Assembly (NCBI GenBank): GCA_002688035.1
Contig: NZBU01000009.1
Coordinates: 25,929-89,928, forward strand
Origin: Candidatus Iainarchaeum sp.
GTDB lineage: Archaea > Iainarchaeota > Iainarchaeia > Iainarchaeales > GCA-2688035
Reading direction: 5' to 3'
Length of the DNA: 64,000 bases
Every line of letters starts with the position of its first letter. Positions within the stretch are counted from its first letter, which is position 1. The notes beneath the pieces are model-generated. The model made no database searches. It saw only the letters and a program-made list of their open reading frames with translations, and was not told the DNA's origin. This document shows, piece by piece, positions 1 to 64,000 of the stretch. The position numbers were made by a program, and so were the translations under genes.

Positions 1-933
1 GTTACCCACTGCCCACTCAATGTCCTGTGGAGACTTGTAGTGCCGCTCAATCTGTTTTCCAATCTTGGCTATGTCAATTATCTGTTTGTCTGTAAGCTTC
101 TGTTTCTTTCCCATTGTCGCGGAAAGCTTTTCGCGGATATTCTCCTTGCCTTTTCTCACAATCTTGAATTCCTGCTGTGCAACTCTCTTGTCCAATAGTT
201 TTGTGCTGCCCTTATCTATAAAGTAAGTATCAGGTGTAACTGCTCCGCTCACAACAGTCTCACCCAAACCAAATGCCGCCTCTATAACTATTTGGCTTTC
301 ATCCCCTGTTGGAGAAGCAGTGAACATTACTCCTGCAACAGCACTGTCAACCATCTTCTGCACTACGGCTGAGATTCCAACCGTTTCTGTTGAAAAACCC
401 TGTTTTTTCCTGTAGTAAACTGCGCGAGCAGTAAAAAGTGAAGCCCAACAGTTTTGCACGGCCGTTACAACATTCCCCTGCCCCTTCACATTCAAATAGG
501 TTTCCTGTTGACCTGCAAAACTTGCTTCCGGCAAATCCTCTGCGGTAGCACTGCTTCTAATAGCTACATAGCATTCCTCACTGCTCGTTAGCCAAGCAAG
601 CTTTTTCTCTCCAAGCTGTTGGTAGGCGCGCTTTATCTCAATGGCCAAATCATCACTCATCAGAGTGTTCCTGATGATCTCACGAACCTCTGCGCTAACC
701 TTGTTTAATTGTTCAGTGTTCTCAACATCAATAGCATCAATCATTGGTATTATTTTCTTGCCAAGTCCGCTTTCTTCCAAATAGTTAAAATAGGCCTGCG
801 CTGTAACACAGAAACCTGGCGGAATGGGAAAATTGGCTGCAGTCATCTCTCCAAGGTTGGCTCCTTTTCCCCCAACTCTTGGAATATCCTTTTTACGGAT
901 ATTTCTAAACCACAGAATATTATCTTCAAACAT
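1..933 (-). CDS. ppsA: PEP synthase / pyruvate,water dikinase, N-terminal ATP-binding (PPDK_N) part; 5' partial, continues beyond window start
   Basis: Minus-strand translation reads MFEDNILWFRNIRKKDIPRVGGKGANLGEMTAANFPIPPGFCVTAQAYF...AIRSSATAEDLPEASFAGQQETYLNV, the hallmark N-terminal motifs of the PEP-utilizing enzyme family. The ATG is at 933..931. Confidence 0.6.
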   Translation of the reverse strand, partial: MFEDNILWFRNIRKKDIPRVGGKGANLGEMTAANFPIPPGFCVTAQAYFNYLEESGLGKKIIPMIDAIDVENTEQLNKVSAEVREIIRNTLMSDDLAIEIKRAYQQLGEKKLAWLTSSEECYVAIRSSATAEDLPEASFAGQQETYLNVKGQGNVVTAVQNCWASLFTARAVYYRKKQGFSTETVGISAVVQKMVDSAVAGVMFTASPTGDESQIVIEAAFGLGETVVSGAVTPDTYFIDKGSTKLLDKRVAQQEFKIVRKGKENIREKLSATMGKKQKLTDKQIIDIAKIGKQIERHYKSPQDIEWAVGN

Positions 934-1003
934 TTCGTAAAGAAAAACGTGTTTATTCTTTAATAATTTAACGCATTCAAAAAATTGGAGTGGCAAAAAA
1001 GAA

Positions 1004-1717
1004 CTATTTCTTTTTCTCTTCGCCTTTGGCTTCTTCTTTCTTGCCCTTGTCTTCCGTTACTTCTTCTTTACCTTCTTCCGTTGCTTTCTCTTCGCCCTCT
1101 TTTCCTTCTACCTTCTCTTCTTCCTTAGGCTTTTCCTCAATCTTGACTTCCTTAACTCTCTTTGGTTTGGTTCCAATGCTTTCAATATCGGTTCCAATCT
1201 TAACAGAGATATTACAGGTTAGTCTTGATTTGGCGCGAAGCAGAGCTTCTTTTGCAATAGTTACATTTGCTTCATCAATAAGAACACTAATAAGCTTTTG
1301 GCCAGGCCTAACTCTTGCAGCCCTTCCAATTGGTTTTCCAAAGGCCTTTGACATTCCTGTCTGGATTCTGTCTGCGTGTGCTCCCTGAGCCTGTTTGTTC
1401 TCTCGCAGGATCTGGAAAGGGTAAATACGAATTTTCATAAAATAGCCGTCTTTTCCAACGTGGTTGGTAAGGTAACGGTTTATTGCGATTCTTGCAGACT
1501 CAATGCTGTTGTCGCGAACCTGAACATGTTCGTTGGAAACAAGATCAAGAATATGTGTAAAGTTCTTCGCAGGATTTCCCATGTTAAACTGTCTGGTCCT
1601 TAGACCTGGAACAGCGCCAATATAGTTACGCCTATGCACCCTTACGGCTGTTCTAGAGTATGCTCTGTCCTTCTTTGTCCTATAGCATCTTCCTGGCCGT
1701 AAACCCATGCAAATCAC
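1004..1717 (-). CDS. rpl10e: 50S ribosomal protein L10e (uL16) with a ~65-aa K/E-rich C-terminal extension
   Basis: MICMGLRPGRCYRTKKDRAYSRTAV...NMGNPAKNF is the L10e signature. The C-terminus is KIEEKPKEEEKVEGKEGEEK...EEKKK. Confidence 0.85.
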   Translation of the reverse strand: MICMGLRPGRCYRTKKDRAYSRTAVRVHRRNYIGAVPGLRTRQFNMGNPAKNFTHILDLVSNEHVQVRDNSIESARIAINRYLTNHVGKDGYFMKIRIYPFQILRENKQAQGAHADRIQTGMSKAFGKPIGRAARVRPGQKLISVLIDEANVTIAKEALLRAKSRLTCNISVKIGTDIESIGTKPKRVKEVKIEEKPKEEEKVEGKEGEEKATEEGKEEVTEDKGKKEEAKGEEKKK

Positions 1718-1842
1718 TCTTTTTGATAAAAAAACCTGAAAATCAGGACGATTTATACTATCAATAGTGGCGGTTAAGATTTAAAAAGCTTTATCTAGCC
1801 CTGTTTTTTTACTAATGATTCAGTGTAGTTTAAAAACATTGA

Positions 1843-2490
1843 TTGCAAGCATTTAATAGTATGTTCAACAAAAAAGCCATTCTAGGTTTTCTTCTACTGT
1901 TGTTGCTGTTTGGTTGTGTACAACCAGGCCCTGAGCCGGAGCAGCCATTGCCCCAAGATACTGAGCAAGTTCAAGACCAGGAAGACCTAGAGCCAGAGCC
2001 TACTCTCGTTCGCGGCAGGGCCGAAGACCTCATTCTCTCGCTGGACGATTTTGACGAAGAATTCAAGTTCTCGCAGTTTGAAGGTGCCTACTCCGAGGAC
2101 AGCACTTTTATCCAGCAGTTCAAGACATTCTTCAAGCCACAGGCCTACCCAATAAAGCCCCTTGACGAGAATACCTTTGTTTTAACGCAAACTCTTACAA
2201 TAATAAACAGTTCAAGTGCAATTCAGGAGATTACACAGTTGTATGAAACCGAGCTTTCTACAGAAAAAGAAAAGCGCACTATCACAATTTCCGAAACCAA
2301 TTTTTTAGGCGAAAAATCGATCCTCATGGTCTCAATCCTTGAGGGAAATGACCTATATAAAGTTCTTATAATAGAGGCAAACACTTTGCATGAGCTCTCA
2401 CTTCTAACAATTGGAATGGATGAAGAGCAGGCAAAAGAAAAACTCAAATTTTACTCACAAAAGGCAGTTGAAAAAATAAAAGCGGGGTGA
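1843..2490 (+). CDS. hypothetical secreted protein, putative lipoprotein with an acidic low-complexity N-region
   Basis: There is an N-terminal hydrophobic signal followed by a lipobox-like LLFGC. The remainder is acidic and proline-rich with no recognisable domain. Confidence 0.4.
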   Translation: MQAFNSMFNKKAILGFLLLLLLFGCVQPGPEPEQPLPQDTEQVQDQEDLEPEPTLVRGRAEDLILSLDDFDEEFKFSQFEGAYSEDSTFIQQFKTFFKPQAYPIKPLDENTFVLTQTLTIINSSSAIQEITQLYETELSTEKEKRTITISETNFLGEKSILMVSILEGNDLYKVLIIEANTLHELSLLTIGMDEEQAKEKLKFYSQKAVEKIKAG

Positions 2491-2551
2491 GGGAATTGAA
2501 CCCTCTTCCTCGGCTCTGCAGGCCGGCGCATAACCATTCTGCCAACCCCGC
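2481..2551 (-). tRNA. tRNA-Cys (anticodon GCA)
   Basis: The reverse complement folds as a cloverleaf. The acceptor stem is GCGGGGT/ACCCCGC and the T-arm is GAGGG-TTCAATT-CCCTC. The anticodon loop CTGCAGA gives GCA, and the discriminator is U, which is typical of tRNA-Cys. Confidence 0.7.
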
Positions 2552-2677
2552 ACACCTTTTCTTTTTAGACAAAAAGAAAAGCTGTACCAAAAGAAAAACT
2601 TACTGAATCCTTATCGAATTTCTTTTGGATGCGTACTAAATAAATTTTTCCCTGCAAGTGTTTTTATTTGTTCCCAT

Positions 2678-2905
2678 TCAAGCGCAAGCTAGACAAAGTG
2701 CATCACCTAACTCAAACTCTTTTTGCCGTAAATCACCCCAAACAATTCTCTCGCGCACAAGCCCTTGCTCAAGCAACTTTGAAAGGTTGTAGCGAACTGT
2801 TCTCTCGGGAACTTGGCTATGCTGCACAATCTGTTTCTGAGATAGTTTCCCATGGCTGTTCAAAACACTTAGAATAAGTTCACTGGCCTTGACAAAGGCG
2901 CTCAC
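2678..2905 (-). CDS. small winged-helix (wHTH) transcriptional regulator
   Basis: KLSQKQIVQHSQVPERTVRYNLSKLLEQGLV is a helix-turn-helix plus wing pattern. It was preferred over the overlapping + strand ORF 2668..2877. Confidence 0.45.
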   Translation of the reverse strand: MSAFVKASELILSVLNSHGKLSQKQIVQHSQVPERTVRYNLSKLLEQGLVRERIVWGDLRQKEFELGDALCLACA

Positions 2906-2931
2906 TTCTTTCAGCCATAATTACTTAATGC

Positions 2932-3867
2932 TTGCTTTTCCTTAAATACTTTATGGTAGAGGCAATTCCAAAGAACACCAACTGCCTACTCGTAAAGACA
3001 AGCAGCGAAATAGCTCTCAAGAGCAATCAGGTTAGACAGTACTTTACAAAAAAGCTTGTTGCAAACATCAAGCTCTCCCTTAAGAAAAACAATATTCCTT
3101 TGGAGAAAATTACCAAGGGTGGAGGCCGCCTATATATTTTCTCTCCAGATCTCCAAGCCGTTGCCAAGATAATGCAGACTCTTGTAGGAGTTCACGCAAT
3201 AGCCCTTGCGGTAAGTACAAAATTCAAAGAACATGAGGAAATAGAAAAACTGGTTGTTGAGGAAGCAAAACAATATCTCAAAAAAGGAGATTCTTTTGCA
3301 CTGCGCGCAAAAAAGTCGGTTGAAGGTCCTCCTTCCTCAAAGCATTATGAGAACACGCTTGGTCAAGCAGTAATGGATTCAATCCAAGGTTTAATAGTGA
3401 ATCTTTCAAAACCAGAGAAACAAATTTTTATTGAAGTGCGTAAGCGCGACTTCTTTGTTTACTTTTCCAATATCCCCTGCCTACGTGGTCTGCCACTTGG
3501 AGTGGAAGGAAACGCATCATTTTTTTTTGAGGGAAAAAAAGAAGAGCTGCCAGCAGCATACCTCTTGCTCTACAGGGGCTGCAACATCTTTCCAGTCGTA
3601 GAGAAGAAGAGAGCAAAGCTTGAAGCACACATCAACAAGCTTGTTCCCTACAACTCTTATCGTGGCTTTGTTATAACAGAACAAAAGGACTCCCAAAAAC
3701 TTGTTGAGGAGAGAAAAATCCAAGCAATTGGAACAGCGGATTCAGGCACAACCGAAAAGGATTTTACAGAATATAAAAAATTCGACTCAAACCATCCGGA
3801 AGTTGTCCTAAGGCCACTACTCCTTTATCCAAAAGAACTAATCCAAGAGAAGCAAAAACTATTCTAG
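2932..3867 (+). CDS. ThiI-like THUMP-domain protein with a degenerate (SGGxDS-less) PP-loop region
   Basis: The N-terminus LLVKTSSEIALKSNQVRQYF matches the ThiI N-terminal ferredoxin-like/THUMP region. The segment GLPLGVEGNASFFFEGKKEELPAAYLLLYRGCNIFPV aligns to the ThiI stretch GLPVG..LLSGGFDSPVAAYLMMKRG, but the SGGFDS PP-loop is replaced by EGKKEE. Confidence 0.5.
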   Translation: MLFLKYFMVEAIPKNTNCLLVKTSSEIALKSNQVRQYFTKKLVANIKLSLKKNNIPLEKITKGGGRLYIFSPDLQAVAKIMQTLVGVHAIALAVSTKFKEHEEIEKLVVEEAKQYLKKGDSFALRAKKSVEGPPSSKHYENTLGQAVMDSIQGLIVNLSKPEKQIFIEVRKRDFFVYFSNIPCLRGLPLGVEGNASFFFEGKKEELPAAYLLLYRGCNIFPVVEKKRAKLEAHINKLVPYNSYRGFVITEQKDSQKLVEERKIQAIGTADSGTTEKDFTEYKKFDSNHPEVVLRPLLLYPKELIQEKQKLF

Positions 3868-4307
3868 CCGCTTACAAGAATTCCGCCAACAACTATTAGA
3901 ATTGCGCCAACTATAACCTTTAACCTGACGTCTCCTGCCGGAACCTCTTTCAACAAAATCATTCCAAGTGCAACAGCCACCAGAGTATTGGTGTTGAAGA
4001 TTGGTGTTAATCTTGCAACATCAGCGTTGTTCAACAAGGCAAAGATAACAAATAATTGTCCTATTCCCCAAAGAATTCCCGCGAGCAAGGATAGGCCGAT
4101 GGTTGTGGGGTTTGCTTTAAGATCTGGATTTGTGAATAGCATTGCAATTGCAAATACCCCAAGAATCCCTAGTGCCATGAGTACCAGCATTAGGAAAGGA
4201 TCCATTCCTTTTCCCAGCGTAATCTTGTTTAGCACTACAATGCTTCCAAAACTCAGGGAAGCTAAAATTCCATAGATTATCCAAAGTTCCATTGCCATCC
4301 ACTTCAT
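3864..4307 (-). CDS. EamA/DMT-like small membrane protein (4 TM)
   Basis: The protein is 147 aa and all hydrophobic helices, with a half-size drug/metabolite-transporter-like pattern. Confidence 0.4.
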   Translation of the reverse strand: MKWMAMELWIIYGILASLSFGSIVVLNKITLGKGMDPFLMLVLMALGILGVFAIAMLFTNPDLKANPTTIGLSLLAGILWGIGQLFVIFALLNNADVARLTPIFNTNTLVAVALGMILLKEVPAGDVRLKVIVGAILIVVGGILVSG

Positions 4308-4349
4308 TTATTAATTCTTAAACTATTTAACTCTATTGGGGTAAGAAGA

Positions 4350-5009
4350 TTGAAAATAGATCTGCATGTTCACAGTCAGTACAGCAAGGATGCTTTAAGC
4401 AAGCCGGAAAGTATAATTCGGGAAATCAAAAACAAGGGGCTTTCCGGAATTGCCATTACCGATCACAATACTGTTGATGCTTGGTCAAAACTCATTCCCC
4501 TCGCAAAGAAGGCTGGTGCGCTTGTTGTAAAAGGAGAGGAACTTAAAGTGCAGGAACAGGGCCAAACAATTGGCGAGCTCTCAGCACTCTTTTTACAAGA
4601 AGAAATAACTGTAATAGATTTTACTGAAATTGTTGATGAGGCAAAGGCACAGGATGCACTGCTCATAATTCAGCACCCCTTTGATTTGTTCCGCCACTAC
4701 TGGAAGCGCCCCGAATACTGGGAAAAGCTTAGTGGGATAGAAGCATTCAACTCACGTTGCATTTTAAATTCCTGGAACAAGAAAGCAATGGCTTTTGCCC
4801 GCGAACACAATTTTCCCGTAACTGCAGGAAGCGATGCCCACACTCCACAGGAAATAGGTCGCGCCTTTGTGGAGTGTGATGCACAAAACGAGGAAGAGCT
4901 TAGAAAAGCAATTATCAAAAAAGAAGTACATATTGCAGGAAAACTTTCCTCTCCACTAATCCACGCTTATTCTACTATAGCAAAACTTAATCTAATGCGA
5001 CCCTTCTAG
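4350..5009 (+). CDS. PHP-domain metal-dependent phosphoesterase
   Basis: The N-terminal MKIDLHVHSQYSKDA...GIAITDHNT carries the HxH and DH motifs of the PHP family. Confidence 0.65.
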   Translation: MKIDLHVHSQYSKDALSKPESIIREIKNKGLSGIAITDHNTVDAWSKLIPLAKKAGALVVKGEELKVQEQGQTIGELSALFLQEEITVIDFTEIVDEAKAQDALLIIQHPFDLFRHYWKRPEYWEKLSGIEAFNSRCILNSWNKKAMAFAREHNFPVTAGSDAHTPQEIGRAFVECDAQNEEELRKAIIKKEVHIAGKLSSPLIHAYSTIAKLNLMRPF

Positions 5010-5629
5010 GTTGCCAAACCCTTTGCAATTAAAATCCTCTGGATTGCGGAAAGATTTGTGAGAACAGCCAGACCTGCAACAACATAAATCAAGTAAAGTG
5101 GGTTTAGTGCGGCTAAAAGAATTCCAACAAAAAGGATTAGTAGTCGCTCGGCTCTTTCAAGTAACCCACCCTTTAATTCTTGCCCTTCCGGGACCAATTC
5201 CTTTTCTTTTGCAGCGGCTTTTACATAAGTGGTCATCATGCTGCCAAAAAGATAGAGGAAAATCCAGGCATATGCTGGAACGAAAACTTCGGGCAATTGT
5301 ACAAACAAGAGCCCAAAAACAATTATCACTTCAACGTAACGATCAACAATTGTGTCAAGGTATGCTCCAAATCTGCTAACAGTGCTTGTGACCCTTGCAA
5401 CAGAGCCGTCAATCAAATCTATAAAAGCGGAAACAATGAAGAAAGCCCCTGCTAACAGGAATTGTTCCTGTGTCAAATAGTACAGAGCAATAAAAGCAGG
5501 AACAAGGGAGAGCACTGTCCACTGGTTAGCGGAGAGCGGGAGTTTGCTGAAGGCAAGCCCTATTTTAACTGAGAGCTTGCCAAACCTCTCCCTCTGTTTG
5601 TAAAGTGTCATGGAATCATCTCTTTGCAA
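5006..5629 (-). CDS. CDP-alcohol phosphatidyltransferase, likely archaetidylinositol-phosphate synthase
   Basis: DGSVARVTSTVSRFGAYLDTIVDRY fits the D-G-x2-A-R-x8-G-x3-D-x3-D motif. It is multi-TM, ~207 aa, and lies next to myo-inositol-1-phosphate synthase. Confidence 0.7.
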   Translation of the reverse strand: MQRDDSMTLYKQRERFGKLSVKIGLAFSKLPLSANQWTVLSLVPAFIALYYLTQEQFLLAGAFFIVSAFIDLIDGSVARVTSTVSRFGAYLDTIVDRYVEVIIVFGLLFVQLPEVFVPAYAWIFLYLFGSMMTTYVKAAAKEKELVPEGQELKGGLLERAERLLILFVGILLAALNPLYLIYVVAGLAVLTNLSAIQRILIAKGLAT

Positions 5630-5759
5630 TAATTGTGATTCATTGTTTTTAAATTAATAGTGGAAATTCTATTGAAGTAATTAATACTGGAAATACACTC
5701 TCTTTGCAAGTGGCTTTAAAAGGCAAGAGCGAACTCTTAGTGGTGAGAGCATACTTGTT

Positions 5760-6545
5760 TTGAATGAGAGTCGATTTATAGCAAGTTACGCCAGGCAGGG
5801 ATCAGCTAAAAATGCTTTAGATAACATTAATTGGTTACCGTTGGTTAAAACAAAAGAACTAGCGGAGTTAGTGGGCTACGTTTTTGCTGACGGATCAGTC
5901 GAACATTCTTATGACAAAATAAAAATAAGGCCAAAGGGGGCAGATTTCATTTCAGACAGCTCTGTTCTGAGAAACAGAGTTCGTTTTCTCTTTAACACTG
6001 TTTTTAATGTTGAGCCTAAAGACCATTTATTTAGAAATACAAAAGGATTGAGACTAAGAAATGCCGCGGCTGCGAGAGCATTATGGTTATTGGGAATTCC
6101 AATGGGGCGGAAGGTCTCGCAGTATTATAATGTTCCCGGTTGGATAAAGATTGCTAACAAGGAAATCAAAAGCGCTTTTATAAAAGCTTATTTTGATTGT
6201 GATGCGAGTAAACCGTATAAGCTTTTCAAAAAGAAAGCGACTTTTGGCATACGCCTTACAGTAAATAAGGAGGAGGAAAAAGTGTCTAATGGGCTAGTTT
6301 TTTTAAATGCAATAAAAGAGATGCTACAAGAGTTTGAAGTGGTGTGCAATGGACCGTATGTTAGAAAATCAAAAATTTATATAAACAAAAAAGGGGTGAA
6401 AACCATTATGCTAGAATTGCTTGTTCAACGCCAACAAGCGTTTCTAAACTATTTCAAGCACATTGGTTTCACCGAACCTTCTAAAAAAGAAAAAATAAAG
6501 GAATATGCGAAAGTGATAATCTCCAATACTAATTATCGATTATAA
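5760..6545 (+). CDS. free-standing double-motif LAGLIDADG homing-endonuclease-like protein
   Basis: There are two LAGLIDADG-type motifs, LVGYVFADGSV and IKAYFDCDASK. Both retain the acidic residue at the catalytic position. The protein is 261 aa. Confidence 0.65.
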   Translation: MNESRFIASYARQGSAKNALDNINWLPLVKTKELAELVGYVFADGSVEHSYDKIKIRPKGADFISDSSVLRNRVRFLFNTVFNVEPKDHLFRNTKGLRLRNAAAARALWLLGIPMGRKVSQYYNVPGWIKIANKEIKSAFIKAYFDCDASKPYKLFKKKATFGIRLTVNKEEEKVSNGLVFLNAIKEMLQEFEVVCNGPYVRKSKIYINKKGVKTIMLELLVQRQQAFLNYFKHIGFTEPSKKEKIKEYAKVIISNTNYRL

Positions 6546-7652
6546 CTATCTTTCGCGTTTGCCTACAATAAATTCCTCTACCATTTCCCTTGCTATTGGG
6601 TCTGGATATTGTTCTTTTGGATGTTTCATTGTCCACGCTGAGATTGATGTAATGGCGCCTGAAACCCCTCTATCCAAAGCAATTTTCAATGCCCTGATTC
6701 CATCGATTGTGCATCCAGCGCTGTTTGGACTGTCTTCAACACTAAGTCTTACTTCGATGTTTACTGGAACATTTCCAAACTTCTCTCCCTCGATTCTACA
6801 GAAGCAAATCTTCTGATCTTTAATCCAAGGGATCCAGTCACTTGGTCCAATATGGATGTTATCGTCTGGTAGTGGTTCGGGCAAAACACTTTGCACGGCC
6901 TCTGTCTTTGAGATCTTCTTGAACTTTAGCCTATGGTGCCTCTTCATGTTCAAGAAGTCAGTGTTTCCACCAACATTCAACTGGTAGGTTCCATTAATTT
7001 TTACCCCCCTATCTGCAAACAGTTTTGCAAGAGTTCTGTGTGTAATTGTTGCACCAATCTGTGCCTTGATGTCATCTCCTGCACAAGGCAAACCCTTCTC
7101 AACAAACTTTTTCTCCCACTCAGCATTGCTCACAATGAAAACAGGCATGCAGTTTAGAAAAGCACAACCCGCATCCAATGCGGCTTGCGCATAGTGCTCT
7201 GTTGCCTCTTGACTTCCAACAGGCATGTAATTCATTAAAATTTCTGCACCTGAATCTTTCAAAACCTGTGTAACATCAACAGGCTTTTGGCTCTCGTCAA
7301 CTCTGAAAGACTGATCCTCAGGATACTCAGCCATGTGTTCAGCAACTCCGTCCAAAACAGGACCCTTCTGAACAACTACATCGCCCCACTTTGTAACTTC
7401 CTGAAAAATCTTTGTGTTGTTTGGTTTTTCCAAGATTGCTTTGTTCAAAGGCTTGCCGACTTTTCTTTTATCAACATCAAAAGCTGCGACAAACTCTATA
7501 TCGCTTACTTTATATCCTCCAAAAACATTGTGCATTAGGCCTGGGACAACTTCATCCCCTTCTCCAACATCTTTGTAGTATTCAACACCTTGAATCAAAC
7601 TGCTTGAACAGTTTCCGATTCCGGCGATTGCAACTTTAATTTTTCCTGGCAT
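6546..7652 (-). CDS. myo-inositol-1-phosphate synthase
   Basis: This is an NAD-binding protein with N-terminal GxGxxG (IAGIGNCSSSLIQG). Its length, spacing and overall similarity match the archaeal/bacterial MIPS family. Confidence 0.75.
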   Translation of the reverse strand: MPGKIKVAIAGIGNCSSSLIQGVEYYKDVGEGDEVVPGLMHNVFGGYKVSDIEFVAAFDVDKRKVGKPLNKAILEKPNNTKIFQEVTKWGDVVVQKGPVLDGVAEHMAEYPEDQSFRVDESQKPVDVTQVLKDSGAEILMNYMPVGSQEATEHYAQAALDAGCAFLNCMPVFIVSNAEWEKKFVEKGLPCAGDDIKAQIGATITHRTLAKLFADRGVKINGTYQLNVGGNTDFLNMKRHHRLKFKKISKTEAVQSVLPEPLPDDNIHIGPSDWIPWIKDQKICFCRIEGEKFGNVPVNIEVRLSVEDSPNSAGCTIDGIRALKIALDRGVSGAITSISAWTMKHPKEQYPDPIAREMVEEFIVGKRER

Positions 7653-7684
7653 TATATCATCACTCCCAAATCATTTTTTTTGAT

Positions 7685-7705
7685 GAAACTTTTCGGAAAA
7701 GTTTC
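7685..7705. promoter_or_regulatory. perfect 10-bp inverted repeat GAAACTTTTC-G-GAAAAGTTTC in a divergent intergenic region
   Basis: The palindrome was seen directly. It lies between the MIPS start (7652, minus) and the PadR start (7771, plus). Confidence 0.5.
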
Positions 7706-7770
7706 CAAATGTTTTACTACTGTAAAATAGTATTTTATGCTTATAAAACTTTCGCCCTTATGTATAAAAC

Positions 7771-8091
7771 ATGGCGGTTAAGGAAAGTAGAGAAATTGTA
7801 AGGCTGCGAGAAAAACTGGGCATTAAAGTGCTCTGGGTATATATTCTGTCCTTACTCAACAAGGCTCCAAGTCATGCTTATATTCTGCGAAATAAAATTG
7901 AGGAACGCTTTGGTTTTAGAACAGGAAATGTTACTGTTTATGTTGTGCTCTACAAATTAGAGGGTAGAGGCTTTGTTACTGCAAAAAGAGAGAACAATCG
8001 CAAAGTCTATACTATAACTACCAGGGGCAAAACCTTGCTCAAAGAAGCCGAGAAAGAGTTTAAGGACAAGCAGAAGCTGATTTTCTCCTAA
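7771..8091 (+). CDS. PadR-family transcriptional regulator
   Basis: YILSLLNKAPSHAYILRNKIEERFGFRTGNVTVYVVLYKLEGRGFV is a PadR-like wHTH. Confidence 0.7.
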   Translation: MAVKESREIVRLREKLGIKVLWVYILSLLNKAPSHAYILRNKIEERFGFRTGNVTVYVVLYKLEGRGFVTAKRENNRKVYTITTRGKTLLKEAEKEFKDKQKLIFS

Positions 8092-8134
8092 GGCTACAAC
8101 AATTAAAATAACAACTAGCCATAATCTGCTTGGG

Positions 8135-9373
8135 TTGGACATGAAGGTAGCTATTCTCTCTGATTTTCATCTAGGATTTGGAGAAGGGACAGAGCGGGCG
8201 GAAGAAAGCTTTGAGCAAGCAGCATCGGCACTCAGGCTAGCACTTGACAATAACGCGGAACTAATTCTTCATACCGGGGATCTCTTTGATGAGGACATTC
8301 CTTCCCAAGAAACATGGGACAAAACATTCAAACTATTTTCAATCCTCAATGAGAAAAAGTCCGATGTCCTAGTTGTGAAAGAAAAGAAGGATGAGAAAAA
8401 AGAATTCCACTTTTCCCACTTACCATTAATCGCAATTCATGGAACACACGAGTATAGGGGCAAAGAACTCAAGAATGCACTTGAAGTACTTGAGTCAGCC
8501 GGCTTGCTCGTACACCTGCACGCCTGCACGGCAACAATTGGAAATTTGGTTGTTCATGGTTTGGGTGGAGTTCCAGAAAAGAAAGCGCTGGACGCACTTA
8601 AGATGTGGGGCCCAAAGCCTGTTGAAGGCAAGAAGAATGTTATACTCTTGCATCAAAGCATCAAAGAGTTCCTGCCGTTTGATGATGATATGATTGCAAC
8701 CATTTCCCTTGCCGATCTTCCTAATGGTTTTGATCTTGTTGTAAATGGACATTTACATTGGACTAGCGAACAGAACGTAGCTGCGGGTCGCTTTATCATG
8801 CCGGGCAGCACAATCATTACACAAATGAAGAGGCTTGAAGCAGAAAAAGGAAAAGGAATTTTTATATGGGATACAGAAGCAGATGCTCTTGAATTCCTGT
8901 CGATTCCGAATCAAAGAAAATTTTTCTACAAAAAGCTTGAGTTCAAAGAGGCTGAGCGCGATAAGATAAAAGCACGGGTTGAGAAAACCCTTGAGGAAAT
9001 TCTCGCACCAACATTTCCACAAAAACCATTAGTTAAAATAAAACTTGTCGGAAGCCTTGCCAAAGGGTTGCAGCAAGGAGACATTTCTCTCAAACAACAA
9101 ACGGAAAAATTTAAAGACAAGGCACTAATTTCTGTTTCAAGAAACTTTGAAGCAATTTCTTTTGCAAAAAAGCTTGAGGAACTTCGCTCACTTCAAAAGA
9201 GCCGCAAGAGTGTTACAGCCATGGGCTTAGATTTGCTGGAGAAAAATCTTTCACAAACCTCTTTTGGAAACGCGTTTGATCCACGCGACTTGTTTGAAAT
9301 GCTTGCAATTGGAAAGATTGATAAGGCAGTGGAAAAATTCCTAAACAATGCTCCAAAACGGGAAAAGGTTTAA
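8135..9373 (+). CDS. mre11: Mre11-family DNA repair nuclease (calcineurin-like phosphoesterase), no adjacent Rad50
   Basis: The phosphoesterase motifs are present: DFHLG, HTGDLFD, IHGTHE, LLHQS and VNGHLHW. Confidence 0.6.
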   Translation: MDMKVAILSDFHLGFGEGTERAEESFEQAASALRLALDNNAELILHTGDLFDEDIPSQETWDKTFKLFSILNEKKSDVLVVKEKKDEKKEFHFSHLPLIAIHGTHEYRGKELKNALEVLESAGLLVHLHACTATIGNLVVHGLGGVPEKKALDALKMWGPKPVEGKKNVILLHQSIKEFLPFDDDMIATISLADLPNGFDLVVNGHLHWTSEQNVAAGRFIMPGSTIITQMKRLEAEKGKGIFIWDTEADALEFLSIPNQRKFFYKKLEFKEAERDKIKARVEKTLEEILAPTFPQKPLVKIKLVGSLAKGLQQGDISLKQQTEKFKDKALISVSRNFEAISFAKKLEELRSLQKSRKSVTAMGLDLLEKNLSQTSFGNAFDPRDLFEMLAIGKIDKAVEKFLNNAPKREKV

Positions 9374-11348
9374 AAGAACCATTTTCCTCTTGTATAACAT
9401 GCCATTTATTTGGATTAGTTTTATTGCAATTGTTGCACTTGCCTTCGCGCTCTTCACCTATCTAAGAATAATGAAGCGCAGTCCTGGCTCAAAAGAAATG
9501 CAGGAAGTAAGCGATCTTGTGCATGATGGCGCACTAGCCTTCCTAAACAAAGAATATCAAATTCTCATAGTCTTTGTAGCAATTGTTTCAATACTCCTCT
9601 TTTTTGGGCTGGGAACAATTACTGCCGGGGGCTTCATTCTTGGAGCGTTCCTTTCTGCGTTAAGTGGAAACATTGGAATGAGAATTGCAACCAAGGCAAA
9701 CGCTAGAACAGCCGAGGCCGCAAAAAAAAGTGTTGGAGATGCTTTGAGGCTTGCATTCTCCAGTGGAATGGTTTCAGGCATGACTGTTGTGGGCTTTGGA
9801 CTACTCGGCCTAACTGTATTATACTATTTTGTCAATGATCCTGTTTTACTCTATGGCTTTGGTTTTGGAGCAAGCAGTGTCGCGCTATTCGCAAGGGTTG
9901 GAGGTGGCATTTTCACTAAGGCCGCAGATGTTGGGGCAGACTTGGTTGGAAAGGTTGAAGCAGGAATTCCTGAGGACTCTCCAAAGAATCCAGCCACAAT
10001 CGCGGACAATGTTGGTGACAATGTTGGGGACGTAGCGGGAATGGGTGCAGACCTGTTTGAAAGCTATGTTGACTCAATTATTGCCGCAATGGTTCTTGGA
10101 GTATTGGTTTTGCCAGAGCTAGGTGCTCTTATCCCACTTTCTCTTGCAGCACTTGGAATTGTTGCAAGTATTATTGGAAGCATATTTGTAAGAACAAAAA
10201 ATCACGATGTGTTCTCTGCGCTTGATCGGGGGATTATTGCGTCCGCCGTTATAACCGCAATATTAGCCTATATTCTGATAAGCCAAACTATGCCCGATCT
10301 AAATGTTTTCTATGCAATGCTTTCCGGTATTATCAGTGGAGTACTAATTGGGTATAGCATCAAATATTTCACTTCAAGTGAACACTATCCAACAAGAGAA
10401 ATTGCAATGTCCGCGCAAACTGGTGCAGGAACAAGTGTCATAAATGGTTTGAGCGTTGGAATGATGTCAACTATTGGACCTATACTATTTGTCAGCATAG
10501 CAATCCTTGTTTCATATTACTTTGCAGGATTATTTGGAATAGCAATCGCGGCAGTAGGAATGCTTAGCATTGTTGGAGTAACTCTTGCAACAGATACCTT
10601 TGGAAGTGTTTCTGACAATAGTCAGGGCATAGCAGAAATGACTGGCATGGGCAAAAAGGTTCTGGAGCGTACAGCTGTGCTTGATGCGGTTGGAAACAGT
10701 ACCGCTGCCATTGGAAAGGGCTTTGCAATTAGTTCTGCAGCACTCACAACTATTGCACTCTTTGCTTCTTATATTCAGATAACAGGCCTTGCTTCAATAG
10801 ACCTTAGTATTCCAGTTGTTATGGTGGGATTGTTCCTTGGCGCGTTTGTGCCATTCCTGTTTTCCTCTCTCACAATGAGTGCGGTTGGAAAGGCTGCGCA
10901 CGAAATGGTAAAAGAGGTTAGAAGACAGTTTAAAGAAATTCCCGAGATTTTGCAGGGAACCGCAAAGCCTGATTACAACAAGTGCATTGAGATTAGTACC
11001 GAGGGCGCGATAAAATCAATGATTATTCCAGGGCTTATAGCAATCTTGTTTCCACTTGCAGTTGGATTGTCCTTGGGTGTAGAAGCTTTAGGTGGGTTCT
11101 TGGCAGGGAGCATTGCAACAGGTTTCTTAATGGCTGTTTTCATGGCAAATTCTGGGGCGGCATGGGATAATGCAAAGAAATGGATTGAACAAGGAAATAT
11201 CGGAGGCAAAAAAAGTCCTGCTCACAAGGCGGCAGTGGTTGGAGATACTATTGGTGATCCTTTCAAAGATACTGCAGGGCCGTCTCTAAACATCCTAATA
11301 AAACTGATGACAATCGTTGCCCTTGTTGTTGCACCATTAATTATTTAA
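9348..11348 (+). CDS. hppA: membrane-bound proton/sodium-translocating pyrophosphatase
   Basis: The protein is 666 aa and multi-TM. It has the typical V-PPase motifs GGG(I)[25 protein letters not shown] and [15 protein letters not shown]. Confidence 0.9.
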
Positions 11349-11379
11349 ACAACAAACACGTTCTTCTTTTTGAAGTAAC

Positions 11380-13353
11380 ATGACTGATAAAACTAAGTGG
11401 GTTGTCAAGGATCCTAAGCGAAAAAAAGTTTTCCTGCCAAGCCCAGCTATGAAGAAGCGAGCCTACTTCTCTAGTACTTCTCTTTACACTACTGCTGCCA
11501 AAAACCCTAAAAAGTTCTGGGGGGATATGGCAAAAGAAGCTATTGACTGGAAACAAAAGTGGAACAAGGTTTATGAGGAAAAGCCCCCTTACTTCAAATG
11601 GTTTTTGGGCGGAAAACTAAATGTTTCTTACAATTGTTTGGACAGGCATCTTGAAAAAAGAGGTAACAAAGTAGCCATGATCTGGGAAGCAGAACCGCTG
11701 GGAGAAAGGGAGAGAAAATATACTTATCGTGGTCTCTATAGGGAGGTTTGCAAGTTTTCAAATGTACTAAGAAAACTAGGGGTCAGGAAAGGAGACAGAG
11801 TTGGAATATACTTACCAATGATTCCTGAAACAATGATTGTAATGCTTGCTTGCGCAAGGATTGGCGCGATACACTCTGTTGTCTTCAGCGCTTTCAGTGG
11901 TGTAAATTTCAAGAAGAGAGTTGATGACTGCGAGGCAAAAGTATTAATTACCTGTGATGGGTACTGGAGAAGAAATAAGGCCATAAACCTCAAGTCTCAA
12001 GCTGACATTGCGGCAAAAGCCAAAAGCGTAAAAAAAGTTGTTGTAGTAAAAAGGTTTGAAGGAAAATCTCCTGTAAAAGTTGTAATGAAGAAGGGCCGTG
12101 ACCTCTGGTACCATGAACTCATGGAGAATGCTAGCGAGGACAGCAAACCAGTTCCCGTCGAATCTAATACTCCTTTATTCTTGCTTTACACTTCTGGAAC
12201 AACCGGGAAGCCTAAAGGAGTTATCCATGACACCGGGGGCTACTTGACTCAAGCTTATTTGACCACCAAACTTGATTTTGACTTGCATGACGACGATGTT
12301 TTCTGGTGTACCGCGGACGTTGGCTGGATTACAGGGCACACTTATGCCTGCTATGGTCCACTTTCACTTGGTGCGACAATGGTAATTTACGAGGGTTCGC
12401 CTGACATGCCGGACTGGGGCAGGTTGTGGGCAATAGCTGATAAGTTTGATGTAAGCGTGTTCTATACCGCGCCAACAGCAATTAGAATGTTTAAAAAGAT
12501 GGGTAAGAAGTGGCCAAAGCGCTATGACCTTTCAACATTAAGAATTCTTGGAACGGTTGGAGAACCAATTGACAAGGAAACCTGGGATTGGTATTTTGAT
12601 TATATTGGGCACAAGCGCTGTCCTGTAATTGACACCTGGTGGCAAACAGAAACTGGCGGTACACTAGTTAATGCCCTGCCAGGCATAGGTCCGTTCATTC
12701 CAACCGTTGCTGGCAGACCATTCCCTGGAACCAGAGCAGCAATTCTAGATGATAAAGGTCAACCCGTGAAGAAGGGAGAAACAGGGTACCTTGTTTTTAA
12801 GAGCCCGTTCCCACCAGGATTATTACGTGGAGTCTGGAAGAACCCGAAGAAATACAAGGACACTTATTGGGGTGAGTATGGCAACAGGACGTACTTTACT
12901 GCGGATGGTGCAAAGTGGTATGATAAGCACAACATTAGGATTACTGGGAGAGTTGATGACGTGATGAAGGTTGCTGGGCATAGATTGTCTAGTGCAGAGG
13001 TTGAGGATGCAATAACTTCGCATCCACTAGTAATTGAGTCAGCAGTTGTCCCAAAGCCGGATGAAATCAGGGGTCAAGTGCCAATAGCCTTTGTTGTTTT
13101 GAGACCGGGGATAAAAGAGTCTGAGGCTCTTGGAATAGAATTAGTAAAGCTTGTGAGAAAAGTTATCGGTCCAACAGCAAAGCCACACAAGGTTTACTTT
13201 GTAGAAGGCTTGCCAAAAACCAGGAGCGGAAAAATCATGCGCAGATTCCTGCGCTCAATGCTGGTAAACGAAAAGCTCGGGGACAAAACTACGTTACAGA
13301 ACCCACAAATCGTAGACTACTTGAAGAAAGTTGTTGGCTACAAGAAAAAGTAA
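11380..13353 (+). CDS. acs: acetyl-CoA synthetase (AMP-forming)
   Basis: The AMP-binding motif YTSGTTGKPKGV is present, the protein is ~650 aa, and it has the typical Acs C-terminus. Confidence 0.9.
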   Translation: MTDKTKWVVKDPKRKKVFLPSPAMKKRAYFSSTSLYTTAAKNPKKFWGDMAKEAIDWKQKWNKVYEEKPPYFKWFLGGKLNVSYNCLDRHLEKRGNKVAMIWEAEPLGERERKYTYRGLYREVCKFSNVLRKLGVRKGDRVGIYLPMIPETMIVMLACARIGAIHSVVFSAFSGVNFKKRVDDCEAKVLITCDGYWRRNKAINLKSQADIAAKAKSVKKVVVVKRFEGKSPVKVVMKKGRDLWYHELMENASEDSKPVPVESNTPLFLLYTSGTTGKPKGVIHDTGGYLTQAYLTTKLDFDLHDDDVFWCTADVGWITGHTYACYGPLSLGATMVIYEGSPDMPDWGRLWAIADKFDVSVFYTAPTAIRMFKKMGKKWPKRYDLSTLRILGTVGEPIDKETWDWYFDYIGHKRCPVIDTWWQTETGGTLVNALPGIGPFIPTVAGRPFPGTRAAILDDKGQPVKKGETGYLVFKSPFPPGLLRGVWKNPKKYKDTYWGEYGNRTYFTADGAKWYDKHNIRITGRVDDVMKVAGHRLSSAEVEDAITSHPLVIESAVVPKPDEIRGQVPIAFVVLRPGIKESEALGIELVKLVRKVIGPTAKPHKVYFVEGLPKTRSGKIMRRFLRSMLVNEKLGDKTTLQNPQIVDYLKKVVGYKKK

Positions 13354-13480
13354 GCATTTTTTTCATTCTTTTTCTTTTTAATTTTATAAATATATCACAT
13401 ATTCTATTCCAGATTATAAATCCAAAGATAGTTTTCACCGCAACCATACAATTTAATTAAGAGAAAAGTAATTATTAAGT

Positions 13481-14140
13481 ATGGCAAAGGACAATATCCC
13501 ACGTGGCCAGGATGGGCGCTTTGAAGAGATTTCCCCTGGAGTAGCTAAACAGGTAGTTAGAAGTATTCTATTTTCCAAAAGGACTATTAGGCAGATTGCT
13601 CAAAAGCATGGTGTTTCTTCTGCATATGTTTCAAATGCAAGAGACGCCTTAAGGATGTATGGGGGTCAGGCTCCACATCTAAATACTAGGGAGGCGGCTT
13701 TGCTTGAGCGCGAGTATAAAGTCATGCAATTTATTTTCAATGCCTGTCATAATGCGCAGCAAACAGGACGAAAAGTTCCTTCTGCAGCAAAAATCAAAAT
13801 TTCAGCCGACAAAGTATTGTTAGGTATTACCGGAAGCGTTTCACTAAAAATGGTTAACAGAGTTCTTGATACATTCGCAGTGCAAGGAATAATTCCTCCC
13901 CGAAAAAAACCCGGGCCGAGAAAACAGGTTTCAGTTAACGCACAGCAAGATCCTATCATAAAGCTTATTCGTGAAAAGCCTGCGATTTCAAACGCAGAGC
14001 TAATGCGCATAACTAGGTTAACTCAATCAAAATTAAACTTGAGATTACGAAAGCTTCGTGACCTTGGTGTATTGCCTCTAAGACAACGGCCTGGCGGAAA
14101 ACCTTTTAGGAAAAGAAGAACAAGAATAAAAAGGAAATAA
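13481..14140 (+). CDS. hypothetical double-HTH protein with a basic C-terminal tail
   Basis: Two HTH-like segments are present, RTIRQIAQKHGVSSAYVSNA and ISNAELMRITRLTQSKLNLRLRKLRDLG. The C-terminus is arginine- and lysine-rich. Confidence 0.35.
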   Translation: MAKDNIPRGQDGRFEEISPGVAKQVVRSILFSKRTIRQIAQKHGVSSAYVSNARDALRMYGGQAPHLNTREAALLEREYKVMQFIFNACHNAQQTGRKVPSAAKIKISADKVLLGITGSVSLKMVNRVLDTFAVQGIIPPRKKPGPRKQVSVNAQQDPIIKLIREKPAISNAELMRITRLTQSKLNLRLRKLRDLGVLPLRQRPGGKPFRKRRTRIKRK

Positions 14141-14161
14141 TAACACAAATTTAGATGGTTC

Positions 14162-15310
14162 TTATGGTAAGAAATCCTTTTCCTTGATTTTCTTTGGCAA
14201 ATATTCTGTTGCAACGAACTCAAGGCTTTTGTTGGCGAGAGCTTGCTGTTCTATTCTGATCTTTTCTCTTATTGCTTTTTTGAGTTGGTTCTGCCATAGC
14301 TTATTTTTAAACCAAGGATACTCCAACATTTCCTTTGCACGTTTGATATCTCCGTCTTTCATTCTCTCAGTTACATTCTCTAGTCCATATGTTTCAACAT
14401 CGTGCAAAGTCATTCCAACATATTGGGCCTCAGGGCATGCTAGGTACTGTGAGTGCGCTGCGAGTGCCATTGAACCCTGTTTTATAACACTGTAAATATA
14501 CCAGCCATAAGGGTCACCATCTGTAAACACTATTACCGGGAGTTTTTTCTCGGAGTTAAGTCTATTGATAAGTCTCCTTGTTCCCCTTGCAGCCTGTCCT
14601 CCTGTACTGACAAGTATGCAATGGTTCTTCTTTGCAAACTGCTCCTCAACAAGCCTTTCATACATTGCCTCGGTCTCAATCACTAGAACATACTTTGCGT
14701 TAACACTGACAATCTCTATTTCCTCGGGCTCAAGGCGTGACATTACGCTCCAGCCACCCCTTCCAAGCTTTGCACAGTTGAACTTGTCATTGTGATGCAT
14801 TTTATCCTTGAGTGTAATATCTCCATAAAGTGTCCCCTTTGGGTTTGCATGCAAGTTGAGCTTTTCGCGAATTGTGTTAACACTGTGTTCCAGGTCAACA
14901 ATTACAGCATCACTCTCTGTTTGTCCGTCAAAAGTGTTCTCTTTGCTGTTTGGAACAGTGTGCTTTAACTCATAATAAACTTCTCTGATTGAAGCAGTCT
15001 TGTTCTGATTTAAGTAGTCACGGGTCTTTGCGGCAACCATTGTTGTCTGCATGAACTTTCTTGCGTGTCCAATGTTCAAAAAGTTTCTCGTGGTCTCTTT
15101 ATCTCCAAGTGTAAGAATTCCTCTGTCCTCATCAAATTCTACATTGCTTCTGCCTCTCAACTGGGTTTTGAATGACGGATCTTTTCCCTTTTTGATGTCG
15201 GCAACCATTCCATCCCCTATCCCCTCCAGCTTCTTCGCAATCTGCTTTGGGGTTTCTTTTCCCTTACTTTTTGCCTTTGGCTTTCTTGTCTTTGCCTTCA
15301 TCATCTTCAC
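14162..15310 (-). CDS. top6A: DNA topoisomerase VI subunit A (Spo11 homolog) with a K-rich N-terminal tail
   Basis: This is a TopoVI-A/Spo11 family protein with 5Y-CAP and Toprim regions (VIVFTDGDPYGWYI). It is adjacent to top6B. Confidence 0.85.
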   Translation of the reverse strand: MKMMKAKTRKPKAKSKGKETPKQIAKKLEGIGDGMVADIKKGKDPSFKTQLRGRSNVEFDEDRGILTLGDKETTRNFLNIGHARKFMQTTMVAAKTRDYLNQNKTASIREVYYELKHTVPNSKENTFDGQTESDAVIVDLEHSVNTIREKLNLHANPKGTLYGDITLKDKMHHNDKFNCAKLGRGGWSVMSRLEPEEIEIVSVNAKYVLVIETEAMYERLVEEQFAKKNHCILVSTGGQAARGTRRLINRLNSEKKLPVIVFTDGDPYGWYIYSVIKQGSMALAAHSQYLACPEAQYVGMTLHDVETYGLENVTERMKDGDIKRAKEMLEYPWFKNKLWQNQLKKAIREKIRIEQQALANKSLEFVATEYLPKKIKEKDFLP

Positions 15311-16964
15311 CCTTTTTGTTTTCTTCAGTGCTGTTTTCCTCTAGCTCCTCAACCTCTTCGGCTTCATCAAGTCTCAATTTCTCAAGAACCATTGTTTCAA
15401 GTTTTTTCTGCAGCAACTTTTTGTCAGTTCCTGTTAACTCGTTCAAGGCCATAACTATTTCAGGAATGTATTTGTAGAACAATTCTCTCTTAAGCTGCTT
15501 CTCGCGCTCCTTTCTCTTACCACTAATATAGCGCCCTGCTTTCCTGCCGGACTGCATCAAAGCAAGTCTGATTTCCTCAATAACTTCGTCTTCATCAGCT
15601 ATAGCTTGTTTGCCGGCTCCAGTGTAGGGAATGTGCACTGAAACAAAATTGACAAGGACAGTAAGAGGCGCTTTGTCAACATCTTTTATGTCATAGCGCT
15701 TCCAGTCAATGCTGTGCACAGACTTTGTGATTGCACAGTTTCCCGCGTCAAATAAAAGTGGTGCGCGATTCGCAAACCTCATAATTTCAAGTCTTTTCTC
15801 CATTCCCTCTGCACCCGAAACAGTTCTGCCTGCTTTTCCGCCATAAGCTATTGCTATCTCAACTTGAAAAGGAAATCCTCCAGCATAAACCTGTGGCCTT
15901 CTTGTAAGAACTGTTAAAAATTCTGGATCAACAATACTTTGTAAGCTCTTTCCAACTTGCGCCTCGCCAATTGGCCTTAGTGCATCTCCGCCAGGTGAGA
16001 TAAAATCAACTTCTTTGAATGCGTTAATTAACTGCTCTGCCTCATCCCAGCCCAGTTGCCTAGGGTCTTTATTGAGGTCAAATTGGACTTTTTTACCTAT
16101 TGACTCAACACTTTTTTGACCCATCCTATCAAAATCTTTTTTCAGGAAGCTGATAACTTTTCTTGAATCAGTATATTTTGCAAGTGTAACAATTTCATCA
16201 ACAGTAACTCCTTTTGGATGGGGCTTCACAACTTTTGGTCTTTCAGGAACTTTGTTCAGTGTTCGTTTAAAAGTAATCTTTTGTCCGGCAGGATCCCTAA
16301 AACTTATTTGGGCATGTGGGTTTGCAATAGCAGTTCTACGCAAATACTCCAAGGCCCCCTGCTCACTATCCCTGTACAGGACTCCCTTAAACTTGGCTTG
16401 AACAGCCAATCCTCTAAAATTCTTTGTCAAATCTTTCTTGTTTGCAATCTTTGGCTCATTCCTCTTTGGATCAATGCTCAGTTGCAGTGAGATAGTCTTG
16501 CCGTCTCCTGTCCCGGTAATAACCTTTATTGGTTTCCCTGTAGTCATTTGACTAAGCATTGTACAGCCACTTGACCCAATTCCCTGCTGTCCTCTGCTCT
16601 GCATCATTCTGTGGAACTTTGTTCCGGCCAAAAGTTTTCCAAGGGCCTTTCCAACTGTTTCCTCTGTTAACCCTGGTCCATTGTCTTTGATCGTAATCTC
16701 GTAATACTCTGAACCAAGTTCGTCAATCTTAACATCGATGTCAGGGAGAATGTTTGCTTCCTCGCAGGCATCCAAAGAATTTGTTACATATTCGTGAATA
16801 ACCGTTGTAAGTGTTCTAACTTTTCCATAAAGCCCTAGCATCTGCTTGTTCTTTTTGAAGAACTCTGCAACACTGTGCTCTTTGAACTCTTTGGATAGCT
16901 CTTCAGCGTCAACTATTTTTCCCGCCAGCTTATCCTCAAGTTTTCCGTCAGCCATTTTTTTCAC
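15264..16964 (-). CDS. top6B: DNA topoisomerase VI subunit B
   Basis: This is a GHKL ATPase (NGPGL, GQQGIGSSG). Its length and its pairing with top6A support the call. Confidence 0.85.
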   Translation of the reverse strand: MKKMADGKLEDKLAGKIVDAEELSKEFKEHSVAEFFKKNKQMLGLYGKVRTLTTVIHEYVTNSLDACEEANILPDIDVKIDELGSEYYEITIKDNGPGLTEETVGKALGKLLAGTKFHRMMQSRGQQGIGSSGCTMLSQMTTGKPIKVITGTGDGKTISLQLSIDPKRNEPKIANKKDLTKNFRGLAVQAKFKGVLYRDSEQGALEYLRRTAIANPHAQISFRDPAGQKITFKRTLNKVPERPKVVKPHPKGVTVDEIVTLAKYTDSRKVISFLKKDFDRMGQKSVESIGKKVQFDLNKDPRQLGWDEAEQLINAFKEVDFISPGGDALRPIGEAQVGKSLQSIVDPEFLTVLTRRPQVYAGGFPFQVEIAIAYGGKAGRTVSGAEGMEKRLEIMRFANRAPLLFDAGNCAITKSVHSIDWKRYDIKDVDKAPLTVLVNFVSVHIPYTGAGKQAIADEDEVIEEIRLALMQSGRKAGRYISGKRKEREKQLKRELFYKYIPEIVMALNELTGTDKKLLQKKLETMVLEKLRLDEAEEVEELEENSTEENKKGEDDEGKDKKAKGKK

Positions 16965-17504
16965 CTATAACTCAAATTTGCTTGATTCAATTTCTTTTCT
17001 CTTCAAAAATCCTAATACACTACTATGCTTTGCTCCGCCCAACAACATTTCTATTGCTCGTCTTGCATTCTCTACATTTTCAACATTGCCAATTATGGAA
17101 ACCGTTTTTCCGTAAACAGAAATAAAACAGTTCGTTGATTGCTCAATACTGTCCCTGGCTTTTCCTTTTCTGCCAATTATCCTGCCTTTCTTGACTTCTA
17201 ACTGTTTTTTGCTTCCGCCAACTATTTCGGCAAGGTCAATTATGTCAAGATAATTTTCCTCATCTGAAAGCAAAAAGGCCTTTTCAGGCGCAAAACCGCG
17301 CCCAATAGCTTTGATGATGCTAAGTGCATTATAAAAATCTAATCCCTTTTCCTTTGCCTCAATCAAGACATTTCCTGTTTCACTTTCCACATTGACCTTG
17401 GTGTTGGTGAGTTTCTCTATTTTCTGCTTAATCCGCCCGTTTTTTCCGATCAAAGCGGCAATTCTTTCCTTTGGAATTTTGATTGATTCATCCATAAAAA
17501 CCAC
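16965..17504 (-). CDS. KH-domain RNA-binding protein (Dim2/Pno1-like, two KH domains)
   Basis: Two KH motifs are present, IGKNGRIKQKIE and IIGRKGKARDSIE. It is adjacent to the RIO kinase. Confidence 0.7.
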   Translation of the reverse strand: MVFMDESIKIPKERIAALIGKNGRIKQKIEKLTNTKVNVESETGNVLIEAKEKGLDFYNALSIIKAIGRGFAPEKAFLLSDEENYLDIIDLAEIVGGSKKQLEVKKGRIIGRKGKARDSIEQSTNCFISVYGKTVSIIGNVENVENARRAIEMLLGGAKHSSVLGFLKRKEIESSKFEL

Positions 17505-17586
17505 TAGAAGGGCTTTTTTACGGCTCTATATATTAATAAATGATATATAAGGTTATAAAGCTTTCGTGAAACCGCTTCACAGGATT

Positions 17587-18417
17587 CTATTTCTTAAATA
17601 AGGCTTTTTTTGCCTTTATTTCGTCCATCAAGGACTCTTTAGTTATTTTTAGGCCCTTTTTCCTCAGATAATTGCTTATATTGGTTATATCTCTCTCAAA
17701 AAAGCTTTTTGCTTCGGGGTGTGAGTTCAATACTGCTTGCGCACAATCAATTACCACTAATTCGCCGTTTTTGTTCAGTATATTGTACTCTGATATATCT
17801 GAATGGATCAATTCTGCCTTGAAAAGCATTTTTGCTAAGAAATCCACCAATGTGGAGTGCAATTTCTCCACATCCTCCAAGGGTTTCTCCTTTAATCTTG
17901 GGCTAGCTTCACCTTTTTTCCCCACAAACTCCATGACCAGAACATTGTTTTGGAATGCCAGTGGTAAAGGGGCTCTAACCCCAATCTTATGCAATAGTAG
18001 CAAGTTCTTGAACTCTTTTTTTGTCCAAGCATAGACAAGGCTTCTGCGCGTCTTCTTTACCCTTCCAAATCTTACGTCTCCCTCAATATACTGGGACATG
18101 CGCTTGAAGTCAGTTGTCTCAATCTTGTAGATTTTTACTGCGCGAAAATTCCCAGTCCTATCTCGTGCCCTGAAGACATGGGCTTCTTTTCCAGTGCTTA
18201 TCACAAATTCTAGAACATCAAAGTAACCCTTTGAAGCGAGCGCATGCACAGACTCGATTGTCTGCCTGTCAAAGACCTTTGCAAAGATCTTTCTTGCGCT
18301 ATCATCAGGCACAAATTTCATCAGACTGAATTCCTCTTTTTTCTCCTCTTTCATTAAAAAAGGTTGGAGAGAGCAGTATTTATTATTAAGTGGAACAATT
18401 CTTTGCTCCAAAAACAA
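17587..18417 (-). CDS. rio1: RIO-type serine protein kinase (Rio1)
   Basis: ISTGKEAHVF, LVMEFVG and IHSDISEYNIL are RIO-family motifs. Confidence 0.8.
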   Translation of the reverse strand: MFLEQRIVPLNNKYCSLQPFLMKEEKKEEFSLMKFVPDDSARKIFAKVFDRQTIESVHALASKGYFDVLEFVISTGKEAHVFRARDRTGNFRAVKIYKIETTDFKRMSQYIEGDVRFGRVKKTRRSLVYAWTKKEFKNLLLLHKIGVRAPLPLAFQNNVLVMEFVGKKGEASPRLKEKPLEDVEKLHSTLVDFLAKMLFKAELIHSDISEYNILNKNGELVVIDCAQAVLNSHPEAKSFFERDITNISNYLRKKGLKITKESLMDEIKAKKALFKK

Positions 18418-18446
18418 ATTTAAACCAGTTCAACACTATTTACTTT

Positions 18447-19463
18447 ATGGCAAAGGCAAGAAGAAAATCTACCCAGAACATGACACTTAGGTTTGGTGAT
18501 AAATCTGCTTTGCGCTTCTCGCAGATAAGGGAGCTCTACTTAAAACGCGATGCATGGAAAGGCATAAAGCCTGAGCAGATGCGCGCAAGACTCGAAAAGA
18601 TGCGTGCAGAATTTGAGAAAGTGGACAGTGCACTTACAAGGCTTCGCGGAGGCGAAAGCCCGGCATCAATTGGTAAAAGCATTGGTGTTGGAGCGGACAC
18701 GATTACAAAGTGGGCGGCAGGCAAACAACTGCCAAGATCTATCTCTTCCAAAATGCTGCAATCCAACCTGGCTCGCAGAAAAAAATATATTACTGAAGTG
18801 GCAATGAAAAGTCCTAGAACCGCGTATCTTCTTGGAATTAGGATGACCGGGCAAATGGGGGCCTATGCAGGAAGAAGAGGCGGAATGTCTATAATGCTTG
18901 ACGTGAAAAAAGGCACCATTGAAAAAGAAGTTAAAAGCGCCTTCGAATCTGTCTTCCACCCGCACATCGAGGAAACTGCAAAGAGGCATAGTAATGTTGA
19001 TTCATCCGCTCTTAGAGTTAGTGCCACTGAGATAGGCCAGTTCCTAAATCGCACTACTTTTTATGGCAGGCAAATTCCGGAAAGATTTCTTAGAACAAAG
19101 GCTGCGAGAAGGCAATTTGCCATGGCCTTGGTTGATGCAAGTGCCTTTCCATTCCAAAAGTCTCGTGCAGGAAGAAAAAAACAGACACGCGGAATTCTTC
19201 TCAGGACAAGTAATCGCGAAATCCGTGATTACCTTGCAAAAACACTAACAAAATTTGGAATAGAGAATAATCCAAGAGGCGGTGCAATTCTCTCCAAAGA
19301 AGAGAAGTGGCGAGAATTCAAAGAAGGTGAAGCCCCTAAAAGAGGAAAAAGATTTTCATTATATATTCCGGAAAAGGCTTTTGCAAAATTCCAAAAAGAA
19401 ATCGGTTTTAGGGATAAAGAAAAAGAAAGGAAGCTTGCCCGTTTTCTTGGACAAGCCTCCTAA
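18447..19463 (+). CDS. HTH plus degenerate double LAGLIDADG-fold protein (likely nuclease-dead)
   Basis: The N-terminus has the HTH ASIGKSIGVGADTITKW. Two LAGLIDADG-like motifs follow, AYLLGIRMTGQMG and FAMALVDASAF. Both lack the acidic residue at the catalytic position. Confidence 0.45.
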   Translation: MAKARRKSTQNMTLRFGDKSALRFSQIRELYLKRDAWKGIKPEQMRARLEKMRAEFEKVDSALTRLRGGESPASIGKSIGVGADTITKWAAGKQLPRSISSKMLQSNLARRKKYITEVAMKSPRTAYLLGIRMTGQMGAYAGRRGGMSIMLDVKKGTIEKEVKSAFESVFHPHIEETAKRHSNVDSSALRVSATEIGQFLNRTTFYGRQIPERFLRTKAARRQFAMALVDASAFPFQKSRAGRKKQTRGILLRTSNREIRDYLAKTLTKFGIENNPRGGAILSKEEKWREFKEGEAPKRGKRFSLYIPEKAFAKFQKEIGFRDKEKERKLARFLGQAS

Positions 19464-19474
19464 ACTAGGGGGAG

Positions 19475-21427
19475 TTATTCGAAAACAAATTCTTTTAACT
19501 CTTCCAAATTGTCAAGAGAGTTTGCTTTCAGCACTTGGTTTGACAGGGTGTAGAGCACATTTCCAATATACAGGCTGCGCTTTACACTGTAGTCGTCGCC
19601 AAAGTAGTAACCTCTCTTCAGCTCGTCTTCCTCTGTGACATGAGTTATCCTTCCTCTTTCCTCAAAGCCGTTCTCAAGCGTTAACTTGAAAACAAATGCT
19701 CCTTGGAAAACTGGTTCGCCGTAAGCAGGCCAATCTGGATTCCATTCAGGCTTTTTGTAGTCCTCAGGAATCTCTGCCAGCATTATTGGCAGAACCAAGA
19801 GATCCTTTTCCTTGTCATAAAGGAAAGCCTTGTGGTCTCTTAGAGCATAGCTGTCTGTTCCTCTGTCCCCAATAACAATCTTGTGCATCTCCTTGGGGTT
19901 GGCAACATCGCTTACATCAAAGACCGCCATCTTAAGGCCCTGATACCATGCAAAGTCTCCTTTCACAGACTCGATTGCTTCCTTACCCACACCAATCAAA
20001 TGTGTTTCATCAATTGGATGCAGGTAGTCAGAGTAACCTGGAATCTTTAGCTTTCCAAGTACTCTAGGGTTGGTTGGATCGCTCACATCAATTACAAACA
20101 AGGGATCAGCTTTCTTGAAAGTAACCATGTATGCTTTGTTGCCCATGAACCTTGCACTGTAAATGCTTTCTCCAGGAGCCAAATCCTCTAGGCTTCCTAT
20201 AGTGTTCATTTCCTTGTCGAGCACATACAGGTTGTTGTATCCATTCCAGCCAACCGTTGTCGCAATTCTGAAATTGCTGTTAAATTCGTCCATGGAAAAC
20301 TGGTTTAGGATGCGGCCAGGAACGCTTCCCTGTCCAAGAAAACCAATCTTTCCGTTATCCAGTCCGAATTTGTTTATTACTGTGTTCTCTACGTCTCCTA
20401 CTATTATCTCGCTTGCCTCTCTTGCGATAGGAATATCTGTTACAGGTTTCCAGATTGTACCGGCCAGATAAATATTGGTCTGTGAGGCAAAGACATTTTG
20501 TGCATTACCCACAATTGTTTCTTTCTCTGTTTCCGCGGTCTGCAGGTTTATCGAACTTATTGTGATAAAGTTCTGTGCAGGCATTGGCGCTATGTAACCA
20601 ATCTCTGTTGCCTCTGCAACCTTCTTCTCCACGCCATCCTCTCGCATTAGAGGAATGATATCTTTCTCTGCGTCTCCTTCCAAAATTCTGTAGTCAGGCC
20701 AACTTGTGACAACAAAGTATGCGTCATCCTCAATAAGTCTTGAGGAAATATAGTTGCCCTGAAACTCAAGTTCTTTATCAAGAACTGGATTGCTTCGATC
20801 TGAAATATCGTAGAGTTGAACCAGCACGTTAGAACTTCTGCCCCAACAACCAAGGCAGTCTACCATTGATTCTACCGCAATTCCTGGTGCGCCAGTTCTT
20901 TTGTCCTCATACTCGTATGTCCTGTACTTGTTTCCAAACAACAAGAGTTTGTCGCCTGAAATAAACATTTCTATTGGATTGATTTCCTCCAATTTTGTCT
21001 GCGAAGCTATCTTTGCAGTGTTAATTGGATAGGCATCGGTTATAACCAAACTTTTTCTTGTAAGATTGTAGATATATTTTCCATCGCTCTTTACAATATC
21101 TGCTTCATCCACACCCTCAACTTGTACATTGGTCGTGGAGAAATCCGAGCTTCCACCATCCTTGGCTGCTCCAACGGCACTTTCACTCATGGCCATTGGT
21201 GCGCCAAGTGTTCTCATTGTAGTATTCATTATTCCGTACTGTCTGCCTTCTGCTCTTGCTTGCTCAAATGCTGAGACAAGTGCAGCATGGCTATCGAATC
21301 GCGGAATTTCCTTGAATTGAACCCCATCAATTTCTCCGGGTTCTATTCCAAGGAGCATTGAAAAACCAAAGACCGCGACTCCAATTACTATTAGAAGGCC
21401 TAATAATTCTAATCTTGAATTCATCAA
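19475..21427 (-). CDS. secreted or membrane-anchored beta-propeller-domain protein
   Basis: There is an N-terminal TM/signal (LLGLLIVIGVAVFGF). The large ~600-aa extracytoplasmic domain has the repetitive strand pattern of the archaeal/bacterial beta-propeller family. Confidence 0.45.
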   Translation of the reverse strand: MMNSRLELLGLLIVIGVAVFGFSMLLGIEPGEIDGVQFKEIPRFDSHAALVSAFEQARAEGRQYGIMNTTMRTLGAPMAMSESAVGAAKDGGSSDFSTTNVQVEGVDEADIVKSDGKYIYNLTRKSLVITDAYPINTAKIASQTKLEEINPIEMFISGDKLLLFGNKYRTYEYEDKRTGAPGIAVESMVDCLGCWGRSSNVLVQLYDISDRSNPVLDKELEFQGNYISSRLIEDDAYFVVTSWPDYRILEGDAEKDIIPLMREDGVEKKVAEATEIGYIAPMPAQNFITISSINLQTAETEKETIVGNAQNVFASQTNIYLAGTIWKPVTDIPIAREASEIIVGDVENTVINKFGLDNGKIGFLGQGSVPGRILNQFSMDEFNSNFRIATTVGWNGYNNLYVLDKEMNTIGSLEDLAPGESIYSARFMGNKAYMVTFKKADPLFVIDVSDPTNPRVLGKLKIPGYSDYLHPIDETHLIGVGKEAIESVKGDFAWYQGLKMAVFDVSDVANPKEMHKIVIGDRGTDSYALRDHKAFLYDKEKDLLVLPIMLAEIPEDYKKPEWNPDWPAYGEPVFQGAFVFKLTLENGFEERGRITHVTEEDELKRGYYFGDDYSVKRSLYIGNVLYTLSNQVLKANSLDNLEELKEFVFE

Positions 21428-21513
21428 GTATCACCCGAAACAATTATACGCTCCGGTATTTAAATACTGCTTTTTTTGTTTAGGTGAACACCTAAGGATA
21501 CAAATTAGCGGGC

Positions 21514-21843
21514 CTATATTGACAGGCCTTCCAAATGCCCGTTCCTTCTCAACCATTCTACTTGGTTTCCCAAAAAGCGCCAAACGACATCTGCTTTGCT
21601 TGGCTGGAAATCCCAAAGCTTTACTATTACCAAATCGTTCTGGCGCATCCAAACACGCTTCCTCATTTTTCCAGGGATTCTGCACATTCTCTCTTGGCCG
21701 TCGGCACAGGCAATTCTAATCTGGTTTGAACCATGCAACTGTGCTACAATACCAAACATTTCCCCCTCATCTTCATGCGGGAGCCTAACCCTTGTTATTG
21801 GCGCCTCCGGAGTCTTCTTTTTTTTATGTGATCTTCGCTGCAT
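21514..21843 (-). CDS. eif1a: translation initiation factor 1A (aIF-1A)
   Basis: GEMFGIVAQLHGSNQIRIACADGQERMCRIPGKMRKRVWMRQNDLVIV is the eIF1A S1 fold. Confidence 0.85.
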   Translation of the reverse strand: MQRRSHKKKKTPEAPITRVRLPHEDEGEMFGIVAQLHGSNQIRIACADGQERMCRIPGKMRKRVWMRQNDLVIVKLWDFQPSKADVVWRFLGNQVEWLRRNGHLEGLSI

Positions 21844-21845
21844 CT

Positions 21846-22097
21846 TTACACCATCATTATTTGAACATGTTTTATGCCATCTATTTTCATGACTTGTTTT
21901 TCGCTAGCAAGCTTTTCCTCTATTGCCACTCCGACTGCCTTGTTTCCAACAAGATTGATATTGCCGTACTCACGCAACAATGTCTTTAACTCTTCTTTAG
22001 AGATCTCTTCTCCATTATAAAACTTCTCTCTTACCTCAAGTTCTATGTTTTTGTCTTTGAGAGTTTTTCCAATAAGTTCTTTGTCAGCAACTGCCAA
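21846..22097 (-). CDS. hypothetical small protein
   Basis: This is only an ORF with no recognised motif. It sits between the aIF1A and aIF2-beta genes. Confidence 0.3.
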   Translation of the reverse strand: MAVADKELIGKTLKDKNIELEVREKFYNGEEISKEELKTLLREYGNINLVGNKAVGVAIEEKLASEKQVMKIDGIKHVQIMMV

Positions 22098-22149
22098 AAT
22101 CTCGCGTTCCCCAGCTGCCTTGTGAATCTTGTAAAAAATAGTTTTTCAC

Positions 22150-22557
22150 CTATAAACCCTTTACTGTTGAAAGGGCACCGCATGCCTCACACTTCAACAT
22201 CTTTACTCCTTGCTTCTCCTTGACTTTGGTGTCAGGGCGGGAGCACTCCGGGCAGAGCACAAACTGTTTGATATAAGTTTGAAGCAAATTGTTTACTTGC
22301 TCCTGCGAAAATTTTCCATTAAGTATAAGTCTGCTTAAATCATCCACGCTTGCTGCTGTAGCTGTTTCCTTTGCAAGAAACTTGAACAAGTGTTTTTCAT
22401 CCCTCTTAATAATCTTGAGTATTGCTCCAAAATTCTTGACAATTGTTTTTGTACCCTGCACAAAAGATTCGGCCTGCGGCATCTCAAAGCGCTCGCGCTT
22501 CTTGGTCTTCTCCGGAAGCGCAGTATACAATCTGTCAAGCATATTTTCATACTTCAT
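22150..22557 (-). CDS. eif2b: translation initiation factor 2 beta subunit (aIF-2 beta)
   Basis: The N-terminus is MKYENMLDRLYTALPEK. The C-terminal zinc ribbon CPECSRPDT...CEACGA is present. Confidence 0.85.
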   Translation of the reverse strand: MKYENMLDRLYTALPEKTKKRERFEMPQAESFVQGTKTIVKNFGAILKIIKRDEKHLFKFLAKETATAASVDDLSRLILNGKFSQEQVNNLLQTYIKQFVLCPECSRPDTKVKEKQGVKMLKCEACGALSTVKGL

Positions 22558-22653
22558 TTAACACCACTAAAGATAATTCTGGTATTCAAGTATTTTAAAT
22601 GCTTCTATTGCTGTTTGGGGGGAGGGGGTAAGACAAACAATTATTAACAAGTT

Positions 22654-23178
22654 TTGGTTTCTTCCATACTGATGTTTGAACTAGCATGGTTACTTGATTT
22701 TATTTATGGCCGTTATGGGCTGTTAGGCTTGTTTTTTGTAGCATTGGTTGGCAATGCAACAATATTCCTGCCTGCTCCAATCGACTTGTTGGTGTTTGCT
22801 GTTGGTGCTCTAGTAGATAACCCGGTCTTTTTGCTTGCAGTAGTTTTTGTTACTGCTCTTGGAGCAGCATTAGGTGAAATGTCCGCCTATATCCTTGGGC
22901 TTTTGGGTGTGAAAACACTACAGAAAATGAGTGAAAAGCGCGTTGAAAAGATTTTTGAAATAGGTGAGAACCTTGCAAACAAGGGCATTATCATAATTTT
23001 CTTTGGTTCCTTCACTCCCTTTCCCTTTGATTTGATAGGAATTGCGGCAGGCCTTGTTCGCTACGACTACAAAAAATTCTTTGTCGCAGCATTCGCTGGA
23101 AAGCTGGCTCGTTATTTAGTAATAGCTTTTGCAGGTTTTTTGGGTGCAACCTGGGTTAAAGGCTTTTTTTTGATATAA
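22654..23178 (+). CDS. DedA/SNARE-associated (VTT domain) membrane protein
   Basis: The GNATIFLPAPIDLLVFAVG pattern and ~4 TM segments fit the family. Confidence 0.6.
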   Translation: MVSSILMFELAWLLDFIYGRYGLLGLFFVALVGNATIFLPAPIDLLVFAVGALVDNPVFLLAVVFVTALGAALGEMSAYILGLLGVKTLQKMSEKRVEKIFEIGENLANKGIIIIFFGSFTPFPFDLIGIAAGLVRYDYKKFFVAAFAGKLARYLVIAFAGFLGATWVKGFFLI

Positions 23179-23226
23179 GAAACGTTTAAAAACAGTGAAA
23201 ACAGGAAGTATGTAAGGTGAATAAAA

Positions 23227-23409
23227 ATGCCAAGAAAACCTAAATCCAGTGGTAGTGTTATTAGTACATTGAGACGAAGGATAGGCTTAGCACCTTCTGA
23301 AATTGAGAAAGAGGCTTTGCGAAGATCTCTTGCAGCAGCAAAGCGTAGGTATGAGGCTGCCCAACATGGATCAAAAAGGCGAATTCGTCGAGCAAAAAAA
23401 GTAGCCTAA
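23227..23409 (+). CDS. hypothetical small basic protein
   Basis: The ORF is 60 aa and R/K-rich. It has no assignable family. Confidence 0.3.
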   Translation: MPRKPKSSGSVISTLRRRIGLAPSEIEKEALRRSLAAAKRRYEAAQHGSKRRIRRAKKVA

Positions 23410-23415
23410 TTTTTT

Positions 23416-24255
23416 TTAGAAGCCAATCGCTTTTGCAATTACCCACACTACAAGCATTAAGACTGTTTGTGGTGGAAGGGCAGGCAAAGCCTTTCCAACA
23501 TTCTTGCTGCTATAATCAATGGTCCAAAGAAGACCAGCCAGTGAAGCTACAAGGATCATTGCGCCCGGAATCAAATAATTTGGGAAAACAATTCCGGCTA
23601 GCGCGCTTGAATTCATTGCGCTCACAGCAAATGCCAATGGGATCGCCATGTCTCCGGTTCCAAGTTCAAATTGGTGTTCCAGCTTTTTGCTTGGTATGGC
23701 AAAAGTAAAAGAGAGATTCTTGTTGGTAATGCCTTTGGCTAGTGTAACCATATGCTTGGTTTTGAACACTGCGATAAAGTCATATGCTGAAAGAATGATG
23801 ATAAACAATATTATTGGAATAGCTCCAAGTGAAATTCCGATAAGCGGACCGACTGCCGCCACTGCTATTACACTGCTGACGTTTCTCAGCATCACATTCT
23901 TTGGGAAAAGAATTCTAAGTGCAACAAGCAAAGCCGCAAGCATGAAAGCAATTGTAGGGAAGAAAACTCCAAAAGTAATCCAGGATGTTGAGAAGACAAC
24001 TATGGACTCAAGTACTTTGAATAATCCCACGCCCTTAAAGAAATGCAGGAACAAGAGGAACATTGCCGTGAAAACCAAGATATATACAAACAGTCCAACA
24101 GCATTCTCCACATCATTTGGATTATCGGTAACAATACCGCTTTGCTCCAGTTCTCCTGTTTCAATTAGGCCTATGAGATTTGCTGCAACCCCTATTCCAA
24201 GAAGCTGTGTTACAATAAAGAGTGCTCCAAGCTTGAGCAGTAATTCTTTCTCCAT
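23416..24255 (-). CDS. presenilin/signal-peptide-peptidase-like intramembrane aspartyl protease (A22 family)
   Basis: It is multi-TM with a YD motif (SAYDFIAV), a GxGD-like motif (LGTGDMAIP) and a PAL motif (PALPPQ), in the canonical order. Confidence 0.6.
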   Translation of the reverse strand: MEKELLLKLGALFIVTQLLGIGVAANLIGLIETGELEQSGIVTDNPNDVENAVGLFVYILVFTAMFLLFLHFFKGVGLFKVLESIVVFSTSWITFGVFFPTIAFMLAALLVALRILFPKNVMLRNVSSVIAVAAVGPLIGISLGAIPIILFIIILSAYDFIAVFKTKHMVTLAKGITNKNLSFTFAIPSKKLEHQFELGTGDMAIPLAFAVSAMNSSALAGIVFPNYLIPGAMILVASLAGLLWTIDYSSKNVGKALPALPPQTVLMLVVWVIAKAIGF

Positions 24256-24288
24256 ATTGAAAACAAAGTAGAACTAGTTAAAAAGGAT

Positions 24289-26496
24289 TTAGCTTCTGTG
24301 AGTTGGCTTTAGGAAGCCGTGCCTTGGCTTATAAATTTCACCTTTCTTCTCAAGCTTGTCAATTATATCGCGGGCTTTATCCTCATCAATGCCCTCGGTC
24401 TTTGCTTCCTCAAGAACTTCCTGTAAAGGCACCATATCTACATCGGCAGCCTTACTCTTTACAATCCCTAGGATCTTCTTCATGTTTGTTATCTGTGTGT
24501 GAGTCTGCCCTGTGGCAATAATATCATAATCAATCTTTCCTGTCTCAGGGTCAGTAACCATATCTTTCAATGATGACCTAACAAGTCTAATTGCACGCGC
24601 CGCATCCTGTGGTTCAACCACATCACTTAGTCTTACTCGCGCCGAAGCCTCACTTAATCGCACGAGTCCTTCCAACTGCCTATGTGTTGCGGCATAACTT
24701 CCTTCATCCCTACCCATGTCCCTGAGTTCCAAGTAAAAGTCGTTTATCGCCTGTGTTGCTTCCATGCTTAGTATAGGGGAAACAGTTTGTCTTGCATATG
24801 AAATATATTTCCTAAGCATATCGGCATCAATTTCAGGGGTTGCAATTTTCTTTAGGGCCTCTTCCTCAGTCTTCTTCATTTTCTTTCCCTTTTTGGAGTA
24901 TTGGGAAATCATTTCCCCTAGTCTATGTGTTTTCAAAATGTGTGAAGAAATCTGCTCATCCTTTGTCCTGTCAAGAACATCTCTAATCATATAAAATAAG
25001 TCAAAGCGACTGATAAGTGTTGGAGGCAATTCTATTTGGGATATGAAAGGAGTGTATGGGTCAAAGCGCGAGAACTTCGGGTTTGCAGCAGCAAGAATAC
25101 TTGTGTCAGACTTGAACCTTGTAACAATTCCGGCTTTTGCAACAGAGACCATTCCCTGCTCCATTGCCTCGTGCAATGCAACTCTATCATCATTGTTCAT
25201 TTTATCTAACTCATCAGCCATACACAGTCCGCCGCTCGCCAAAACTAGTGCACCGGCCTTTAATGTCCAGCCGCCCTCGCCAAAATCGTCTTTGACTGCA
25301 GCCGCAGTCAAACCAACACCACTCGTTGTCCTGCCTGCGGTGTAAATGCTCTTCGGGGCAATACTGTTTGTTGCCTGCAAAATCTGTGATTTACCTGTTC
25401 CAGGATCACCGACAAGTAGAATGTGAACATTTCCTCTGATAGTCTGGTTTCCAGGCAGTTCCTTTTTTACTCCGCCAAACAATTGTAGTACAATGCTTTC
25501 TTTCACAGACTCATGCCCATAAATTGCAGGGGCAATGCTCCCAATAAGCATCTCATAAATCTTTGGGTCTTTGGACAGTTTTCTGATTTCTTTCTCTTCC
25601 TCAGGGAGGACCTCTACTTCCTCAAACTCGCGCTGGGTCTCCTCAACATGTAAGACCTCCAAAAACCTGCCGAAAACAATTTTCTTTCCCTGGGCTGGTG
25701 ACAACCTCAGTATTCCAACAAACCTCACAGTGTTTCCCGCGCTCACCTTGTGCACAAGATCGTCGCCCAAATAAACGTCAAGGTTTGAAGCCTGCTCATT
25801 ACCCTTAAGTTTTTCCAATGGCTCTTGGATTTTTATTTTTTGGTAATCAACAAATTCTGATTGGTTCTGAACAAGAGTAAAATCGCGGTGTCTGCACTCG
25901 CAGAAAGCCGGCTGCTTGAGCTCTTGTCCTTCCTGCGGCGTCTTGTAAGTATTTCCACAGCGTCTGCATTGCCATGTCGCAATTTTTAGTTTTGGAAGTG
26001 CATCAGTTATCTGACTTACCGCGCCCTCAACAGAAATTAGTTTGTTTAAATATTCTGAACCAATGTTTCTAACAAGAATCTCTCGATCCTTTGGAATGTT
26101 GTGGAAGCGAATGTGTGGTGCAAAGCTCTCAATTTCTAGAGCAGGGACTTCAACACTCTGTATTGCGGTTCGTGCAGCCTCAAGCAAATAGTCAGGGTTG
26201 TCAAGCAGCTCATCAGCCAATTCATAGTCAAACTCTTCCAATTCCTTGAAATCAATTTCAAGACTTCTCTTCTTAGGATACTCTGATACGCTACGCTCAA
26301 TGCGTGGTTTGCCAACGCTTTCAAAGAAGGCAAGGAACTTGGCCACATAAGGGTTTTCCTGGGGCTCGCGTTCCCTTTCAATACTTTTTTCATCCTGTTC
26401 CAACTTAACACCACTAATAATTGCCGTTTTACTGTTTAAAACTGCTTTCGAGAGACAGCGGATTTCCACTGTTCTATGCCCTTGTGCAATTTCCAC
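24289..26496 (-). CDS. mcm: minichromosome maintenance helicase MCM
   Basis: There is a zinc finger CRRCGNTYK..CECR, the Walker A GDPGTGKSQ, an arginine finger and a C-terminal wH. The protein is 735 aa. It starts with an alternative GTG start. Confidence 0.9.
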   Translation of the reverse strand: MEIAQGHRTVEIRCLSKAVLNSKTAIISGVKLEQDEKSIEREREPQENPYVAKFLAFFESVGKPRIERSVSEYPKKRSLEIDFKELEEFDYELADELLDNPDYLLEAARTAIQSVEVPALEIESFAPHIRFHNIPKDREILVRNIGSEYLNKLISVEGAVSQITDALPKLKIATWQCRRCGNTYKTPQEGQELKQPAFCECRHRDFTLVQNQSEFVDYQKIKIQEPLEKLKGNEQASNLDVYLGDDLVHKVSAGNTVRFVGILRLSPAQGKKIVFGRFLEVLHVEETQREFEEVEVLPEEEKEIRKLSKDPKIYEMLIGSIAPAIYGHESVKESIVLQLFGGVKKELPGNQTIRGNVHILLVGDPGTGKSQILQATNSIAPKSIYTAGRTTSGVGLTAAAVKDDFGEGGWTLKAGALVLASGGLCMADELDKMNNDDRVALHEAMEQGMVSVAKAGIVTRFKSDTSILAAANPKFSRFDPYTPFISQIELPPTLISRFDLFYMIRDVLDRTKDEQISSHILKTHRLGEMISQYSKKGKKMKKTEEEALKKIATPEIDADMLRKYISYARQTVSPILSMEATQAINDFYLELRDMGRDEGSYAATHRQLEGLVRLSEASARVRLSDVVEPQDAARAIRLVRSSLKDMVTDPETGKIDYDIIATGQTHTQITNMKKILGIVKSKAADVDMVPLQEVLEEAKTEGIDEDKARDIIDKLEKKGEIYKPRHGFLKPTHRS

Positions 26497-26695
26497 TGTT
26501 GTGTTGGGATTTAAAATTTGTGTCGGGGTGTCGGGAAATTTATTCCATATTTATTAAGTCTCGCTTGTTAATAACCCTGTTCAATTAGAAAACCAAACCG
26601 CTGCTCCCTTGCTGGGAAAGAAAAGCGAAACGGTTTTTACATAATTTCTGCAGCGGCAATTGGTTTAAAATGCTTTTTTTGCTCAAAAGATTGTT

Positions 26696-28186
26696 ATGAC
26701 TGGAAAGTTTTACATTACAACTGCAATAGACTACCCTAGTGGAAAGCCGCATTTGGGTCATGCATATGAAAAGGTTTGTGCTGACTGCATTGCACGCTGG
26801 CATCGTTTACTGGGTAAAGAAGTTTTCTTTCTTACCGGGACAGACGAGCATGGCAGCAAGATTGCGAAAAAAGCAAAGGAAGCAGGCAAAGAGCCAGAAA
26901 AATTTGTTGAGGAAATGGTTGTTTTTTTTCGCGAGCTTTGCGAAAAGCTGAACATTTCCAATAACCGCTTTATTCGCACAACAGATGAAGATCACATTAA
27001 GATTTCTCAGGATATTTTTAAGGCAATTCACGACAAGGGAGAAATAACTCTTGGAGAGTACAGTGGCTGGTATTGCAGTGAGTGCGAAACATTTTACACT
27101 GAAAAGGATTTGAAGGAAGGTTGTTGTCCAACTCACGGGCAAAAAGCTGAATGGTTAAGTGAAGAATCCTACTTTTTCAAAATGAGTGCTTATGCCCAAA
27201 AAGTTTTGGATTATTTGGAAAAAAATTCTAGTTCTGTGCTCCCTTCCGGTAAGCGCAAAGAAATTATTAATCGTGTGAAAGACGGCTTACAGGATTTGAG
27301 TGTTAGCAGGGTAAATGTTCCTTGGGGAATTCCTGTTCCAATCAATGATAAGCACACTCAGTATGTTTGGATGGACGCTTTGATTAACTATATTTCAGGA
27401 GTGGGTGTTTCTGCAGGTGGCAAGGGGGACAAACTCTCACACTTTTGGCCTGTTGATGTACATCTTATAGGAAAAGACATTTTGTGGCACCATACTGCGA
27501 TTTGGTATAGTATTCTAATGGCTGCTGATATTCCTTTACCAAAAACTGTTTTCTCCCATGGCTTTATCAATACTGATACTGGGGAGAAGATGAGCAAAAG
27601 CAAGGGAACGGTAATCGATCCAATTGCTCTCGCCGACAAATATAGTGCGGATGTGCTGCGCTACTTCCTTTTGCGAGAAATTCCATTTGGACAGGATGGG
27701 AATTTTAGTGAAGAGCTTCTTACTGACCGCCTTAACAACGAGCTTGCAAACGAACTTGGAAACCTTGTGAACAGAACGATTGTCATGATTGAAAAGTATA
27801 ACAAGGGAGCAGTGCCTAAAGGAGAAGCTGATAAGGGACTGCAGGAAAAGTTGAAGCTTGAGAAAATCAAAGAACAGATGGAGAAACTTGAGTTGCATCA
27901 CGCCCTTTCAGAAGTTTTCGCATTTGTTTCGGCCTGCAACCAATTCATTAACGAGAAGGAGCCCTGGAAGATGGAGGGCGAGGCTCGTGATAATGTGCTT
28001 TACTCTCTTGCAGACTCACTGAGAATTATTGCAATTCTTCTCCAACCATTTATTCCAGAAACAAGCGAAAAGATTAATGCGCAACTTGGAGTGAAGTTGG
28101 GCAGCATTGCAGCCTGTAAGTTCAACAAGCTGAAAGCTGGAACAAAGGTTAAGAAAGCCGAAATTCTGTTTAAGAAGATTGGATAG
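26696..28186 (+). CDS. metG: methionyl-tRNA synthetase (core, no C-terminal tRNA-binding domain)
   Basis: The HIGH-like HLGHAY motif, a Zn knuckle CSECETFY..CCPTHG and KMSKS are all present. Confidence 0.9.
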   Translation: MTGKFYITTAIDYPSGKPHLGHAYEKVCADCIARWHRLLGKEVFFLTGTDEHGSKIAKKAKEAGKEPEKFVEEMVVFFRELCEKLNISNNRFIRTTDEDHIKISQDIFKAIHDKGEITLGEYSGWYCSECETFYTEKDLKEGCCPTHGQKAEWLSEESYFFKMSAYAQKVLDYLEKNSSSVLPSGKRKEIINRVKDGLQDLSVSRVNVPWGIPVPINDKHTQYVWMDALINYISGVGVSAGGKGDKLSHFWPVDVHLIGKDILWHHTAIWYSILMAADIPLPKTVFSHGFINTDTGEKMSKSKGTVIDPIALADKYSADVLRYFLLREIPFGQDGNFSEELLTDRLNNELANELGNLVNRTIVMIEKYNKGAVPKGEADKGLQEKLKLEKIKEQMEKLELHHALSEVFAFVSACNQFINEKEPWKMEGEARDNVLYSLADSLRIIAILLQPFIPETSEKINAQLGVKLGSIAACKFNKLKAGTKVKKAEILFKKIG

Positions 28187-28600
28187 CTACAGCTTGTCTT
28201 TCACTAGCTTTGCATACTTTTCCAATTCTTCCTGTTCTGCATTGCCTTGTTCCCAAGCAAAGTTCAGCTTGTCGTCTTTGCTTCTTGGAATTATGTGAAA
28301 GTGCACGTGTGGAATTACTTGTCCTGCAACTTCGTTGTTGCTCTGAATAATGTTGAAGCCCTCTGTTCCAGGAATAGTTGTCATTACTGCCGCAGCAATC
28401 TTTTGCACTATCTCCATTACTTCTTTCATTTCCTCATGTGGCATGTCAAGTAGCGTGTGATAGTGTTTTTTTGGAATCACAAGCGCGTGCCCCTTTGAAG
28501 CAGGATTAATGTCCAAAAATGAAAGAACATTACCGCCCTCATAAAGCTTTGTGCTTGGAATTTCCCCCTTACCAATCTTACAAAAAATACAGTCATCCAT
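28187..28600 (-). CDS. HIT-family (histidine triad) hydrolase
   Basis: The HVHFHIIPR histidine triad is present. The start was taken at MDDCIFCKI rather than the upstream in-frame Met, which would overlap uppP. Confidence 0.75.
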   Translation of the reverse strand: MDDCIFCKIGKGEIPSTKLYEGGNVLSFLDINPASKGHALVIPKKHYHTLLDMPHEEMKEVMEIVQKIAAAVMTTIPGTEGFNIIQSNNEVAGQVIPHVHFHIIPRSKDDKLNFAWEQGNAEQEELEKYAKLVKDKL

Positions 28601-28637
28601 CAAACCACCTCGATAATACTTGTGTCTGGAACTTTTT

Positions 28638-29384
28638 TTAAATAAAAGCCAGGGCAATGTAAGCCAATCCAAACACAATGCAGAAAATAGAGAAGTTTAT
28701 TTTCCTCGCAATGTTAATCAGAAAGTCGATTGAAGCATAACCCACAATTGCCGCAACAGCTATTGCAATCAGCATGTTGGGTTCGAAAGAAATGCCTTCA
28801 ATTGTGGCAAAAACAACTTCCGCCGCAAACACCGAGGGAATACTAAGCAGGAAAGATAACCTAAAAGCCTGTTCTGGATCAAAGTCCTCCATCAAGAGTA
28901 CGGCTGTCGTAATTCCACTTCTGCTTATACCAGGTATTACCGCAATTCCCTGCGCAAGCCCGGTGAGAAAACCATGTCCAACATTCTCCTTTCCCTGTGC
29001 AATCTTTTTCTTGAATTGTATTATACCTATTAGTATAAGTGCGGCTCCAACCAAAAGCATTACTAGAAAGGTGTCACCCATTACTCCCTTGAAAACGAGG
29101 TAGATTGGAATAGCAGTTATAGCTGAACCGATTAATGCTGTTAGAAAGAATTTTAGCAAAGGCTTATCCTTTAGCAACACTATTTCCACGAGCTCTTTGC
29201 GAAAGTACACTGTTGCTGCAATCAAAGTTCCAATATGCAGTGTGATAGCGTGCCTGAACGCTTCTTCCGCTGTAACTCCAAAGAGGCTTAGTGCAGCAAC
29301 CATTACCTGCCCCTGGCTACTTATTGGCAGCCACTCTGTAACGCCCTGTAACAATCCAAGGAACAACGCCTGTATTAAATCCAT
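28638..29384 (-). CDS. uppP: undecaprenyl-diphosphatase (BacA/UppP)
   Basis: It is an 8-TM protein. The motifs GISRSG and VSRSGITTA, and the N-terminus MDLIQALFLGLLQGVTEWLPISSQGQ, are typical of UppP. Confidence 0.8.
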   Translation of the reverse strand: MDLIQALFLGLLQGVTEWLPISSQGQVMVAALSLFGVTAEEAFRHAITLHIGTLIAATVYFRKELVEIVLLKDKPLLKFFLTALIGSAITAIPIYLVFKGVMGDTFLVMLLVGAALILIGIIQFKKKIAQGKENVGHGFLTGLAQGIAVIPGISRSGITTAVLLMEDFDPEQAFRLSFLLSIPSVFAAEVVFATIEGISFEPNMLIAIAVAAIVGYASIDFLINIARKINFSIFCIVFGLAYIALAFI

Positions 29385-29502
29385 GTAATTAAAACATTGT
29401 TAGCAGATTAAATACTTTTTCCCTCTATCCATTATTCGTTTCAGAATATTTGTTGCAGAATGTTATTTATTTTAGAATAAGTACTTTTTCTTATGGTGAG
29501 CG

Positions 29503-30648
29503 TTGTTGAGTGATGTAGTAATTGGGGATACCTTAGGCTCTGCCGTCGAAACGCCTAACTTACAGACTGTTTCTTTTTCAAAGAATATTCGCTTTCGGCT
29601 TGAGTCTGGCCAGCGCTTTGGTCCAATAAACATTGCATACAAAACATTTGGAAAATTGAACGAGGACAAATCAAACGCTGTTCTAATATTTCCAACACTT
29701 ACAGCCACGCCGCAGGTTGCATCAGAAAAAATTCGGGGCAAAGTTTTTCATGGGTGGTGGGAAGGGCTTGCGGGAAAAGGAAAAGTGATTGACACTAACA
29801 AGTTTTTTGTTATTTGTGCGGATCATTTTGGGGGATGCTACGGGAGTATTGGCCCAAGTTCTATAAATCCTGATACCGGAAAACCGTTTGGCTTAAAATT
29901 TCCGGGTTTTTTCATTCGTGATATGGTAAATGTTGTCATAGAATTTCTCAAGCACATTGGAGTAAGAAAATTGCACTCTGTTGTTGGTGCCAGCCTTGGT
30001 GGGCTTCTTTCTTTGGAATTGGTTGCCTTGAGCAAGAACATTGCAAAGAATGTGTTTGTGATCGGTTCTTCTCACAAGGTTTCCGCACAGTACCTTGCAC
30101 TGAACTATATTGCCCGGCAAGCAATAATGCTTGATCCTGCTTGACGCAATGGAAACTATTAGGGGGCATCATTTCCAGAGCAAGGTCTTTCTATTGCAAG
30201 GTAGATAGGGCACATTTCTTATCTTTGCCAGCCTCTTCTGGAAGAAAAGTTTGGCAGGCAAGGTTTTGGCAAAAAAATAAGAGATCATGTAAGCCTTGAC
30301 CGCCAATATCAGATTGAGAATTACCTTGACTACCAAGGAAAAAAGTTCTGCAAGCGCTTTGACCCAAACACCTACATTTATTTGTCAAAGGCAATTGACA
30401 CCTTTGATTTGGAGAAAGAGTTTGGCAGCATTGAAAATGCGTTTGCAAACACTAAAGCAAGAATTCAGTTTATTTCAATCTCTTCAGATCAACTATTTCT
30501 GCCAGAGCAAACAAAAAAACTACACAAAATCCTTCTTGCCTGCGGTGTTGATTCCAATTACAGTGAAATTGATTCTTTGAAGGGGCATGACGGGCTGTTC
30601 ATTGAGGATGACAAGACATCAAAGATAATTGGAGAAAAGTTAAAGTAG
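29503..30648 (+). pseudogene. metX: homoserine O-acetyltransferase (MetX) interrupted by three in-frame stop codons (TGA at 30142, TAG at 30160, TAG at 30202)
   Basis: A single reading frame gives a full-length MetX. The catalytic Ser (GASLGG), Asp (SSDQLF) and His (KGHDGLF) are intact. Three nonsense codons fall at positions that are W/F, Y and M/L in homologs. Confidence 0.7.
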
Positions 30649-30661
30649 ACACCGGCTTCTT

Positions 30662-31768
30662 TTAAGGCGAGTGCTTTAGTTTCTCTATTTCATAGAGTTT
30701 CTGCAAATCCCTGGCGTAAATAACTCCAATGAGTTCATGCTGTTGCACAATTGGAAAAATCGAGTAGCCCTTTGTCATAACTTTTTCCATAAGCTCTGCT
30801 GGATCAGCGTCAATCTGGACTGTGGGGAGTGGTTGCGCAACAGTCTTTGCTTTCACGTTTGGCCACTGCCCCCGTGGCATTTTCTCAAGTGTCTCAAAGC
30901 TAACTAGTCCAAAGCCCTGCCCCAATTTAACGAGCAGCGCAAGCCTCCGGTTCTGAATCATTGTCGCGAAAATATCCTGCAGGTTATCATCGCCCTGCAC
31001 AACCAAGGACCGTTTCTCAAGTATTGGTAATAGGCTTGTCCCCCTGAGTGTTTCCTTAATCTCAACTCTCTTGTTCTCTTGTTGCGAACCGAAGAAAATG
31101 AAGATTGCTATTACTGCAGCTATTATCGCGCCCTCCAAAAAACTTATTATAAACAGCAATACCGCAAGCACTATGCTCACTCTTGAAATAATTCTGGTTG
31201 CTTTCCTCCACCCTATAAAGTAGGCCAGCAAAGACCTTGCAACTCTCCCTCCATCCAGTGGGAGAGCTGGAAAGAAAAGATTGAATGCTCCAAGAACAAC
31301 ATTAACATAAAACAGGCTTAGCAAAGGGGATTCAAACACCGCTTCAAAACCAGCGTTTGCAGCAAGCTTTTCCAATCCAAGTGGAATGTTGAATACCGAA
31401 GCTATCACAAGTATTGATCCGGCAACAAAAAAATTGAACAATGGTCCGGCAATACTAACTTGAAATTCGTCTCCCGGCTTTTCAGGGAGAGATTCACTAA
31501 CACTTATTCCGCCAATTGGCAGCAAAATTATTTTCTGGACTTTGAAGCCTTTCTCCAACAGTACTACGCTGTGCGTGAGTTCATGGAAGAAAACTGAGAG
31601 GAAAAGAAAGAAGATGAAAATGAGTATAGGAATTATTCCTGACAACGGGAAAAGATTGCTGAATGAGAACAACAACATTACTGCAACAAGCAGTACTGCG
31701 CCAATCACAAAGCTGCTGTGCAACTCTATCGGGATTGAAAAGATTTTTCCTATTCTGAGCGAGCGCAT
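30662..31768 (-). CDS. site-2 protease (M50 family) with a C-terminal CBS pair
   Basis: The zinc motif HELTHS is present with multiple TM segments. The C-terminal CBS-like region is VVQGDDNLQDIFATMIQNRRLALLV. Confidence 0.75.
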   Translation of the reverse strand: MRSLRIGKIFSIPIELHSSFVIGAVLLVAVMLLFSFSNLFPLSGIIPILIFIFFLFLSVFFHELTHSVVLLEKGFKVQKIILLPIGGISVSESLPEKPGDEFQVSIAGPLFNFFVAGSILVIASVFNIPLGLEKLAANAGFEAVFESPLLSLFYVNVVLGAFNLFFPALPLDGGRVARSLLAYFIGWRKATRIISRVSIVLAVLLFIISFLEGAIIAAVIAIFIFFGSQQENKRVEIKETLRGTSLLPILEKRSLVVQGDDNLQDIFATMIQNRRLALLVKLGQGFGLVSFETLEKMPRGQWPNVKAKTVAQPLPTVQIDADPAELMEKVMTKGYSIFPIVQQHELIGVIYARDLQKLYEIEKLKHSP

Positions 31769-31851
31769 GCTTTACCCTACAAAGAAAAGCCGCCAGATAT
31801 ATTTAAGCATATGCAAAAAAACAAAAAAAAAAGAAAAGAAGGAAGGTATAT

Positions 31852-32175
31852 TCACACGAGATCTATCTTGATTCCGCCAACCTTCCCGGCAACGAAGTTG
31901 TAGATTACTGCGCCAATTGCGCCGACAATAAATCCGCCAACTGCTCCCGTAATAACCAATACAACAGTGGTAATTAATCCGCCAACAAGCCCTGCGCCAG
32001 CAAAGGCTGCTGTATTTGCACCAGGAATAGCTGCAGCCATTGAACCAATAAAGCCCATAAATAGCGTTAGCATTAGTCCCATAATCAAATAGACTACTGC
32101 CAAAATTACAGCCATGACCTTTCCATATTGAACCGGATCAACTCTTGCTATTGTTTGCGTAGCCATAGATTTCAC
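31852..32175 (-). CDS. small membrane protein, paralog 1 of a tandem pair
   Basis: The protein is ~100 aa with 2 to 3 TM. It shares the motifs RVDPVQYGK and KVGGIKIDLV with the next gene. Confidence 0.5.
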   Translation of the reverse strand: MKSMATQTIARVDPVQYGKVMAVILAVVYLIMGLMLTLFMGFIGSMAAAIPGANTAAFAGAGLVGGLITTVVLVITGAVGGFIVGAIGAVIYNFVAGKVGGIKIDLV

Positions 32176-32283
32176 CTCCTAAAAGCTTTAGTAATATTTG
32201 ATTAGATTAAACGATTCTGCTATTTAAAGCTATTCTTAGCTTAAAAATCGGCATTTTTGCCAAAAATAGTAAAAGAGGCGGGG

Positions 32284-32577
32284 TCAAGCAATATCTACTT
32301 TTATTCCGCCGACTTTTCTTGCTACAAGATTATAGATCCAGGCTATGATTGCGCCAAAGACAAATCCTATTACACCATACAAAGCAGCGCCTAGGACGGT
32401 AACCAACAATGCGCCTAAAAGCACGAGGATTCCATTTGCTCCTGCAATTGCCATTGTACCAATTCCACCGAACAATGAAACGATTACTCCAAAAATAAGC
32501 ACCATTCCAGCCATCAGTGCTGCATAGATTTTTCCTAATGAAACAGGATCAATTCTTGTAAGTGTTTTTGTAACCAT
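32284..32577 (-). CDS. small membrane protein, paralog 2 of a tandem pair
   Basis: It has RIDPVSLGK and ARKVGGIKVDIA, the same architecture as 31852..32175. Confidence 0.5.
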   Translation of the reverse strand: MVTKTLTRIDPVSLGKIYAALMAGMVLIFGVIVSLFGGIGTMAIAGANGILVLLGALLVTVLGAALYGVIGFVFGAIIAWIYNLVARKVGGIKVDIA

Positions 32578-32612
32578 TCTTTCACCTCCCTGCTTTTAGT
32601 AGGTGTTTTGTC

Positions 32613-33251
32613 TTATTTAATTGTTTTGCACTGCATTTTGCCCAATGCATTCTTTGCAAGTGCCTCAATATCAAGCTCTTTTCCCTCAAAACCAATTTTT
32701 TCCTCTGTGGCCTTGGTAGCGGGCTTAACAGGAATAGAGCAGCAAGCGCTTGGCAAAATGCTTGTCTCAAACGTTCCAAATTTTCTTGCGAGCTTCTCTA
32801 TCTCCAGCTTGTCCATTCCAAGCAGCGGCTTTATTATTGGTAGGTCTGCAGCAGAGTGCTCTGCATTAAGGTTGTAGAGAGTCTGCGAGGCAACTTGCCC
32901 AAGGCTTTCTCCAGTGAGTAGGGCAGAAGCCTTCTCTTTCTCAGCAAGCTTTGATGCAATGTGCATCATCATTCGCCTGCATAGCACACAACTGTATTTT
33001 CTGTTAGCTTTTTTTGCAATCTCAAAGAGAGTTGGACCATGAGGTACAACGCAAACCTTGATTTCTTTTCCAAACTTTTTGCCGAGCAGTTTTGCAAGCT
33101 TCTCTGTCTTCTCAATGCCACGCGTGTTTCCAAGTGGTTTTGTGTCAAAGTGAAGCATCACAATATCCAATCCATTCTCAAGAGCCATGCTGCTAACAAC
33201 AGCACTATCAATTCCACCCGATACTAGTGCGATAATCTTAGTCATTTTCAA
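32613..33251 (-). CDS. ThiI-like PP-loop ATP pyrophosphatase domain protein (no THUMP domain)
   Basis: The PP-loop SGGIDSAV and the ThiI motif LTGESLGQVASQTL are present, with a CxxC near the C-terminus. The protein is 212 aa. Confidence 0.65.
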   Translation of the reverse strand: MKMTKIIALVSGGIDSAVVSSMALENGLDIVMLHFDTKPLGNTRGIEKTEKLAKLLGKKFGKEIKVCVVPHGPTLFEIAKKANRKYSCVLCRRMMMHIASKLAEKEKASALLTGESLGQVASQTLYNLNAEHSAADLPIIKPLLGMDKLEIEKLARKFGTFETSILPSACCSIPVKPATKATEEKIGFEGKELDIEALAKNALGKMQCKTIK

Positions 33252-33993
33252 TCACCTTTTCAACAATCCTCTTTGCAAGTTCAACAGTTCTCCCTTCCAC
33301 ATCCTTCAAAGGGTTTACTTCAACCAAATCAATTCCCCTAGCCTTCCCGCTTTTAAGCAAGGCATCCAACAGGGGCATGAATTCCTCTTCCAACAAGCCG
33401 TTTGGCACCAAGTAACCTGTGCCTGGAGCAATGCTTGGGTCAAATCCATCTATGTCAATGCTCACATATATTTCATCATTCAATGCAATTAGTTCCAGCA
33501 GCTTATCCATTACCTGCACCGGCTTTGACTTAACTTCAACTGCGCTCACGACTTTTATCTTGTTGTGCTTTATGTACTCTGTTTCAAGGGGGTCCACTTT
33601 CCTAATCCCGATTTGCAAAATGTTCTCTCCCTTAACTAACTTTTCTTCCACCACTCCCTGGATCCAGTCCTCATGGCTCAGTGGAGCGAAGAACTGCACG
33701 CAGTCAGGATGAGCATCAAAAACCACAAGCGCCTTTTTGCCATCTGTAGTTTCAGAGAATCCTTTCACAAGTGCATAACTTATTGAGTGGTCCCCTCCAA
33801 CAAATAATGCCTTCTCTTTTGCCAAAACTTCTTTGGCTTTTGCATAAATGGCTTTATCTGTGTCCTCAATATTGCTTGGCACGATTGGAGTTTCATCAAA
33901 CTCTCTGCCCTCCAAAATGAGCGGGGGGGCTTTTCCACAACCCTTGTTTTGGTCCAAGTTTCCCTGTTCACTCGGAACACTTAGTATTCTCAT
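33238..33993 (-). CDS. speB: agmatinase / ureohydrolase family
   Basis: GGDHSISY, DAHPD and SIDIDGFDP are the arginase-fold Mn-binding motifs. It is adjacent to aIF5A, a conserved linkage through the hypusine pathway. Confidence 0.75.
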   Translation of the reverse strand: MRILSVPSEQGNLDQNKGCGKAPPLILEGREFDETPIVPSNIEDTDKAIYAKAKEVLAKEKALFVGGDHSISYALVKGFSETTDGKKALVVFDAHPDCVQFFAPLSHEDWIQGVVEEKLVKGENILQIGIRKVDPLETEYIKHNKIKVVSAVEVKSKPVQVMDKLLELIALNDEIYVSIDIDGFDPSIAPGTGYLVPNGLLEEEFMPLLDALLKSGKARGIDLVEVNPLKDVEGRTVELAKRIVEKVIEND

Positions 33994-34029
33994 AAGAAAA
34001 AGATTGCAAGGAAACTTAATTAAGGGCTT

Positions 34030-34431
34030 TTACTCGCTTCTAATCCGGACAACTTTGATGAGGTCGCCCCATCTAATATATTCTACGTTGCCGCCTTGTT
34101 CCACCGTAAGGTTCTTTGGCTTTGGAGAATTGAACATCTCATAGGTCTCGATGTCCATGAGCTGTACTTGGCTCCCCATTATTGCGACAACCTGTGCCTG
34201 GCTCCTCTTAATTATTGGCACTTCAACGTCAACGCCTGTTCCCTTCAACAGGTTTCTTTTTTGGTCTGTGAAAACATCAAAAGCCATAATCCTTACTTTT
34301 GCGCTACCGTGCTTTCCTGGCTTGCTTTTGTCCACGCTTTTTACCTGACAAACTGTTCCCTCAATTAGCACAAAACTGCCCGGTTTCAAGGAACCGGCAT
34401 TAGTAAACTTCTTTTCCCCGTCAACCATCAA
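34030..34431 (-). CDS. eif5a: translation initiation factor 5A (aIF-5A)
   Basis: The hypusine loop KPGKHGSAK is present. The protein is 133 aa. Confidence 0.85.
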   Translation of the reverse strand: MMVDGEKKFTNAGSLKPGSFVLIEGTVCQVKSVDKSKPGKHGSAKVRIMAFDVFTDQKRNLLKGTGVDVEVPIIKRSQAQVVAIMGSQVQLMDIETYEMFNSPKPKNLTVEQGGNVEYIRWGDLIKVVRIRSE

Positions 34432-34636
34432 AAAGCACCTTTTCTAACAAACTTACAAAACTAGAGCGAATTTAATTAAAAAGGTTTCTGTGGCAGTCCC
34501 TGCGTCATTGATAGATTTTAATACATTTCCCCATTTCCTTATATTTATCATTAACTATTGTGTGCGCGATGGCGCGGTGTTTCTCTTGGTACTGGATAAA
34601 GTCAGAAAGCGAATCGATTCTGTAGTAAATAAGAGA

Positions 34637-35053
34637 ATGGAGAAGAATATTGCTGTTTTTGTTGATGGCCCAAACATCCTGAGGAAGGAACTGGGCATTG
34701 ATTTGGAGGAAGTAAAAAGTGTTCTCCAAAAGAACGGGAACATTAAGATCGCAAAGGTCTTTTTGAACCAGTTTGCATCCAACAAACTTGTGGAAGCTGT
34801 TGTAAATCAGGGCTTTGAAGCAATAATTACTGTTGGGGATATTGACGTTGCAATGGCGGTTGAAGCAACAGAGTCCTGCTTCAACAAATCAATTCAGGCA
34901 ATAGCCTTTGTAACCAGGGACTCGGATTTTTTGCCGGTAATTGTTCGGGCAAAGAGTCGGGGAAAAGAAACAATCGTGGTTTTGGCTGAGGAGGCCAGTG
35001 CGGCAGCCTTAAAAAACACTGCCGACCAAATAATTATTGTTGGTGGGCGATAA
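34637..35053 (+). CDS. NYN/LabA-like (PIN-related) domain protein
   Basis: IAVFVDGPNI...AFVTRDSDFLPVI is the NYN pattern. Confidence 0.55.
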   Translation: MEKNIAVFVDGPNILRKELGIDLEEVKSVLQKNGNIKIAKVFLNQFASNKLVEAVVNQGFEAIITVGDIDVAMAVEATESCFNKSIQAIAFVTRDSDFLPVIVRAKSRGKETIVVLAEEASAAALKNTADQIIIVGGR

Positions 35054-35056
35054 AAA

Positions 35057-35551
35057 ATGAACATTCCTATCGGAACACTTGTCGAGGAAAACATTTCCCT
35101 AAAGGGAACAGATATCAAACAAAAAATTTCTACCCTGCTTGAACAGGGTTTTACAGGCTACCTTGTTCTAACAGTTGAGGGTAGAAGTGGGATTGAAGAA
35201 GGACTACTGCTTTTGAAAAATGGTTTGGCTGTTGGCGCAATTTACGAGTATGTGAAATTTGCCAAAAGTTTTTATGGGGATCATGCATTCGAACAACTGT
35301 TTAATTCTTCGCTTGCAGAGTTCGGCGTAATGGATATCGGTAGTTTAAGCAAACAGCAAGTTGAACTAATAATTGCGTTCAACGAGAAGATAGAATTCAA
35401 GAAAGCACTTGAGCCAAAGGAATTGGAGAAGCTTGTTCCAAAGAAATTTGACGCCGATGTGGCTGAAAAGGCGTTGGGAAAGAAATTTAAAAAGAAGGAA
35501 TCAAAATTTGATGTATTCAAAAAACTTGGATTAGGTGGAGTTAGTAAATGA
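35057..35551 (+). CDS. hypothetical protein, possibly Roadblock/LC7-like
   Basis: TGYLVLTVEGRSGIEEGLLLLKNGLAVGAIYEY resembles the Roadblock beta-hairpin. It is only weakly supported. The C-terminus is K-rich. Confidence 0.3.
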   Translation: MNIPIGTLVEENISLKGTDIKQKISTLLEQGFTGYLVLTVEGRSGIEEGLLLLKNGLAVGAIYEYVKFAKSFYGDHAFEQLFNSSLAEFGVMDIGSLSKQQVELIIAFNEKIEFKKALEPKELEKLVPKKFDADVAEKALGKKFKKKESKFDVFKKLGLGGVSK

Positions 35552-36009
35552 GAAAGAAAATTGGTTTCCTTATAAGGCGAATCGCTGGAAGCATACTTGA
35601 CATGGATGACACAACAGTTCCATATGAACAACTGGAAATCCTCAACGACTTCCTATCAAAGCACCAGTTTGATCTTAATCAGGCCGACTTAAATATTTTG
35701 ATGCGGGAGCTAAAACGTAAGCACATGGTTGACAGCATCAGCATTATTGACACTAACGGGGAACTTGTTATCAGCAGCGAGGGCAACGGCAAGAAAGAGG
35801 CAAGCCTTGCTTCATATTTGATGGGTTATATTGATAGTGAACTTGCAACCCCTGAAAGTGTTCTGATAAAGGGAAACAACAGTTGGTTCATGGTTTTCCC
35901 GTTCAATGACCAAACTTATATTATAAGAGCACAAGCCTCATTGTCTAACACAGAATTGAAGGCACTGGCTAGAGAACTTGAGTCATTCAAGGTGGGCAAC
36001 AGCGGATAA
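35548..36009 (+). CDS. Roadblock/LC7 (MglB-like) domain protein
   Basis: The segment MVDSISIIDTNGELVISSEG...ASLASYLMGYIDSEL...SWFMVFPFNDQTYIIRAQ has alpha-beta-beta-alpha-beta order and a residue pattern typical of Roadblock/LC7. Confidence 0.45.
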   Translation: MRKKIGFLIRRIAGSILDMDDTTVPYEQLEILNDFLSKHQFDLNQADLNILMRELKRKHMVDSISIIDTNGELVISSEGNGKKEASLASYLMGYIDSELATPESVLIKGNNSWFMVFPFNDQTYIIRAQASLSNTELKALARELESFKVGNSG

Positions 36010-36096
36010 AGTGCGCAGAAATACTTATTTTGCGACTTCTCTTATAAGAAAAGATTTTTAAGGAATACAATCTATTAAACCTATAACATTGGTGTT

Positions 36097-36927
36097 TTGA
36101 TGGTTAGAATTATTACTATTGCATCTGGAAAAGGTGGGGTCGGAAAAACCACTATTACCGCTAACTTAGGAATTGCCCTTGCGCAACAAGATTTGAGAGT
36201 ACTTGTAATTGATGCCGATATTGCAATGGCAAACTTAAGTCTGCTACTTGGAATGCAGTCTTCCCCCATTACTTTACATGATGTGCTTCTCGGGGAAAGC
36301 AATGTTCACGACGCAATTTATGATGGGCCCGGCGGAATACACTTTATTCCAAGCGGTCTAAGCATTGAAAGCTATCGTAGAGTTGATGCCGAGCGCCTTG
36401 AATCTCTTGTGAGGGAAATAGCGGAGAGCTATGACTTTGTTTTAATGGATGCTCCAGCCGGAATAGAGAAGAGCGTGATGGCCGCACTCTCTGCAGCCGA
36501 TGAAGTTCTACTTGTAACAATGCCAAATTCTCCAAGCGTTGCAGATGTCCTGAAAACAAAGATTGTGGCGCAGCGCATTGGGAGTCATCCTGTCGGAATT
36601 GTACTGAACTTTTTGCGTGGAGAAAAAGGCGAAATTAGTGACGATGATATTATGAAGATGCTTGAACTCCCAATCTATGGGATGATTCCATATGATTCCG
36701 AGATCAGGAAGAGTTTTATGCAGGAAAACGTTGCACCAGTAATGATTCGTGTTCCTAATAGCCCCGCATCCATTGCAATAAGAAAGATGGCGGCAAAACT
36801 CTCAGGGGTTAGTGTTGCCCCACAAATAACTAAGGTTAAAAAACCAGGATTCTTATCCAGACTTTTTGGCTTCTTCAGGAAAAAGAAGAAAGCCAGTGCA
36901 GAAGAAATAAAAAAGGAAACAGAATAA
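36097..36927 (+). CDS. minD: MinD/ParA-family deviant Walker-A ATPase
   Basis: The deviant Walker A GKGGVGKTT and the family motifs DAPAG and VVLN are present. Confidence 0.8.
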   Translation: MMVRIITIASGKGGVGKTTITANLGIALAQQDLRVLVIDADIAMANLSLLLGMQSSPITLHDVLLGESNVHDAIYDGPGGIHFIPSGLSIESYRRVDAERLESLVREIAESYDFVLMDAPAGIEKSVMAALSAADEVLLVTMPNSPSVADVLKTKIVAQRIGSHPVGIVLNFLRGEKGEISDDDIMKMLELPIYGMIPYDSEIRKSFMQENVAPVMIRVPNSPASIAIRKMAAKLSGVSVAPQITKVKKPGFLSRLFGFFRKKKKASAEEIKKETE

Positions 36928-36943
36928 AAGGAGGAATTTGATA

Positions 36944-37162
36944 ATGGCAAACAGACCATTCGATCTGCTCAACGAAGCAATCGGTAAAGAAGTACTTGTC
37001 ATGCTAAAGGGGAACATACAAGTTCGAGGCACATTGAAAGCATTTGATGTGCACATGAATATTGTTCTTGAAAGCGCGGAGCAGCTGGAAAACGGCGAAG
37101 CAAAAACAAAGTACGGAAAGCTGATGGTTCGCGGGGACAACGTAATTCTAATCAGCCCGTAG
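36944..37162 (+). CDS. Sm-like archaeal protein (SmAP/LSm)
   Basis: Sm1 and Sm2 motifs are present, KEVLVMLKGNIQVRGTLKAFDVHMNIVL and VRGDNVILI. Confidence 0.75.
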   Translation: MANRPFDLLNEAIGKEVLVMLKGNIQVRGTLKAFDVHMNIVLESAEQLENGEAKTKYGKLMVRGDNVILISP

Positions 37163-37223
37163 TTCTCCTACTTCCACCCCAAAGAATTCCTTTAAATTAA
37201 TTACTGGAACGTTCTTCTTACAG

Positions 37224-37295
37224 GGGCCCTTAGTCTAGTGGTATGACGCTCGGTTGGCAATCGGGAGATCCCGGGTTCAATTCCCGGAGGGTCCA
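37224..37295 (+). tRNA. tRNA-Ala (anticodon GGC)
   Basis: The cloverleaf has acceptor GGGCCCT/AGGGTCC with the G3:U70 Ala identity pair. The anticodon loop is TTGGCAA, the T-arm is CCGGG-TTCAATT-CCCGG, and the discriminator is A. Confidence 0.8.
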
Positions 37296-37351
37296 TTGCT
37301 CTTTTTCTATGTAATTTCCAAAATCCTAAAACTAAATTCTTTTATACTCCT

Positions 37352-39010
37352 TTGGCTATTTTCTATTCGGTTATGGCTAATAAAAAAAAGATTCTGATTG
37401 GCAGTGTCAAAAAACTTATTGCACTCAAAGTTCCTGATAAGGAGATTGTGGTTAACCTGCGTGATGTCGGCATTGATGAGAAGCAGGCAAAAAATTTAAT
37501 TAAACTTGCGAAGCAGACCCCCTCAGAGAAAGAAGTTAAGAAGCCCGAGTCTAATCCTGAACCAAAGCCACTACCAAAACCAGTTGCCAAAGAAGCCACT
37601 CCAAAGGTTGCTGAAGAAAAATCTCTTGATCAAATAAAGAATGAGTTGCAAAAGAAGGATTTTGTCAAGGATGAGAAGATGAGTGAGGGTGACAAAAAAA
37701 GTTTTTTTGAAAAGCTTGTAAATCGCTCTGCCAAAGAACCTTCAAAAAAGAGTAAGATTGATGAGATTGCAGAGGCAATTCAACCAAAAGTTGAGGGAGA
37801 GAAGCCAAAGCCTGTAGTCGAAATCCCTGCCCCAAAACCTGAGCCCAAATCAATTGAGCAGAAACCAATTCCGGCAGTGGTTCCCAAACCTGTTATGCCG
37901 CTTCCAAAATCTGCGGCTCAGCCAAAATCTGTTGTTCAACCCAAACCAATTCCGGCCCAAAGAACTTCATCACTTGATATTTCAAAACTATGGGAGAAAG
38001 GGATTCTCTCATCTGTTAATGACAAGCTCAAAGAAATAAAAGAGATAAAGGCGGATGTTGATATCGCGATCGAAAAAAGGGCCGATGAGGTAGCCAAAAA
38101 GGAGATTAACAAGATCCAGGTTTTGTTTGATTCCCAACAGAGTCTTTTCATGGAAAAAGTAAATGCAAAGTTGGATGAAAAAGGAAAAGAAGTTGAGGAA
38201 CTAATTGACAAGAAGATCGTGGAGATGAAGCAAACATCCTCCACACTCGAAAAGGAGATGGGTGACCTTGAGGTCAATAGAAAACAATACAAGGATTTCA
38301 TAAGCGAGATGACCACAAAGCTTACCGAGTTGGAGCACACCAAAAACAAGCTTGTGAGTGGAATGAATTCAGAGCTCATAAAATCGAAGAGCGAGATGCA
38401 AGAGTTCATGGATTCTTCTCAGAGCAAAGTAAGAGATATTGATGACAGGGTTAACAAAACTCTAGAAGTGGGTTTGAGTGTAATTGATGGTTTAAAGGTT
38501 GATGCTGAAACCCAATTAAAGGATTTTGCGATAAAGAGAAGTGATGACTTGAACCATGACATGCGCGAACAGTTGGGCGAGCTTAAGGATACTAAGGGTG
38601 CCTTTGAGAATCAGATAAAAGAGAATCTTGCCATGTTAAAGGAAATGAAGACAACGTATGAATCACAGATCGAGGGAAGATTAAAAAGGCTTGATCATTT
38701 AGAAGCAGCTATAAGGAAAGAGTTTGATCCCGCAATGTTCAAACAGCAGATGAATGACTTAGAGGGTTTCAAGCAGCAGTTTGTAAAGGTTATCGAGACA
38801 AATGTTGGCAAATTTAACCAGGCCATCCAGGAGATAAACGAGCAGGCCAATCAAGCCGAATCCAAGATAAACGGCCAAATAAGACTGATTGACAAGAAGA
38901 TGACAGAGCTTGACGAATTTGAGAAGACCTTTGCAGAAGAAATGGGTCTGTCAGTAGAAAAAGCCTTTGAGAAAAAGAAACAAGCCAAGTCAAAGAAAAA
39001 GAAGAAATAG
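37352..39010 (+). CDS. long coiled-coil protein with a Pro/Lys-rich linker and polylysine C-terminus
   Basis: The protein is 552 aa. It has a ~50-aa N-terminal domain, a PKP-repeat linker, then ~330 aa of heptad-like charged low-complexity sequence ending KKKQAKSKKKKK. Confidence 0.5.
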   Translation: MAIFYSVMANKKKILIGSVKKLIALKVPDKEIVVNLRDVGIDEKQAKNLIKLAKQTPSEKEVKKPESNPEPKPLPKPVAKEATPKVAEEKSLDQIKNELQKKDFVKDEKMSEGDKKSFFEKLVNRSAKEPSKKSKIDEIAEAIQPKVEGEKPKPVVEIPAPKPEPKSIEQKPIPAVVPKPVMPLPKSAAQPKSVVQPKPIPAQRTSSLDISKLWEKGILSSVNDKLKEIKEIKADVDIAIEKRADEVAKKEINKIQVLFDSQQSLFMEKVNAKLDEKGKEVEELIDKKIVEMKQTSSTLEKEMGDLEVNRKQYKDFISEMTTKLTELEHTKNKLVSGMNSELIKSKSEMQEFMDSSQSKVRDIDDRVNKTLEVGLSVIDGLKVDAETQLKDFAIKRSDDLNHDMREQLGELKDTKGAFENQIKENLAMLKEMKTTYESQIEGRLKRLDHLEAAIRKEFDPAMFKQQMNDLEGFKQQFVKVIETNVGKFNQAIQEINEQANQAESKINGQIRLIDKKMTELDEFEKTFAEEMGLSVEKAFEKKKQAKSKKKKK

Positions 39011-39020
39011 TTTTTGCTAA

Positions 39021-39093
39021 TGGGCCTGGGCGGAATTGAACCGCCGATCTCCCCGATGTCAACGGGACGTCATAACCACTAGACCACAGGCCC
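39021..39093 (-). tRNA. tRNA-Val (anticodon GAC)
   Basis: The reverse complement folds as GGGCCTG...TTGACAT...GGCGG-TTCAATT-CCGCC-CAGGCCC with anticodon GAC. Confidence 0.8.
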
Positions 39094-39102
39094 TTTCATT
39101 TA

Positions 39103-40044
39103 CTATTTCGCATCCGTAATTTTTTTAATGAGTTTGCAAGCCGCACATTCTTTCCCACTAGTGGGTTCGCCGCATTCTTTGCAGGCATTTAGCTTTACTT
39201 TTGCGCTTTTGCCAGCAAGCTTTGGTTTTGCCTGCTTCAAAAAACTGAGTATGCTGTACATGGTTCCCGGGAACTGTGACTCAAGATGATTGAGAACTGA
39301 ACGATAAGTATTTCTCTTTGCCTGCCACTTGAACGGACAGCATTGTTCCTCATAGTGTTTTACTCCTTTGTAGTGAGCAAAAGCAATTATCTCTATCTCA
39401 GGGGAGTCCCACAGTGGCTTTATCCTTGGAACAAAACCCTTTCCTTTCTTCATGCGGGTTATTGGTCCAAGCCTAACAAGTCTTTGAATATCTGCCTCGC
39501 ACACATTCATCAGCGTGCTCTGTGTTTCATCATCCAGGTTGTGTCCTGTAACAAGCTTGTTTGCCCCAAGTTTTTTCGCATACTGATTCATAATCTTCCT
39601 GCGCAGTACTCCGCAAAAACTGCAGGTTCCACCTATTCTTTTTTTCGCACCGGTCTTCTTCATCACATCAACCATTGTGAAACCAAACTCGTCCTTGAAG
39701 CTAATTCGCGTGAATGGAATTCCCCAGGCCTTACAGTTCTCCTCGGCAAAATTTAATGCCGCGTCCCTATAACCCTCTATTTCCTCATCAATAAGGAGGG
39801 CTTCAAGTTCATTGCTCTTTCCAAAAATCTTATGCATCAAGTAAAGCGCAACACAACTGTCCTTTCCACCGCTCACTGCGACCAATAGCTTTTCGCCTTT
39901 TCCAACAAGGCCATTTGTCCTGCAGGTTCTCTTAACTCTCTTCTCAAAAAAGTGCGTAAAGTGATCTTTGCAAAACTTGTGGGGGCCATAAAGAAGTTCT
40001 ATTGCTGCCTTGCTTTCGCATCTATCACATTTTCCTGTTACCAT
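39103..40044 (-). CDS. tRNA 2-thiolation PP-loop ATPase (TtuA/Ncs6/TtcA family)
   Basis: There are N-terminal CxxC pairs and the PP-loop SGGKDS. Cys clusters follow (CSFCGV, CPFK), ending in a C-terminal zinc ribbon. Confidence 0.7.
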   Translation of the reverse strand: MVTGKCDRCESKAAIELLYGPHKFCKDHFTHFFEKRVKRTCRTNGLVGKGEKLLVAVSGGKDSCVALYLMHKIFGKSNELEALLIDEEIEGYRDAALNFAEENCKAWGIPFTRISFKDEFGFTMVDVMKKTGAKKRIGGTCSFCGVLRRKIMNQYAKKLGANKLVTGHNLDDETQSTLMNVCEADIQRLVRLGPITRMKKGKGFVPRIKPLWDSPEIEIIAFAHYKGVKHYEEQCCPFKWQAKRNTYRSVLNHLESQFPGTMYSILSFLKQAKPKLAGKSAKVKLNACKECGEPTSGKECAACKLIKKITDAK

Positions 40045-40284
40045 AAAAAAACTGCCCTAGTATCCTTTAATTAATTTATTGATTCATTCTTTATCTTATG
40101 AAGAAGCAAACCAAGTTTCTGAAGGAAGAAACAAGGGTAAAGCAGAGAATGGGCCGAGGGAAAACAGGCAAGAAGGGCAGCAAGGGCGAGTAAGGCAAAC
40201 ATTAGCTTTAAATTCCTTCTCTTTGAAATAATTTGTATTAATTAACTTCTTTTAACGCATCTTTTGTGCTAGTGAAGTGAGATT

Positions 40285-40890
40285 ATGAGTGCGACAAAAG
40301 CAATACAGGAAACGTTTGCAAAAGAATTTGCCGGTAAGAAAGATAAGTCTTACGATTACAAGGCAATCCAGCGTGAGCGCATGATTGGCTTCAGGAAAGA
40401 GAAGCAGGCTATTGTTCGTCTTGACAAACCAACAAATATTGCCAAGGCTAGAACCTTGGGCTACAAGGCAAAGAAGGGCCTTGTTGTTGTAAGGGTTAGA
40501 GTGCGCAGAGGAAGTGGTGCACAGCGTAGGCCAAAGAAGGGTAGAAAGCCAAAGCGCATGGGTGTAAATAAGCTGACAAGAGCAATTAGCATTAAGGGCA
40601 TTGCAGAGCAGCGCGCTTCAAGAAAGTATGAGAACTGCGAAGTTTTGAATTCTTACAAGATTGGTGCAGATGGAAAGCATCATTATTATGAAGTAATTCT
40701 GGTTGACACTTCAGCACCTGAAATAAAATCTGATAAAGATCTAAATTGGCTTTGCGAGAAAACCCAGAAAGGAAGAGCCGAGCGTGGTTTAACTTCCGCT
40801 GGAAAAAAGAGCAGGGGTCTTCGCAGAAAAGGCAAGGGTGCAGAAAAAATCAGGCCATCTCTGAGAGCAAAGGGCAGAAAGGGAAAGTAA
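40285..40890 (+). CDS. rpl15e: 50S ribosomal protein L15e
   Basis: YKAIQRERMIGFRKE...VVRVRVRRGSGAQRRPKKGRKPKRMGV is the L15e signature. Confidence 0.85.
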   Translation: MSATKAIQETFAKEFAGKKDKSYDYKAIQRERMIGFRKEKQAIVRLDKPTNIAKARTLGYKAKKGLVVVRVRVRRGSGAQRRPKKGRKPKRMGVNKLTRAISIKGIAEQRASRKYENCEVLNSYKIGADGKHHYYEVILVDTSAPEIKSDKDLNWLCEKTQKGRAERGLTSAGKKSRGLRRKGKGAEKIRPSLRAKGRKGK

Positions 40891-40976
40891 AAGCACTTTT
40901 TCTTTTTTTTGTTAAAAAATAAAACCTGCACTAAAAGAAAAACACTTTTTAAAATGAAGCAGGCTAATTCTTCTCA

Positions 40977-41816
40977 ATGCCAGCAAAAGTTTTTCTAATC
41001 CAAAAAGAGTTTCTGCAAAAGCTGCCCGCTACTTTTCAAAAACTCGGTTTCAAGCAGCGCTTTGAAAACAAGTCTACTGCCGTAAAAGTTCACATGGGTG
41101 AGTATGGGAACCTGAATTATGTGAGGCCGCCGATTGTTGGCAAGTGTGTTGAAGAGCTATTGGCAGTTGGAGCAAAACCATTTCTGTTCGATTCTCTCAC
41201 CAAATATCACGGGAACCGTTTTACTGTTGAAGATTATAAGGAAACCGCACGCAAGAACGGTTTTACCGAGGAAACAATTGGCTGCCCCATTGTGATTAGT
41301 AATGAAACCGTGAATGCAGAAGGATTCATGGATCGGGAAGTCGGGCTATGCAAAGACGTGGTTGATGCAGACGCCATCTTCACAATAAGTCATTGCAAGG
41401 GACATGGCTTTGCAGGATTTGGCGGGGCAATTAAAAACCTTGGATTTGGCGCAGTAAACCAGGAAACAAAAAATGTTGTTCACGGGAACAAAAGAAAGCT
41501 CCTGGAATTTATTGCAAACCAGTGCTTTGCAGTGCTCAAACAATTTGAAAACGGAAACTCTATTTATGTAAACGTGCTCAACGATATCTCAAAGCTCTGC
41601 GACTGTCATGGTGATGCCGGGTTTGGGATAATGAAAGGGATAGGGATTGCGGTAAGCGATAATATTGCGGCAATAGATAGGGCTTCAATAGATTTAATCA
41701 ACAAAGAGTTTGGCCAAGACTTTTTCGAGCATTTGAATCATATTGATCCCAGGCCGCAGTATGAACTGTTGGAACAACATGGGATTTTATCTGATTATTT
41801 TCTTGAGGTGATTTAA
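40977..41816 (+). CDS. DUF362-like protein (putative Fe-S/ferredoxin-related)
   Basis: VKVHMGEYGN...ISHCKGHGFAGFGGAIKNLGFG is the DUF362 pattern. Confidence 0.45.
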   Translation: MPAKVFLIQKEFLQKLPATFQKLGFKQRFENKSTAVKVHMGEYGNLNYVRPPIVGKCVEELLAVGAKPFLFDSLTKYHGNRFTVEDYKETARKNGFTEETIGCPIVISNETVNAEGFMDREVGLCKDVVDADAIFTISHCKGHGFAGFGGAIKNLGFGAVNQETKNVVHGNKRKLLEFIANQCFAVLKQFENGNSIYVNVLNDISKLCDCHGDAGFGIMKGIGIAVSDNIAAIDRASIDLINKEFGQDFFEHLNHIDPRPQYELLEQHGILSDYFLEVI

Positions 41817-42316
41817 TGAGATTCAAACTTTTGAAAGGAGACATTGCAGACGCAGTTGTAGACGCAATAGTTAATGCTGCAGGAACCTCCCTTCATATGG
41901 GTGGGGGAGTAGCCGGTGCCTTGAAGAGAAAAGGCGGACAGGAAATAGAGGACGAGGCCCTAAAAAAAGCACCCATTGGATTAGGCAAGGCCGTTGAAAC
42001 AAATGCAGGCAAGCTAAGCGCCAAGTATGTGATTCACGCAGCGGCAATGCCGCACTCAGGGGATGAAAGGGCAACATCGGACAGTATTTCCCAGTCAACA
42101 AGACATGCTTTAAAACTGGCGGACGAATTAGAATGTCAGACAATTGCAATTCCGGCGGTTGGGTGTGGCATAGCCGGCTTTCCCCTAAATCAGGGTGCAA
42201 AAATTATTCTAAGAGAAATTTTTCGCTTTCACGGAAAAAATTTGGAGAAATGTATTGTAGTATTGTTCTCTGATGCAGAGTACAAAGCTTTTGACCAGGC
42301 TTCAAGGAGAGTTTAA
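41816..42316 (+). CDS. macro domain (ADP-ribose binding/processing) protein
   Basis: IVNAAGTSLHMGGGVAGAL and VIHAAAMP are macro-domain signatures. Confidence 0.7.
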   Translation: MRFKLLKGDIADAVVDAIVNAAGTSLHMGGGVAGALKRKGGQEIEDEALKKAPIGLGKAVETNAGKLSAKYVIHAAAMPHSGDERATSDSISQSTRHALKLADELECQTIAIPAVGCGIAGFPLNQGAKIILREIFRFHGKNLEKCIVVLFSDAEYKAFDQASRRV

Positions 42317-42862
42317 ATGTCTAAAAATATTCCCACTCCTGAAGAGTGCATTCCACTCCTGAAAAAGTACGGGGCCACTGAAACAATTATTGGACACTTG
42401 AAGCAAACCGCAAAAGTTGCAGTATTCCTCGGAAAAAAATTGGCTGAGAAAGGAGAAGAGATTGATTTACCACTTTTGGAAGCTTCTGCTTTGCTGCATG
42501 ATATTGACAAGAAGATTACTCTTGATGATCATTCAAAAAAGCATGCCGTGGAAGCAGAAGCAATTCTGAAGAAAGAAGGTTTTCCAAAGATTGCAGAAAT
42601 TGTGAGACAGCACAGGTTGGGATGGATACGCGAGAACCAATTTTCAGGGTGGGAGGCAAAGCTTGTTTACTATTCGGATAAAAGGGTTAGGCATGATCAA
42701 ATAGTTTCGCTTGAAGAGCGCTTTGAATACTTGCTTGAGAGATATGGCTCCATTTCAAAGGAGGCCAGAGAAAGCATTCTGAAAGCCAAGCCAAAAGTAT
42801 TTGAATTAGAGGAGGAAATTTTCTCCAAAATTGATGTTGACAAGAATTTGAAGGGGATTTGA
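42317..42862 (+). CDS. HD-domain phosphohydrolase
   Basis: The H...HD pattern (ALLHDIDK) is present. The protein is ~180 aa. Confidence 0.5.
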   Translation: MSKNIPTPEECIPLLKKYGATETIIGHLKQTAKVAVFLGKKLAEKGEEIDLPLLEASALLHDIDKKITLDDHSKKHAVEAEAILKKEGFPKIAEIVRQHRLGWIRENQFSGWEAKLVYYSDKRVRHDQIVSLEERFEYLLERYGSISKEARESILKAKPKVFELEEEIFSKIDVDKNLKGI

Positions 42863-43149
42863 TGCAAAAACAACAGCAGAGAACAAAAATCAGGCCCTCG
42901 CAGAGGATGAAGAAGCGCTATATGCTATTCGAGTATATGGCGAGTGATTCTTTCGAAAGGGTTCGGGAAGCTCTTTTTGAGTTGGGAGTAAAGCCCCTGA
43001 AGCTTGTAGAGTTCAATTCTCAGACAAAAAAGGGAATTGTGCGCTGCGAAAGAGGCAAAGAATCTGCTTTGAAAACAGCGATGACAAAGGTCGATTTTAA
43101 GCCGATTAAGACTAGCGGGACCATCAAAAAGCTACGTAGCCTGCCTTAA
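42859..43149 (+). CDS. rnp2: RNase P protein component 2 (Pop5/Rpp14)
   Basis: KKRYMLFEY...GIVRCERG...SGTIKKLRSL closely parallels the Pyrococcus Pop5 stretch KKRYIAF...GIVRCDR...SGTIKRLKRK. Confidence 0.7.
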   Translation: MMQKQQQRTKIRPSQRMKKRYMLFEYMASDSFERVREALFELGVKPLKLVEFNSQTKKGIVRCERGKESALKTAMTKVDFKPIKTSGTIKKLRSLP

Positions 43150-43235
43150 AACGCATTTGACAATAGCTTTTTAATCTCTTTCAAACACACTAGTCTTAGG
43201 CTCACAGTAGTGAAATTTATTTTAGGTAGATAACT

Positions 43236-43409
43236 ATGGCGCTAGTCAATGCATTAAAGGCAAAGTGTACCAAGTGCGGTTATGGCATTCCTTTGAGTAG
43301 CCAAGAGTATGAAAAAGCCGAGGGAGTACAGTGCCCAAAATGCAGTTCTGATTGGACAATTCTAAGGGATGACGGCGAACTCTTTCTTGAGCTAAAGAAG
43401 AACCAATAA
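43236..43409 (+). CDS. small zinc-ribbon protein (57 aa), absent from the ORF track
   Basis: The product is MALVNALKAKCTKCGYGIPL...VQCPKCSSDW, with two CxxC pairs. It lies between pop5 and psmA. Confidence 0.45.
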   Translation: MALVNALKAKCTKCGYGIPLSSQEYEKAEGVQCPKCSSDWTILRDDGELFLELKKNQ

Positions 43410-43486
43410 GCTCGAGGAAGAAGCTTTTTATAGTTAACGTAGATAAAATTCTTTAAACTGGAAAGATAAGGAGATTAAGGGTTAAA

Positions 43487-44212
43487 ATGTATCCTGTTTC
43501 TAGAAAAGGCTCAGCCTATGACCGTGTTGCAACGATGTTTTCTCCAGACGGCAGACTATATCAGGTTGAGTATGCCGGCAAAATCGTGGAGCAGGGAACC
43601 ATTGGCGCAGCCCTAGTATACGATGACGGAGTTCTTTTTGGCGCCGACAAAAAGATTTCAAGCAAGCTTATTATTCCAAAAAGTGTTGAAAAATTATTCA
43701 AGATTGACGATCATGTAGGCGCAATTTCCGCAGGACTAGTTGGGGATGCGAGAAGGCTTGTCCAGATCGCGAGAAAAGAATCCCAGGAAAACAAAATGTA
43801 CTACGAGGAAAAGATTCCTGTGGAAACACTTGTAAAACACGTTAGTGGAGTAAAACAATTATTCACACAGTATGCTGGAATGAGGCCTTTTGGAGTGAGT
43901 TTTATTATGGGTGGCGTGGATGACACCGGCCCAAGGCTTTTTGAAACAGAGCCAAGCGGTGCACTTGCCGAGTACAAGGCAATAGCAATTGGCAAGGACA
44001 GGAAAGAGGCAATGAAGGTCTTTGAGAAAAAGTATAAAGAGGGAATTGATTTTGAGGCCGGTATAAAACTGATTACCGAGGCTCTTGAGGCTGCGCGCGA
44101 TGACAAGGAAAAATCTGATGTTAATAGGTTAGAGTTTACTTTCATTTCAAATGGCGGTTCTTTTGAAAGGATTGAAACACAAAAATTGAAATCTATTTTA
44201 GGGAAAAAATAA
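43487..44212 (+). CDS. psmA: proteasome alpha subunit
   Basis: The N-terminus YDRVATMFSPDGRLYQVEYA is the alpha-subunit signature. Confidence 0.9.
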   Translation: MYPVSRKGSAYDRVATMFSPDGRLYQVEYAGKIVEQGTIGAALVYDDGVLFGADKKISSKLIIPKSVEKLFKIDDHVGAISAGLVGDARRLVQIARKESQENKMYYEEKIPVETLVKHVSGVKQLFTQYAGMRPFGVSFIMGGVDDTGPRLFETEPSGALAEYKAIAIGKDRKEAMKVFEKKYKEGIDFEAGIKLITEALEAARDDKEKSDVNRLEFTFISNGGSFERIETQKLKSILGKK

Positions 44213-44245
44213 TTAAAGTAAATAATTTAAGAGGTTTAAAAAACC

Positions 44246-44947
44246 ATGGTGAAATTAGAGGACGCGGTAATCGCAAGAATCGAGAAAAATGGTGAACACT
44301 TCGAAATTCTTGTTGATCCCGCACTTGCTTTAAAACTAAAGAAAGGTGAAACAGTGAGTTTTAATGATTTACTAGTAATCGATACAGTTTTCAAGGACGC
44401 CAAGAAAGGCAGCGAGCAGAGCCCTGAATCCCTGAACAAGGCTTTTGCCACAGTTGAGATAAACGAAGTTGCAGAGAAAATTATTATGCAGGGAGAAGTG
44501 CAGCTCACAACCGATCAGAGAAGAACAATGCGCGAGGCAAAGAAAAAAGAGATAATCGCGATTATATCCAGAAACGCTTTGAACCCGCAAACCAATGCAC
44601 CTCATCCACCAAAAAGAATTGAGATTGCATTGGAAGAAGCAAAGATAATGATTGATGAGAACAAGAGAGCGGACGAGCAAGTTTCTGATATTTTGAAGGA
44701 GTTGAAAAAGATAATCCCGATTTCATTTGAAAAACAGCAGATTGCAATAAAGGTTCCTGCAGAGCAAGCGGGCAGAGTATCAGCTTTCCTGCACAAGCAC
44801 GATCTCAAAAAGGAACAATGGATGAATGACGGAAGCCTTGTCGCTATAGTTGAAACTCCGGCAGGTCTAAGAAACGAGTTTTTGACAGAATTGAATCATT
44901 TAACACACGGAGACGTGGAAACAAAAATAATGGAGAAAGGTGACTGA
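44246..44947 (+). CDS. sdo1: SBDS/Sdo1 ribosome maturation protein
   Basis: The SBDS N-terminus is present, and the gene is at the SBDS position in the exosome superoperon. Confidence 0.7.
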
Positions 44948-44949
44948 AT

Positions 44950-45573
44950 TTGAGTGAGAAAAAAATTGTTATACCCGGAGACCTGGTTACTGAGGAGAGA
45001 AAGAAGCTCGGCAGCCATGTTTTTGTTGAAAATGGTAAAGTATTCAGCGATTCCCTTGGTTTGTTTTATCCTGGGAAAGACATAGCATCTGTGGTGCCGC
45101 TGCATGGGAAATATATTCCAAGAAGAGGAGATTTGATAGTAGGAATAGTTGTAAGTCAAACCTACTCAGGATATATTGTGGATATTAATAGCATTTATTC
45201 AAGCTATATTTCAAAAGAATTAACTCGCGACAGGTTAAAGCGAGGCGCCGTAATATCGGCAAAAGTAACCGATGTAAACGAAGTAAATGAGGCTGACTTG
45301 GATGACGTGCGAGTATTTTATGGCGGCGAAGTTCTATCTGTAACCCCTGTAAAAATTCCAAGGATGATTGGAAAGAATGGAAGCATGTTAAACGCTTTAA
45401 AGGACGGAACCGGTTGTAGTCTACTTATTGGTAGGAATGGCTGGGTATGGGTAAAGGACGGAAATGTTCCTTTACTGGTAAAAGCAATCGATCTTATTGA
45501 ACGAGAAGCCCACTTAAACAATCTTACAAATAAAGTTGGAGACTTCTTAAATAAAAACAAGGGTGAAAAATGA
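44950..45573 (+). CDS. rrp4: exosome RNA-binding subunit Rrp4 (S1 and KH domains)
   Basis: It has an S1 region (GDLIVGIVVSQ) followed by a KH region (IGKNGSMLNAL). It lies upstream of rrp41. Confidence 0.75.
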   Translation: MSEKKIVIPGDLVTEERKKLGSHVFVENGKVFSDSLGLFYPGKDIASVVPLHGKYIPRRGDLIVGIVVSQTYSGYIVDINSIYSSYISKELTRDRLKRGAVISAKVTDVNEVNEADLDDVRVFYGGEVLSVTPVKIPRMIGKNGSMLNALKDGTGCSLLIGRNGWVWVKDGNVPLLVKAIDLIEREAHLNNLTNKVGDFLNKNKGEK

Positions 45574-46370
45574 TGGCTAAGAAAAAAGATGAAATTGAGT
45601 ATGTGAAAAACGGGAAAAGAGTTGACGGCAGAAAGGTTGATGAACTAAGGCCGTTGAAAATCGAAGTTGGAGTTATTGACAGAGCAGACGGATCAGCTTA
45701 TGTTGAATGGGGACAGAACAAGGTTCTTGCCGCAGTGTATGGCCCAAGAGAGGCCCTGCCAAAACACATTCAGAATCCTTACAAGGCTCTGGTTAACTGT
45801 CAGTACAGAATGGCAACATTCAGTGTTCCAGACAGAAAGAACCCAAGACCTGGGCGAAGGGAAATAGAAATTTCAAAGGTCTGTAGTGAAGCTCTTGCAA
45901 AATCAATATTCATAGAGAGATTTCCAAACACTAAAATTGATGTGTTTGTGCAAATACTTGACAGTAATGCCGGGACAAGAGTAGCCGGATTGATTGCTGC
46001 AAGTGTAGCATTAGCTGATGCAGGAATTCCAATGAGGGATTTGGTAGCAGCAACAGGTGTTGGTAAAGCAGGTGGAGAAATAATTCTTGACCTCAACAAA
46101 GAGGAAGAAGATGCGCCTGATGCAGTTGACATTCCACTGGCAATATTGCCAGGAACAGAGGAAATAGTTTTGCTTCAGATGGATGGACTACTCACAAAAG
46201 AAGAGTGGAAGAAATCAATTGAGCTTGGAATAAAAGGCTGTAAACAGGTTTACGAGGTGCAGAAAGAGGCTTTGCGAAAAAAGTATGGCGAAGCTGAGAA
46301 GGAAACTGCAAAAGCAAGAGAGCCCAGTGCCAAAGAAACCAAACCAAAAAAAGAAGAGAAGGTGAATTAG
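45570..46370 (+). CDS. rrp41: exosome catalytic subunit Rrp41 (RNase PH family)
   Basis: It has the RNase PH fold and the phosphate-binding region GTRVAGLIAASVAL. Confidence 0.85.
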   Translation: MMAKKKDEIEYVKNGKRVDGRKVDELRPLKIEVGVIDRADGSAYVEWGQNKVLAAVYGPREALPKHIQNPYKALVNCQYRMATFSVPDRKNPRPGRREIEISKVCSEALAKSIFIERFPNTKIDVFVQILDSNAGTRVAGLIAASVALADAGIPMRDLVAATGVGKAGGEIILDLNKEEEDAPDAVDIPLAILPGTEEIVLLQMDGLLTKEEWKKSIELGIKGCKQVYEVQKEALRKKYGEAEKETAKAREPSAKETKPKKEEKVN

Positions 46371-47150
46371 ATGGATGACGTTATATGGGACTTAAGAGTA
46401 GACAGTGCTGTAAAACTTATCAAAGAAGGTAAGCGTATTGACGGAAGGGCATTGGACGAATACAGGAAAATTGATATACAAAATCATATTAGTGAAACTG
46501 CAGAGGGCTCCGCAATAGTTAACCTTGGAAAAACAAGGATTGTTGCAGGAACCAAAATGATTTTGGGAACCCCCTATCCTGATTCACAGGACCAGGGAAC
46601 AATCTCAGTTGGAGCAGAATTATTTCCAATTGCATCCCCCTCATTTGAATTTGGCCCTCCAAAAGCCGCGGCAATAGAATTGTCAAGGGTTATTGACAGG
46701 GGTATCAGAGAAAGCAAGTCCATAGATTTCAAGGACCTTTGCATAACCGAGGGAGAACAAGTGTGGATTGTCTTTGTTGACCTCTATACTATGAATGACG
46801 ATGGGAACTTCTTTGATGCAGGCAGTATTGCTGCACTATCAGCTATGCTGGAAACAAAGATCCCAAAGGTTGAGGATGGGAAAATAGTGAAGAAAGAGTA
46901 TAGCGGAAAGCTAAAACTCTCAAAGAAACCTTTGCTATGCACTTTTGCAAAGATTGCAAATAAGATAGTTATTGATCCAACTCTGGTGGAAGAGAAAGCA
47001 CAGGATGCAAGGTTCTCTGTTTCAACAGCTGACGACAAGCACTTGTGCGCATTCCAGAAGGGTGAGCAAGGTTCTTTTACAAGAAGCGAAATAGACGAGT
47101 GCATTGAAATAGCTTTCAAGCGCGGAAAAGAAATAAGGAAAACATTATAG
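46371..47150 (+). CDS. rrp42: exosome subunit Rrp42 (RNase PH-like)
   Basis: It has the RNase PH-like second ring subunit pattern, and gene order supports the call. Confidence 0.8.
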   Translation: MDDVIWDLRVDSAVKLIKEGKRIDGRALDEYRKIDIQNHISETAEGSAIVNLGKTRIVAGTKMILGTPYPDSQDQGTISVGAELFPIASPSFEFGPPKAAAIELSRVIDRGIRESKSIDFKDLCITEGEQVWIVFVDLYTMNDDGNFFDAGSIAALSAMLETKIPKVEDGKIVKKEYSGKLKLSKKPLLCTFAKIANKIVIDPTLVEEKAQDARFSVSTADDKHLCAFQKGEQGSFTRSEIDECIEIAFKRGKEIRKTL

Positions 47151-47160
47151 GTGAAAAGAA

Positions 47161-47709
47161 ATGGGAAAGACTGCAAAAGTAAAGACCACAGGCCGATTTG
47201 GTTCACGTTACGGAGTGGGCATTAGAAAACGCGTGGTAAAAGTAGAGAAAGTCCAAAAACAAAAACACCGTTGTCCAAAATGTGGTTTTATAAGAGTCAA
47301 AAGGCTCGCAGCCGGAATATACACTTGCACTAAATGCAACATAAAAATTGCAGGCGGAGCATATATTCCTGAGACCATGAGCGGCAGCATTGTAAGAAAA
47401 ATGGTCGCCCAAAAGCAGTTCCTACCCTATATGAAAGATTTGATTGCAAGTAAGGAGCCCGGAGCCAAGGAAGAGGTTTTAGAGGCTGTCGGGGAAAAAG
47501 CTGAATCTGTGGAAGAAAAACCAAAGGCAGAGAAAAAAGTGAAGAAAAAGGCCAAGGCAAAATCCGCGGAGAAAGCCGAGAAGAAAGAGAAAAAGGCAAA
47601 GACTGAGAAAAAGCCTGTGAAGAAAAAGGCAGCTGCAAAGAAAGATGCTAAGCCAAAAAAGGGAAAAAAGGAAAAGAAAGAAAAAAAAAGAAAAGAAAAA
47701 ATGAGGTAA
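47161..47709 (+). CDS. rpl37ae: 50S ribosomal protein L37Ae with a ~100-aa Lys/Ala/Glu-rich C-terminal extension
   Basis: The N-terminal ~85 aa (GRFGSRYGVGIRKR...CPKCG...CTKC) is the L37Ae Zn ribbon. It is followed by KAEKKVKKKAKAKSAEKAEKKEKKAKTEKKP.... Confidence 0.8.
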   Translation: MGKTAKVKTTGRFGSRYGVGIRKRVVKVEKVQKQKHRCPKCGFIRVKRLAAGIYTCTKCNIKIAGGAYIPETMSGSIVRKMVAQKQFLPYMKDLIASKEPGAKEEVLEAVGEKAESVEEKPKAEKKVKKKAKAKSAEKAEKKEKKAKTEKKPVKKKAAAKKDAKPKKGKKEKKEKKRKEKMR

Positions 47710-47720
47710 GGGGTAATTGA

Positions 47721-47852
47721 ATGTATAAATGCGGAAAATGTGGAGAAAAATTTGAGAGCCTTCCGGACGGCATTGTGCGATGCCCCCAGTGTGCCTATAA
47801 GGTTCTTTACAAACTTAGGGATCCTTTGGCAAAAGAAGTAAAAGCACGATAA
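47721..47852 (+). CDS. rpoP: DNA-directed RNA polymerase subunit P (Rpo12/RpoP), 43 aa, absent from the ORF track
   Basis: The product MYKCGKCGEKFESLPDGIVRCPQCAYKVLYKLR is a zinc ribbon. Its position after rpl37ae matches the conserved superoperon order. Confidence 0.75.
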   Translation: MYKCGKCGEKFESLPDGIVRCPQCAYKVLYKLRDPLAKEVKAR

Positions 47853-47854
47853 AA

Positions 47855-48103
47855 ATGAAAGCGGAATATGCTTGCAGTGTAAAACTGCATTTTGACACAA
47901 CAGAACAGGCAGAAAATGTAATGAATGCGATTTTGCCTGATCTCAATTCTGTGCGCAATCATCGCTCGGAAACAGAAATTAAGGTTAATAAAGCTATTCT
48001 AATACTGAATATTAAAGCACAAGATGCGGTTGCATTGAGGGCTTCGATGAATGGCTGTTTAAAATTAATTGGATTGGTTCAGAAAATATTGGAGGTTAGA
48101 TAG
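47855..48103 (+). CDS. pcc1: KEOPS complex subunit Pcc1
   Basis: KAILILNIKAQDAVALRASMNGCLKLIGLVQKILEV matches archaeal Pcc1 (KIILDIKATDSSALRGTVNSYLRWIKAAIDVIEV). Confidence 0.7.
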   Translation: MKAEYACSVKLHFDTTEQAENVMNAILPDLNSVRNHRSETEIKVNKAILILNIKAQDAVALRASMNGCLKLIGLVQKILEVR

Positions 48104-48104
48104 T

Positions 48105-48488
48105 ATGGCTGAAAACATTCAACAACAAATCATGGAGTTTGAGAAGAACAGAAACCAGTTACTTGGTATTTCCGCTCAAAAGCAACAGCTTCAGGTTCAA
48201 AGTCAGACTTTGAAGATAACGCTTGAGGAATTGGATAAAACAACGGAAAAACAGGTGTATAAAGCTACTGGGAATATTCTTATTCTTGCAGACACGGACA
48301 AGGTGAAGAAAGAAACCAAGGAGAAGATGGAAAGTGCTGATCTTAGGTTAAAGACCATTGTGAAGCAGGAAGAAAGTCTTGTTAACAAGCTGAACAAGCT
48401 TAGAAGTGAGATCGAGACTGCCCAAAAAGAATTAATGGGAAACCAGGTAATTCAAGCAGATGATGGAGAGAAGAAAGCCAAGAAGTGA
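48105..48488 (+). CDS. pfdB: prefoldin beta subunit
   Basis: The protein is ~127 aa with a coiled-coil, beta-hairpin, coiled-coil layout. A GGAGGT RBS lies upstream, and the gene is at the superoperon position. Confidence 0.7.
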   Translation: MAENIQQQIMEFEKNRNQLLGISAQKQQLQVQSQTLKITLEELDKTTEKQVYKATGNILILADTDKVKKETKEKMESADLRLKTIVKQEESLVNKLNKLRSEIETAQKELMGNQVIQADDGEKKAKK

Positions 48489-49495
48489 GATATTTGATTT
48501 CACTCTCCAATATCAAAAATAAGAATATTTTTTTGATAACACATAGTGGTGCCGACGTGGATGCTATTGCATCCGCTGGTGCACTTTCCCTAATTCTCGA
48601 AGAAAATAATTCGGTGCAGATAGCTGTTCCGGAACACATTGCAATTCCTGCGAAAAAACTCGCGAAAAAAGCAGGAATCAACTATAAGATTAGCCCGAAT
48701 TTTGGCCAAGCGGATACAATAATTCTCCTTGATTTTAACTCTTGGGATATGGTTGGGGGTATGGCTCCAGCTATAAAGGCTTTTAGTGGGAAAAAGTATC
48801 TTGTTGACCATCACACTAAGAGTTCAGACCAACTTGTTCCAAGCAAAAACACTTGGGTTGAAGCTGAAGCGGTTGCAACCTGCATAATGATTTATAATTG
48901 GGCAAAAAGTTCTAAGATTGCCCTTGGTAAAGAGGCCGCTGCACTACTTGCAGCAGGCATTACTGCCGACTCAGCCCACTTCCTCATAGCAGATGCAAAC
49001 ACTTTTCTTGCAATGTCCGAACTGTTGCGAATGGGTGAGAACAAATTTTCTCAGATTCTTGAATTTTTAAGAGTAGAGCGTGATTTTAGTGAGAAAATTG
49101 CAATGTTAAAAGCTGCAAAAAGAAGCAGGATATTCAAGCTCGGGAATTTCATTGCGGTTATTTCAGAGGTTGGTGCCTTTGAGGCAGACTCAGCAAATGC
49201 CCTTATAAGGATAGGTGCGGATCTTGCTTTTGCAGGTAATAGTGAGAATAACGAGCTCAAAATTAGTGGGAGGGCAAGCCAAAGCGTACAGAAAAAGGCA
49301 GGATTAGATCTTGCAAAAGATGTTTTCCAGCCCCTTGGAAAATTTTTTGAGGGAAGCGGGGGAGGCCATGCTGGAGCCGCAGGCTTCAATGGAAAGAATG
49401 CGAGTGCTTCCAAAGCACTTCTAAAATGCGTTGAACTTTCAAAGAAAAGCATTGCAAGGAAAGTTCCAAAGCTACAACTAAAAGAATACACTTAG
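48485..49495 (+). CDS. DHH/DHHA1 phosphoesterase (NrnA/RecJ-like)
   Basis: The motifs HSGADVDAIAS and LVDHH are present, with a DHHA1-like GGGH at the C-terminus. Confidence 0.7.
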   Translation: MRYLISLSNIKNKNIFLITHSGADVDAIASAGALSLILEENNSVQIAVPEHIAIPAKKLAKKAGINYKISPNFGQADTIILLDFNSWDMVGGMAPAIKAFSGKKYLVDHHTKSSDQLVPSKNTWVEAEAVATCIMIYNWAKSSKIALGKEAAALLAAGITADSAHFLIADANTFLAMSELLRMGENKFSQILEFLRVERDFSEKIAMLKAAKRSRIFKLGNFIAVISEVGAFEADSANALIRIGADLAFAGNSENNELKISGRASQSVQKKAGLDLAKDVFQPLGKFFEGSGGGHAGAAGFNGKNASASKALLKCVELSKKSIARKVPKLQLKEYT

Positions 49496-50166
49496 CGGTG
49501 GTAGTCCACAGCTTTTAACAAATCCTTAACACTTTTTAGCTCGTGATCAGCTTTATTGGTTCCCTTCATCAGTTGCCCATATTTTGCAAGGGCTGTGTGC
49601 ATTCCGCTTTGCTTTGCTCCCTTAATATCTCTTCCAGGATTATCGCCGACAAAAAGAAGCTCCTTTGGATTTAAACCAAGTTTTTCTATTGCTTGTTTGA
49701 ATGGCATCTGGCTTGGTTTTAATTGACCAGTATCTTCTAATGCAATCACAACATCAAAGAACTCAACAAGATTCATCTCAGCCAAGCGCAACCAGGCCTG
49801 CAACCTTGGTGCATCGGAAACTATTCCAAGTTTTAGGCCCCGCTCTTTAAGTTTTATTAGGGTTTCTCTCACATGGGGGTAGGGTACAAGTTGGCCTGCC
49901 TTAACTCGTCTGTAAGCTGCGATGCCTGCTGCTAAAATCTTGTAATCTATTTCCCCCATCACTGTTTTCAAAAAGCTCTCAAAGATAGTCTGGTTTTCTA
50001 TTCCAACGGTTTTATACATTTTAAACAATTTTTTTGTAGCCTTCTTCTCATCCAAAGGTAGACCAGCCTCAATCATAGAGTGAATGGCTGCCTCACTGCA
50101 AGCCTCCTTCATCCTCATAAAATCAACGAGGGTATTATCCAAATCAAACAAAACAGCTTTCAACAT
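49492..50166 (-). CDS. HAD-superfamily hydrolase/phosphatase
   Basis: It has the N-terminal motif FDLDNTLVD and the later HAD motifs (GIVSD, VGDNPGRDI). Confidence 0.7.
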   Translation of the reverse strand: MLKAVLFDLDNTLVDFMRMKEACSEAAIHSMIEAGLPLDEKKATKKLFKMYKTVGIENQTIFESFLKTVMGEIDYKILAAGIAAYRRVKAGQLVPYPHVRETLIKLKERGLKLGIVSDAPRLQAWLRLAEMNLVEFFDVVIALEDTGQLKPSQMPFKQAIEKLGLNPKELLFVGDNPGRDIKGAKQSGMHTALAKYGQLMKGTNKADHELKSVKDLLKAVDYHR

Positions 50167-50227
50167 GATTTATCCTATAATTCGAACCCAGTTATCATTT
50201 TATTACTTTTCGTGCATTCGTTTTTTG

Positions 50228-50350
50228 ATGAAGTGCCCAAAGTGTGGATCCAAAATGATTCGTGTGGATATTCCCCAAGTTGAGGGTGGCAGGATAACTT
50301 CCTGGGTTGAGTGCCCAAAATGCCGCTTCAGAACACAAGAGGAACAATGA
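50228..50350 (+). CDS. small zinc-ribbon protein (40 aa)
   Basis: The product is MKCPKCGSKMIRVD...CPKCRF, with two CxxC pairs. Confidence 0.35.
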   Translation: MKCPKCGSKMIRVDIPQVEGGRITSWVECPKCRFRTQEEQ

Positions 50351-50356
50351 TTCCAA

Positions 50357-51004
50357 GTGTCTTCCCAGATTTCTTCCAACCTGCAGAATATAACCGCTCA
50401 AATAGATGCATCCTGTTCAAAGGTAGGCCGAACACCAAATGTTTCAATTCTCGCAGCGACCAAAGGTCGTTCAATAGAACAGATTAAAGAAGCAGCTTCG
50501 CTCGGAATCACTCTCTTTGGCGAAAACTATTTGCAGGAAGCAGAGAAAAAAATCACTGCTTTCCCTAATATGGAATGGCACTTTATTGGTCATCTTCAAA
50601 GTAACAAAGCAAAAAAAGCAGTTGAACTATTCAACTGTATTCAATCGGTTGACTCTGCAAAGCTTGCGAGCAAAATTAGTGATGCCGCAGAAAAACCTTT
50701 CCCTATTTTTCTTGAAGTGAACATTGGTTCAGAGGAAAGCAAGTTTGGTGTGCTTCCTGAGAACATTCCTTCTTTTTACAATGAGGTAAAAGATTTGCCA
50801 AACCTTGCGATTCGCGGTTTGATGTGCATGGCCCCATTCATTGACAAGGAGCAAACTCGCTCATACTTCCAAAACATGAAACAGCTTGCGCAGCAGCTTT
50901 CCCTTAAAGAACTTAGCATGGGAATGAGTAACGATTATCCTATTGCAATTGAAGAGGGTGCAACAATAGTGCGTTTAGGCACAGTTCTCTTTGGCGCAAG
51001 ATAA
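50357..51004 (+). CDS. YggS/PLPHP-family pyridoxal-phosphate-binding protein
   Basis: It has an alanine-racemase-N-like TIM barrel, with ILAATKGRS and the C-terminal ELSMGMSNDY. Confidence 0.7.
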   Translation: MSSQISSNLQNITAQIDASCSKVGRTPNVSILAATKGRSIEQIKEAASLGITLFGENYLQEAEKKITAFPNMEWHFIGHLQSNKAKKAVELFNCIQSVDSAKLASKISDAAEKPFPIFLEVNIGSEESKFGVLPENIPSFYNEVKDLPNLAIRGLMCMAPFIDKEQTRSYFQNMKQLAQQLSLKELSMGMSNDYPIAIEEGATIVRLGTVLFGAR

Positions 51005-51047
51005 AAAAAATAAAAAAGAAGGGAGAAAGGCCAAAGGCCTTTTCCAT

Positions 51048-52778
51048 TTACTGCCCTGTTAAGAACTTTACAAGAGCTTCCAGGATATTTGGTGCGGCAG
51101 ACTGTTCAGGGGCTTTCTCACCCACTATTTCCGCGGCCTTTATTATTCCCCTGATTGGTTCTGTTGGACAGTCTTTTGCCTCAAAACCATCAGTGCACAC
51201 CTTTACTTCACATCCATTTGCACTCTCATAGGTCTTACATTCTACTGTTGATTCCTCTGTTTCTTCTTCCGGACAATCTTTTATTTCATAGCCATCAGTG
51301 CACTCCTTTATCTTACACCCGGCGTCATTAGTGTACTCCTTACACTCTACATCTGTTTCTTCTTCCGGACAATCTTTTACACTGTAACCGTTTGTACACT
51401 CTTTTACTTTACAGCCGTCCTCGTTCTCATACACCTTACACTCAATATCTTCGGTGCTGTCAGGACAAACTTTCTCTTTATCTCCGTTTGTGCACTCCTT
51501 TATTTTGCATCCGTTTTCAGTCTCATACTCTTTGCACTCAACAATTTCTCCAGGACATCTAACAAGTTCCTCTCCGTTTGTGCATGACTTTACTTTACAT
51601 CCGTCATCTCTCTCGTAGACTTTACACTCTACATCTTCTGTAGGGCAATCTCTAGTTTCATAGCCATTACTGCACCTTTTCACAGTGCATCCCTGCTCGT
51701 CCCTAAACTTCTTGCATTCTACGACAGGACAGACGTTTTGTAGTTTGCATGAGTTGAAAGTGTAACCGTCTGTGCATGATATCACAATACAGTCCCCTTC
51801 AACATATTTTTTGCACTCCACAGTGTCTGTTGTGGGTGGCTCCGCACAATTCACTTGTCTACATCCCTTGCTATCAACATAGGTTTCGTATTCAAGCTTG
51901 CGGTTCCTGCATGCATCTATCTTTCTGTCGATTGTACGTTCGTCAGGACAAATTATACCTGTTTTGATACACTCTATTTGTGCACAACTTGTTCCATCAA
52001 CATACTTTTGGTAGTCCATGCCTTGTACCCTGCATTTGGAGATTTGTCTGCCAATTTCTTCATCACTTGGACAAATTCTTTCTCTGCAGCGCGCCTGCCT
52101 ACAGTTGGCAGAATCTACATAGAACTGGTAGTCGAGTCCGCGAGCCTTACACTTGCGGATCATTGATTCAAGTGCGTTTCCTGTTGGGCAAGACGTTGTT
52201 GACTCAATACACTTAACATATTCACAGCCGTCTTCCACATAGTAAAGCCAAGGGGCGAGACTGTACTCTCCGCCCTTTACCTCTTTGCATGCCGCAACTT
52301 TGGCATCATTTTCTTCTTCGGTAGGGCATGAGCTCACAGGCGGTTTCACACACTCGATTTGCCTACAGCCTGAATTATCTGTAAATGTTTCATAGCCATA
52401 GCCAGCCTCTTTACATCTTACAATTTCTTGTTCAAGTTTTTCGCTTGTAGGGCAGACAATTGGTTTTATGCAGTTCACATATTTACAACCGTTCTCTTCA
52501 ATGTATATTTTGTACTGCATGTCATCTAGTTTACAAGCTCTTATTTTGTTTTCAATCTCTGTTTCCGAGGCGCAGATACTATTACACATACCCTCATACG
52601 CTACTTTAACCCCAGCAACATCAGCAAAACAATCATTACTGTATGTTTTATCATTTACTCCACAGACAGGATCATACTGTGCTGTGCATATAGTGTCCTG
52701 AGTCTCTACTGTTTCAGCACTAGTGGCTGCTAGTAGTAATACAAAAAACACTGCACTAAATCCAATTCTCTTATTCAT
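51048..52778 (-). CDS. secreted cysteine-rich multi-repeat protein with an N-terminal Kazal-like domain
   Basis: A signal peptide is present. CTAQYDPVCGVNDKTYSNDCF...GMC fits the Kazal core, including PVCG and KTY-N-C. About 6 repeats of ~45 aa follow, then about 7 repeats of ~27 aa of the form ECKxYExxDGCKVKxCTNGxExKDCP. Confidence 0.6.
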   Translation of the reverse strand: MNKRIGFSAVFFVLLLAATSAETVETQDTICTAQYDPVCGVNDKTYSNDCFADVAGVKVAYEGMCNSICASETEIENKIRACKLDDMQYKIYIEENGCKYVNCIKPIVCPTSEKLEQEIVRCKEAGYGYETFTDNSGCRQIECVKPPVSSCPTEEENDAKVAACKEVKGGEYSLAPWLYYVEDGCEYVKCIESTTSCPTGNALESMIRKCKARGLDYQFYVDSANCRQARCRERICPSDEEIGRQISKCRVQGMDYQKYVDGTSCAQIECIKTGIICPDERTIDRKIDACRNRKLEYETYVDSKGCRQVNCAEPPTTDTVECKKYVEGDCIVISCTDGYTFNSCKLQNVCPVVECKKFRDEQGCTVKRCSNGYETRDCPTEDVECKVYERDDGCKVKSCTNGEELVRCPGEIVECKEYETENGCKIKECTNGDKEKVCPDSTEDIECKVYENEDGCKVKECTNGYSVKDCPEEETDVECKEYTNDAGCKIKECTDGYEIKDCPEEETEESTVECKTYESANGCEVKVCTDGFEAKDCPTEPIRGIIKAAEIVGEKAPEQSAAPNILEALVKFLTGQ

Positions 52779-52858
52779 TGATTAACCTCCTATTAGCAAG
52801 ACAAATATCTTATTTAAAGTAGGCCTTTATTGTTTAAATAGCTTTTGGAATGCTTAGT

Positions 52859-53182
52859 CTAACGCAGATTCTTTAGTTTTACAAAACAGTTGTCGCAAAT
52901 GAATTTTTCGCTAAAGTCTATTCCAATTTCGCTCTTGTTTTCGCAGAGAGCACAATCTCTTCCAGCGCTTTCTTCTTTGAAATCGCTTGCCCAATCGTAG
53001 AGCAAATCCCATGAAACCCATCTTGGGAGAAAAAGTTCAGCCATAACTTTTTTGTCATTCTGATGAATGCGCTTGAGTTGCGAGGGCATAACTTTTTTCC
53101 GCAGCCCCCTGAGAAACTTTACTCTATCCACTACTCCCTTGCGTGTGAACTCCAATATTGTTTCATCAAAAAGTTTTCCCAT
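52859..53182 (-). CDS. hypothetical protein with a C-terminal Cys4 zinc ribbon
   Basis: The C-terminus carries CALCEN...CDNCF. Confidence 0.3.
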   Translation of the reverse strand: MGKLFDETILEFTRKGVVDRVKFLRGLRKKVMPSQLKRIHQNDKKVMAELFLPRWVSWDLLYDWASDFKEESAGRDCALCENKSEIGIDFSEKFICDNCFVKLKNLR

Positions 53183-53186
53183 TTCA

Positions 53187-53597
53187 TCACTTCAAATAAA
53201 TTGTCGTGTCTCCTTTTTTAATCTTGTCCCGGTGGGCATAGTTCACAAGATAGTGCACCGTGCTTTTTGGCACGTCTGTCAAACGCTCTATCTCGCGCAG
53301 GCTTTGGTAATCCTTTCTGAGTTCAATAACCTTGACCATTTTTTCCAGCGGAACAGCAATTGCCCTGCCCCTCTTTGACTCAACTTCCACTCTAATTCCA
53401 TACTTTTCAAAAAGTTTCCTGCTTTTATGAGGGAGTCTTTTGAAACAGCTTTTGCTCATGCTCACATCCCTGCACTGTGGACACTTGCCCAAAACCTTTT
53501 CAAGTTTCTTTAACTCAACAGGCCGGACAAGGTGAATTCCATTAGTCTCGATAGGAATGCTCCCCACGGGGGTTTCAGGATATAATGCTAACTTCAT
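53187..53597 (-). CDS. hypothetical zinc-finger plus HTH protein
   Basis: A CPQCR...SKSCF zinc knuckle is followed by a resolvase-like HTH, SLREIERLTDVPKSTVHYLV. Confidence 0.3.
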   Translation of the reverse strand: MKLALYPETPVGSIPIETNGIHLVRPVELKKLEKVLGKCPQCRDVSMSKSCFKRLPHKSRKLFEKYGIRVEVESKRGRAIAVPLEKMVKVIELRKDYQSLREIERLTDVPKSTVHYLVNYAHRDKIKKGDTTIYLK

Positions 53598-54592
53598 TCC
53601 TTCACTCTCTTTATTCTCTTTTTTATTTTAGAACCCAAATTTCCCAAACCCTTTTTGCCTGTTGAAATAGTGGCATACTTTAAGCCTGAAATAATCTCGC
53701 TTCTGTAAGGCCGCTCTTTCACAATTTTGTAGCTTCCGTCCTTTCTCTCTTCAACGAACGGGCCAGCCCAAACAACATTGCTCCTGTCCCTTAGCGCGGC
53801 AATAATCTTTTCAGCATTAAGCTTTTGCTTTCTCATCTTAATCTTGAGTATTCCAGAGCCGATTCGCGATGCAGAGTGCGCATCACTCCCGGCAGTTATG
53901 AATGAGGCGCTTCCGCCGAGTTCTATTGGCTTTGTGCATCTCTCTGCAACTTCCCTGCTTTTAATATCAAGCTTCTTCCTAATCTTCTTCCCAATTTTAT
54001 CCAACCTTGCTTTCCTTGTTATTCTGTTTTTCTCCAAAAAATCCAAAAAGTTTAACGGCTTTCTGACCCAGTCAGTCCCATAAACAAAACTGCCGACATG
54101 CCCCATCATTCCGTTGAATGCCTCAACCCCAATATCATTTTCTTTCACAAACCTCGTAAGCCTCTTTTCCCCTAAAAGGGAGTAAGCACTATCATACTTG
54201 AAGCCCCAGGGATGAGCAATGCTGAGCAAAACATTGTTTTTCTTTGCAATCTTAATGGCCTTCTTTATATCAACCCCTTTCTTCATCAAAGGCGCCAGTT
54301 TATATATGCTTGGAGACGCACTCAAAGCAACAACATGCCCAATGCTTGTGTTCAGTTCCATGCCGGGGATAAGCACGACGTTCCTTGGCTTGTTCTTTGA
54401 AACAGTTTCAAAAGCCAGTTTAGGATCCTCTTCAATGTGCTCTGTAATCGCAACAACATCGAGTTTCCTCTTCTTCACTCTTCCCCAGTATTCCTCACTC
54501 TTAATCTTCTTCTCAAGCAAGTGAGTGTGCAGGTCCATAGTCAAAATAGCCATAATTAAATCAAAGCAGTAAAAGTTTTTAAGCAGAAACAC
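53594..54592 (-). CDS. PHP-domain phosphoesterase (second paralog in the window)
   Basis: The motifs MDLHTHLL and VVAITEHIE are present, with later His and Asp ligands. Confidence 0.55.
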   Translation of the reverse strand: MFLLKNFYCFDLIMAILTMDLHTHLLEKKIKSEEYWGRVKKRKLDVVAITEHIEEDPKLAFETVSKNKPRNVVLIPGMELNTSIGHVVALSASPSIYKLAPLMKKGVDIKKAIKIAKKNNVLLSIAHPWGFKYDSAYSLLGEKRLTRFVKENDIGVEAFNGMMGHVGSFVYGTDWVRKPLNFLDFLEKNRITRKARLDKIGKKIRKKLDIKSREVAERCTKPIELGGSASFITAGSDAHSASRIGSGILKIKMRKQKLNAEKIIAALRDRSNVVWAGPFVEERKDGSYKIVKERPYRSEIISGLKYATISTGKKGLGNLGSKIKKRIKRVKE

Positions 54593-54605
54593 CGTATTCT
54601 ACTCT

Positions 54606-55304
54606 ATGTTATTGCCCTTTGTACTGGCGTTTATTCTGGCTTTGCTGCACTTTTTCAGCGAAGAGTACAGCGAAAAAATTGAGAAACATCACACAAAGCT
54701 AATATCTTTTTCAGCAGGGCTTTTCATAACCTTTATTTTCCTTGATCTCTTTCCAGAATTTTTTAAGGGAAGCGCTTTTGTTGGGGACAACATTTTCCTC
54801 GCAATGCTCATCGGTTTCATCTTGTTTCACTTAGGCGAAAAATATGTGTACCAACATATAACCAACAAGCGCGAGCTCCTGACCGATCTCAAGGAAATCC
54901 ACGTAATCGGATTTTTCATTGACCACTTCACAGTTGGTTTGGCCCTATACTTTGCTTTGAGTGTTTCAGACTACTTGTTTGGAATAATAATCTTCATTCC
55001 ATTGGTCTTACACACTATTTCAAGTTCTCTAAGTCTAAATCATCTTGACGAAGTCTACAACCGGAAAAGCCCGTTTGGTTTACTACTGTCACTATCCCCT
55101 GTAATTGGTGTAGCAGTTGCATTTTTCCTCAATCCAGCTAAGGATATTTACTACCTCTTATTCTCGTTCGTTATTGGCGCGCTGCTTTATGTGGTGATAA
55201 GAGATATGATTCCCCAAGGGAAGAAAGGAAGCCTGCCTGCCTTTGTGTTTGGTTTTCTCTTAAGTCTTGTAATTCTTTCCGCAAGAAACCTTATAGTGAT
55301 CTAG
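54606..55304 (+). CDS. polytopic membrane protein, possibly a ZIP-family metal transporter
   Basis: It has 7 to 8 TM helices. His-containing TM segments (FHLGEKY, FIDHFTVGLAL) weakly resemble ZIP motifs. Confidence 0.35.
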   Translation: MLLPFVLAFILALLHFFSEEYSEKIEKHHTKLISFSAGLFITFIFLDLFPEFFKGSAFVGDNIFLAMLIGFILFHLGEKYVYQHITNKRELLTDLKEIHVIGFFIDHFTVGLALYFALSVSDYLFGIIIFIPLVLHTISSSLSLNHLDEVYNRKSPFGLLLSLSPVIGVAVAFFLNPAKDIYYLLFSFVIGALLYVVIRDMIPQGKKGSLPAFVFGFLLSLVILSARNLIVI

Positions 55305-55426
55305 ATGAACTTTGGATTGAAAGTGCTGCCGATTCTCCTCAAGCAAAAACATATAAAAACTCTAATTCTGGCATGCCAGAGTCTAAACACAATATTTTTA
55401 TATAACCTGCTTGTTTCTCCTATTGG

Positions 55427-55747
55427 ATGCATACAAATTCTGCCAAGCCAGAAGTTTTGCACAACTTGAATAGTTCTACCCTTTCTCAAAAAGAACAAGA
55501 TATATTTGCCCTTATCCTTGAATCCTGGCCAACATCTGCTGTGGAGATAGCGGAGCATTTTGGAGAAGATCTTTCTTCCAGAGAATCCAAAAAGAAAGCA
55601 AGCACCAAATACTCCTACTATTTGCAAAAGCTTGTTGAAAAACACCTTTTGATGAGCAAGCGTGTTGGCAACGCGCTAATTGTCTGGCCGGTTCGCGCGG
55701 AAAAACTTCGCACAATCCACAATATTCTTGAGAACGAGGTGCAATAA
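55427..55747 (+). CDS. wHTH regulator (same family as the N-termini of 61808 and 62665), operonic with a V4R protein
   Basis: QDIFALILESWPTSAVEIAEHFG...YYLQKLVEKHLL parallels LIIRVLSESWPLSVKEIY...VLNELVEEKIL. Confidence 0.5.
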   Translation: MHTNSAKPEVLHNLNSSTLSQKEQDIFALILESWPTSAVEIAEHFGEDLSSRESKKKASTKYSYYLQKLVEKHLLMSKRVGNALIVWPVRAEKLRTIHNILENEVQ

Positions 55748-56313
55748 TGCTTAACACTTTCTACGACAAATTCATTTTCACCAATGGCCTCAAATACAAG
55801 AACAACAACTTCTATCTCCTCAACATGCCCTTTGTTATTGCGCCAAGCGAACTCTTCATTGGCCTACTGGAAGTGGATGACGAGGACTTCAAGAGAAAAC
55901 TTTATTATGCTACAAAGGATTCTGTTAGAAAGCATTTGATAAAAGAATTTGACCTTGACTTTGGTTTTAAGGGAGCAAAGCTTGTCACTTTCCTCGAAAC
56001 CTATTTTGTTGCTAGTGGCTGGGGCAAAATCCAAACTGTAGATCTCAATATGGGTGGCAAAAAAGCCATTGTGAAAGTTAGGAATAATCCTTTCTCCTCA
56101 CACCTACACAAAAAAGTCTCCCGCCCCTGTGACCACTTCATTCGCGGAATTCTAGCAGGGGTATTCAGCCGTGTGTTTAATGCCAAGGTTGATTGTGTAG
56201 AAGTGCACTGCGCAGCTCTCGGAGAACAAGACTGCGAGTTCATAATAAAAAAACAAGGCGAATTCAACTTAGAGAACAAGCATGTGCGAAGGCAGCTCGA
56301 ATTGGATATTTAA
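55747..56313 (+). CDS. V4R-domain protein
   Basis: The C-terminus CDHFIRGILAGVFSRVFNAKVDCVEVHCAALGEQDCEFII fits the V4R Cys/Gly pattern. Its start overlaps the stop of the upstream gene (TAATG). Confidence 0.5.
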   Translation: MLNTFYDKFIFTNGLKYKNNNFYLLNMPFVIAPSELFIGLLEVDDEDFKRKLYYATKDSVRKHLIKEFDLDFGFKGAKLVTFLETYFVASGWGKIQTVDLNMGGKKAIVKVRNNPFSSHLHKKVSRPCDHFIRGILAGVFSRVFNAKVDCVEVHCAALGEQDCEFIIKKQGEFNLENKHVRRQLELDI

Positions 56314-57413
56314 GAAATCTTTTTCAGTACAATTTGAAGCATTCTGCGAACTGGTTCTGCAGCGCCCCACAACAGCTGGTCTCCTACTGTGAAGAGTGTA
56401 ACAAAGCTAGCATCATTGTTGATGTGGCGAATTCTTCCTACTGGGACTGTGAGTTTTCCGCTGACCGCAATCGGTGTGAGTTGCCTAATGCTATCTTCCT
56501 TGTTGTTTGGAATAACCTTAACCCATTCGTTTGCTTTAGCGATTGTATTTTCAATTTCTTTTAGTTCCATTTCCTCTTTGAGTTTAATGGTGATTGCCTG
56601 GCTATGGCAGCGCATGGCCGGAACTCTTACGCAGATTCCATCTACTGGAATTTGCTGTTTTGAATTCAGTATTTTGTTTGTTTCAGCGCTTCCCTTCCAT
56701 TCCTCTCGGCTTTGTCCGTCCTCTACTTCCTTGTCAATCCATGGAATGAGGTTGCAGGCTAGTGGAACTGTAAAATTTTCTGTTGGAAAATCTGGATTTT
56801 CAATTGTTTCTTGAACTTCACGGTCTAGCTCGAGCACAGGCATTTTCTTTCCCTCGGTTGCTTTGGAGATTGTCTGCATTTGCTCCACCAGTTCAGCCAT
56901 GTTCTTGCTTCCTGCTCCTGAGGCTGACTGGTAGGTCATTGAAGTAAGCCAGTCCACCTTATTTTCTTTAAACAAACCGCCAATTCCCATTAGCATCAAA
57001 CTAACTGTACAGTTTGCTCCAATATAATTTTTCACACCTGATTCAAACGCCTCGTCTATCACTTCTCGGTTAACTGGATCCAAAACAATTACACTGTCTT
57101 TTTCCATTCGCAGGGCTGAAGCCGCATCAATCCAGTAACCATCCCATCCTTCCTTCCTTAGCTTTGGATAAACTTCTTTTGTATAGTCTCCGCCTTGGCA
57201 GGTTACAATTGCATCCAGTGAGGAAAGGGTTTTGATATCAAAAGCATCGGCAAGTTCTGGCACTTCCATGCCAATTTCTGGGCCTTTTTGGCCTACTTGT
57301 GAAGTTGAAAAAAACAATGGTTTCAATCCCTGGAAGTCGTTTTCTTCCAGCATTCTTTGCCTTAGCACTGATCCAACCATTCCTCTCCATCCGACAAAGC
57401 CAACTTTTACCAT
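56310..57413 (-). CDS. asd: aspartate-semialdehyde dehydrogenase, bacterial (gammaproteobacterial) type
   Basis: The protein is collinear with E. coli Asd and by eye roughly 60% identical to it as recalled. Shared blocks are MVKVGFVGWRGMVGSVL, IVTCQGGDYT, GANCTVSLMLM, GQSREEWKG-AETNKILN, RCHSQA-TIKLK and FTVGDQLLWGAAEP-RRML. Confidence 0.85.
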   Translation of the reverse strand: MVKVGFVGWRGMVGSVLRQRMLEENDFQGLKPLFFSTSQVGQKGPEIGMEVPELADAFDIKTLSSLDAIVTCQGGDYTKEVYPKLRKEGWDGYWIDAASALRMEKDSVIVLDPVNREVIDEAFESGVKNYIGANCTVSLMLMGIGGLFKENKVDWLTSMTYQSASGAGSKNMAELVEQMQTISKATEGKKMPVLELDREVQETIENPDFPTENFTVPLACNLIPWIDKEVEDGQSREEWKGSAETNKILNSKQQIPVDGICVRVPAMRCHSQAITIKLKEEMELKEIENTIAKANEWVKVIPNNKEDSIRQLTPIAVSGKLTVPVGRIRHINNDASFVTLFTVGDQLLWGAAEPVRRMLQIVLKKIS

Positions 57414-57494
57414 ATAATCAATCTCCTTTTTTTGCTTGAAATAACCTGCGTACGAAAAATTTTAAAAATAGATTTAACGAGTGCGAGATTCGAA

Positions 57495-58145
57495 CTAGGT
57501 TAATTCCCAAATGCTTTCCCCGAATAGTCTTCCCTTGTCTTCCCAGAAAGGTCTCTCGTCTGCGTGAATCCTTTTCAATTCTCTGCCAAGGCCCTTTGCA
57601 GCGTTCTCAATAGTCCTCTTGTAATAGCTGGTTATTTCAGGACTCATTCCCCGTCCTGCTTGCAAATGCAATGCCCTATAATATTCGGGGTGAACAGCAA
57701 ATAGTCTGATTCCATTTCTCCTACAGTATTCCATTGCAGTCATTGCTGTTGCAACATTTCCTTGATAATAAAACCTTTTTTCTTTCGAAGTCAAATCCGC
57801 TTTTTTCAAGTTTGCTGTCGGCTGGACAACAGTTAACATCGCCTGTTTGTTTGGAAAAAGCCAAATCGCAGTATGAGTTACGCTGCCTTTTCTCGCCCAG
57901 GCTTCTGTTCGTACTTTCGCAATTTTTGAAACATGCTCAGGCAATGCATTCAGGTGAAAAACAAGCTCTCTGCCCTCCCTGGGTTTCTCGCCCCTAAAAT
58001 TCCCAAAATAACCACTGCCCTTTCTCGAAACAACAAGTCTTCCAGCCGGAGCCCTTGCCTTCTCGCCAAACACTCTTTTGAACGCAGCATTAACGCCCCG
58101 CACATTTATTTGGGCATATTTCGCACCAGCAACTCTTTTTCGCAT
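57495..58145 (-). CDS. hypothetical conserved-looking basic protein of unknown function
   Basis: The protein is 216 aa, R/K-rich and non-repetitive. No family could be assigned by eye. Confidence 0.3.
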   Translation of the reverse strand: MRKRVAGAKYAQINVRGVNAAFKRVFGEKARAPAGRLVVSRKGSGYFGNFRGEKPREGRELVFHLNALPEHVSKIAKVRTEAWARKGSVTHTAIWLFPNKQAMLTVVQPTANLKKADLTSKEKRFYYQGNVATAMTAMEYCRRNGIRLFAVHPEYYRALHLQAGRGMSPEITSYYKRTIENAAKGLGRELKRIHADERPFWEDKGRLFGESIWELT

Positions 58146-58420
58146 AATACTTTTATGTTCTCAAGATTTAAGATTCTTCCTCAAAATGCGTTATGTAGAA
58201 GTCTAATCCCTATTTGTGCGCTTTTCGCCCAAAAGGGCAAGTTTTATATATGGGATTCGCCCCAATTTTCTTAACAGGTTCTTTTGTGAGCCTGTCAGGG
58301 TGCGTTTCTGCTTGGTCTTCTCGACTCGGGAATGCATCCGTCCTTCTTATCTTTTTTCTCCAATCCAAACAACCTCAACATTTAAATACAAGTGCGGGAT
58401 TATTATATTGGTTTTTGCTT

Positions 58421-59179
58421 ATGGTTCGCACTAAGACTGGTATCCAGGGCCTTGACAAAGCTCTTATGGGTGGAATCCCTGAGGGTAACATTGTTTTACT
58501 TAGTGGTGGAGCCGGAACAGGTAAGTCAACTCTTGCAATGCAGTTCTTGATGAACGGCGCTTCTCTTTTTGGCGAGCGCGGTCTCTATATTAGTACTGAA
58601 CAAGACCGCGATGAACTAATGAAAGCAGCCAACAATTTCGGCTGGAAGCTTGATGACCTCGAGAGCAAGAATCTCGTCAAAATCGCTTACTTTGACATTA
58701 CTGAGGGAAATGACTTCCTCAACAGGGTCGATACCCTTGTCCAGAACTTTAAACCAAAGCGAATAGTAATTGACAGCATGACAACTCTCACAGATTCCCT
58801 GATGATTTCCGGCATAGGCAAAAAAGATGCCTTTTCCATGGTTCAAATACAGGAAACAGTTTCCCCTATTCCCCGAACCGAAAAGGTTGTCGCAAAAAGC
58901 ATCCTCTACAATCTCATCAAAAAACTGAAGCACTACAAGGTTACAACACTTCTTACGAGTGAACTTCCCGAGGAACACAAAGCACTGAGTGCAGATGGGA
59001 TAAGCGAGTTTATTACAGATGGTGTGATTGTATTACACTATTTGGGGATAGGGTCGGCTAATTTTAGAAACCTTCAAATTAGAAAAATGAGATATAGTAG
59101 TCATGAGAAAGATATAATTTCATATTCAATTGCCTCTAAGGGGATTGAAATCCAAGCGGAGGAGAGCTTGGAAATCTAA
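58421..59179 (+). CDS. KaiC/RadA-like single-domain RecA-superfamily ATPase
   Basis: GIQGLDKALMGGIPEGNIVLLSGGAGTGKSTLAMQF contains the Walker A, and Walker B is IVIDSMT. The start was taken at the internal ATG 58421 rather than the track start 58214. Confidence 0.65.
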   Translation: MVRTKTGIQGLDKALMGGIPEGNIVLLSGGAGTGKSTLAMQFLMNGASLFGERGLYISTEQDRDELMKAANNFGWKLDDLESKNLVKIAYFDITEGNDFLNRVDTLVQNFKPKRIVIDSMTTLTDSLMISGIGKKDAFSMVQIQETVSPIPRTEKVVAKSILYNLIKKLKHYKVTTLLTSELPEEHKALSADGISEFITDGVIVLHYLGIGSANFRNLQIRKMRYSSHEKDIISYSIASKGIEIQAEESLEI

Positions 59180-59181
59180 TC

Positions 59182-59769
59182 TTGGGGGAAAGAATGTACA
59201 AGACTTTTGCCAATCTAATACTTCATAACCAGGTTTCTTTTGAAAAGGGTAAAATGAGTCTCTTGGGGCAACCTATTGCTATACTGCCTATCGAAGAGTA
59301 CTACTATATGCAGAGAATCTTGGAGAAAAAGGGGTTAGAGAATATTATTTATTATAGTGCGAAAGAGTCTGGCATTTTGTGGTTAGATAATATGATTCCT
59401 AAATTTAAAATGAAATTAAATGATGTAGTTAAATGGGGTATTGAAATCCTGTCCATTTCAGGGTGGGGAAATCTTAAATTGAAGTTAATCGATAAAACAA
59501 ATAATAAGATGATTTTTAACTTGAGCGAGGCAACAATTGCTAAGAAATACGGTACTCATTCTTCCTCTGTTGACCATTTGCTTAGAGGATATGTTGCAGC
59601 GGCGGGAACAAAGTTTCTAGGTATTGATGTGGATGCAATTGAGCATAAATGTGTGGCAAAAGGAGATTCTTATTGCCAATATATAATTAAACCGAAAAAA
59701 GACTTCGATCAGTCCAGCCCCATTGTCAAAATCCAATTAAAAAAAGATTTTGATACCGCTATTTATTAG
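59182..59769 (+). CDS. V4R-domain protein (second copy), operonic with the KaiC-like ATPase
   Basis: The C-terminus HLLRGYVAAAGTKFLGIDVDAIEHKCVAKGDSYCQYII shows the same V4R pattern as 55747..56313. It lies 3 bp after the kaiC-like stop. Confidence 0.5.
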   Translation: MGERMYKTFANLILHNQVSFEKGKMSLLGQPIAILPIEEYYYMQRILEKKGLENIIYYSAKESGILWLDNMIPKFKMKLNDVVKWGIEILSISGWGNLKLKLIDKTNNKMIFNLSEATIAKKYGTHSSSVDHLLRGYVAAAGTKFLGIDVDAIEHKCVAKGDSYCQYIIKPKKDFDQSSPIVKIQLKKDFDTAIY

Positions 59770-60603
59770 CCAAGGTAGCACATAAATCATCTCAATAGCT
59801 AGAAGAGATATCATCGCTTTTGTAACTATGCTTCCTTGAGTGATGACTTCTTTATCTTCGATTTTTTGGTTTTTCAATAGTAAAGGGATAGAAAGGGAGA
59901 CTATAGTTGGAACTAAGTAAATCTGCTCTATAAAACCAAAAAGAATTAATATCAATGTTATAATTAATAGTCCCTCCATGGCCACAATTATTGACCTAAA
60001 AGTGTTGGTTTTCCCAAAAGTATTTGCCCAACTTCGAATATTAAATTTCTTTTCTATCTCACTATCCTCAAACTCTTTTGTTGTAGCAATTATGCCTGTT
60101 AATATAGTAAATAAGATGAAGATTTCGAGAGGGAAGAGTCTTTTGTTAATTGTCCAGGCAGCAATAAAGGGAATCACTGAATAAAATATGGCGCCAAAGA
60201 GATTGGTCGAAAACAAATATTTCCTAAAATAAAAATAGGGGTGGGTGTATAACAAAGAACAAACTATAAAAAATATAATTAACCCGGCTAGATATATACT
60301 GTAGTTTAAAGCGATAAAAATTGAAATAACATAAAAAAATAAGGATGCAAATAAAACTGTATTTGGAGATATCTCTTGTTGCGGCAAAGGTCTATCTGGT
60401 TTACTAAGCTTGTCAATTGCCAAGTCAAAAAACATGTTCAATGAATTAAATCCCATTATTGAAAGCGACAAGGTAATTAGGGGAATTAGTAATGGGCCAA
60501 AATCGACGATTCCTTGATTGAGTAAGAGGTAAAACAAAATCATGTTAATTAAATTTAAAATAACAAATTCAGGACCAATTAGTGCCATCCACTTTTTTAT
60601 CAT
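59737..60603 (-). CDS. UbiA-family prenyltransferase, likely digeranylgeranylglyceryl-phosphate synthase
   Basis: It has 8 to 9 TM helices and the Asp-rich motif NSLNMFFDLAIDKLSKPDRP. It is adjacent to geranylgeranyl reductase. Confidence 0.65.
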   Translation of the reverse strand: MIKKWMALIGPEFVILNLINMILFYLLLNQGIVDFGPLLIPLITLSLSIMGFNSLNMFFDLAIDKLSKPDRPLPQQEISPNTVLFASLFFYVISIFIALNYSIYLAGLIIFFIVCSLLYTHPYFYFRKYLFSTNLFGAIFYSVIPFIAAWTINKRLFPLEIFILFTILTGIIATTKEFEDSEIEKKFNIRSWANTFGKTNTFRSIIVAMEGLLIITLILILFGFIEQIYLVPTIVSLSIPLLLKNQKIEDKEVITQGSIVTKAMISLLAIEMIYVLPWLINSGIKIFF

Positions 60604-60608
60604 AAGGC

Positions 60609-61703
60609 TTACCTCAAATTTGTTACAATATTTCTAAATAAATCATTTATCAATCCTTTTCCTTCTATTTCTCGTCCATCAAGTTTTTTGAATATCCTAT
60701 CAAAGTCCGCATTTCTAGCAGTATCTAACATTTTCCTTATCTTCCTTTGACTTTCATATTCTTCACCTAATATGTTGTCCCATTCAACTTCATATTTTCG
60801 CATAGAAAATAGTTTTCCTTGCATATTTTCTTGAATTACTTTACTAGCCATTTCTGCTTCATCAATGCATTTGTGTATTGACCCTCCTAACATAGGTTCG
60901 CCTCCTGCAGCATCACCTATCACAATCCAATTCTTATTAGCTTTTTTGTCAATCATGCCGGTGGGAATAAAGCCACCATTAACTCGAATTATTTTTTTAT
61001 TTTTATACTTTTTTAAAATAGAAAGCGAGTAAAGACGTCTTCTAATTTCGCGATGGTCTCGAATATTCAATTCCTCTGCTCCAAAACCTAATTCTATTAT
61101 CTCGTCTCCTAAGGGAATTATCCACCCGTAAAAACCAGGGGCTAGTTCATTGTCTAGAATGGTGGTTATTTCATCTTTTGCTTTTATTTCAACCGCATAA
61201 CAAAAAACATTCTTAGGATGCGATATGCGCAATTTGTTCCTAAATTTTACTCCCAAAACGCCTGTAGCAAATATTAATACCTTAAATCCAATATCTTGGC
61301 CATTAGATAGTTTTACTGTGTGTTGTTCTAGATCAAAGTCTACCACATTCTGTTTTAATTTAATTTTGTTCTTTTCTTTTATTGAGTTGTAAAGATGCAT
61401 TTCTATTTCTCTAAGATTTACAACATATCCTCTCGTACTCTTGTCACTTTTTGAGATTATTAACCCCCCTGGGGAATAGAAGTTGATTTTTCGTATCGCT
61501 TTTATTAGGTTTTCTTTAGGTAAGGATAATTTTTCCAGGGTTTCTAAATTTATTATCCTGGGGCCATAGGTGCCAACTTCCATCCTTTTTTCTAGTGTAA
61601 CAAAATCTATTCCTTCCTTTTCAAGTGATCTAGACAAAGAAAGACCCGCGATTCCTGCGCCAATAATCACTACGTCGTGTTTTTTCATGCTATAATAAAA
61701 CAT
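60609..61703 (-). CDS. geranylgeranyl reductase family FAD-dependent oxidoreductase
   Basis: The N-terminal FAD motif HDVVIIGAGIAGLS is present. Length and the UbiA neighbor are typical of archaeal lipid saturation genes. Confidence 0.7.
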   Translation of the reverse strand: MFYYSMKKHDVVIIGAGIAGLSLSRSLEKEGIDFVTLEKRMEVGTYGPRIINLETLEKLSLPKENLIKAIRKINFYSPGGLIISKSDKSTRGYVVNLREIEMHLYNSIKEKNKIKLKQNVVDFDLEQHTVKLSNGQDIGFKVLIFATGVLGVKFRNKLRISHPKNVFCYAVEIKAKDEITTILDNELAPGFYGWIIPLGDEIIELGFGAEELNIRDHREIRRRLYSLSILKKYKNKKIIRVNGGFIPTGMIDKKANKNWIVIGDAAGGEPMLGGSIHKCIDEAEMASKVIQENMQGKLFSMRKYEVEWDNILGEEYESQRKIRKMLDTARNADFDRIFKKLDGREIEGKGLINDLFRNIVTNLR

Positions 61704-61807
61704 TAGCCTGATTTAAATAACTTTACTTGTTTCTTTTCTAACCCGAACAGACTAAATCAACCTTTTAGTTGATTTTTTAACCTTTTCTTTTCTATTAAAT
61801 ATATTAG

Positions 61808-62668
61808 ATGACTATTACTGTTCCAGAGTTGGGTGCGGGGAAGAAAGACTCTACCAAAGACCTAATTATTAGAGTCCTTAGTGAGTCGTGGCCTTTATCT
61901 GTAAAAGAGATTTATGTGCGAATAAGTCAGCATGGGAAAAATATTTCATATCAGGCTGTTCATAAAGTGTTAAACGAATTAGTTGAAGAAAAAATTTTGT
62001 CTCACTCTGGGAAAACTTTTCAGTTGAATTCTGAGTGGGTGAGGTCTTCGAAGAGTTTTTTTCACAATTTGGAAAAAAAGCTCTCTGGGAAAGCTTTGGA
62101 GGATCTAAAATATCTAAAGCCCCGGGAGTCCATTATTTTTAACTTCAATAATCTAACTAATTTTGCTCTTTTTATTGCACAAGCTTATGCTGATAAGGTT
62201 ATGATTACCGATGGGGACACAAAGGCAATAGGTATCTTCCATCATTTATTTTGGACGCCTCGCTTTAGATTTGAAGATATTTTGTTATCGAGGAAAGTAA
62301 TTGATAGCAGTCTTAGTGGGTATGTGTTAAGTGGGGGGAATTCTCCTTTTGATCAATGGGTAAAGAAACAATATTTGGCAGCAGGCTTTAATGGAGTAAA
62401 GCTTGGGGTAGATTTATCTGATTTTGAAGATGATCTATTTGTTCATGGGGACTTTGTTGCCCAAGTACACATTAGTGAAGAAGATAGAAAAAAGATTAAA
62501 GAATTGTATAATTCAGTTGGAACCGTATTAGACTTGTTCAAACTTTATATTACCAAGTTCGGAAAACCTGATACCATCAGAATCAAAGCAACGTTTTCTC
62601 GAAATCCAGTAATGGCTAAAATGGTGAGAAATCATGTTCTAAAGTTTTTTGAGGAGGATGTGAAATGA
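61808..62668 (+). CDS. wHTH plus uncharacterised ~200-aa C-terminal domain protein (paralog A)
   Basis: The N-terminal wHTH is LIIRVLSESWPLSVKEIYVRISQHGKNISYQAVHKVLNEL. It is homologous end to end with 62665..63492. Confidence 0.5.
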   Translation: MTITVPELGAGKKDSTKDLIIRVLSESWPLSVKEIYVRISQHGKNISYQAVHKVLNELVEEKILSHSGKTFQLNSEWVRSSKSFFHNLEKKLSGKALEDLKYLKPRESIIFNFNNLTNFALFIAQAYADKVMITDGDTKAIGIFHHLFWTPRFRFEDILLSRKVIDSSLSGYVLSGGNSPFDQWVKKQYLAAGFNGVKLGVDLSDFEDDLFVHGDFVAQVHISEEDRKKIKELYNSVGTVLDLFKLYITKFGKPDTIRIKATFSRNPVMAKMVRNHVLKFFEEDVK

Positions 62669-63492
62669 CTTCCCTTCCAACTCTCTTTCGTTTGAATGGT
62701 TCCTCTTCTACAAAAGAACAAATTATTTCGATTTTGTCCCATGAATTTCCTTTAAGCGCTAAGCAGATCTTTAATTATGTGTCAAAGAATTCTGGGGGTG
62801 TGAGCTATCAGGGTGTGCACAAAGCACTACAGGAGCTTGCGTTGGATAAAGTTGTGGAAAAGAGGGGCAGGGAATTCTTGCTTTCTTCTAATTGGATTAA
62901 TTCTCTTAATACTTTCTCCGGGCAGTTAAAGTACGTTTATAGCAATAACCTAAGTGAAACATTGGATAACAAGAATTTTGTGTTTAAGACAATTCATGAC
63001 TGCGACCGCTTTTTGATTGAATCTGTTGTAAAAATAGCTGGTTCTTTACCAACTACTGAGAAACCGCTTTTCGTGATGCATTGTAGGCATGCTTGGGTGC
63101 CCCTGTTCATCTCTAGAACTGAGTACAGAAATATGGTGGAATCATTAAAGTCTACAGATTGTTATGGGCTAGTGAAAAGTGAAGCCCCTATTGATAGGTG
63201 GTGCTGCAGCTTCTGGGAAAAGCAAGGCGTGAAAGTGCGTTTTGTCAGGGATATAGCAACACTTTCTGATGCATATGCATTAGGGGATTACGTTATTGAA
63301 GTATTCTACTCACCAGAAGTAAGACAAGAAATGGACAAAATTTACGACAAGACAAAACAGGTTTCTGATTTGAATATGGATGATTTATTCCACTCAGTAT
63401 TCGAAATGGAAACGGAAATCGCTGTTACCATTAACAAAAACAAGCTTATTGCAGATCAAATTCGAGAGCAGACGCTTGCTTATTTCAAGTGA
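62665..63492 (+). CDS. wHTH plus uncharacterised C-terminal domain protein (paralog B)
   Basis: The N-terminus IISILSHEFPLSAKQIFNYVSKNSGGVSYQGVHKALQEL is a wHTH. The C-terminus aligns with paralog A (LGDYVIEVFYSPEVRQEMDKIYD vs HGDFVAQVHISEEDRKKIKELYN). It overlaps paralog A by 4 nt (ATGA). Confidence 0.5.
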   Translation: MTSLPTLFRLNGSSSTKEQIISILSHEFPLSAKQIFNYVSKNSGGVSYQGVHKALQELALDKVVEKRGREFLLSSNWINSLNTFSGQLKYVYSNNLSETLDNKNFVFKTIHDCDRFLIESVVKIAGSLPTTEKPLFVMHCRHAWVPLFISRTEYRNMVESLKSTDCYGLVKSEAPIDRWCCSFWEKQGVKVRFVRDIATLSDAYALGDYVIEVFYSPEVRQEMDKIYDKTKQVSDLNMDDLFHSVFEMETEIAVTINKNKLIADQIREQTLAYFK

Positions 63493-63745
63493 ATCTAACG
63501 TTTTGTCCTTTCCTTAATCTTACGTTAAGCTTGTCTGCAAGCTGCCGCATAAAATATTCCTTTTCAGCCTGGCGCGTATAGTGTATGCTGATTACCCCGC
63601 AGAGGATTTCACACAACCCCTTTTTTGATAGCTTCCCATAATCTTCAATGTATTCTTCTCCTTTTCCATTCAATGCCGGAAACACATAGTCTTTGGAAGT
63701 CCCTGCAACAAACCTGTTCTCATGGCCTGGTCTTATATAACTCAT
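63485..63745 (-). CDS. hypothetical small protein (86 aa)
   Basis: This is only an ORF. It is convergent with and overlaps the end of 62665..63492, and lies downstream of a small wHTH gene. Confidence 0.3.
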   Translation of the reverse strand: MSYIRPGHENRFVAGTSKDYVFPALNGKGEEYIEDYGKLSKKGLCEILCGVISIHYTRQAEKEYFMRQLADKLNVRLRKGQNVRFT

Positions 63746-63789
63746 TTTATCACCTCAAGTTGAATTATTTAACTAATAACTCACGCAAA

Positions 63790-64000
63790 TCACTTGCACT
63801 TCACAATCTCTTCCAGTGCAATTCCATCGCACCTGTAGAGGCAGCCTTCTTTTTCTATTAGACGGTTTTCTGTGAGCTCCTCGAGAACTAGACTGACGAA
63901 GCGCTCGTATGTCTTGGTTTCTTCGGATATTTCTTGTACAGTGAAGTATTCTCCTTTCTGTATCATGAACTCGAAGATGCGCAAGTGCTGTGGGGTTTTG
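63790..64000 (-). CDS. small wHTH protein, N-terminus may lie beyond the window end
   Basis: FMIQKGEYFTVQEISEETKTYERFVSLVLEELTENRLIE is a wHTH. The frame is still open at the window edge. Confidence 0.35.
   Translation of the reverse strand, partial: KTPQHLRIFEFMIQKGEYFTVQEISEETKTYERFVSLVLEELTENRLIEKEGCLYRCDGIALEEIVKCK

Follow-up and report, generated by a model that had tools for sequence, protein, structure and literature searches.

A probable recent metX pseudogene with three clustered in-frame stop codons in an uncultured marine Iainarchaeia archaeon

Introduction

Amino-acid biosynthesis is commonly missing in DPANN archaea. One DPANN genome, of the order ‘Ca. Norongarragalinales’, was found to be auxotrophic for most amino acids (PMC8561730). 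With respect to the origin of closely spaced mutations, short-range template switching is an established source of mutation clusters (PMC5453318, PMC8604942). The pseudogenes of textbooks carry scattered lesions together with deletions. The metX gene described here differs from them, with three stop codons in 21 codons and neither an indel nor measurable decay.

We analyzed a 64,000-nucleotide stretch of DNA (the window, to which all coordinates refer) that contains a gene for homoserine O-acetyltransferase (metX) with three internal stop codons. This metX is very probably a real, non-functional, and recent pseudogene. Read in this way, it is an ordinary, young unitary pseudogene in a lineage undergoing genome reduction, with stop codons whose clustering is only mildly unusual.

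Results and Discussion

Gene locus and neighborhood

The host is an uncultured marine Iainarchaeia/Diapherotrites (DPANN) archaeon. A Tara Oceans assembly holds the identical sequence of the metX locus, which indicates that the organism is marine. The window is dense with archaeal housekeeping genes, and an archaeal MCM helicase is encoded near metX (24289–26496). The features of the locus are as follows.

28638–29384, minus strand: BacA/UppP undecaprenyl-diphosphatase, intact, upstream of metX and divergent from it; used as the synteny anchor
29503–30648, plus strand: metX (homoserine O-acetyltransferase), probable pseudogene with a TTG start, a TAG end, and three internal stops
29503–30144, plus strand: the sole ORF likely to be translated (MAG22247.1), 213 codons and TGA
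30382–30648, plus strand: leftover 88-codon ORF (MAG22248.1) in the metX frame, from the first TTG past stop 3
30662–31768, minus strand: M50 peptidase with a CBS domain, intact, downstream of metX and convergent with it

Relatives have the same gene order, MCM-MetRS-HIT-BacA-MetX, followed at a greater distance downstream by M50 or ThiI, and an uninterrupted metX lies beside MetRS, HIT, and BacA in L004–L007, L025, and L043. Because this gene order is common to the relatives, the metX of the window is the positional ortholog of their intact genes. In GenBank, the locus is split into MAG22247.1 (213 aa) and MAG22248.1 (88 aa), each annotated as a ‘hypothetical protein’. Their locus tags are CL943_03000 and CL943_03005, and the MAG is listed as ‘Candidatus Diapherotrites archaeon’. 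The UniRef label for the 88-aa piece is ‘Homoserine O-acetyltransferase’.

Reading frame and family assignment of MetX

The metX frame consists of 381 codons read in a single frame and ends at the natural terminator TAG (30646–30648). No frameshift was present along 29503–30648, as the preliminary description had claimed, and the peptide around the stops was the same as reported there, DPA*RNGNY*GASFPEQGLSIAR*IGHISYL (asterisks denote stops). After restoration of the stops, the protein scored 393.7 bits against the NCBIfam equivalog NF001209 (cutoff, 331) over profile positions 12–372 of 381, and fell under the stricter TIGR01392 cutoff (372.7 vs 500 bits). The conceptual protein aligned end to end with Haemophilus influenzae MetX (PDB 2b61; E = 7e-75).

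The codons of the catalytic triad are located at 29992–29994 (Ser164), 30487–30489 (Asp329), and 30586–30588 (His362). The three columns were invariant in 22/22 aligned sequences, and the Ser lies within a GxSxGG motif. The passing of the NF001209 cutoff and the invariant triad columns bear out the earlier claim of a complete MetX with Ser, Asp, and His intact. The nearest intact orthologs with shared synteny were 65–70% identical to the window MetX. When the stops were masked, the closest proteins were uninterrupted sequences of 378–412 aa from ‘Candidatus Iainarchaeum’/Diapherotrites MAGs (57–70% identical), and the identity between bacterial and Iainarchaeia MetX was about 40–44%. From the family profile and the triad, the protein of the Iainarchaeia clade is predicted to be a MetX homoserine O-acetyltransferase.

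Stop codons and the codons that they replace

The three stops lie inside 63 nt and correspond to the following positions.

30142–30144, plus strand: stop 1, TGA, at near-invariant Trp214; TGG in five of five orthologous DNAs
30160–30162, plus strand: stop 2, TAG, at Tyr220; TAC or TAT in orthologs
30202–30204, plus strand: stop 3, TAG, at clade-invariant Gln234; CAG in orthologs and Met in bacterial MetX

All of the 18 close clade proteins and the five orthologous DNAs were uninterrupted, and at the sites of the stops the DNAs read TGG, TAC/TAT, and CAG. The ortholog comparison proposed in the preliminary description thus gave intact genes in related genomes, with TGG, TAY, and CAG where the window has stops. 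The Trp and Tyr that it had named among the homologous residues at stops 1 and 2 were recovered; in the close clade, the third is Gln (CAG) and not Met/Leu. It had also allowed one or two substitutions per stop, and exactly one is needed for each relative to the orthologous sense codons (G to A, C/T to G, and C to T). Stop 1 falls within three consecutive window-specific base changes at 30144–30146 (TGG AAC to TGA CGC), and the new G of stop 2 merges with the G run at 30163–30166. GTDB representatives, JGI metagenomes, and the protein database yielded no outgroup above ~70% amino-acid identity, and the ancestral bases were taken from orthologs at this distance. Since the nearest orthologs are only ~70% identical, the substitutions are not precisely polarized or dated, nor are they ordered.

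In the preferred reading, the codons of Trp214, Tyr220, and Gln234, where the lid domain begins, would each have become a stop through a single-base substitution, and translation should terminate at codon 214. The 213-residue ORF that remains corresponds to the N-terminal α/β-hydrolase half, in which the nucleophile Ser164 is present and Asp329 and His362 are absent. A fragment that retains the Ser but not the other two triad residues would leave the enzyme dead. The 88-codon ORF (30382–30648) spans just the last quarter of the MetX protein and is not a plausible functional fragment.

The annotation of two ORFs (213 and 88 aa) by GenBank and by gene callers would also suit a split gene, with an active enzyme put together from the 213-aa N-terminal product and a separate C-terminal one. 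However, the first in-frame start past stop 3 is at 30382, so that residues 214–293 are lost, including more than 20 invariant positions of the lid domain, and no split orthologs were found among the relatives searched (GTDB representatives, JGI metagenomes, and the protein database). With these 80 conserved residues missing, a split functional gene is effectively refuted, and we give it next to no probability.

Occurrence of the stop codons in other assemblies

The three stops are real in the genome and are not assembly errors. All three were present in L001 (ERZ11848503), a 107-kb contig from a separate ENA analysis that is 99.97% identical to the window over 6.6 kb, with two differences, both outside metX. 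L024 (ERZ841001), from a further analysis, spans 30002–30885 and carries all three stops, and stops 1 and 2 are present in L002 (ERZ5402418) and L003 (Tara ERR594290, MEGAHIT). Every assembly covering the stops reproduces them, and the GenBank MAG splits the gene likewise. The protein database searched contained neither a sense-codon allele nor a near-identical intact protein, and the search with the C-terminal part only gave nothing close among the best 50 candidates. The ‘variants’ in the protein cluster differ solely in the translation of the TTG start (M vs L).

L002 and L003 share a contig end at base 30181, between stops 2 and 3. A strain branch at 30181 was rejected, as L024 passes this base unchanged. 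The common end is most likely explained by the same low-coverage reads having been assembled by two pipelines. Because L002 and L003 have the same end point, the assemblies are perhaps not biologically independent; they may not all be independent samples, and Tara-type marine data may underlie every one of the sources.

The preliminary description had listed assembly error and strain heterogeneity among its four options, without choosing between them. Under this explanation, the stops would be a sequencing, assembly, or consensus artefact, or would belong to a minority strain, and the gene of the population would be intact. Its appeal lies in the metagenomic origin of the assembly and in the two short contigs that end at 30181, which could mark a branch of the assembly graph. 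It conflicts with the base-for-base agreement across the stops in five or more contigs, which derive from no fewer than four ENA analyses (SPAdes and MEGAHIT), where the window, L001, and L024 share three stops and L002 and L003 the first two. L024 crosses 30181 without change, the window and L001 differ elsewhere (2 in 6.6 kb) and are therefore not one consensus, and a sense-codon allele was missing from the protein database searched. We consider this explanation highly unlikely.

Conservation of MetX and age of the inactivation

The window MetX departs from the clade at 4 of the 116 non-stop columns that do not vary among 18 clade members (I11L, A184V, S273N, and T319A), and functional clade members depart 0–7 times at clade-invariant columns in leave-one-out controls. 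At the 72 columns invariant in 21 homologs, one change (S273N) was found in the window MetX, compared with 0–4 in the clade controls. The identity to the clade was 0.694 in the part before the stops and 0.628 in the part after them, and the resulting C-/N-terminal ratio of 0.906 is inside the range of functional orthologs (0.87–1.05). Relaxed selection on metX was not detected, in that damaging substitutions and indels were not in excess of those in functional orthologs, which is the single feature not typical of a pseudogene and agrees only with very recent inactivation.

These results indicate that the gene had been called ‘fully conserved’ slightly too strongly, with four non-stop changes at clade-invariant columns, and that it stays within the functional range of 0–7. 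Since the conservation outside the stops is that of functional orthologs, the inactivation appears to be recent on a coarse scale. Very recent inactivation, one of the options in the preliminary description, agrees with this lack of any distinction from functional orthologs. The accompanying argument that decay should show scattered indels is true of old pseudogenes and does not exclude a young one.

Clustering of the stop codons

Neutral point mutation of the repaired gene was simulated with a transition/transversion kappa of 2 until three stops had arisen. The median run required 76 substitutions and 15 changes at invariant columns. The simulated probability that three stops span ≤20 codons was 0.009, that of ≤4 invariant-column changes given three stops was 0.06, and the joint probability of a tight span and few changes was 0.0008; these values are uncorrected for the picking of this case because of its odd look.

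Lineage-specific substitutions numbered 5 over the 75 nt of the stop patch and up to 8 elsewhere in metX, so that the patch was not generally enriched in them. This argues against a heavily mutagenic patch, and a hypermutated patch was rejected for the want of enrichment there. In regard to local repeats, the following elements were found around the stops.

30115–30123, plus strand: upstream arm CGGCAAGCA, complementary at 8/9 positions to 30138–30146
30128–30134 and 30138–30144, plus strand: direct repeat TGCTTGA; the stop-creating A30144 ends the second copy
30180–30186 and 30196–30202, plus strand: direct repeat GCAAGGT; the stop-creating T30202 ends the second copy
30091–30099 and 30195–30203, plus strand: perfect 9-nt inverted repeat TACCTTGCA/TGCAAGGTA, completed by T30202

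Through the derived bases 30144 and 30202, local direct repeats of 6 nt become 7 nt long. The changes at 30145–30146 extend the inverted repeat with 30115–30123, and the stop-creating G30162 lengthens the adjoining G run. Only 6.8% of positions are inside local repeats of ≥7 nt. Of the stop-creating bases, two complete a local direct repeat of 7 nt and the third does not, compared with 2 of the 46 other lineage-specific substitutions (p≈0.015, post hoc). No single donor or switch event accounting for all three stops was found. The repeats at the stop sites hint at misalignment-templated mutation; primer-template misalignment or short-range template switching would give such a pattern.

GCAAGGT had 14 matches against 9.9 expected, which is not significant, and 4 of the 14 were within 175 nt of metX; a role as a genome-wide motif was rejected on these counts. 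A DGR-like or gene-conversion donor was also rejected, as the window contains no second copy of the patch and the annotated genes include no reverse transcriptase.

The preliminary description had suggested a local mutational event. Such an event is compatible with the data: the clustering (p≈0.009), the three-base change, and the repeats speak for it weakly. Two accounts of the clustering are about equally likely. In the first, one or two local events, by repeat misalignment/template switching or through an error-prone repair patch, would have produced the stops as a by-product. In the second, independent hits would have fallen close together by chance and have been noticed because they look odd.

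Genetic code and readthrough

The 58 large ORFs of the window terminate in TAA (32), TAG (17), and TGA (9). No interrupted gene was found among about 65 other Pfam-annotated genes of the window. An alternative genetic code was rejected on the terminator usage and these intact genes, and the host uses the standard genetic code. The tRNAs encoded in the window are Cys-GCA, Ala-GGC, and Val-GAC only, and a suppressor tRNA was not found within the 64 kb. Near the stops, no Rfam family was detected even at E ≤ 1, SECIS and Pyl-type elements included, and the local RNA fold was unremarkable (z-score, −0.4). Sec/Pyl recoding and a structured RNA were rejected on the basis of the missing Rfam element and the ordinary local fold. 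Two same-frame ORF pairs were considered as further readthrough genes and rejected: 15264–17525 consists of two separate genes, encoding Topo VI B and a KH protein, and the upstream stretch of 19475–21715 had no domain hit.

Context-dependent readthrough had also been offered in the preliminary description. In this explanation, the stops are read as sense, either by their context or by suppressor tRNAs, and a functional full-length MetX is made. The conservation of the gene at the level of functional orthologs, downstream of the stops as well, the absence of frameshifts, and the low joint probability under neutral decay (0.0008) are all in its favor. On the other hand, metX itself terminates with TAG, and TAG and TGA are ordinary terminators that close 26 of the 58 large ORFs. 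None of the ~65 other window genes has an in-frame stop, and the Rfam search, the fold z-score (−0.4), and the tRNAs of the window revealed neither a recoding element nor a suppressor. Moreover, the stops comprise two stop codons and replace three different residues (W, Y, and Q), which no single recoding system fits; the yields of three successive leaky stops multiply to a negligible value; and 0/23 close orthologs have stops at these positions. Readthrough is thus very unlikely. A narrower form, in which the stops are decoded and metX is kept functional by suppressor tRNAs whose genes lie in another part of the genome or which a host provides, strikes us as highly improbable; decoding of the stops, if true, would account for the absence of decay in metX.

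Loss of metX and the methionine pathway

In relatives, metX is a solitary gene that diverges from BacA and does not share an operon with metY. In the relative L045 (GCA_017610265.1), the MetRS-HIT-MetX order is kept and metX has a deletion of ~23 codons and a frameshift. The lost stretch corresponds to residues 36–58 of the window MetX, which contain the conserved FGPI...KTFG...SNAV motif. The L045 lesion is independent of the three stops of the window. A second, independent lesion indicates that metX has been lost repeatedly in this clade. Within the 64-kb window, an intact aspartate-semialdehyde dehydrogenase gene (asd) was present, and metY, metB, and metE were not found. The loss of metX would fit the ongoing loss of biosynthetic genes that is typical of DPANN archaea.

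The loss might alternatively have been adaptive. After the loss of a downstream step, for example, MetX might have diverted acetyl-CoA and homoserine into a dead-end product and so have become harmful, and repeated nonsense mutations would have been selected to silence leaky expression. The number of stops is higher than the other damage predicts (P = 0.06 for ≤4 invariant-column changes with three stops), the loss in L045 was independent, and the window lacks metY and metB, as this explanation would have it. However, Asp329 and His362 are lost with the first early stop, to which stops 6 and 20 codons further on add nothing, and selection leaves the clustering of the stops unexplained. We regard adaptive loss as improbable.

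Meaning of the metX lesions

MAG22247.1 and MAG22248.1 are best read as one metX pseudogene, and a metabolic reconstruction of this marine Iainarchaeia population that counts metX as present would be in error. Together, the lesions of the window and of L045 probably record that methionine biosynthesis is still being lost in a DPANN clade in which metX is mostly retained. If the clustering arose in one misalignment-type event, for which the evidence is weak, the gene would be a natural archaeal example of multi-hit mutation. No long-standing open question is affected by the finding.

Comparison with known systems

Compared with bacterial and archaeal MetX, such as PDB 2b61, the conceptual protein of the window is a full-length match that keeps Ser, Asp, and His. 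It differs in that the gene is predicted to be unable to make the full-length protein.

Archaeal Sec (UGA with SECIS) and Pyl (UAG) recoding resembles the present case in the occurrence of in-frame TGA and TAG within a conserved ORF. In contrast, the stops of metX replace W, Y, and Q and not Sec or Pyl positions, the window has neither a SECIS nor another such element, both codons are usual terminators, and the orthologs do not have the stops.

Mutation clusters from template switching, quasipalindromes, and primer-template misalignment (PMC5453318, PMC8604942, bioRxiv 10.1101/2023.08.09.552703) share with metX the nearby substitutions, including one three-base run. Bases 30144 and 30202 extend direct repeats, and bases 30202 and 30145–30146 extend inverted repeats, as in these clusters. 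Stop 2 adjoins a G run, as expected of dislocation errors. Unlike the described clusters, no one event yields the three stops of metX, the repeats are only 7–9 nt long with a post hoc p≈0.015, and the ancestral sequence comes from orthologs that are ~70% identical.

The likeness to young nonsense pseudogenes of genome-reducing symbionts and parasites extends over several features: the metX of the window is point-mutated and annotated as fragment ORFs, its neighbors are intact, the gene of relatives is intact, and metX was lost independently in L045.

Start codon and local sequence of metX

The interrupted metX gene of the window starts with TTG at 29503. An N-terminal leucine is on record for several metX orthologs of the same clade (P0001, P0006, P0012, P0016, and P0017), and non-ATG starts are common for metX of this clade. 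The TTG is thus normal for the clade and does not represent a further lesion. Counting both strands, four copies of the 7-mer GCAAGGT lie within 175 nt at metX (window 30092-30264), at 30092 (-), 30180, 30196, and 30258. Across the whole window the 7-mer was not enriched, with 14 matches versus 9.9 expected.

Short contigs covering metX

The first 41 nt of the short SPAdes contig L002 (ERZ5402418), compared with window 29360-29400, are an inverted copy of the adjoining downstream sequence. This initial inversion is a fold-back artefact, which is typical of low coverage. The terminal base of L002 is identical to that of L003, a MEGAHIT contig from Tara ERR594290, both corresponding to window position 30181. 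This common end suggests that the two contigs were derived from the same reads.

Interrupted metX in a related MAG

The metX gene is also interrupted in L045, a related Iainarchaeia MAG:

L045 3865-4951 (GCA_017610265.1, JAFCCH010000020.1): metX, interrupted

The lesion consists of a frameshift and a deletion of about 23 codons, equivalent to residues 36-58 in the window, and gene callers split the gene into ORFs of 57 and 316 aa. Either the clade contains a second metX pseudogene of independent origin, or the lesion is an assembly error of that MAG.

Other genes of the window

A free-standing 261-aa ORF at 5760-6545 (+) contains a LAGLIDADG_3 (homing-endonuclease-like) domain and is flanked by the genes for CDP-alcohol phosphatidyltransferase and myo-inositol-1-phosphate synthase. 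The G+C content is 0.33 at 60001-62000 versus approximately 0.41-0.42 elsewhere. The gene at 60609-61703, which encodes an FAD-dependent oxidoreductase, lies within this stretch together with its flanking sequence. For several long ORFs of 275-576 aa, Pfam yielded no match at E <= 1e-5.

Long ORFs of the window without a Pfam match
18390-19463 (+)
37352-39010 (+)
51048-52778 (-)
53594-54592 (-)
61808-63492 (+)

ThiI-like functions are shared out between two window genes that lie 29 kb apart:

2932-3867 (+): 311-aa protein with ThiI ferredoxin-like and THUMP domains
32613-33251 (-): 212-aa stand-alone protein, ThiI PP-loop domain

A PP-loop ThiI of about 208 aa, adjoining an arginase-family gene, is likewise stand-alone in L043 (10444-11070), a relative with an uninterrupted metX. 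Since the relative has this form too, the short PP-loop ThiI is conserved rather than broken.

The window also encodes an intact aspartate-semialdehyde dehydrogenase:

56310-57413 (-): aspartate-semialdehyde dehydrogenase of the bacterial 'asd_gamma' type

This protein is a candidate for horizontal acquisition by this DPANN archaeon from bacteria; its score was 556 bits on TIGR01745, whereas TIGR00978, the archaeal/eukaryotic type, gave just 83 bits.

Follow-up and report, generated by a model that had tools for sequence, protein, structure and literature searches.

In bacteria, the Min system associates small partner proteins with MinD, an ATPase whose Walker A motif is deviant and whose C-terminal amphipathic helix targets the membrane; all are encoded in one gene string. 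One of the partners, MinE, is composed of an N-terminal amphipathic helix followed by a dimerising alpha/beta domain. Neither MinC nor MinE occurs in archaea that have MinD, and no partner is known to give a phenotype (PMC13228585, PMC11588486). The MinD4 and MinD2 proteins of Haloferax volcanii are responsible for positioning archaella and chemosensory arrays. HVO_0596, a small protein of unknown function encoded in the Haloferax MinD2 operon, was proposed as a partner; it is the only operon partner of a MinD examined in Haloferax and gave no phenotype (PMC11588486). MinD is stated in recent papers to be restricted to Euryarchaeota.

Roadblock-type alpha/beta domains normally dimerise. To our knowledge, the Roadblock fold has elsewhere been described only in regulators of small GTPases. 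MglA/MglB polarity modules, often with PATAN proteins, are found in Myxococcus and other bacteria, and archaea also contain pairs of Roadblock proteins and small GTPases. In MglA/MglB, the Roadblock protein MglB acts on MglA, a Ras-like TRAFAC GTPase. The archaeal Dip/Arco oscillator is encoded by a three-gene operon. It consists of the GTPase DipA/ArcoA, the SepF-like DipB/ArcoB and the FtsZ1 antagonist DipC/ArcoC (PMC13228585; bioRxiv 10.64898/2026.07.23.738820).

Here we describe an archaeal locus in which minD follows the genes of a DUF2226 protein and of a protein with a predicted Roadblock fold. We propose that these three genes, set in a housekeeping neighbourhood, are the conserved core of a MinD-family positioning module with new partners. 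We give this proposal an even chance of being right.

Organization of the locus

The window, that is the whole 64,000-nt stretch of DNA that was analysed, comes from Candidatus Iainarchaeum sp. (Diapherotrites/Iainarchaeota), a tiny uncultivated archaeon of the DPANN group. Four co-directional ORFs of the + strand encode, in this order, a NYN protein, the DUF2226 protein, the Roadblock-fold protein and MinD. Reading the ORFs from the window confirmed this string as originally predicted, with its gaps and with the overlap of its second and third genes. The NYN gene ends at 35053, 3 bp before the start of the DUF2226 gene at 35057. The stop codon of the DUF2226 gene overlaps the ATG of the Roadblock-fold gene by 4 bp. 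A spacer (36010..36099, +) of 87-90 bp then separates the Roadblock-fold gene from minD, which starts at 36097 or 36100. This spacer shows GGTG 8 nt 5' of the ATG, as well as A/T-rich TATA-like stretches (cttataag and gatttttaagg). Judging from its sequence, it may contain an internal promoter before minD. Because this 87-bp spacer with TATA-like sequence precedes minD, the genes of the window possibly do not form a single transcript.

Upstream of the string, aIF5A (34030..34431) is encoded on the - strand (NF003076 IF-5A, E 3e-41, above the cut-off). This gene is divergent context outside the module, and most related loci also have it upstream, on the other strand. Downstream, minD is followed by an Sm-like LSm/SmAP gene (36938..37162, +; PF01423, E 3.3e-23; NF001963, E 2.9e-30) that is probably co-transcribed with it. 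A tRNA-Ala(GGC) gene found with ARAGORN (37224..37295, +) marks the end of the protein-coding string. In its wider surroundings, the locus has aIF5A/agmatinase on one side, and LSm, tRNA genes, L15e, RNase P, proteasome and exosome genes on the other.

The first gene of the string (34586..35053, +) matches Pfam NYN (PF01936, E 3.8e-24) and TIGR00288 (191.7 bits for a cut-off of 178.45; E 7.5e-57), in agreement with the initial assignment. Its start had been placed at ATG 34637. However, NYN homologues have 151-155 residues, and the TIGR00288 alignment begins at profile position 22 only. The start is therefore probably TTG 34586, about 50 nt further upstream, giving a protein of 155 aa. The NYN gene is a frequent upstream neighbour, located directly before the DUF2226 gene in 33 of 46 distinct loci; elsewhere it is displaced by an inserted gene or absent. 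Because it is often separated from the cluster or missing, NYN is probably not part of the module.

An archaeal MinD with a predicted membrane-targeting helix

The fourth gene (36100..36927, +) encodes a protein of 275 aa when read from ATG 36100. Its assignment to MinD was verified with the archaeal model TIGR01969 (E 1.8e-87, 292.7 bits for a cut-off of 201.75). The protein remains below the cut-off of the bacterial MinD model TIGR01968 (151.1 vs 212.9). The anticipated deviant Walker A motif, SGKGGVGKT, is found at residues 9-17, and the pattern KGGxGK[ST] is present in all 42 distinct MinD orthologues. The closest solved structure is that of Archaeoglobus fulgidus MinD-1 (1HYQ, E 5.6e-70), with an alignment that reaches the C-terminal helix. 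This helix is strongly amphipathic (KKPGFLSRLFGFFRKKKK). Its C-terminal 11-mer, FLSRLFGFFRK, carries a net charge of +3, and its hydrophobic moment of 0.72 is the maximum of the whole protein. An equivalent motif can be seen in about 40 of the 42 distinct orthologues. The helix is thus predicted from sequence to be a membrane anchor like that of bacterial MinD.

A small protein with a predicted Roadblock fold

The third gene (35548..36009, +) encodes a protein of 153 aa in which the original prediction had recognized a Roadblock/LC7 signature. This assignment holds at the level of the fold and of sub-threshold profile matches. It fails with the Roadblock/LC7 Pfam HMM, the control proposed at the outset: PF03259 gave no match even at E <= 1. 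More generally, no family of Pfam or NCBIfam was matched.

The AlphaFold2 model of the protein has a low confidence (mean pLDDT 54) and an alpha-beta-beta-alpha-beta-beta-beta-alpha topology. In this model, residues 45-128 follow the order of elements of the Roadblock domain (alpha-beta-beta-alpha-beta-beta-beta), with an additional C-terminal helix. Search for similar structures in the PDB using Foldseek gave 99 matches at E <= 1e-3. Almost all of the best 50 of these 99 are Roadblock/LC7-fold proteins, together with Rag C-terminal and Mon1-Ccz1 domains. The Roadblock/LC7 matches include MglB (E 1.2e-5, probability 1.00), LAMTOR2/3/5, an Asgard Roadblock protein and dynein LC7. At the sequence level, the protein has sub-threshold profile matches to dynein LC7 chains (E 0.13-0.4), and PF03259 is weakly matched by 5 of 55 relatives (best E 0.0043). 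Alignment with human DYNLRB1 using hhalign gave a probability of 38% and an E-value of 3.4e-4. These sub-threshold sequence matches span the whole Roadblock domain. Taken with the low confidence of the model, the data point to a divergent Roadblock fold. Weak matches to Cache domains (E 0.013-0.047) were judged to be noise. Ten matches of the profile of the third gene to P0083, a 1581-aa protein of repetitive, eukaryote-like sequence, were spurious and were excluded.

Three parts can be distinguished in the protein. A basic amphipathic helix (about residues 3-16) is followed by an acidic linker with the conserved motif DDT.VPYEQLE, then by the Roadblock-like domain (about residues 45-150). The N-terminal helix is kept across the 55 relatives, with a median hydrophobic moment of 0.59 and a net charge of +2.

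A DUF2226 protein

The second gene (35057..35551, +), coding for a protein of 164 aa, had been described as Roadblock-like. The Roadblock HMM search suggested for its product led instead to DUF2226 (PF09987; E 5.6e-9, 36.3 bits for a cut-off of 22), with positions 1-151 of the 252 of the profile covered. The same family is matched by all 25 close relatives examined. The AlphaFold2 model (pLDDT 83) has a topology unlike that of Roadblock. Foldseek found no significant match to this model in the PDB (best E 0.08). Comparison of the sequence with solved structures was also negative, the best hit being a TetR-like protein at noise level (E 0.83). Weak matches to DUF4388 (PF14332)/PATAN, far below threshold, were observed in 3 of 35 members of the DUF2226 family. 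The idea that the second and third genes are paralogues was rejected, with a profile-profile probability of 0.3%.

The DUF2226 protein ends with a conserved motif (KKESKFDVFKKLGLGG). A membrane helix was considered for this motif and rejected, its hydrophobic moment (0.24-0.28, rank 85 of 154) being unremarkable. The motif is more likely a protein-binding peptide, as far as can be judged from sequence.

According to Pfam, DUF2226 is conserved among archaea. A word-indexed search with the family profile, as well as scans of genomes and metagenomes, each from one degenerate peptide pattern, returned only sequences of the same lineage. A full-text literature search yielded no paper mentioning DUF2226 and none relevant for PF09987.

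Conservation of the gene order

We collected 67 distinct related loci. All those with an organism label belong to Diapherotrites/Iainarchaeum. The DUF2226 gene is followed by minD in 42 of the 43 distinct loci with enough downstream sequence. This recurrence is more than chance, and other genomes share the adjacency, whose restriction to this one would have spoken against the original prediction. The Roadblock-fold gene is located between the two in 59 of 63 distinct loci. In at least three distinct loci it is missing and the DUF2226 gene directly adjoins minD; some lineages lack it. DUF2226 is a more constant neighbour of MinD than the Roadblock-fold protein, and the most constant one of the string. 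In one locus (L070), MinD has been lost after the Roadblock-fold gene. On the other side, LSm directly follows minD in all 30 distinct loci with enough sequence.

The order is kept despite sequence divergence: the most distant relatives have 13-25% identity for the Roadblock-fold protein and 30-37% for DUF2226. It is also kept where other genes lie on the flanks (TatD, glyoxalase, toxin genes, deoxyhypusine synthase) and despite insertions at the edges of the three-gene unit or inside it (a HAD gene, Hsp20, LAGLIDADG, a 76-aa ORF). Stop and start codons of distant loci overlap or lie 0-4 bp apart. In the more distant loci, the Roadblock-fold gene and minD also overlap, or are 2 bp apart.

A gene for a 552-aa coiled-coil protein is often syntenic downstream, at a variable position. 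No such protein was found in several divergent loci (e.g. L029, L077), although their downstream sequence is ample. Because of this variable placement and of these missing cases, it was not counted in the core.

Such an order could also be conserved without any shared function, in a slowly rearranging housekeeping region of a single phylum, with MinD acting alone or with partners encoded elsewhere. We consider this explanation unlikely, with a real chance of being right all the same. The locus does sit in a conserved information-processing region (aIF5A, LSm, L15e, exosome/proteasome genes), among the agmatinase, tRNA and RNase P genes mentioned above. Moreover, neighbours without a plausible link to MinD, namely aIF5A and LSm, are about equally constant. 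Since all labelled loci come from one phylum, the conserved order is possibly in part inherited synteny. However, the trio stays contiguous, with overlapping or nearly abutting codons, when the distant flanks change. The NYN gene is lost or displaced in many loci and the trio is not. Finally, no other role can be recognised for the two small proteins.

A possible positioning module with new MinD partners

We now return to a positioning module. The original prediction was that of an uncharacterised module pairing Roadblock with a MinD/ParA ATPase. The pairing of the genes, their recurring order and the lack of a GTPase gene in the clusters whose called genes were listed all stand; the positioning function is one that we infer, as are a contact between MinD and its partners and the regulation of the ATPase. 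The two small genes are candidates for partner proteins of archaeal MinD.

In the proposed mechanism, the ATP-bound MinD dimer would bind the membrane via its C-terminal amphipathic helix. The DUF2226 and Roadblock-fold proteins would be dedicated partners of MinD, standing in for MinC and MinE, which are absent. The Roadblock-fold protein would regulate the nucleotide cycle of MinD or its residence at the membrane. We propose this role because the layout of the protein, an N-terminal amphipathic helix preceding an alpha/beta domain of a dimerising type, resembles that of MinE, and because it also recalls MglB acting on MglA. The DUF2226 protein would be an adaptor or effector tying MinD to its target. 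It is proposed to be obligatory because no locus lacks its gene, even where the Roadblock-fold gene is missing. Conversely, the Roadblock-fold gene, missing in a few lineages, would not be essential to the role of DUF2226 and MinD. The division site, pili or another structure are candidate cargoes.

The string resembles the bacterial minCDE genes by its MinD-family ATPase, which has the deviant Walker A motif and a predicted membrane-targeting helix, and by the putative small partner proteins encoded with it. In contrast, these putative partners are not detectably related in sequence to MinC or MinE, and no match to the MinC or MinE families was found in the gene string or among the scanned ORFs of the window. 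The situation in Haloferax is similar in that an archaeal MinD is present without MinC or MinE, a small protein encoded beside it being a putative partner. It differs from the MinD2/HVO_0596 case in that the candidate partners are encoded upstream and are a DUF2226 and a Roadblock-fold protein, and in that the MinD of the window is closest to A. fulgidus MinD-1. As in Dip/Arco, three genes would encode a membrane-binding NTPase with an amphipathic helix and a small membrane-binding alpha/beta regulator, features that are here predicted from the genes. The two systems are not homologous. Dip/Arco combines an Era-like GTPase, a DUF2073/SepF-like protein and a Zn-ribbon protein, and the present string a MinD ATPase, a Roadblock fold and DUF2226.

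A more ambitious version of the model can be considered. DUF2226 and the Roadblock-fold protein would be functional analogues of MinC and MinE and would form with MinD a self-organising, ATP-driven gradient or oscillator that places the division site or another envelope machine in Iainarchaeota. We find this version improbable. If true, a Min-like system would have been assembled independently in a third form, in addition to bacterial MinCDE and archaeal Dip/Arco, and the Roadblock-fold protein would be the first of its fold to regulate an ATPase of the SIMIBI class rather than a small GTPase.

Other explanations of the gene string

Another explanation is of the MglA/MglB type. The Roadblock-fold protein, possibly with DUF2226 as a PATAN-like protein, would act on a Ras-like GTPase encoded elsewhere, MinD being incidental or downstream. 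This would agree with the role of characterised Roadblock proteins, which act on small GTPases, and with the best structural matches, which are MglB, LAMTOR and Rag C-terminal domains. In addition, genes for PATAN/DUF4388 proteins regularly lie close to mglA/mglB homologues (bioRxiv 10.1101/2021.06.11.447907). The string resembles MglA/MglB systems with PATAN by the presence of a Roadblock-fold protein, its best structural match being MglB, beside a P-loop NTPase, and of a third small protein, from a family with members faintly similar to DUF4388. However, this DUF4388 link is far below threshold. The Roadblock-fold protein of the window also differs from MglB by its failure to match PF03259 and by its extra N-terminal amphipathic helix. 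The NTPase is a SIMIBI-class MinD and not a Ras-like TRAFAC GTPase. No GTPase gene was found between NYN and LSm in any locus for which called genes were listed, nor any GTPase among the scanned ORFs of the window. Thus, the usual partnership of Roadblock with an adjacent Ras-like GTPase gene is not observed in those listed loci, and the only NTPase consistently adjacent is MinD. In view of this, we regard an action on a distant GTPase as decidedly improbable. Literature searches on DUF4388 with Roadblock and on Roadblock with SIMIBI proteins found no relevant paper.

The string might also be an RNA-metabolism operon, in which the NYN ribonuclease and LSm would set the function, and the MinD-like ATPase and the small proteins would serve RNA processing or RNP assembly. 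NYN and LSm bracket the string, LSm being the invariable gene after minD, and translation and RNA genes are neighbours. We nevertheless find this very improbable. By its score, MinD is a genuine archaeal MinD, with its predicted membrane-targeting helix; many loci do without NYN or have it displaced, and neither small protein has a recognisable RNA-binding domain.

Finally, an anti-phage defence or mobile-element cassette built on the NYN nuclease and a ParA-like ATPase can practically be dismissed, since the chromosomal context is fixed: nearly all distinct loci share the housekeeping setting, with aIF5A upstream and LSm downstream. The generic PADLOC domain matches (NYN, E 9.6e-7; MinD P-loop, E 1.5e-10) cover shared domains only, with none for the two small proteins, the G+C content of the locus is ordinary, and the DUF2226 protein has no match in a plasmid collection (tblastn).

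Implications for archaeal MinD

The locus supplies two concrete candidate partners for archaeal MinD, DUF2226 and the Roadblock-fold protein. If MinD is a target of the Roadblock-fold protein, the NTPases under the control of this ancient fold would also include the SIMIBI class. The closest solved MinD comes from Archaeoglobus. If the pairing of DUF2226 with MinD extends to Euryarchaeota, DUF2226 would be the missing partner of MinD in archaea generally. In contrast with the statement that MinD is confined to Euryarchaeota, the host is here a DPANN archaeon, so that a MinD with a predicted bacterial-type membrane helix is present in this lineage.

Gene content of the MinD string

Reading the ORFs of the window bears out a string of four genes on the plus strand, which the original prediction had described at 34637-36927 as NYN, Roadblock-like, Roadblock/LC7 and MinD/ParA. 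The NYN ORF (gene 1) ends at 35053 and is followed, after a 3-bp gap, by gene 2 (35057-35551, 164 aa). The ATG of gene 3 (35548-36009, 153 aa) overlaps the gene 2 stop. MinD (gene 4, 36097/36100-36927) comes after a gap of 87-90 bp.

Gene 1 encodes a TIGR00288-family NYN protein that exceeds both curated cut-offs. Its start, previously placed at ATG 34637, is probably TTG 34586 (155 aa; region 34577-34640 of the window), because position 22 of the TIGR00288 profile is the first to be aligned and because the homologues are 151-155 aa long, with an N-terminal stretch similar to that of the window protein.

Gene 4 encodes an archaeal MinD (TIGR01969, 292.7 bits vs a cut-off of 201.75) with the deviant Walker A motif SGKGGVGKT. 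The nearest solved relative, A. fulgidus MinD-1 (1HYQ, E = 5.6e-70), aligns from end to end, C-terminal helix included. The most likely start codon is ATG 36100 (MVRIITIASGKGG), which agrees with the start of A. fulgidus MinD-1 and has GGTG 8 nt upstream. The ATPase carries an amphipathic helix of the membrane type. Its C-terminus, KKPGFLSRLFGFFRKKKK, resembles the membrane-targeting sequence of E. coli MinD, KKGFLKRLFGG, and holds an 11-mer (net charge +3) whose hydrophobic moment of 0.72 is the protein's highest. Of the 42 distinct orthologues collected, about 40 show an equivalent motif. The 87-bp spacer before minD contains a TATA-like sequence. In the window, the first three genes may be carried by a transcript separate from that of minD and lsm, the downstream gene for an Sm-like protein (LSm).

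Two small proteins encoded upstream of MinD

Gene 2 belongs to DUF2226 (PF09987, E = 5.6e-9, above threshold), the match spanning positions 1-151 of the 252 in the profile. Its product is 100% identical to an NCBI entry labelled Candidatus Diapherotrites archaeon, which places the window in a DPANN archaeon of this phylum. The earlier label "Roadblock-like" has to be given up for this protein. Its AF2 model, of good quality (pLDDT 83), has the order beta, alpha, four beta strands, alpha, beta, alpha, beta, helices, which differs from that of Roadblock. Foldseek found no significant relative of the model among solved structures, and similarity between the gene 2 and gene 3 profiles was absent (probability 0.3%). 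The only recurring secondary signal, a sub-threshold similarity to DUF4388/PATAN in 3 of 35 family members, is a lead and not a result. A C-terminal peptide, SK.D/E.L/F.KK.GL, is kept in DUF2226; its amphipathicity is not strong.

Gene 3 has no match in Pfam or NCBIfam and therefore fails the PF03259 HMM validation that had been proposed for its product. Its family is small, with 71 representatives at 50% identity in a search of 1.84 billion proteins. Three independent weak lines converge on a domain of Roadblock type spanning roughly residues 45-150. In the PDB, profile searches gave whole-domain alignments with seven different dynein LC7/Roadblock sequences (E = 0.13-0.41). Weak PF03259 matches occur in 5 of 55 relatives, and a LAMTOR5 match in one. 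Using hhalign, the family profile aligned with human DYNLRB1 over 78 columns (E = 3.4e-4, probability 38%). The AF2 model, of low confidence (pLDDT 54), shows the order alpha-beta-beta-alpha-beta-beta-beta-alpha. Compared with the PDB using Foldseek, it gave 99 matches at E ≤ 1e-3, MglB being the best (1.2e-5, probability 1.00). Nearly all of the best 50 are of Roadblock/LC7 fold: MglB, LAMTOR subunits, two Asgard Roadblock proteins and dynein LC7; Rag C-terminal and Mon1-Ccz1 domains are also found there. We consider a Roadblock/LC7 fold very likely for gene 3. Though it shares the fold with PF03259, the protein does not pass the PF03259 threshold and is not a member by the family's own test; archaeal MinD, DUF2226 and TIGR00288 thresholds are all passed in the locus.

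The N-terminal extension of gene 3, of about 45 residues, contains a conserved DDT.VPYEQLE.L motif and a basic amphipathic helix, KKIGFLIRRIAGSI, with a hydrophobic moment of 0.58 and a charge of +4. The helix is retained at low identity in 55 relatives (median moment 0.59, median charge +2). Ranked within its own protein, its moment reaches the 96th percentile in the median, a value somewhat inflated because the best of 15 windows was used. One database match of the gene 3 profile, P0083, was discarded as a compositional or repeat artefact: this 1581-aa repetitive eukaryote-like protein has ten profile matches on one short segment.

Conservation of gene order

Related loci were gathered by exact-protein look-ups, a genome scan, a metagenome scan with a diverse DUF2226 alignment and look-ups of the most distant gene 3 relatives. 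Every locus was scanned with profiles and phmmer, and collapsing DUF2226 at 95% identity left 67 distinct loci. In nearly all relatives, two small conserved proteins are encoded directly upstream of MinD. The Roadblock-fold gene is immediately 3' of DUF2226 in 59 of 63 loci, and of the 43 loci whose downstream sequence reaches 1.4 kb or more, 42 have MinD on the same strand within 2 kb. LSm follows MinD in 30/30 loci. NYN is immediately upstream in 33 of 46; otherwise it is absent, or set apart by an opposite-strand HAD gene or by an Hsp20 gene. In three distinct loci of high G+C (L071, L077 and L078), MinD starts 4-12 bp after DUF2226 and the Roadblock-fold gene is missing; L073 and L076 have the same arrangement. 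In L070, a 990-aa ORF follows the Roadblock-fold gene and MinD is not nearby.

The main alternative to a functional association is that these genes are neighbours by inherited synteny within a conserved housekeeping region. In its favour, aIF5A (the divergent upstream neighbour) and LSm are neighbours of comparable constancy, and conservation of the string is shown within one phylum, all taxon-labelled members being Diapherotrites/Iainarchaeum. The order is kept at 13-25% identity for the most distant Roadblock-fold relatives and 30-37% for DUF2226. It is also kept amid changed flanks, such as TatD on the upstream side and, on the downstream side, glyoxalase, toxin genes or deoxyhypusine synthase. 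In distant loci the genes of the string overlap or are spaced by 0-4 bp.

Insertions between the Roadblock-fold gene and MinD are a LAGLIDADG gene in one locus and a 76-aa ORF in another. The LAGLIDADG gene (L081, 6567-7334) sits exactly between the two genes; a free-standing LAGLIDADG homing-endonuclease-like ORF is present in the window at 5760-6545. Two loci deposited as Chloroflexota/Chloroflexi bacterium MAGs (L022 and L024) contain archaeal aIF5A, NYN, DUF2226, Roadblock-fold and MinD genes, and L024 also LSm. Mis-binning of archaeal contigs is the probable cause. In a divergent Diapherotrites genome (L029/L030, 6456-7733 and 2410-3009), MinD reaches 425 aa, with about 160 Pro/Ala/Thr-rich repeat residues after the membrane-helix motif. 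There, DUF2226 has 255 aa and an acidic Pro-rich tail, and a second NYN paralogue adjoins aIF5A.

Possible function of the locus

ATP drives ParA/MinD ATPases to dimerize and bind a surface, the membrane for MinD; hydrolysis stimulated by a partner then releases them. In P-loop GTPases, the nucleotide state is under the control of Roadblock dimers such as MglB. MinE has a membrane helix at its N-terminus together with a dimeric alpha/beta domain. We infer that the Roadblock-fold protein would regulate MinD, either in its ATP cycle or in its membrane residence. As the constant partner, DUF2226 might serve as adaptor or effector, and its C-terminal peptide could be a docking peptide such as ParA/MinD activators use. 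Among the systems compared, the presumed working mode is closest to Min/ParA-type positioning systems. The arrangement echoes MglA/MglB(/PATAN), but a MinD ATPase takes the place of the GTPase. The locus is not a MinCDE system.

The Roadblock-fold protein may instead be partnered by a distant small GTPase. No GTPase gene was found within the cluster in any locus with listed called genes, nor among the window ORFs scanned. An RNA-metabolism operon would suit NYN and LSm; a membrane-type MinD is out of keeping with it. A defence cassette was rejected: DUF2226 matched nothing in the plasmid collection, and PADLOC picked up generic domains only.

In haloarchaea, MinDs serve to place archaella and chemosensory arrays and do not place the divisome (PMC11588486). 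Placement of the archaeal division site is ascribed to the Dip/Arco GTPase oscillator, which is unrelated to MinD, is missing from some lineages and is present in only part of DPANN (PMC13228585; bioRxiv 10.64898/2026.07.23.738820). Near type IV pilus loci of archaea, MinD/FleN-like ATPases have been noted, and likewise Roadblock proteins (PMC4858521). Our literature search found no paper mentioning DUF2226 and none on a pairing of a Roadblock protein with a MinD/ParA ATPase. The locus supplies testable candidates for the missing partners of archaeal MinD.

Neighbourhood of the string in the window

The genes surrounding the string are housekeeping genes, and G+C is unremarkable there (about 0.41-0.42). 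Upstream, on the opposite strand, are an arginase-family protein, a ThiI-like PP-loop protein and aIF5A. At 33238-34431, the arginase/agmatinase-family gene and aIF5A adjoin each other, and in a distant relative (L032, 1537-2547) the gene after LSm encodes deoxyhypusine synthase, so that genes of the hypusine pathway tend to stay close to the locus. Farther upstream, two tandem paralogous genes (31852-32175 and 32284-32577, minus strand) encode small hydrophobic proteins of 107 and 97 aa. They share their N-termini (...RVDPVQYGK / ...RIDPVSLGK) and C-termini (...KVGGIKIDLV / ...KVGGIKVDIA); the search for a family gave nothing beyond a weak DUF3566 match.

Downstream, LSm is directly followed by tRNA-Ala(GGC) (37224-37295), then by a 552-aa coiled-coil protein (37352-39010), tRNA-Val(GAC) directly after it (39021-39093, minus strand) and a PP-loop ATPase. 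The two tRNA genes flank the coiled-coil gene and delimit the MinD-LSm string on its downstream side. The 552-aa protein, which has no Pfam family, is Lys/Pro-rich in its N-terminal half and forms a long coiled coil in its C-terminal half. Homologues lie downstream of LSm at variable distance in many related loci, and once upstream on the other strand. In several divergent loci (e.g. L029, L077), none was found even though plenty of downstream sequence was available. It is possibly a cytoskeletal or scaffold protein loosely tied to the MinD string.

A classic archaeal information-processing cluster occupies 40285-47709 (L15e, DUF362, Macro domain, HD domain, RNase P Rpp14, proteasome alpha, SBDS, exosome Rrp4, Rrp41 and Rrp42, L37ae). 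The L37ae ORF (47161-47709, 182 aa) is about twice the family length and its Pfam match is confined to residues 3-84, which suggests a fusion or a two-gene read-through. A KaiC/RecA-like ATPase gene is located at 58214-59179. This family has been linked to the regulation of archaeal type IV pili and the archaellum; no pilus genes were recognised among the window ORFs scanned. At 60001-62000, G+C is 0.33 vs about 0.41 elsewhere, and this region contains a UbiA prenyltransferase, an FAD-dependent oxidoreductase and uncharacterised ORFs.

Follow-up and report, generated by a model that had tools for sequence, protein, structure and literature searches.

A bacterial 'gamma-type' aspartate-semialdehyde dehydrogenase gene in a marine DPANN archaeon

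Introduction

Aspartate-semialdehyde dehydrogenases (ASADHs) of the TIGR00978 type are the form that archaea normally use. Long-class ASADHs comprise ~367-371 aa, and the shorter types differ from them at residues ~175-230. Candidate uses of aspartate semialdehyde (ASA) include the synthesis of Lys/DAP and of Thr/Met and an archaeal pathway that uses ASA to make aromatic amino acids, and archaeal Asd paralogues have also been recruited as malonyl-CoA reductase. Of all DPANN lineages, Iainarchaeota are the one for which a free-living lifestyle has most often been proposed. According to the relevant passages of two studies, the acquisition of bacterial genes is common in DPANN archaea (PMC8407392, PMC8204110); bacterial protein families are described there in DPANN (PMC8204110), and the genes of bacterial origin named include transketolase/transaldolase, ArgG/ArgH, SpeB and RelA/SpoT (PMC8407392). 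Asd is not mentioned in these passages of either study.

Here, we characterize an asd gene in 64,000 nucleotides of contig NZBU01000009.1 (hereafter the window), from a marine archaeon whose proteins are recorded under Candidatus Diapherotrites archaeon or Candidatus Iainarchaeum sp.

Results

The window encodes an E. coli-type ASADH

The open reading frame assigned to asd in a preliminary description, made from the letters of the DNA, was recovered exactly as given there (Table 1), and the corresponding NCBI entry already names the product Asd. The open reading frame is intact and of bacterial type, and would stand in place of the usual archaeal type. Its upstream intergenic region carries a TATA-like element and a Shine-Dalgarno-like motif and may constitute the gene's own archaeal-style promoter and ribosome binding site. 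A scan for sigma-70 promoters and terminators returned chance-level counts, as expected in an archaeon.

Table 1 Features of the asd locus and of the encoded protein.
Feature	Position	Strand	Details
asd, aspartate-semialdehyde dehydrogenase (bacterial 'gamma-type')	56310..57413	minus	ATG start, 367 aa, MAG22286.1
N-terminal NAD(P)-binding domain, PF01118	Asd residues 3-122		Pfam
C-terminal dimerisation/catalytic domain, PF02774	Asd residues 146-349		Pfam
Intergenic region upstream of asd	57414..57494	minus	81 nt, read from the sequence
Shine-Dalgarno-like GGAG	57423-57426		9 nt before the asd ATG
TATA-like A/T-rich element	57460-57470		TATTTTTAAAA, upstream of asd
V4R-domain protein	55747..56313	plus	188 aa, PF02830 48.9 bits, convergent with asd
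Overlap of the asd and V4R stop codons	56310-56313		4 bp
Orphan open reading frame	57495..58145	minus	216 aa, directly upstream of asd, no Pfam match
Second V4R protein	59182-59769		Pfam
Agmatinase-like gene	33238-33993		23 kb from asd

Against the NCBIfam equivalog TIGR01745 (asd_gamma), the window Asd scored 556.3 bits, 150 bits beyond the cutoff of 402.9, and it reached 593 bits against PRK06598 (cutoff 198). Scores for TIGR00978 (asd_EA, archaeal/eukaryotic-type; 82.7 bits in two partial stretches, cutoff 301.2) and TIGR01296 (asd_B, Gram-positive-type; 162.4 bits, cutoff 324.2) were too low for membership. On these profiles, the protein is classified as an E. coli-type ASADH of TIGR01745 and not as a member of TIGR00978. 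Both its length and its contiguous alignment through residues ~175-230 are those of the long class. When aligned with E. coli Asd (1brm), it scored 487 bits with 205/359 identical residues (57.1%), close to the ~60% previously estimated by eye rather than far below it, and identity to the solved ASADH structures 1brm and 5bnt was 57-61% along the whole length. The alignment to 1brm forms one stretch (2-360) and contains all three segments reported as common to both proteins; the earlier description of a gapless alignment is close to correct rather than exact, as a single 4-residue gap is present. Chains of 1ys4 and 2ep5, which we take to be archaeal-type ASADH structures, matched at 25-40 bits in the C-terminal half alone, and several structures of the shorter types (such as 2yv3 and 2qz9) aligned in two stretches, chiefly over the C-terminal part.

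Residues R10, R102, N134, C135, Q162, E241, R267, H274 and Q350 (E. coli numbering) are conserved in the window Asd. From the E. coli and H. influenzae structures, Cys135 and His274 are presumed to be catalytic and Arg102, Asn134, Gln162, Glu241 and Arg267 to be substrate or phosphate ligands; all seven are also conserved in three related metagenomic proteins (P0002-P0004, see below). The lysine of the EEWKG motif is present in the alignment to the E. coli enzyme, and the NADP-site motif is conserved. Of the 140 columns with at least 95% conservation among bacteria, 135 keep the bacterial consensus in the window Asd. Substitutions were found at well-conserved positions: G265P and G334D are identical in the window Asd and P0002-P0004, R173 is replaced in all four proteins (A/N/N/K), each of these three positions being at least 96% conserved among bacteria, and G133A and A169S are specific to the window protein at positions nearly invariant in bacteria.

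These clade-wide changes, one of which (G265P) lies two residues from a substrate-binding arginine, raise the question of whether the protein was recruited for another reaction, the remaining steps of the aspartate pathway being possibly absent from the host. None of lysC, dapA and hom, the genes named for checking in the preliminary description, was found in the window or within 10 kb beyond its right end, and no gene for aspartokinase, homoserine dehydrogenase, DapA or another downstream enzyme occurs within these ~74 kb. We weighed, and set aside, a possible link between asd and the agmatinase-like gene of Table 1 in polyamine synthesis via carboxyspermidine, given the distance between the two and because no carboxyspermidine dehydrogenase was seen. 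As far as the relevant part of a DPANN survey describes, complete Asp-to-Lys/homoserine pathways occur only in Altiarchaeota, and genomes of Diapherotrites average ~1.2 Mb (PMC8407392), of which 74 kb is a small part. Set against recruitment are the wide margin over the equivalog cutoff, the near-complete retention of invariant bacterial positions, and the conservation of the nucleophile, the acid/base residue, the residues binding the substrate carboxylate and amino groups, and the NADP-site motif. Overall, a change of reaction appears improbable.

The window Asd is nested among bacterial sequences

Neighbor-joining trees were built from Kimura-corrected distances and bootstrapped; their backbone is weak, with most deep nodes below 50%. 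Rooting was on divergent members of the PRK06598 subfamily rather than on asd_B or asd_EA, as a representative search for outgroups returned, among the best 150, PRK06598-subfamily members only. Named bacterial sequences were supplied by scans for patterns of exact 8-mers in GTDB genomes and JGI metagenomes, in which bacterial matches were haphazard; the same scans revealed no further archaeal carrier, and the genome of the window was itself absent from the GTDB matches. In two trees, the window Asd formed a clade with P0002, P0003 and P0004 (70-76% identical to it; P0002 and P0004 are known from contigs of 1.2 and 2 kb) with 99% and 100% bootstrap support. This clade was nested inside bacterial sequences with quartet support of 82-98%, and in 0/100 replicates did it fall outside the bacterial core. 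Its nominal sister, P0010, adjoins genes for FtsE, FtsX and an M23 peptidase, and is considered bacterial because of these neighbors.

The nearest named bacteria belong to Desulfobacterales, Spirochaetota, Brevinematia and Fibrobacterota (63-67% identical), whereas Enterobacterales are the most distant (52-57%). Likewise, the quartet joining the window Asd to Desulfobacterota/Spirochaetota-like sequences, apart from E. coli and the outgroup, was recovered in 82-87% of bootstrap replicates. The term "Gammaproteobacterial-type" used earlier is thus apt as the name of the family but not for the donor, which, judging from these distances and quartets, was probably not gammaproteobacterial. The accompanying proposal of horizontal transfer gains support, as the protein is nested among bacteria in the trees, scores below the TIGR00978 cutoff and does not fall in an archaeal-type clade.

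A second, distant archaeal lineage carries a related asd at a different site

P0003, which is 72% identical to the window Asd, belongs to a second, distant archaeal lineage (Altiarchaeota-like). Its gene lies 1.7 kb from one for PGK, whose named relatives are all archaeal (Altiarchaeota, 70%; Bathyarchaeia; Thermofilum; Methanobacteriaceae) and whose best match among solved structures is 2cun. At this locus (L003), asd is found between unk203 and Sm_multidrug_ex. Presence and absence were compared at this site with two relatives (L043, PGK 78% identical; L044/L045, 65%), in which the flanking gene order is kept without asd. The window and P0003 carriers hold asd at unrelated loci. A third candidate carrier (L036/L028) showed 62% identity and window-like GC, and was rejected as its neighbors (an IclR regulator, class I FBPase, BrkB and an AI-2E transporter) look bacterial. 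With this asd lineage present in at least one other, distant archaeal lineage, at a different site, and missing from the closest relatives sampled there, the gene has, since entering archaea, either passed between them or been repeatedly lost or relocated; it looks patchy or mobile among archaea.

If the gamma-type Asd were instead ancestral in an archaeal group, and either descended vertically or was donated by archaea to bacteria, its occurrence in two distant archaeal lineages and its full amelioration in the window would be accounted for. However, the archaeal clade, with 4 known members, is nested among bacterial sequences that number in the thousands, close relatives of the P0003 carrier lack asd at the syntenic site, the two carriers hold it at unrelated loci, and the window protein is not of the TIGR00978 type that archaea normally use. 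Taken together, these observations make an archaeal origin very unlikely.

The gene is well integrated into an archaeal genome

In agreement with the archaeal context assigned previously, the window encodes Topo VI subunits B and A, MCM, Mre11, RIO1 and the ribosomal proteins L10e, L15e and L37ae, together with exosome Rrp4/41/42, proteasome alpha, SBDS, prefoldin and Pcc1. Archaeal-type genes flank asd on both sides within 2-10 kb, and the V4R pair and 216-aa orphan reported as its neighbors were both found (Table 1). The tight convergent overlap of asd with the first V4R gene points to long residence and speaks against a join made during assembly at this border. The locus is present in at least three contigs of up to 230 kb, and a 107-kb ENA contig, read directly, matches the gene order of the window. 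The orphan has host-like codon usage (z = -0.33), and its sole match among 5.8 billion proteins was its own fragment. Its co-transfer with asd was considered and rejected: with no homologues beyond that fragment and no relation to the gene upstream of P0003, nothing ties this open reading frame to the transfer of asd.

Relative to 57 genes of the window, asd has an unexceptional GC3 (0.394, z = -0.06) and codon-usage log-likelihood (z = +0.44), which upholds the earlier impression of a composition ameliorated to the host. Only short chance matches were obtained in a search for direct and inverted repeats around the gene, and no flanking repeats, tRNA or IS were found at asd. Compositional anomalies and mobile-element scars are expected only for a recent transfer; neither was seen for asd, which fits an old transfer and is no argument against transfer as such. 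The number of contigs and the host-like GC3 and codon usage together indicate that asd is neither a contaminant nor a recent arrival. Although the presence of bacterial-type genes in a MAG is a well-known sign of contamination and the nearest named relatives here are bacterial, the notion of a bacterial fragment misjoined into an archaeal contig during assembly or binning is effectively refuted by the identical gene order in an independent assembly, the archaeal-type genes on both sides, the host-like composition, the overlapping stop codons, and a nearest bacterial protein just 67% identical, meaning that the data contain no donor genome from which contamination could have come.

Discussion

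The reading we favor, with a probability of roughly 85%, is that the gene encodes a functional, NADPH-dependent ASADH of the E. coli/Haemophilus class that was acquired in an old transfer from bacteria to archaea, with a likely Desulfobacterota- or Spirochaetota-like donor. In the proposed sequence of events, asd would have passed horizontally from a bacterium, most likely of an anaerobic lineage of this kind, long enough ago for base composition, codon usage and gene packing to become fully host-like. Judging from residue conservation, the enzyme would yield aspartate semialdehyde from the reduction of beta-aspartyl phosphate, by way of a thioester at Cys135; His274 is the predicted acid/base, and Arg267 and Glu241 would hold the substrate (E. 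coli numbering).

It is also possible, though we regard it as doubtful, that a bacterial-type asd cassette reached archaea a single time and later spread between distantly related small-genome lineages (Iainarchaeota-like and Altiarchaeota-like), landing at neutral intergenic sites and supplying ASA where the archaeal-type enzyme is missing. In such a scenario, asd would possibly act as a stand-alone step in a partial pathway or in one shared between host and symbiont.

Public databases already name this gene correctly, and it reveals no new enzyme, mechanism or unexpected principle. It does provide a clean, well-controlled case of a bacterial enzyme of a core amino-acid pathway fixed in a DPANN archaeon, and Asd thereby joins the list of bacterial genes in the anabolic repertoire of Iainarchaeota. 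That a second lineage has a copy where its relatives have none suggests that genes flow among small-genome archaea, and is relevant to how these organisms gain, rather than only lose, metabolic capacity.

Compared with bacterial gamma-type ASADHs (TIGR01745/PRK06598; 1brm/1gl3 from E. coli, 1nwc, 1mb4 and 5bnt), the window Asd is of equal length class and has the same two domains, and the region that lengthens the gamma class relative to other types aligns continuously; it differs in its archaeal host and, relative to E. coli Asd, in a 4-residue deletion around residues 182-185. With the archaeal/fungal-type ASADHs (TIGR00978), the type that one would expect an archaeon to carry, it shares the reaction and the superfamily (PF01118/PF02774) but not membership. 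The window asd is a real, old and well-integrated bacterial transfer, and as such follows a familiar pattern in DPANN. Like the bacterial-origin genes documented in the relevant passages of the earlier studies (PMC8407392, PMC8204110), it encodes a bacterial-type metabolic enzyme in a DPANN genome with a patchy distribution across lineages, to which asd adds a site-level record of presence and absence in a second archaeal lineage.

Identity and predicted function of the Asd protein

The asd gene is an ORF as the preliminary description had it (see table), and its product exceeded the cutoffs of the TIGR01745 asd_gamma equivalog (556.3 bits; cutoff 402.9) and the PRK06598 subfamily (593 bits; cutoff 198), falling below those of TIGR01296 asd_B (162 bits; cutoff 324) and the archaeal/eukaryotic TIGR00978 asd_EA (83 bits; cutoff 301). 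In a solved-structure search, the 17 top matches were long chains of E. coli-class aspartate-semialdehyde dehydrogenase (ASADH; 367-380 aa, 410-511 bits), while chains 2ep5 and 1ys4, which we take to be archaeal-type ASADH structures, scored just 40 and 25 bits. HMMER alignment to E. coli 1brm gave 205/359 identical residues (57.1%), in line with the roughly 60% judged by eye; this alignment, described as free of gaps, is nearly so, its single gap spanning 4 residues. With 5bnt the identity was 61.3%, and the three motifs quoted earlier are common to the window and E. coli proteins.

Cys135, His274, Arg267, Glu241, Arg102, Asn134, Gln162 and Gln350 (E. coli numbering) are conserved in window Asd and three metagenomic relatives (P0002, P0003 and P0004), as are the N-terminal NADP-site motifs GWRGMVG and FFSTSQ. 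On the model of the E. coli and H. influenzae structures, the thioester nucleophile is presumably Cys135 and the acid/base His274, with Arg267 and Glu241 presumably ligands of the substrate carboxylate and amino group. Across 145 bacterial sequences, 140 columns are at least 95% conserved, and window Asd carries the consensus residue in 135 of them, a sign that purifying selection has continued to maintain the ancestral activity. Taken with the conserved catalytic, substrate and NADP residues, this makes the canonical role, NADPH-dependent reductive dephosphorylation of beta-aspartyl phosphate to L-aspartate semialdehyde, most likely. In the 81-nt region upstream, an A/T-rich TATA-like element lies ~50 nt ahead of the ATG and a GGAG lies 9 nt ahead of it, suggesting putative archaeal-style expression signals belonging to asd itself.

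Coordinates of the features discussed (residue numbers for Pfam domains).
Feature	Position	Strand	Sequence	Remark
asd	56310-57413	minus	window	ATG-initiated ORF, 367 aa
PF01118	3-122		window Asd	Pfam match, semialdehyde-dehydrogenase domain
PF02774	146-349		window Asd	Pfam match, semialdehyde-dehydrogenase domain
Topo VI A	14162-15310		window	
Topo VI B	15264-16964		window	
MCM	24289-26496		window	
V4R188 pair	55427-56313		window	106-aa ORF, then V4R188
216-aa ORF	57495-58145	minus	window	upstream of asd
V4R195 pair	58421-59769		window	KaiC-like ATPase, then V4R195
Low-GC patch	59182-62668		window	adjoins asd neighbourhood
576-aa protein	51048-52778	minus	window	predicted secreted
LAGLIDADG-like ORF	5760-6545	plus	window	PF14528, weak match
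NYN-to-ParA/MinD genes	34490-36927		window	
NYN-to-ParA/MinD genes	12967-15205		L044	
Toxin-like locus	4080-12118		L001 (Ga0247841_10002414)	includes gene for 2163-aa protein
Excluded asd match	10001-11117		L021 (Rosenbergiella sp. YN46)	

Phylogenetic placement and probable donor

A word-indexed search of 5.8 billion proteins returned, after window Asd itself (100%), the metagenomic P0002 (76%), P0003 (72%) and P0004 (70%), followed by a plateau at 63-67% identity in which all named members are bacterial (Desulfobacterales, Desulfosalsimonadaceae, Desulfomonilia, Thermodesulfobacteriota, Spirochaetota, Brevinematia, Fibrobacterota, Pelomicrobium and Azospira). Trees were built by NJ from Kimura-corrected distances with bootstrap resampling. 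Among 149 gamma-type sequences, the window protein and P0002-P0004 formed a clade in 99% of 200 replicates with no resolved sister; the gene of its nominal sister, P0010, adjoins FtsE, FtsX and M23 peptidase genes and is therefore bacterial. Divergent full-length representatives from an exhaustive search of 1.84 billion proteins (33-45% identical to window Asd, themselves of the PRK06598 subfamily) served as root, and the archaeal clade (100% bootstrap) then lay many nodes deep among bacterial sequences, single backbone nodes being weak. A quartet test on 100 replicates is sturdier than such nodes: window Asd grouped with Desulfobacterales/Spirochaetota-like sequences against E. coli and the outgroup in 82-87% of replicates (95-98% with Photorhabdus replacing E. 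coli), and with Pseudomonas-type, Geobacter-type or betaproteobacterial ones in 5-18%. A clan of all core bacteria without the archaeal clade was recovered in 0/100 replicates, which supports the proposed acquisition of asd from bacteria by horizontal transfer. The label 'gammaproteobacterial-type' fits as a family name (TIGR01745), but the trees and quartets point to an anaerobic Desulfobacterota/Spirochaetota-like bacterium as a more probable donor than any gammaproteobacterium.

A further asd match, in Rosenbergiella sp. YN46, was excluded from the trees; it covered the full query in tblastn at 51% identity but reached a stop after 86 codons on in-frame extension, for which a frameshift, pseudogenisation or an error in sequencing may account.

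Archaeal host and integrity of the locus

The archaeal context described earlier is borne out by Topo VI A and B, MCM, Mre11 and RIO1, with a KH/Pno1-like protein, L10e, L15e, proteasome alpha, SBDS, exosome Rrp4 and an RNase PH subunit also in the window, and by a second RNase PH subunit, L37ae, RpoP-like, Pcc1 and prefoldin beta genes within 10 kb of asd. By exact sequence match, window Asd (MAG22286.1), MetRS (MAG22244.1) and inositol-3-phosphate synthase (MAG22226.1) are recorded under 'Candidatus Diapherotrites archaeon' or 'Candidatus Iainarchaeum sp.' with Tara Oceans identifiers. Window Asd is on record in 3 contigs of up to 230,702 bp, and an independently assembled 107-kb ENA contig has identical gene order on either side of asd. 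Compared with 57 window genes, asd has a GC of 0.432 (mean 0.413), a GC3 of 0.394 (mean 0.397; z = -0.06) and a synonymous-codon log-likelihood under the other genes' usage of z = +0.44, as expected from the amelioration first noted by eye, and asd and the convergent V4R gene overlap by 4 bp at their stop codons. This repeated gene order, host-like composition, stop-codon overlap and set of signature genes make contamination or a chimeric join very unlikely and show that the transfer is not a recent one. The scanned flanks hold no tRNA, IS element or repeat of note.

The adjoining low-GC patch (GC 0.31-0.36 vs a window mean of 0.41) comprises V4R195, a UbiA-family prenyltransferase, a geranylgeranyl-reductase-like flavoprotein and a 286-aa ORF; the lipid-pathway neighbours among them (GC3 z = -2.9 for the flavoprotein, -1.8 for the prenyltransferase) depart further from window composition than asd. 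The V4R paralogues bracketing asd and the 216-aa ORF are 24% identical (E = 6e-16), each the downstream member of its pair, and such pairs might constitute a two-gene sensor/ATPase module that recurs. The Arg/Lys-rich 216-aa ORF is a true orphan: in 5.8 billion proteins it matched only a piece of itself, 129 aa long, recovered from the mesopelagic 0.1-0.22 um fraction at Tara Oceans station 37, pointing to the probable sample of origin and a very small cell size. Elsewhere, the very cysteine-rich 576-aa protein has an N-terminus resembling a Kazal-like motif (CTAQYDPVCGVNDKTYSNDCFA), followed by many ~30-aa 'ECK.Y....GC.VK.CTNG' modules, with no match in Pfam and none in public annotation, and the free-standing LAGLIDADG-like ORF sits between CDP-alcohol phosphatidyltransferase and inositol-3-phosphate synthase genes.

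A second archaeal carrier and the probable route into archaea

The P0003 contigs have a GC of 0.49 (window, 0.41) and carry a phosphoglycerate kinase (PGK) gene 1.7 kb from asd. The top solved structure for this PGK was 2cun (319 bits), which we take to be the Pyrococcus horikoshii enzyme, ahead of the runner-up 1vpe (243 bits). Every named relative of this PGK is archaeal, with 'Candidatus Altiarchaeota archaeon' sharing 70% identity and Bathyarchaeia, Thermofilum and Methanobacteriaceae 44-49%. Loci L043 and L044/L045, from relatives of the P0003 host, keep the local order (AIRS-like, Sm_multidrug_ex or VCA0040-like gene, unknown gene, AsnC, PGK) and lack asd; tblastn with either archaeal Asd gave no match in these loci. 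In L003, the locus of P0003, an insert of ~1.4 kb holding asd separates the unknown gene from Sm_multidrug_ex, whose 3' ends converge; in L043 these two genes abut. With relatedness gauged roughly by PGK identity to L003 (78% for L043, whose flanking proteins are 53-81% identical; 65% for L044/L045), the more parsimonious account is one gain or relocation after the L003/L043 split, as against two losses. Amelioration to the host is seen for the L003 asd too (GC3 0.58 vs 0.57-0.74 in neighbours). By the 23-55% identity of possible counterpart genes (ParA/MinD-like 46%, NYN 55%), the window archaeon is distant from the P0003-host lineages, and its asd site, between a V4R gene and the orphan/KaiC-like/V4R group, is unrelated to that in L003. 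P0002 and P0004 lie on contigs of 1.2 and 2 kb (GC about 0.40) with a SET-domain gene as sole neighbour.

G265P and G334D are the same in all four clade members, and R173 is changed in each (A, N, N, K), all at positions at least 96% conserved in bacterial sequences. Because these changes are common to the clade, a single archaeal entry, followed by inter-archaeal transfer or by differential loss and relocation, is favoured over the alternative of several entries from different bacteria. An unsampled bacterial donor may already have carried the substitutions.

Two further observations concern the Altiarchaeota-like contigs. On L001, an RHS/YD-repeat, TcdB-like protein is encoded 1.7 kb downstream of the clade-mate asd, with two small ORFs and an IS200/IS605 transposase after it, a polymorphic-toxin-like locus unusual for an archaeon. 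Window and L044 share a run of four genes, NYN nuclease, DUF2226, small unknown ORF and ParA/MinD-like ATPase, in one order, with proteins 29-55% identical between window and Altiarchaeota-like contigs; the run appears to be a module conserved in archaea.

Pathway context and comparison with known ASADH families

The preliminary description had proposed looking for aspartate-pathway partners: across the 64-kb window and 10 kb past its 3' end, no annotated gene encodes an aspartokinase, homoserine dehydrogenase, DapA/DapB or any archaeal ASA-dependent aromatic-route enzyme; this stretch is a small part of a genome (Diapherotrites average about 1.2 Mb; PMC8407392). According to the same survey's account of 556 DPANN genomes, the complete aspartate-to-lysine/homoserine pathway occurs only in ~72% of Altiarchaeota, and many DPANN metabolic genes are of bacterial origin (PMC8407392); Iainarchaeota are described as having unusually many anabolic genes for DPANN (PMC10936187, PMC6349945).

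Bacterial genes in DPANN genomes are well documented (PMC8407392, PMC8204110), and NCBI and UniProt already annotate asd as aspartate-semialdehyde dehydrogenase; our literature search found no mention of this case. The advance is a modest one: Asd can be added to the known bacterial acquisitions, bacterial-type Asd is seen to have a small archaeal clade, and site-level presence/absence of bacterial-type asd is documented in a second archaeal lineage. The observation on asd is confirmed, and its horizontal acquisition is supported, refined as to donor and distribution. Each sequence-level defining feature tested of the E. coli-type ASADH family is present in window Asd, which falls outside the archaeal-type family.
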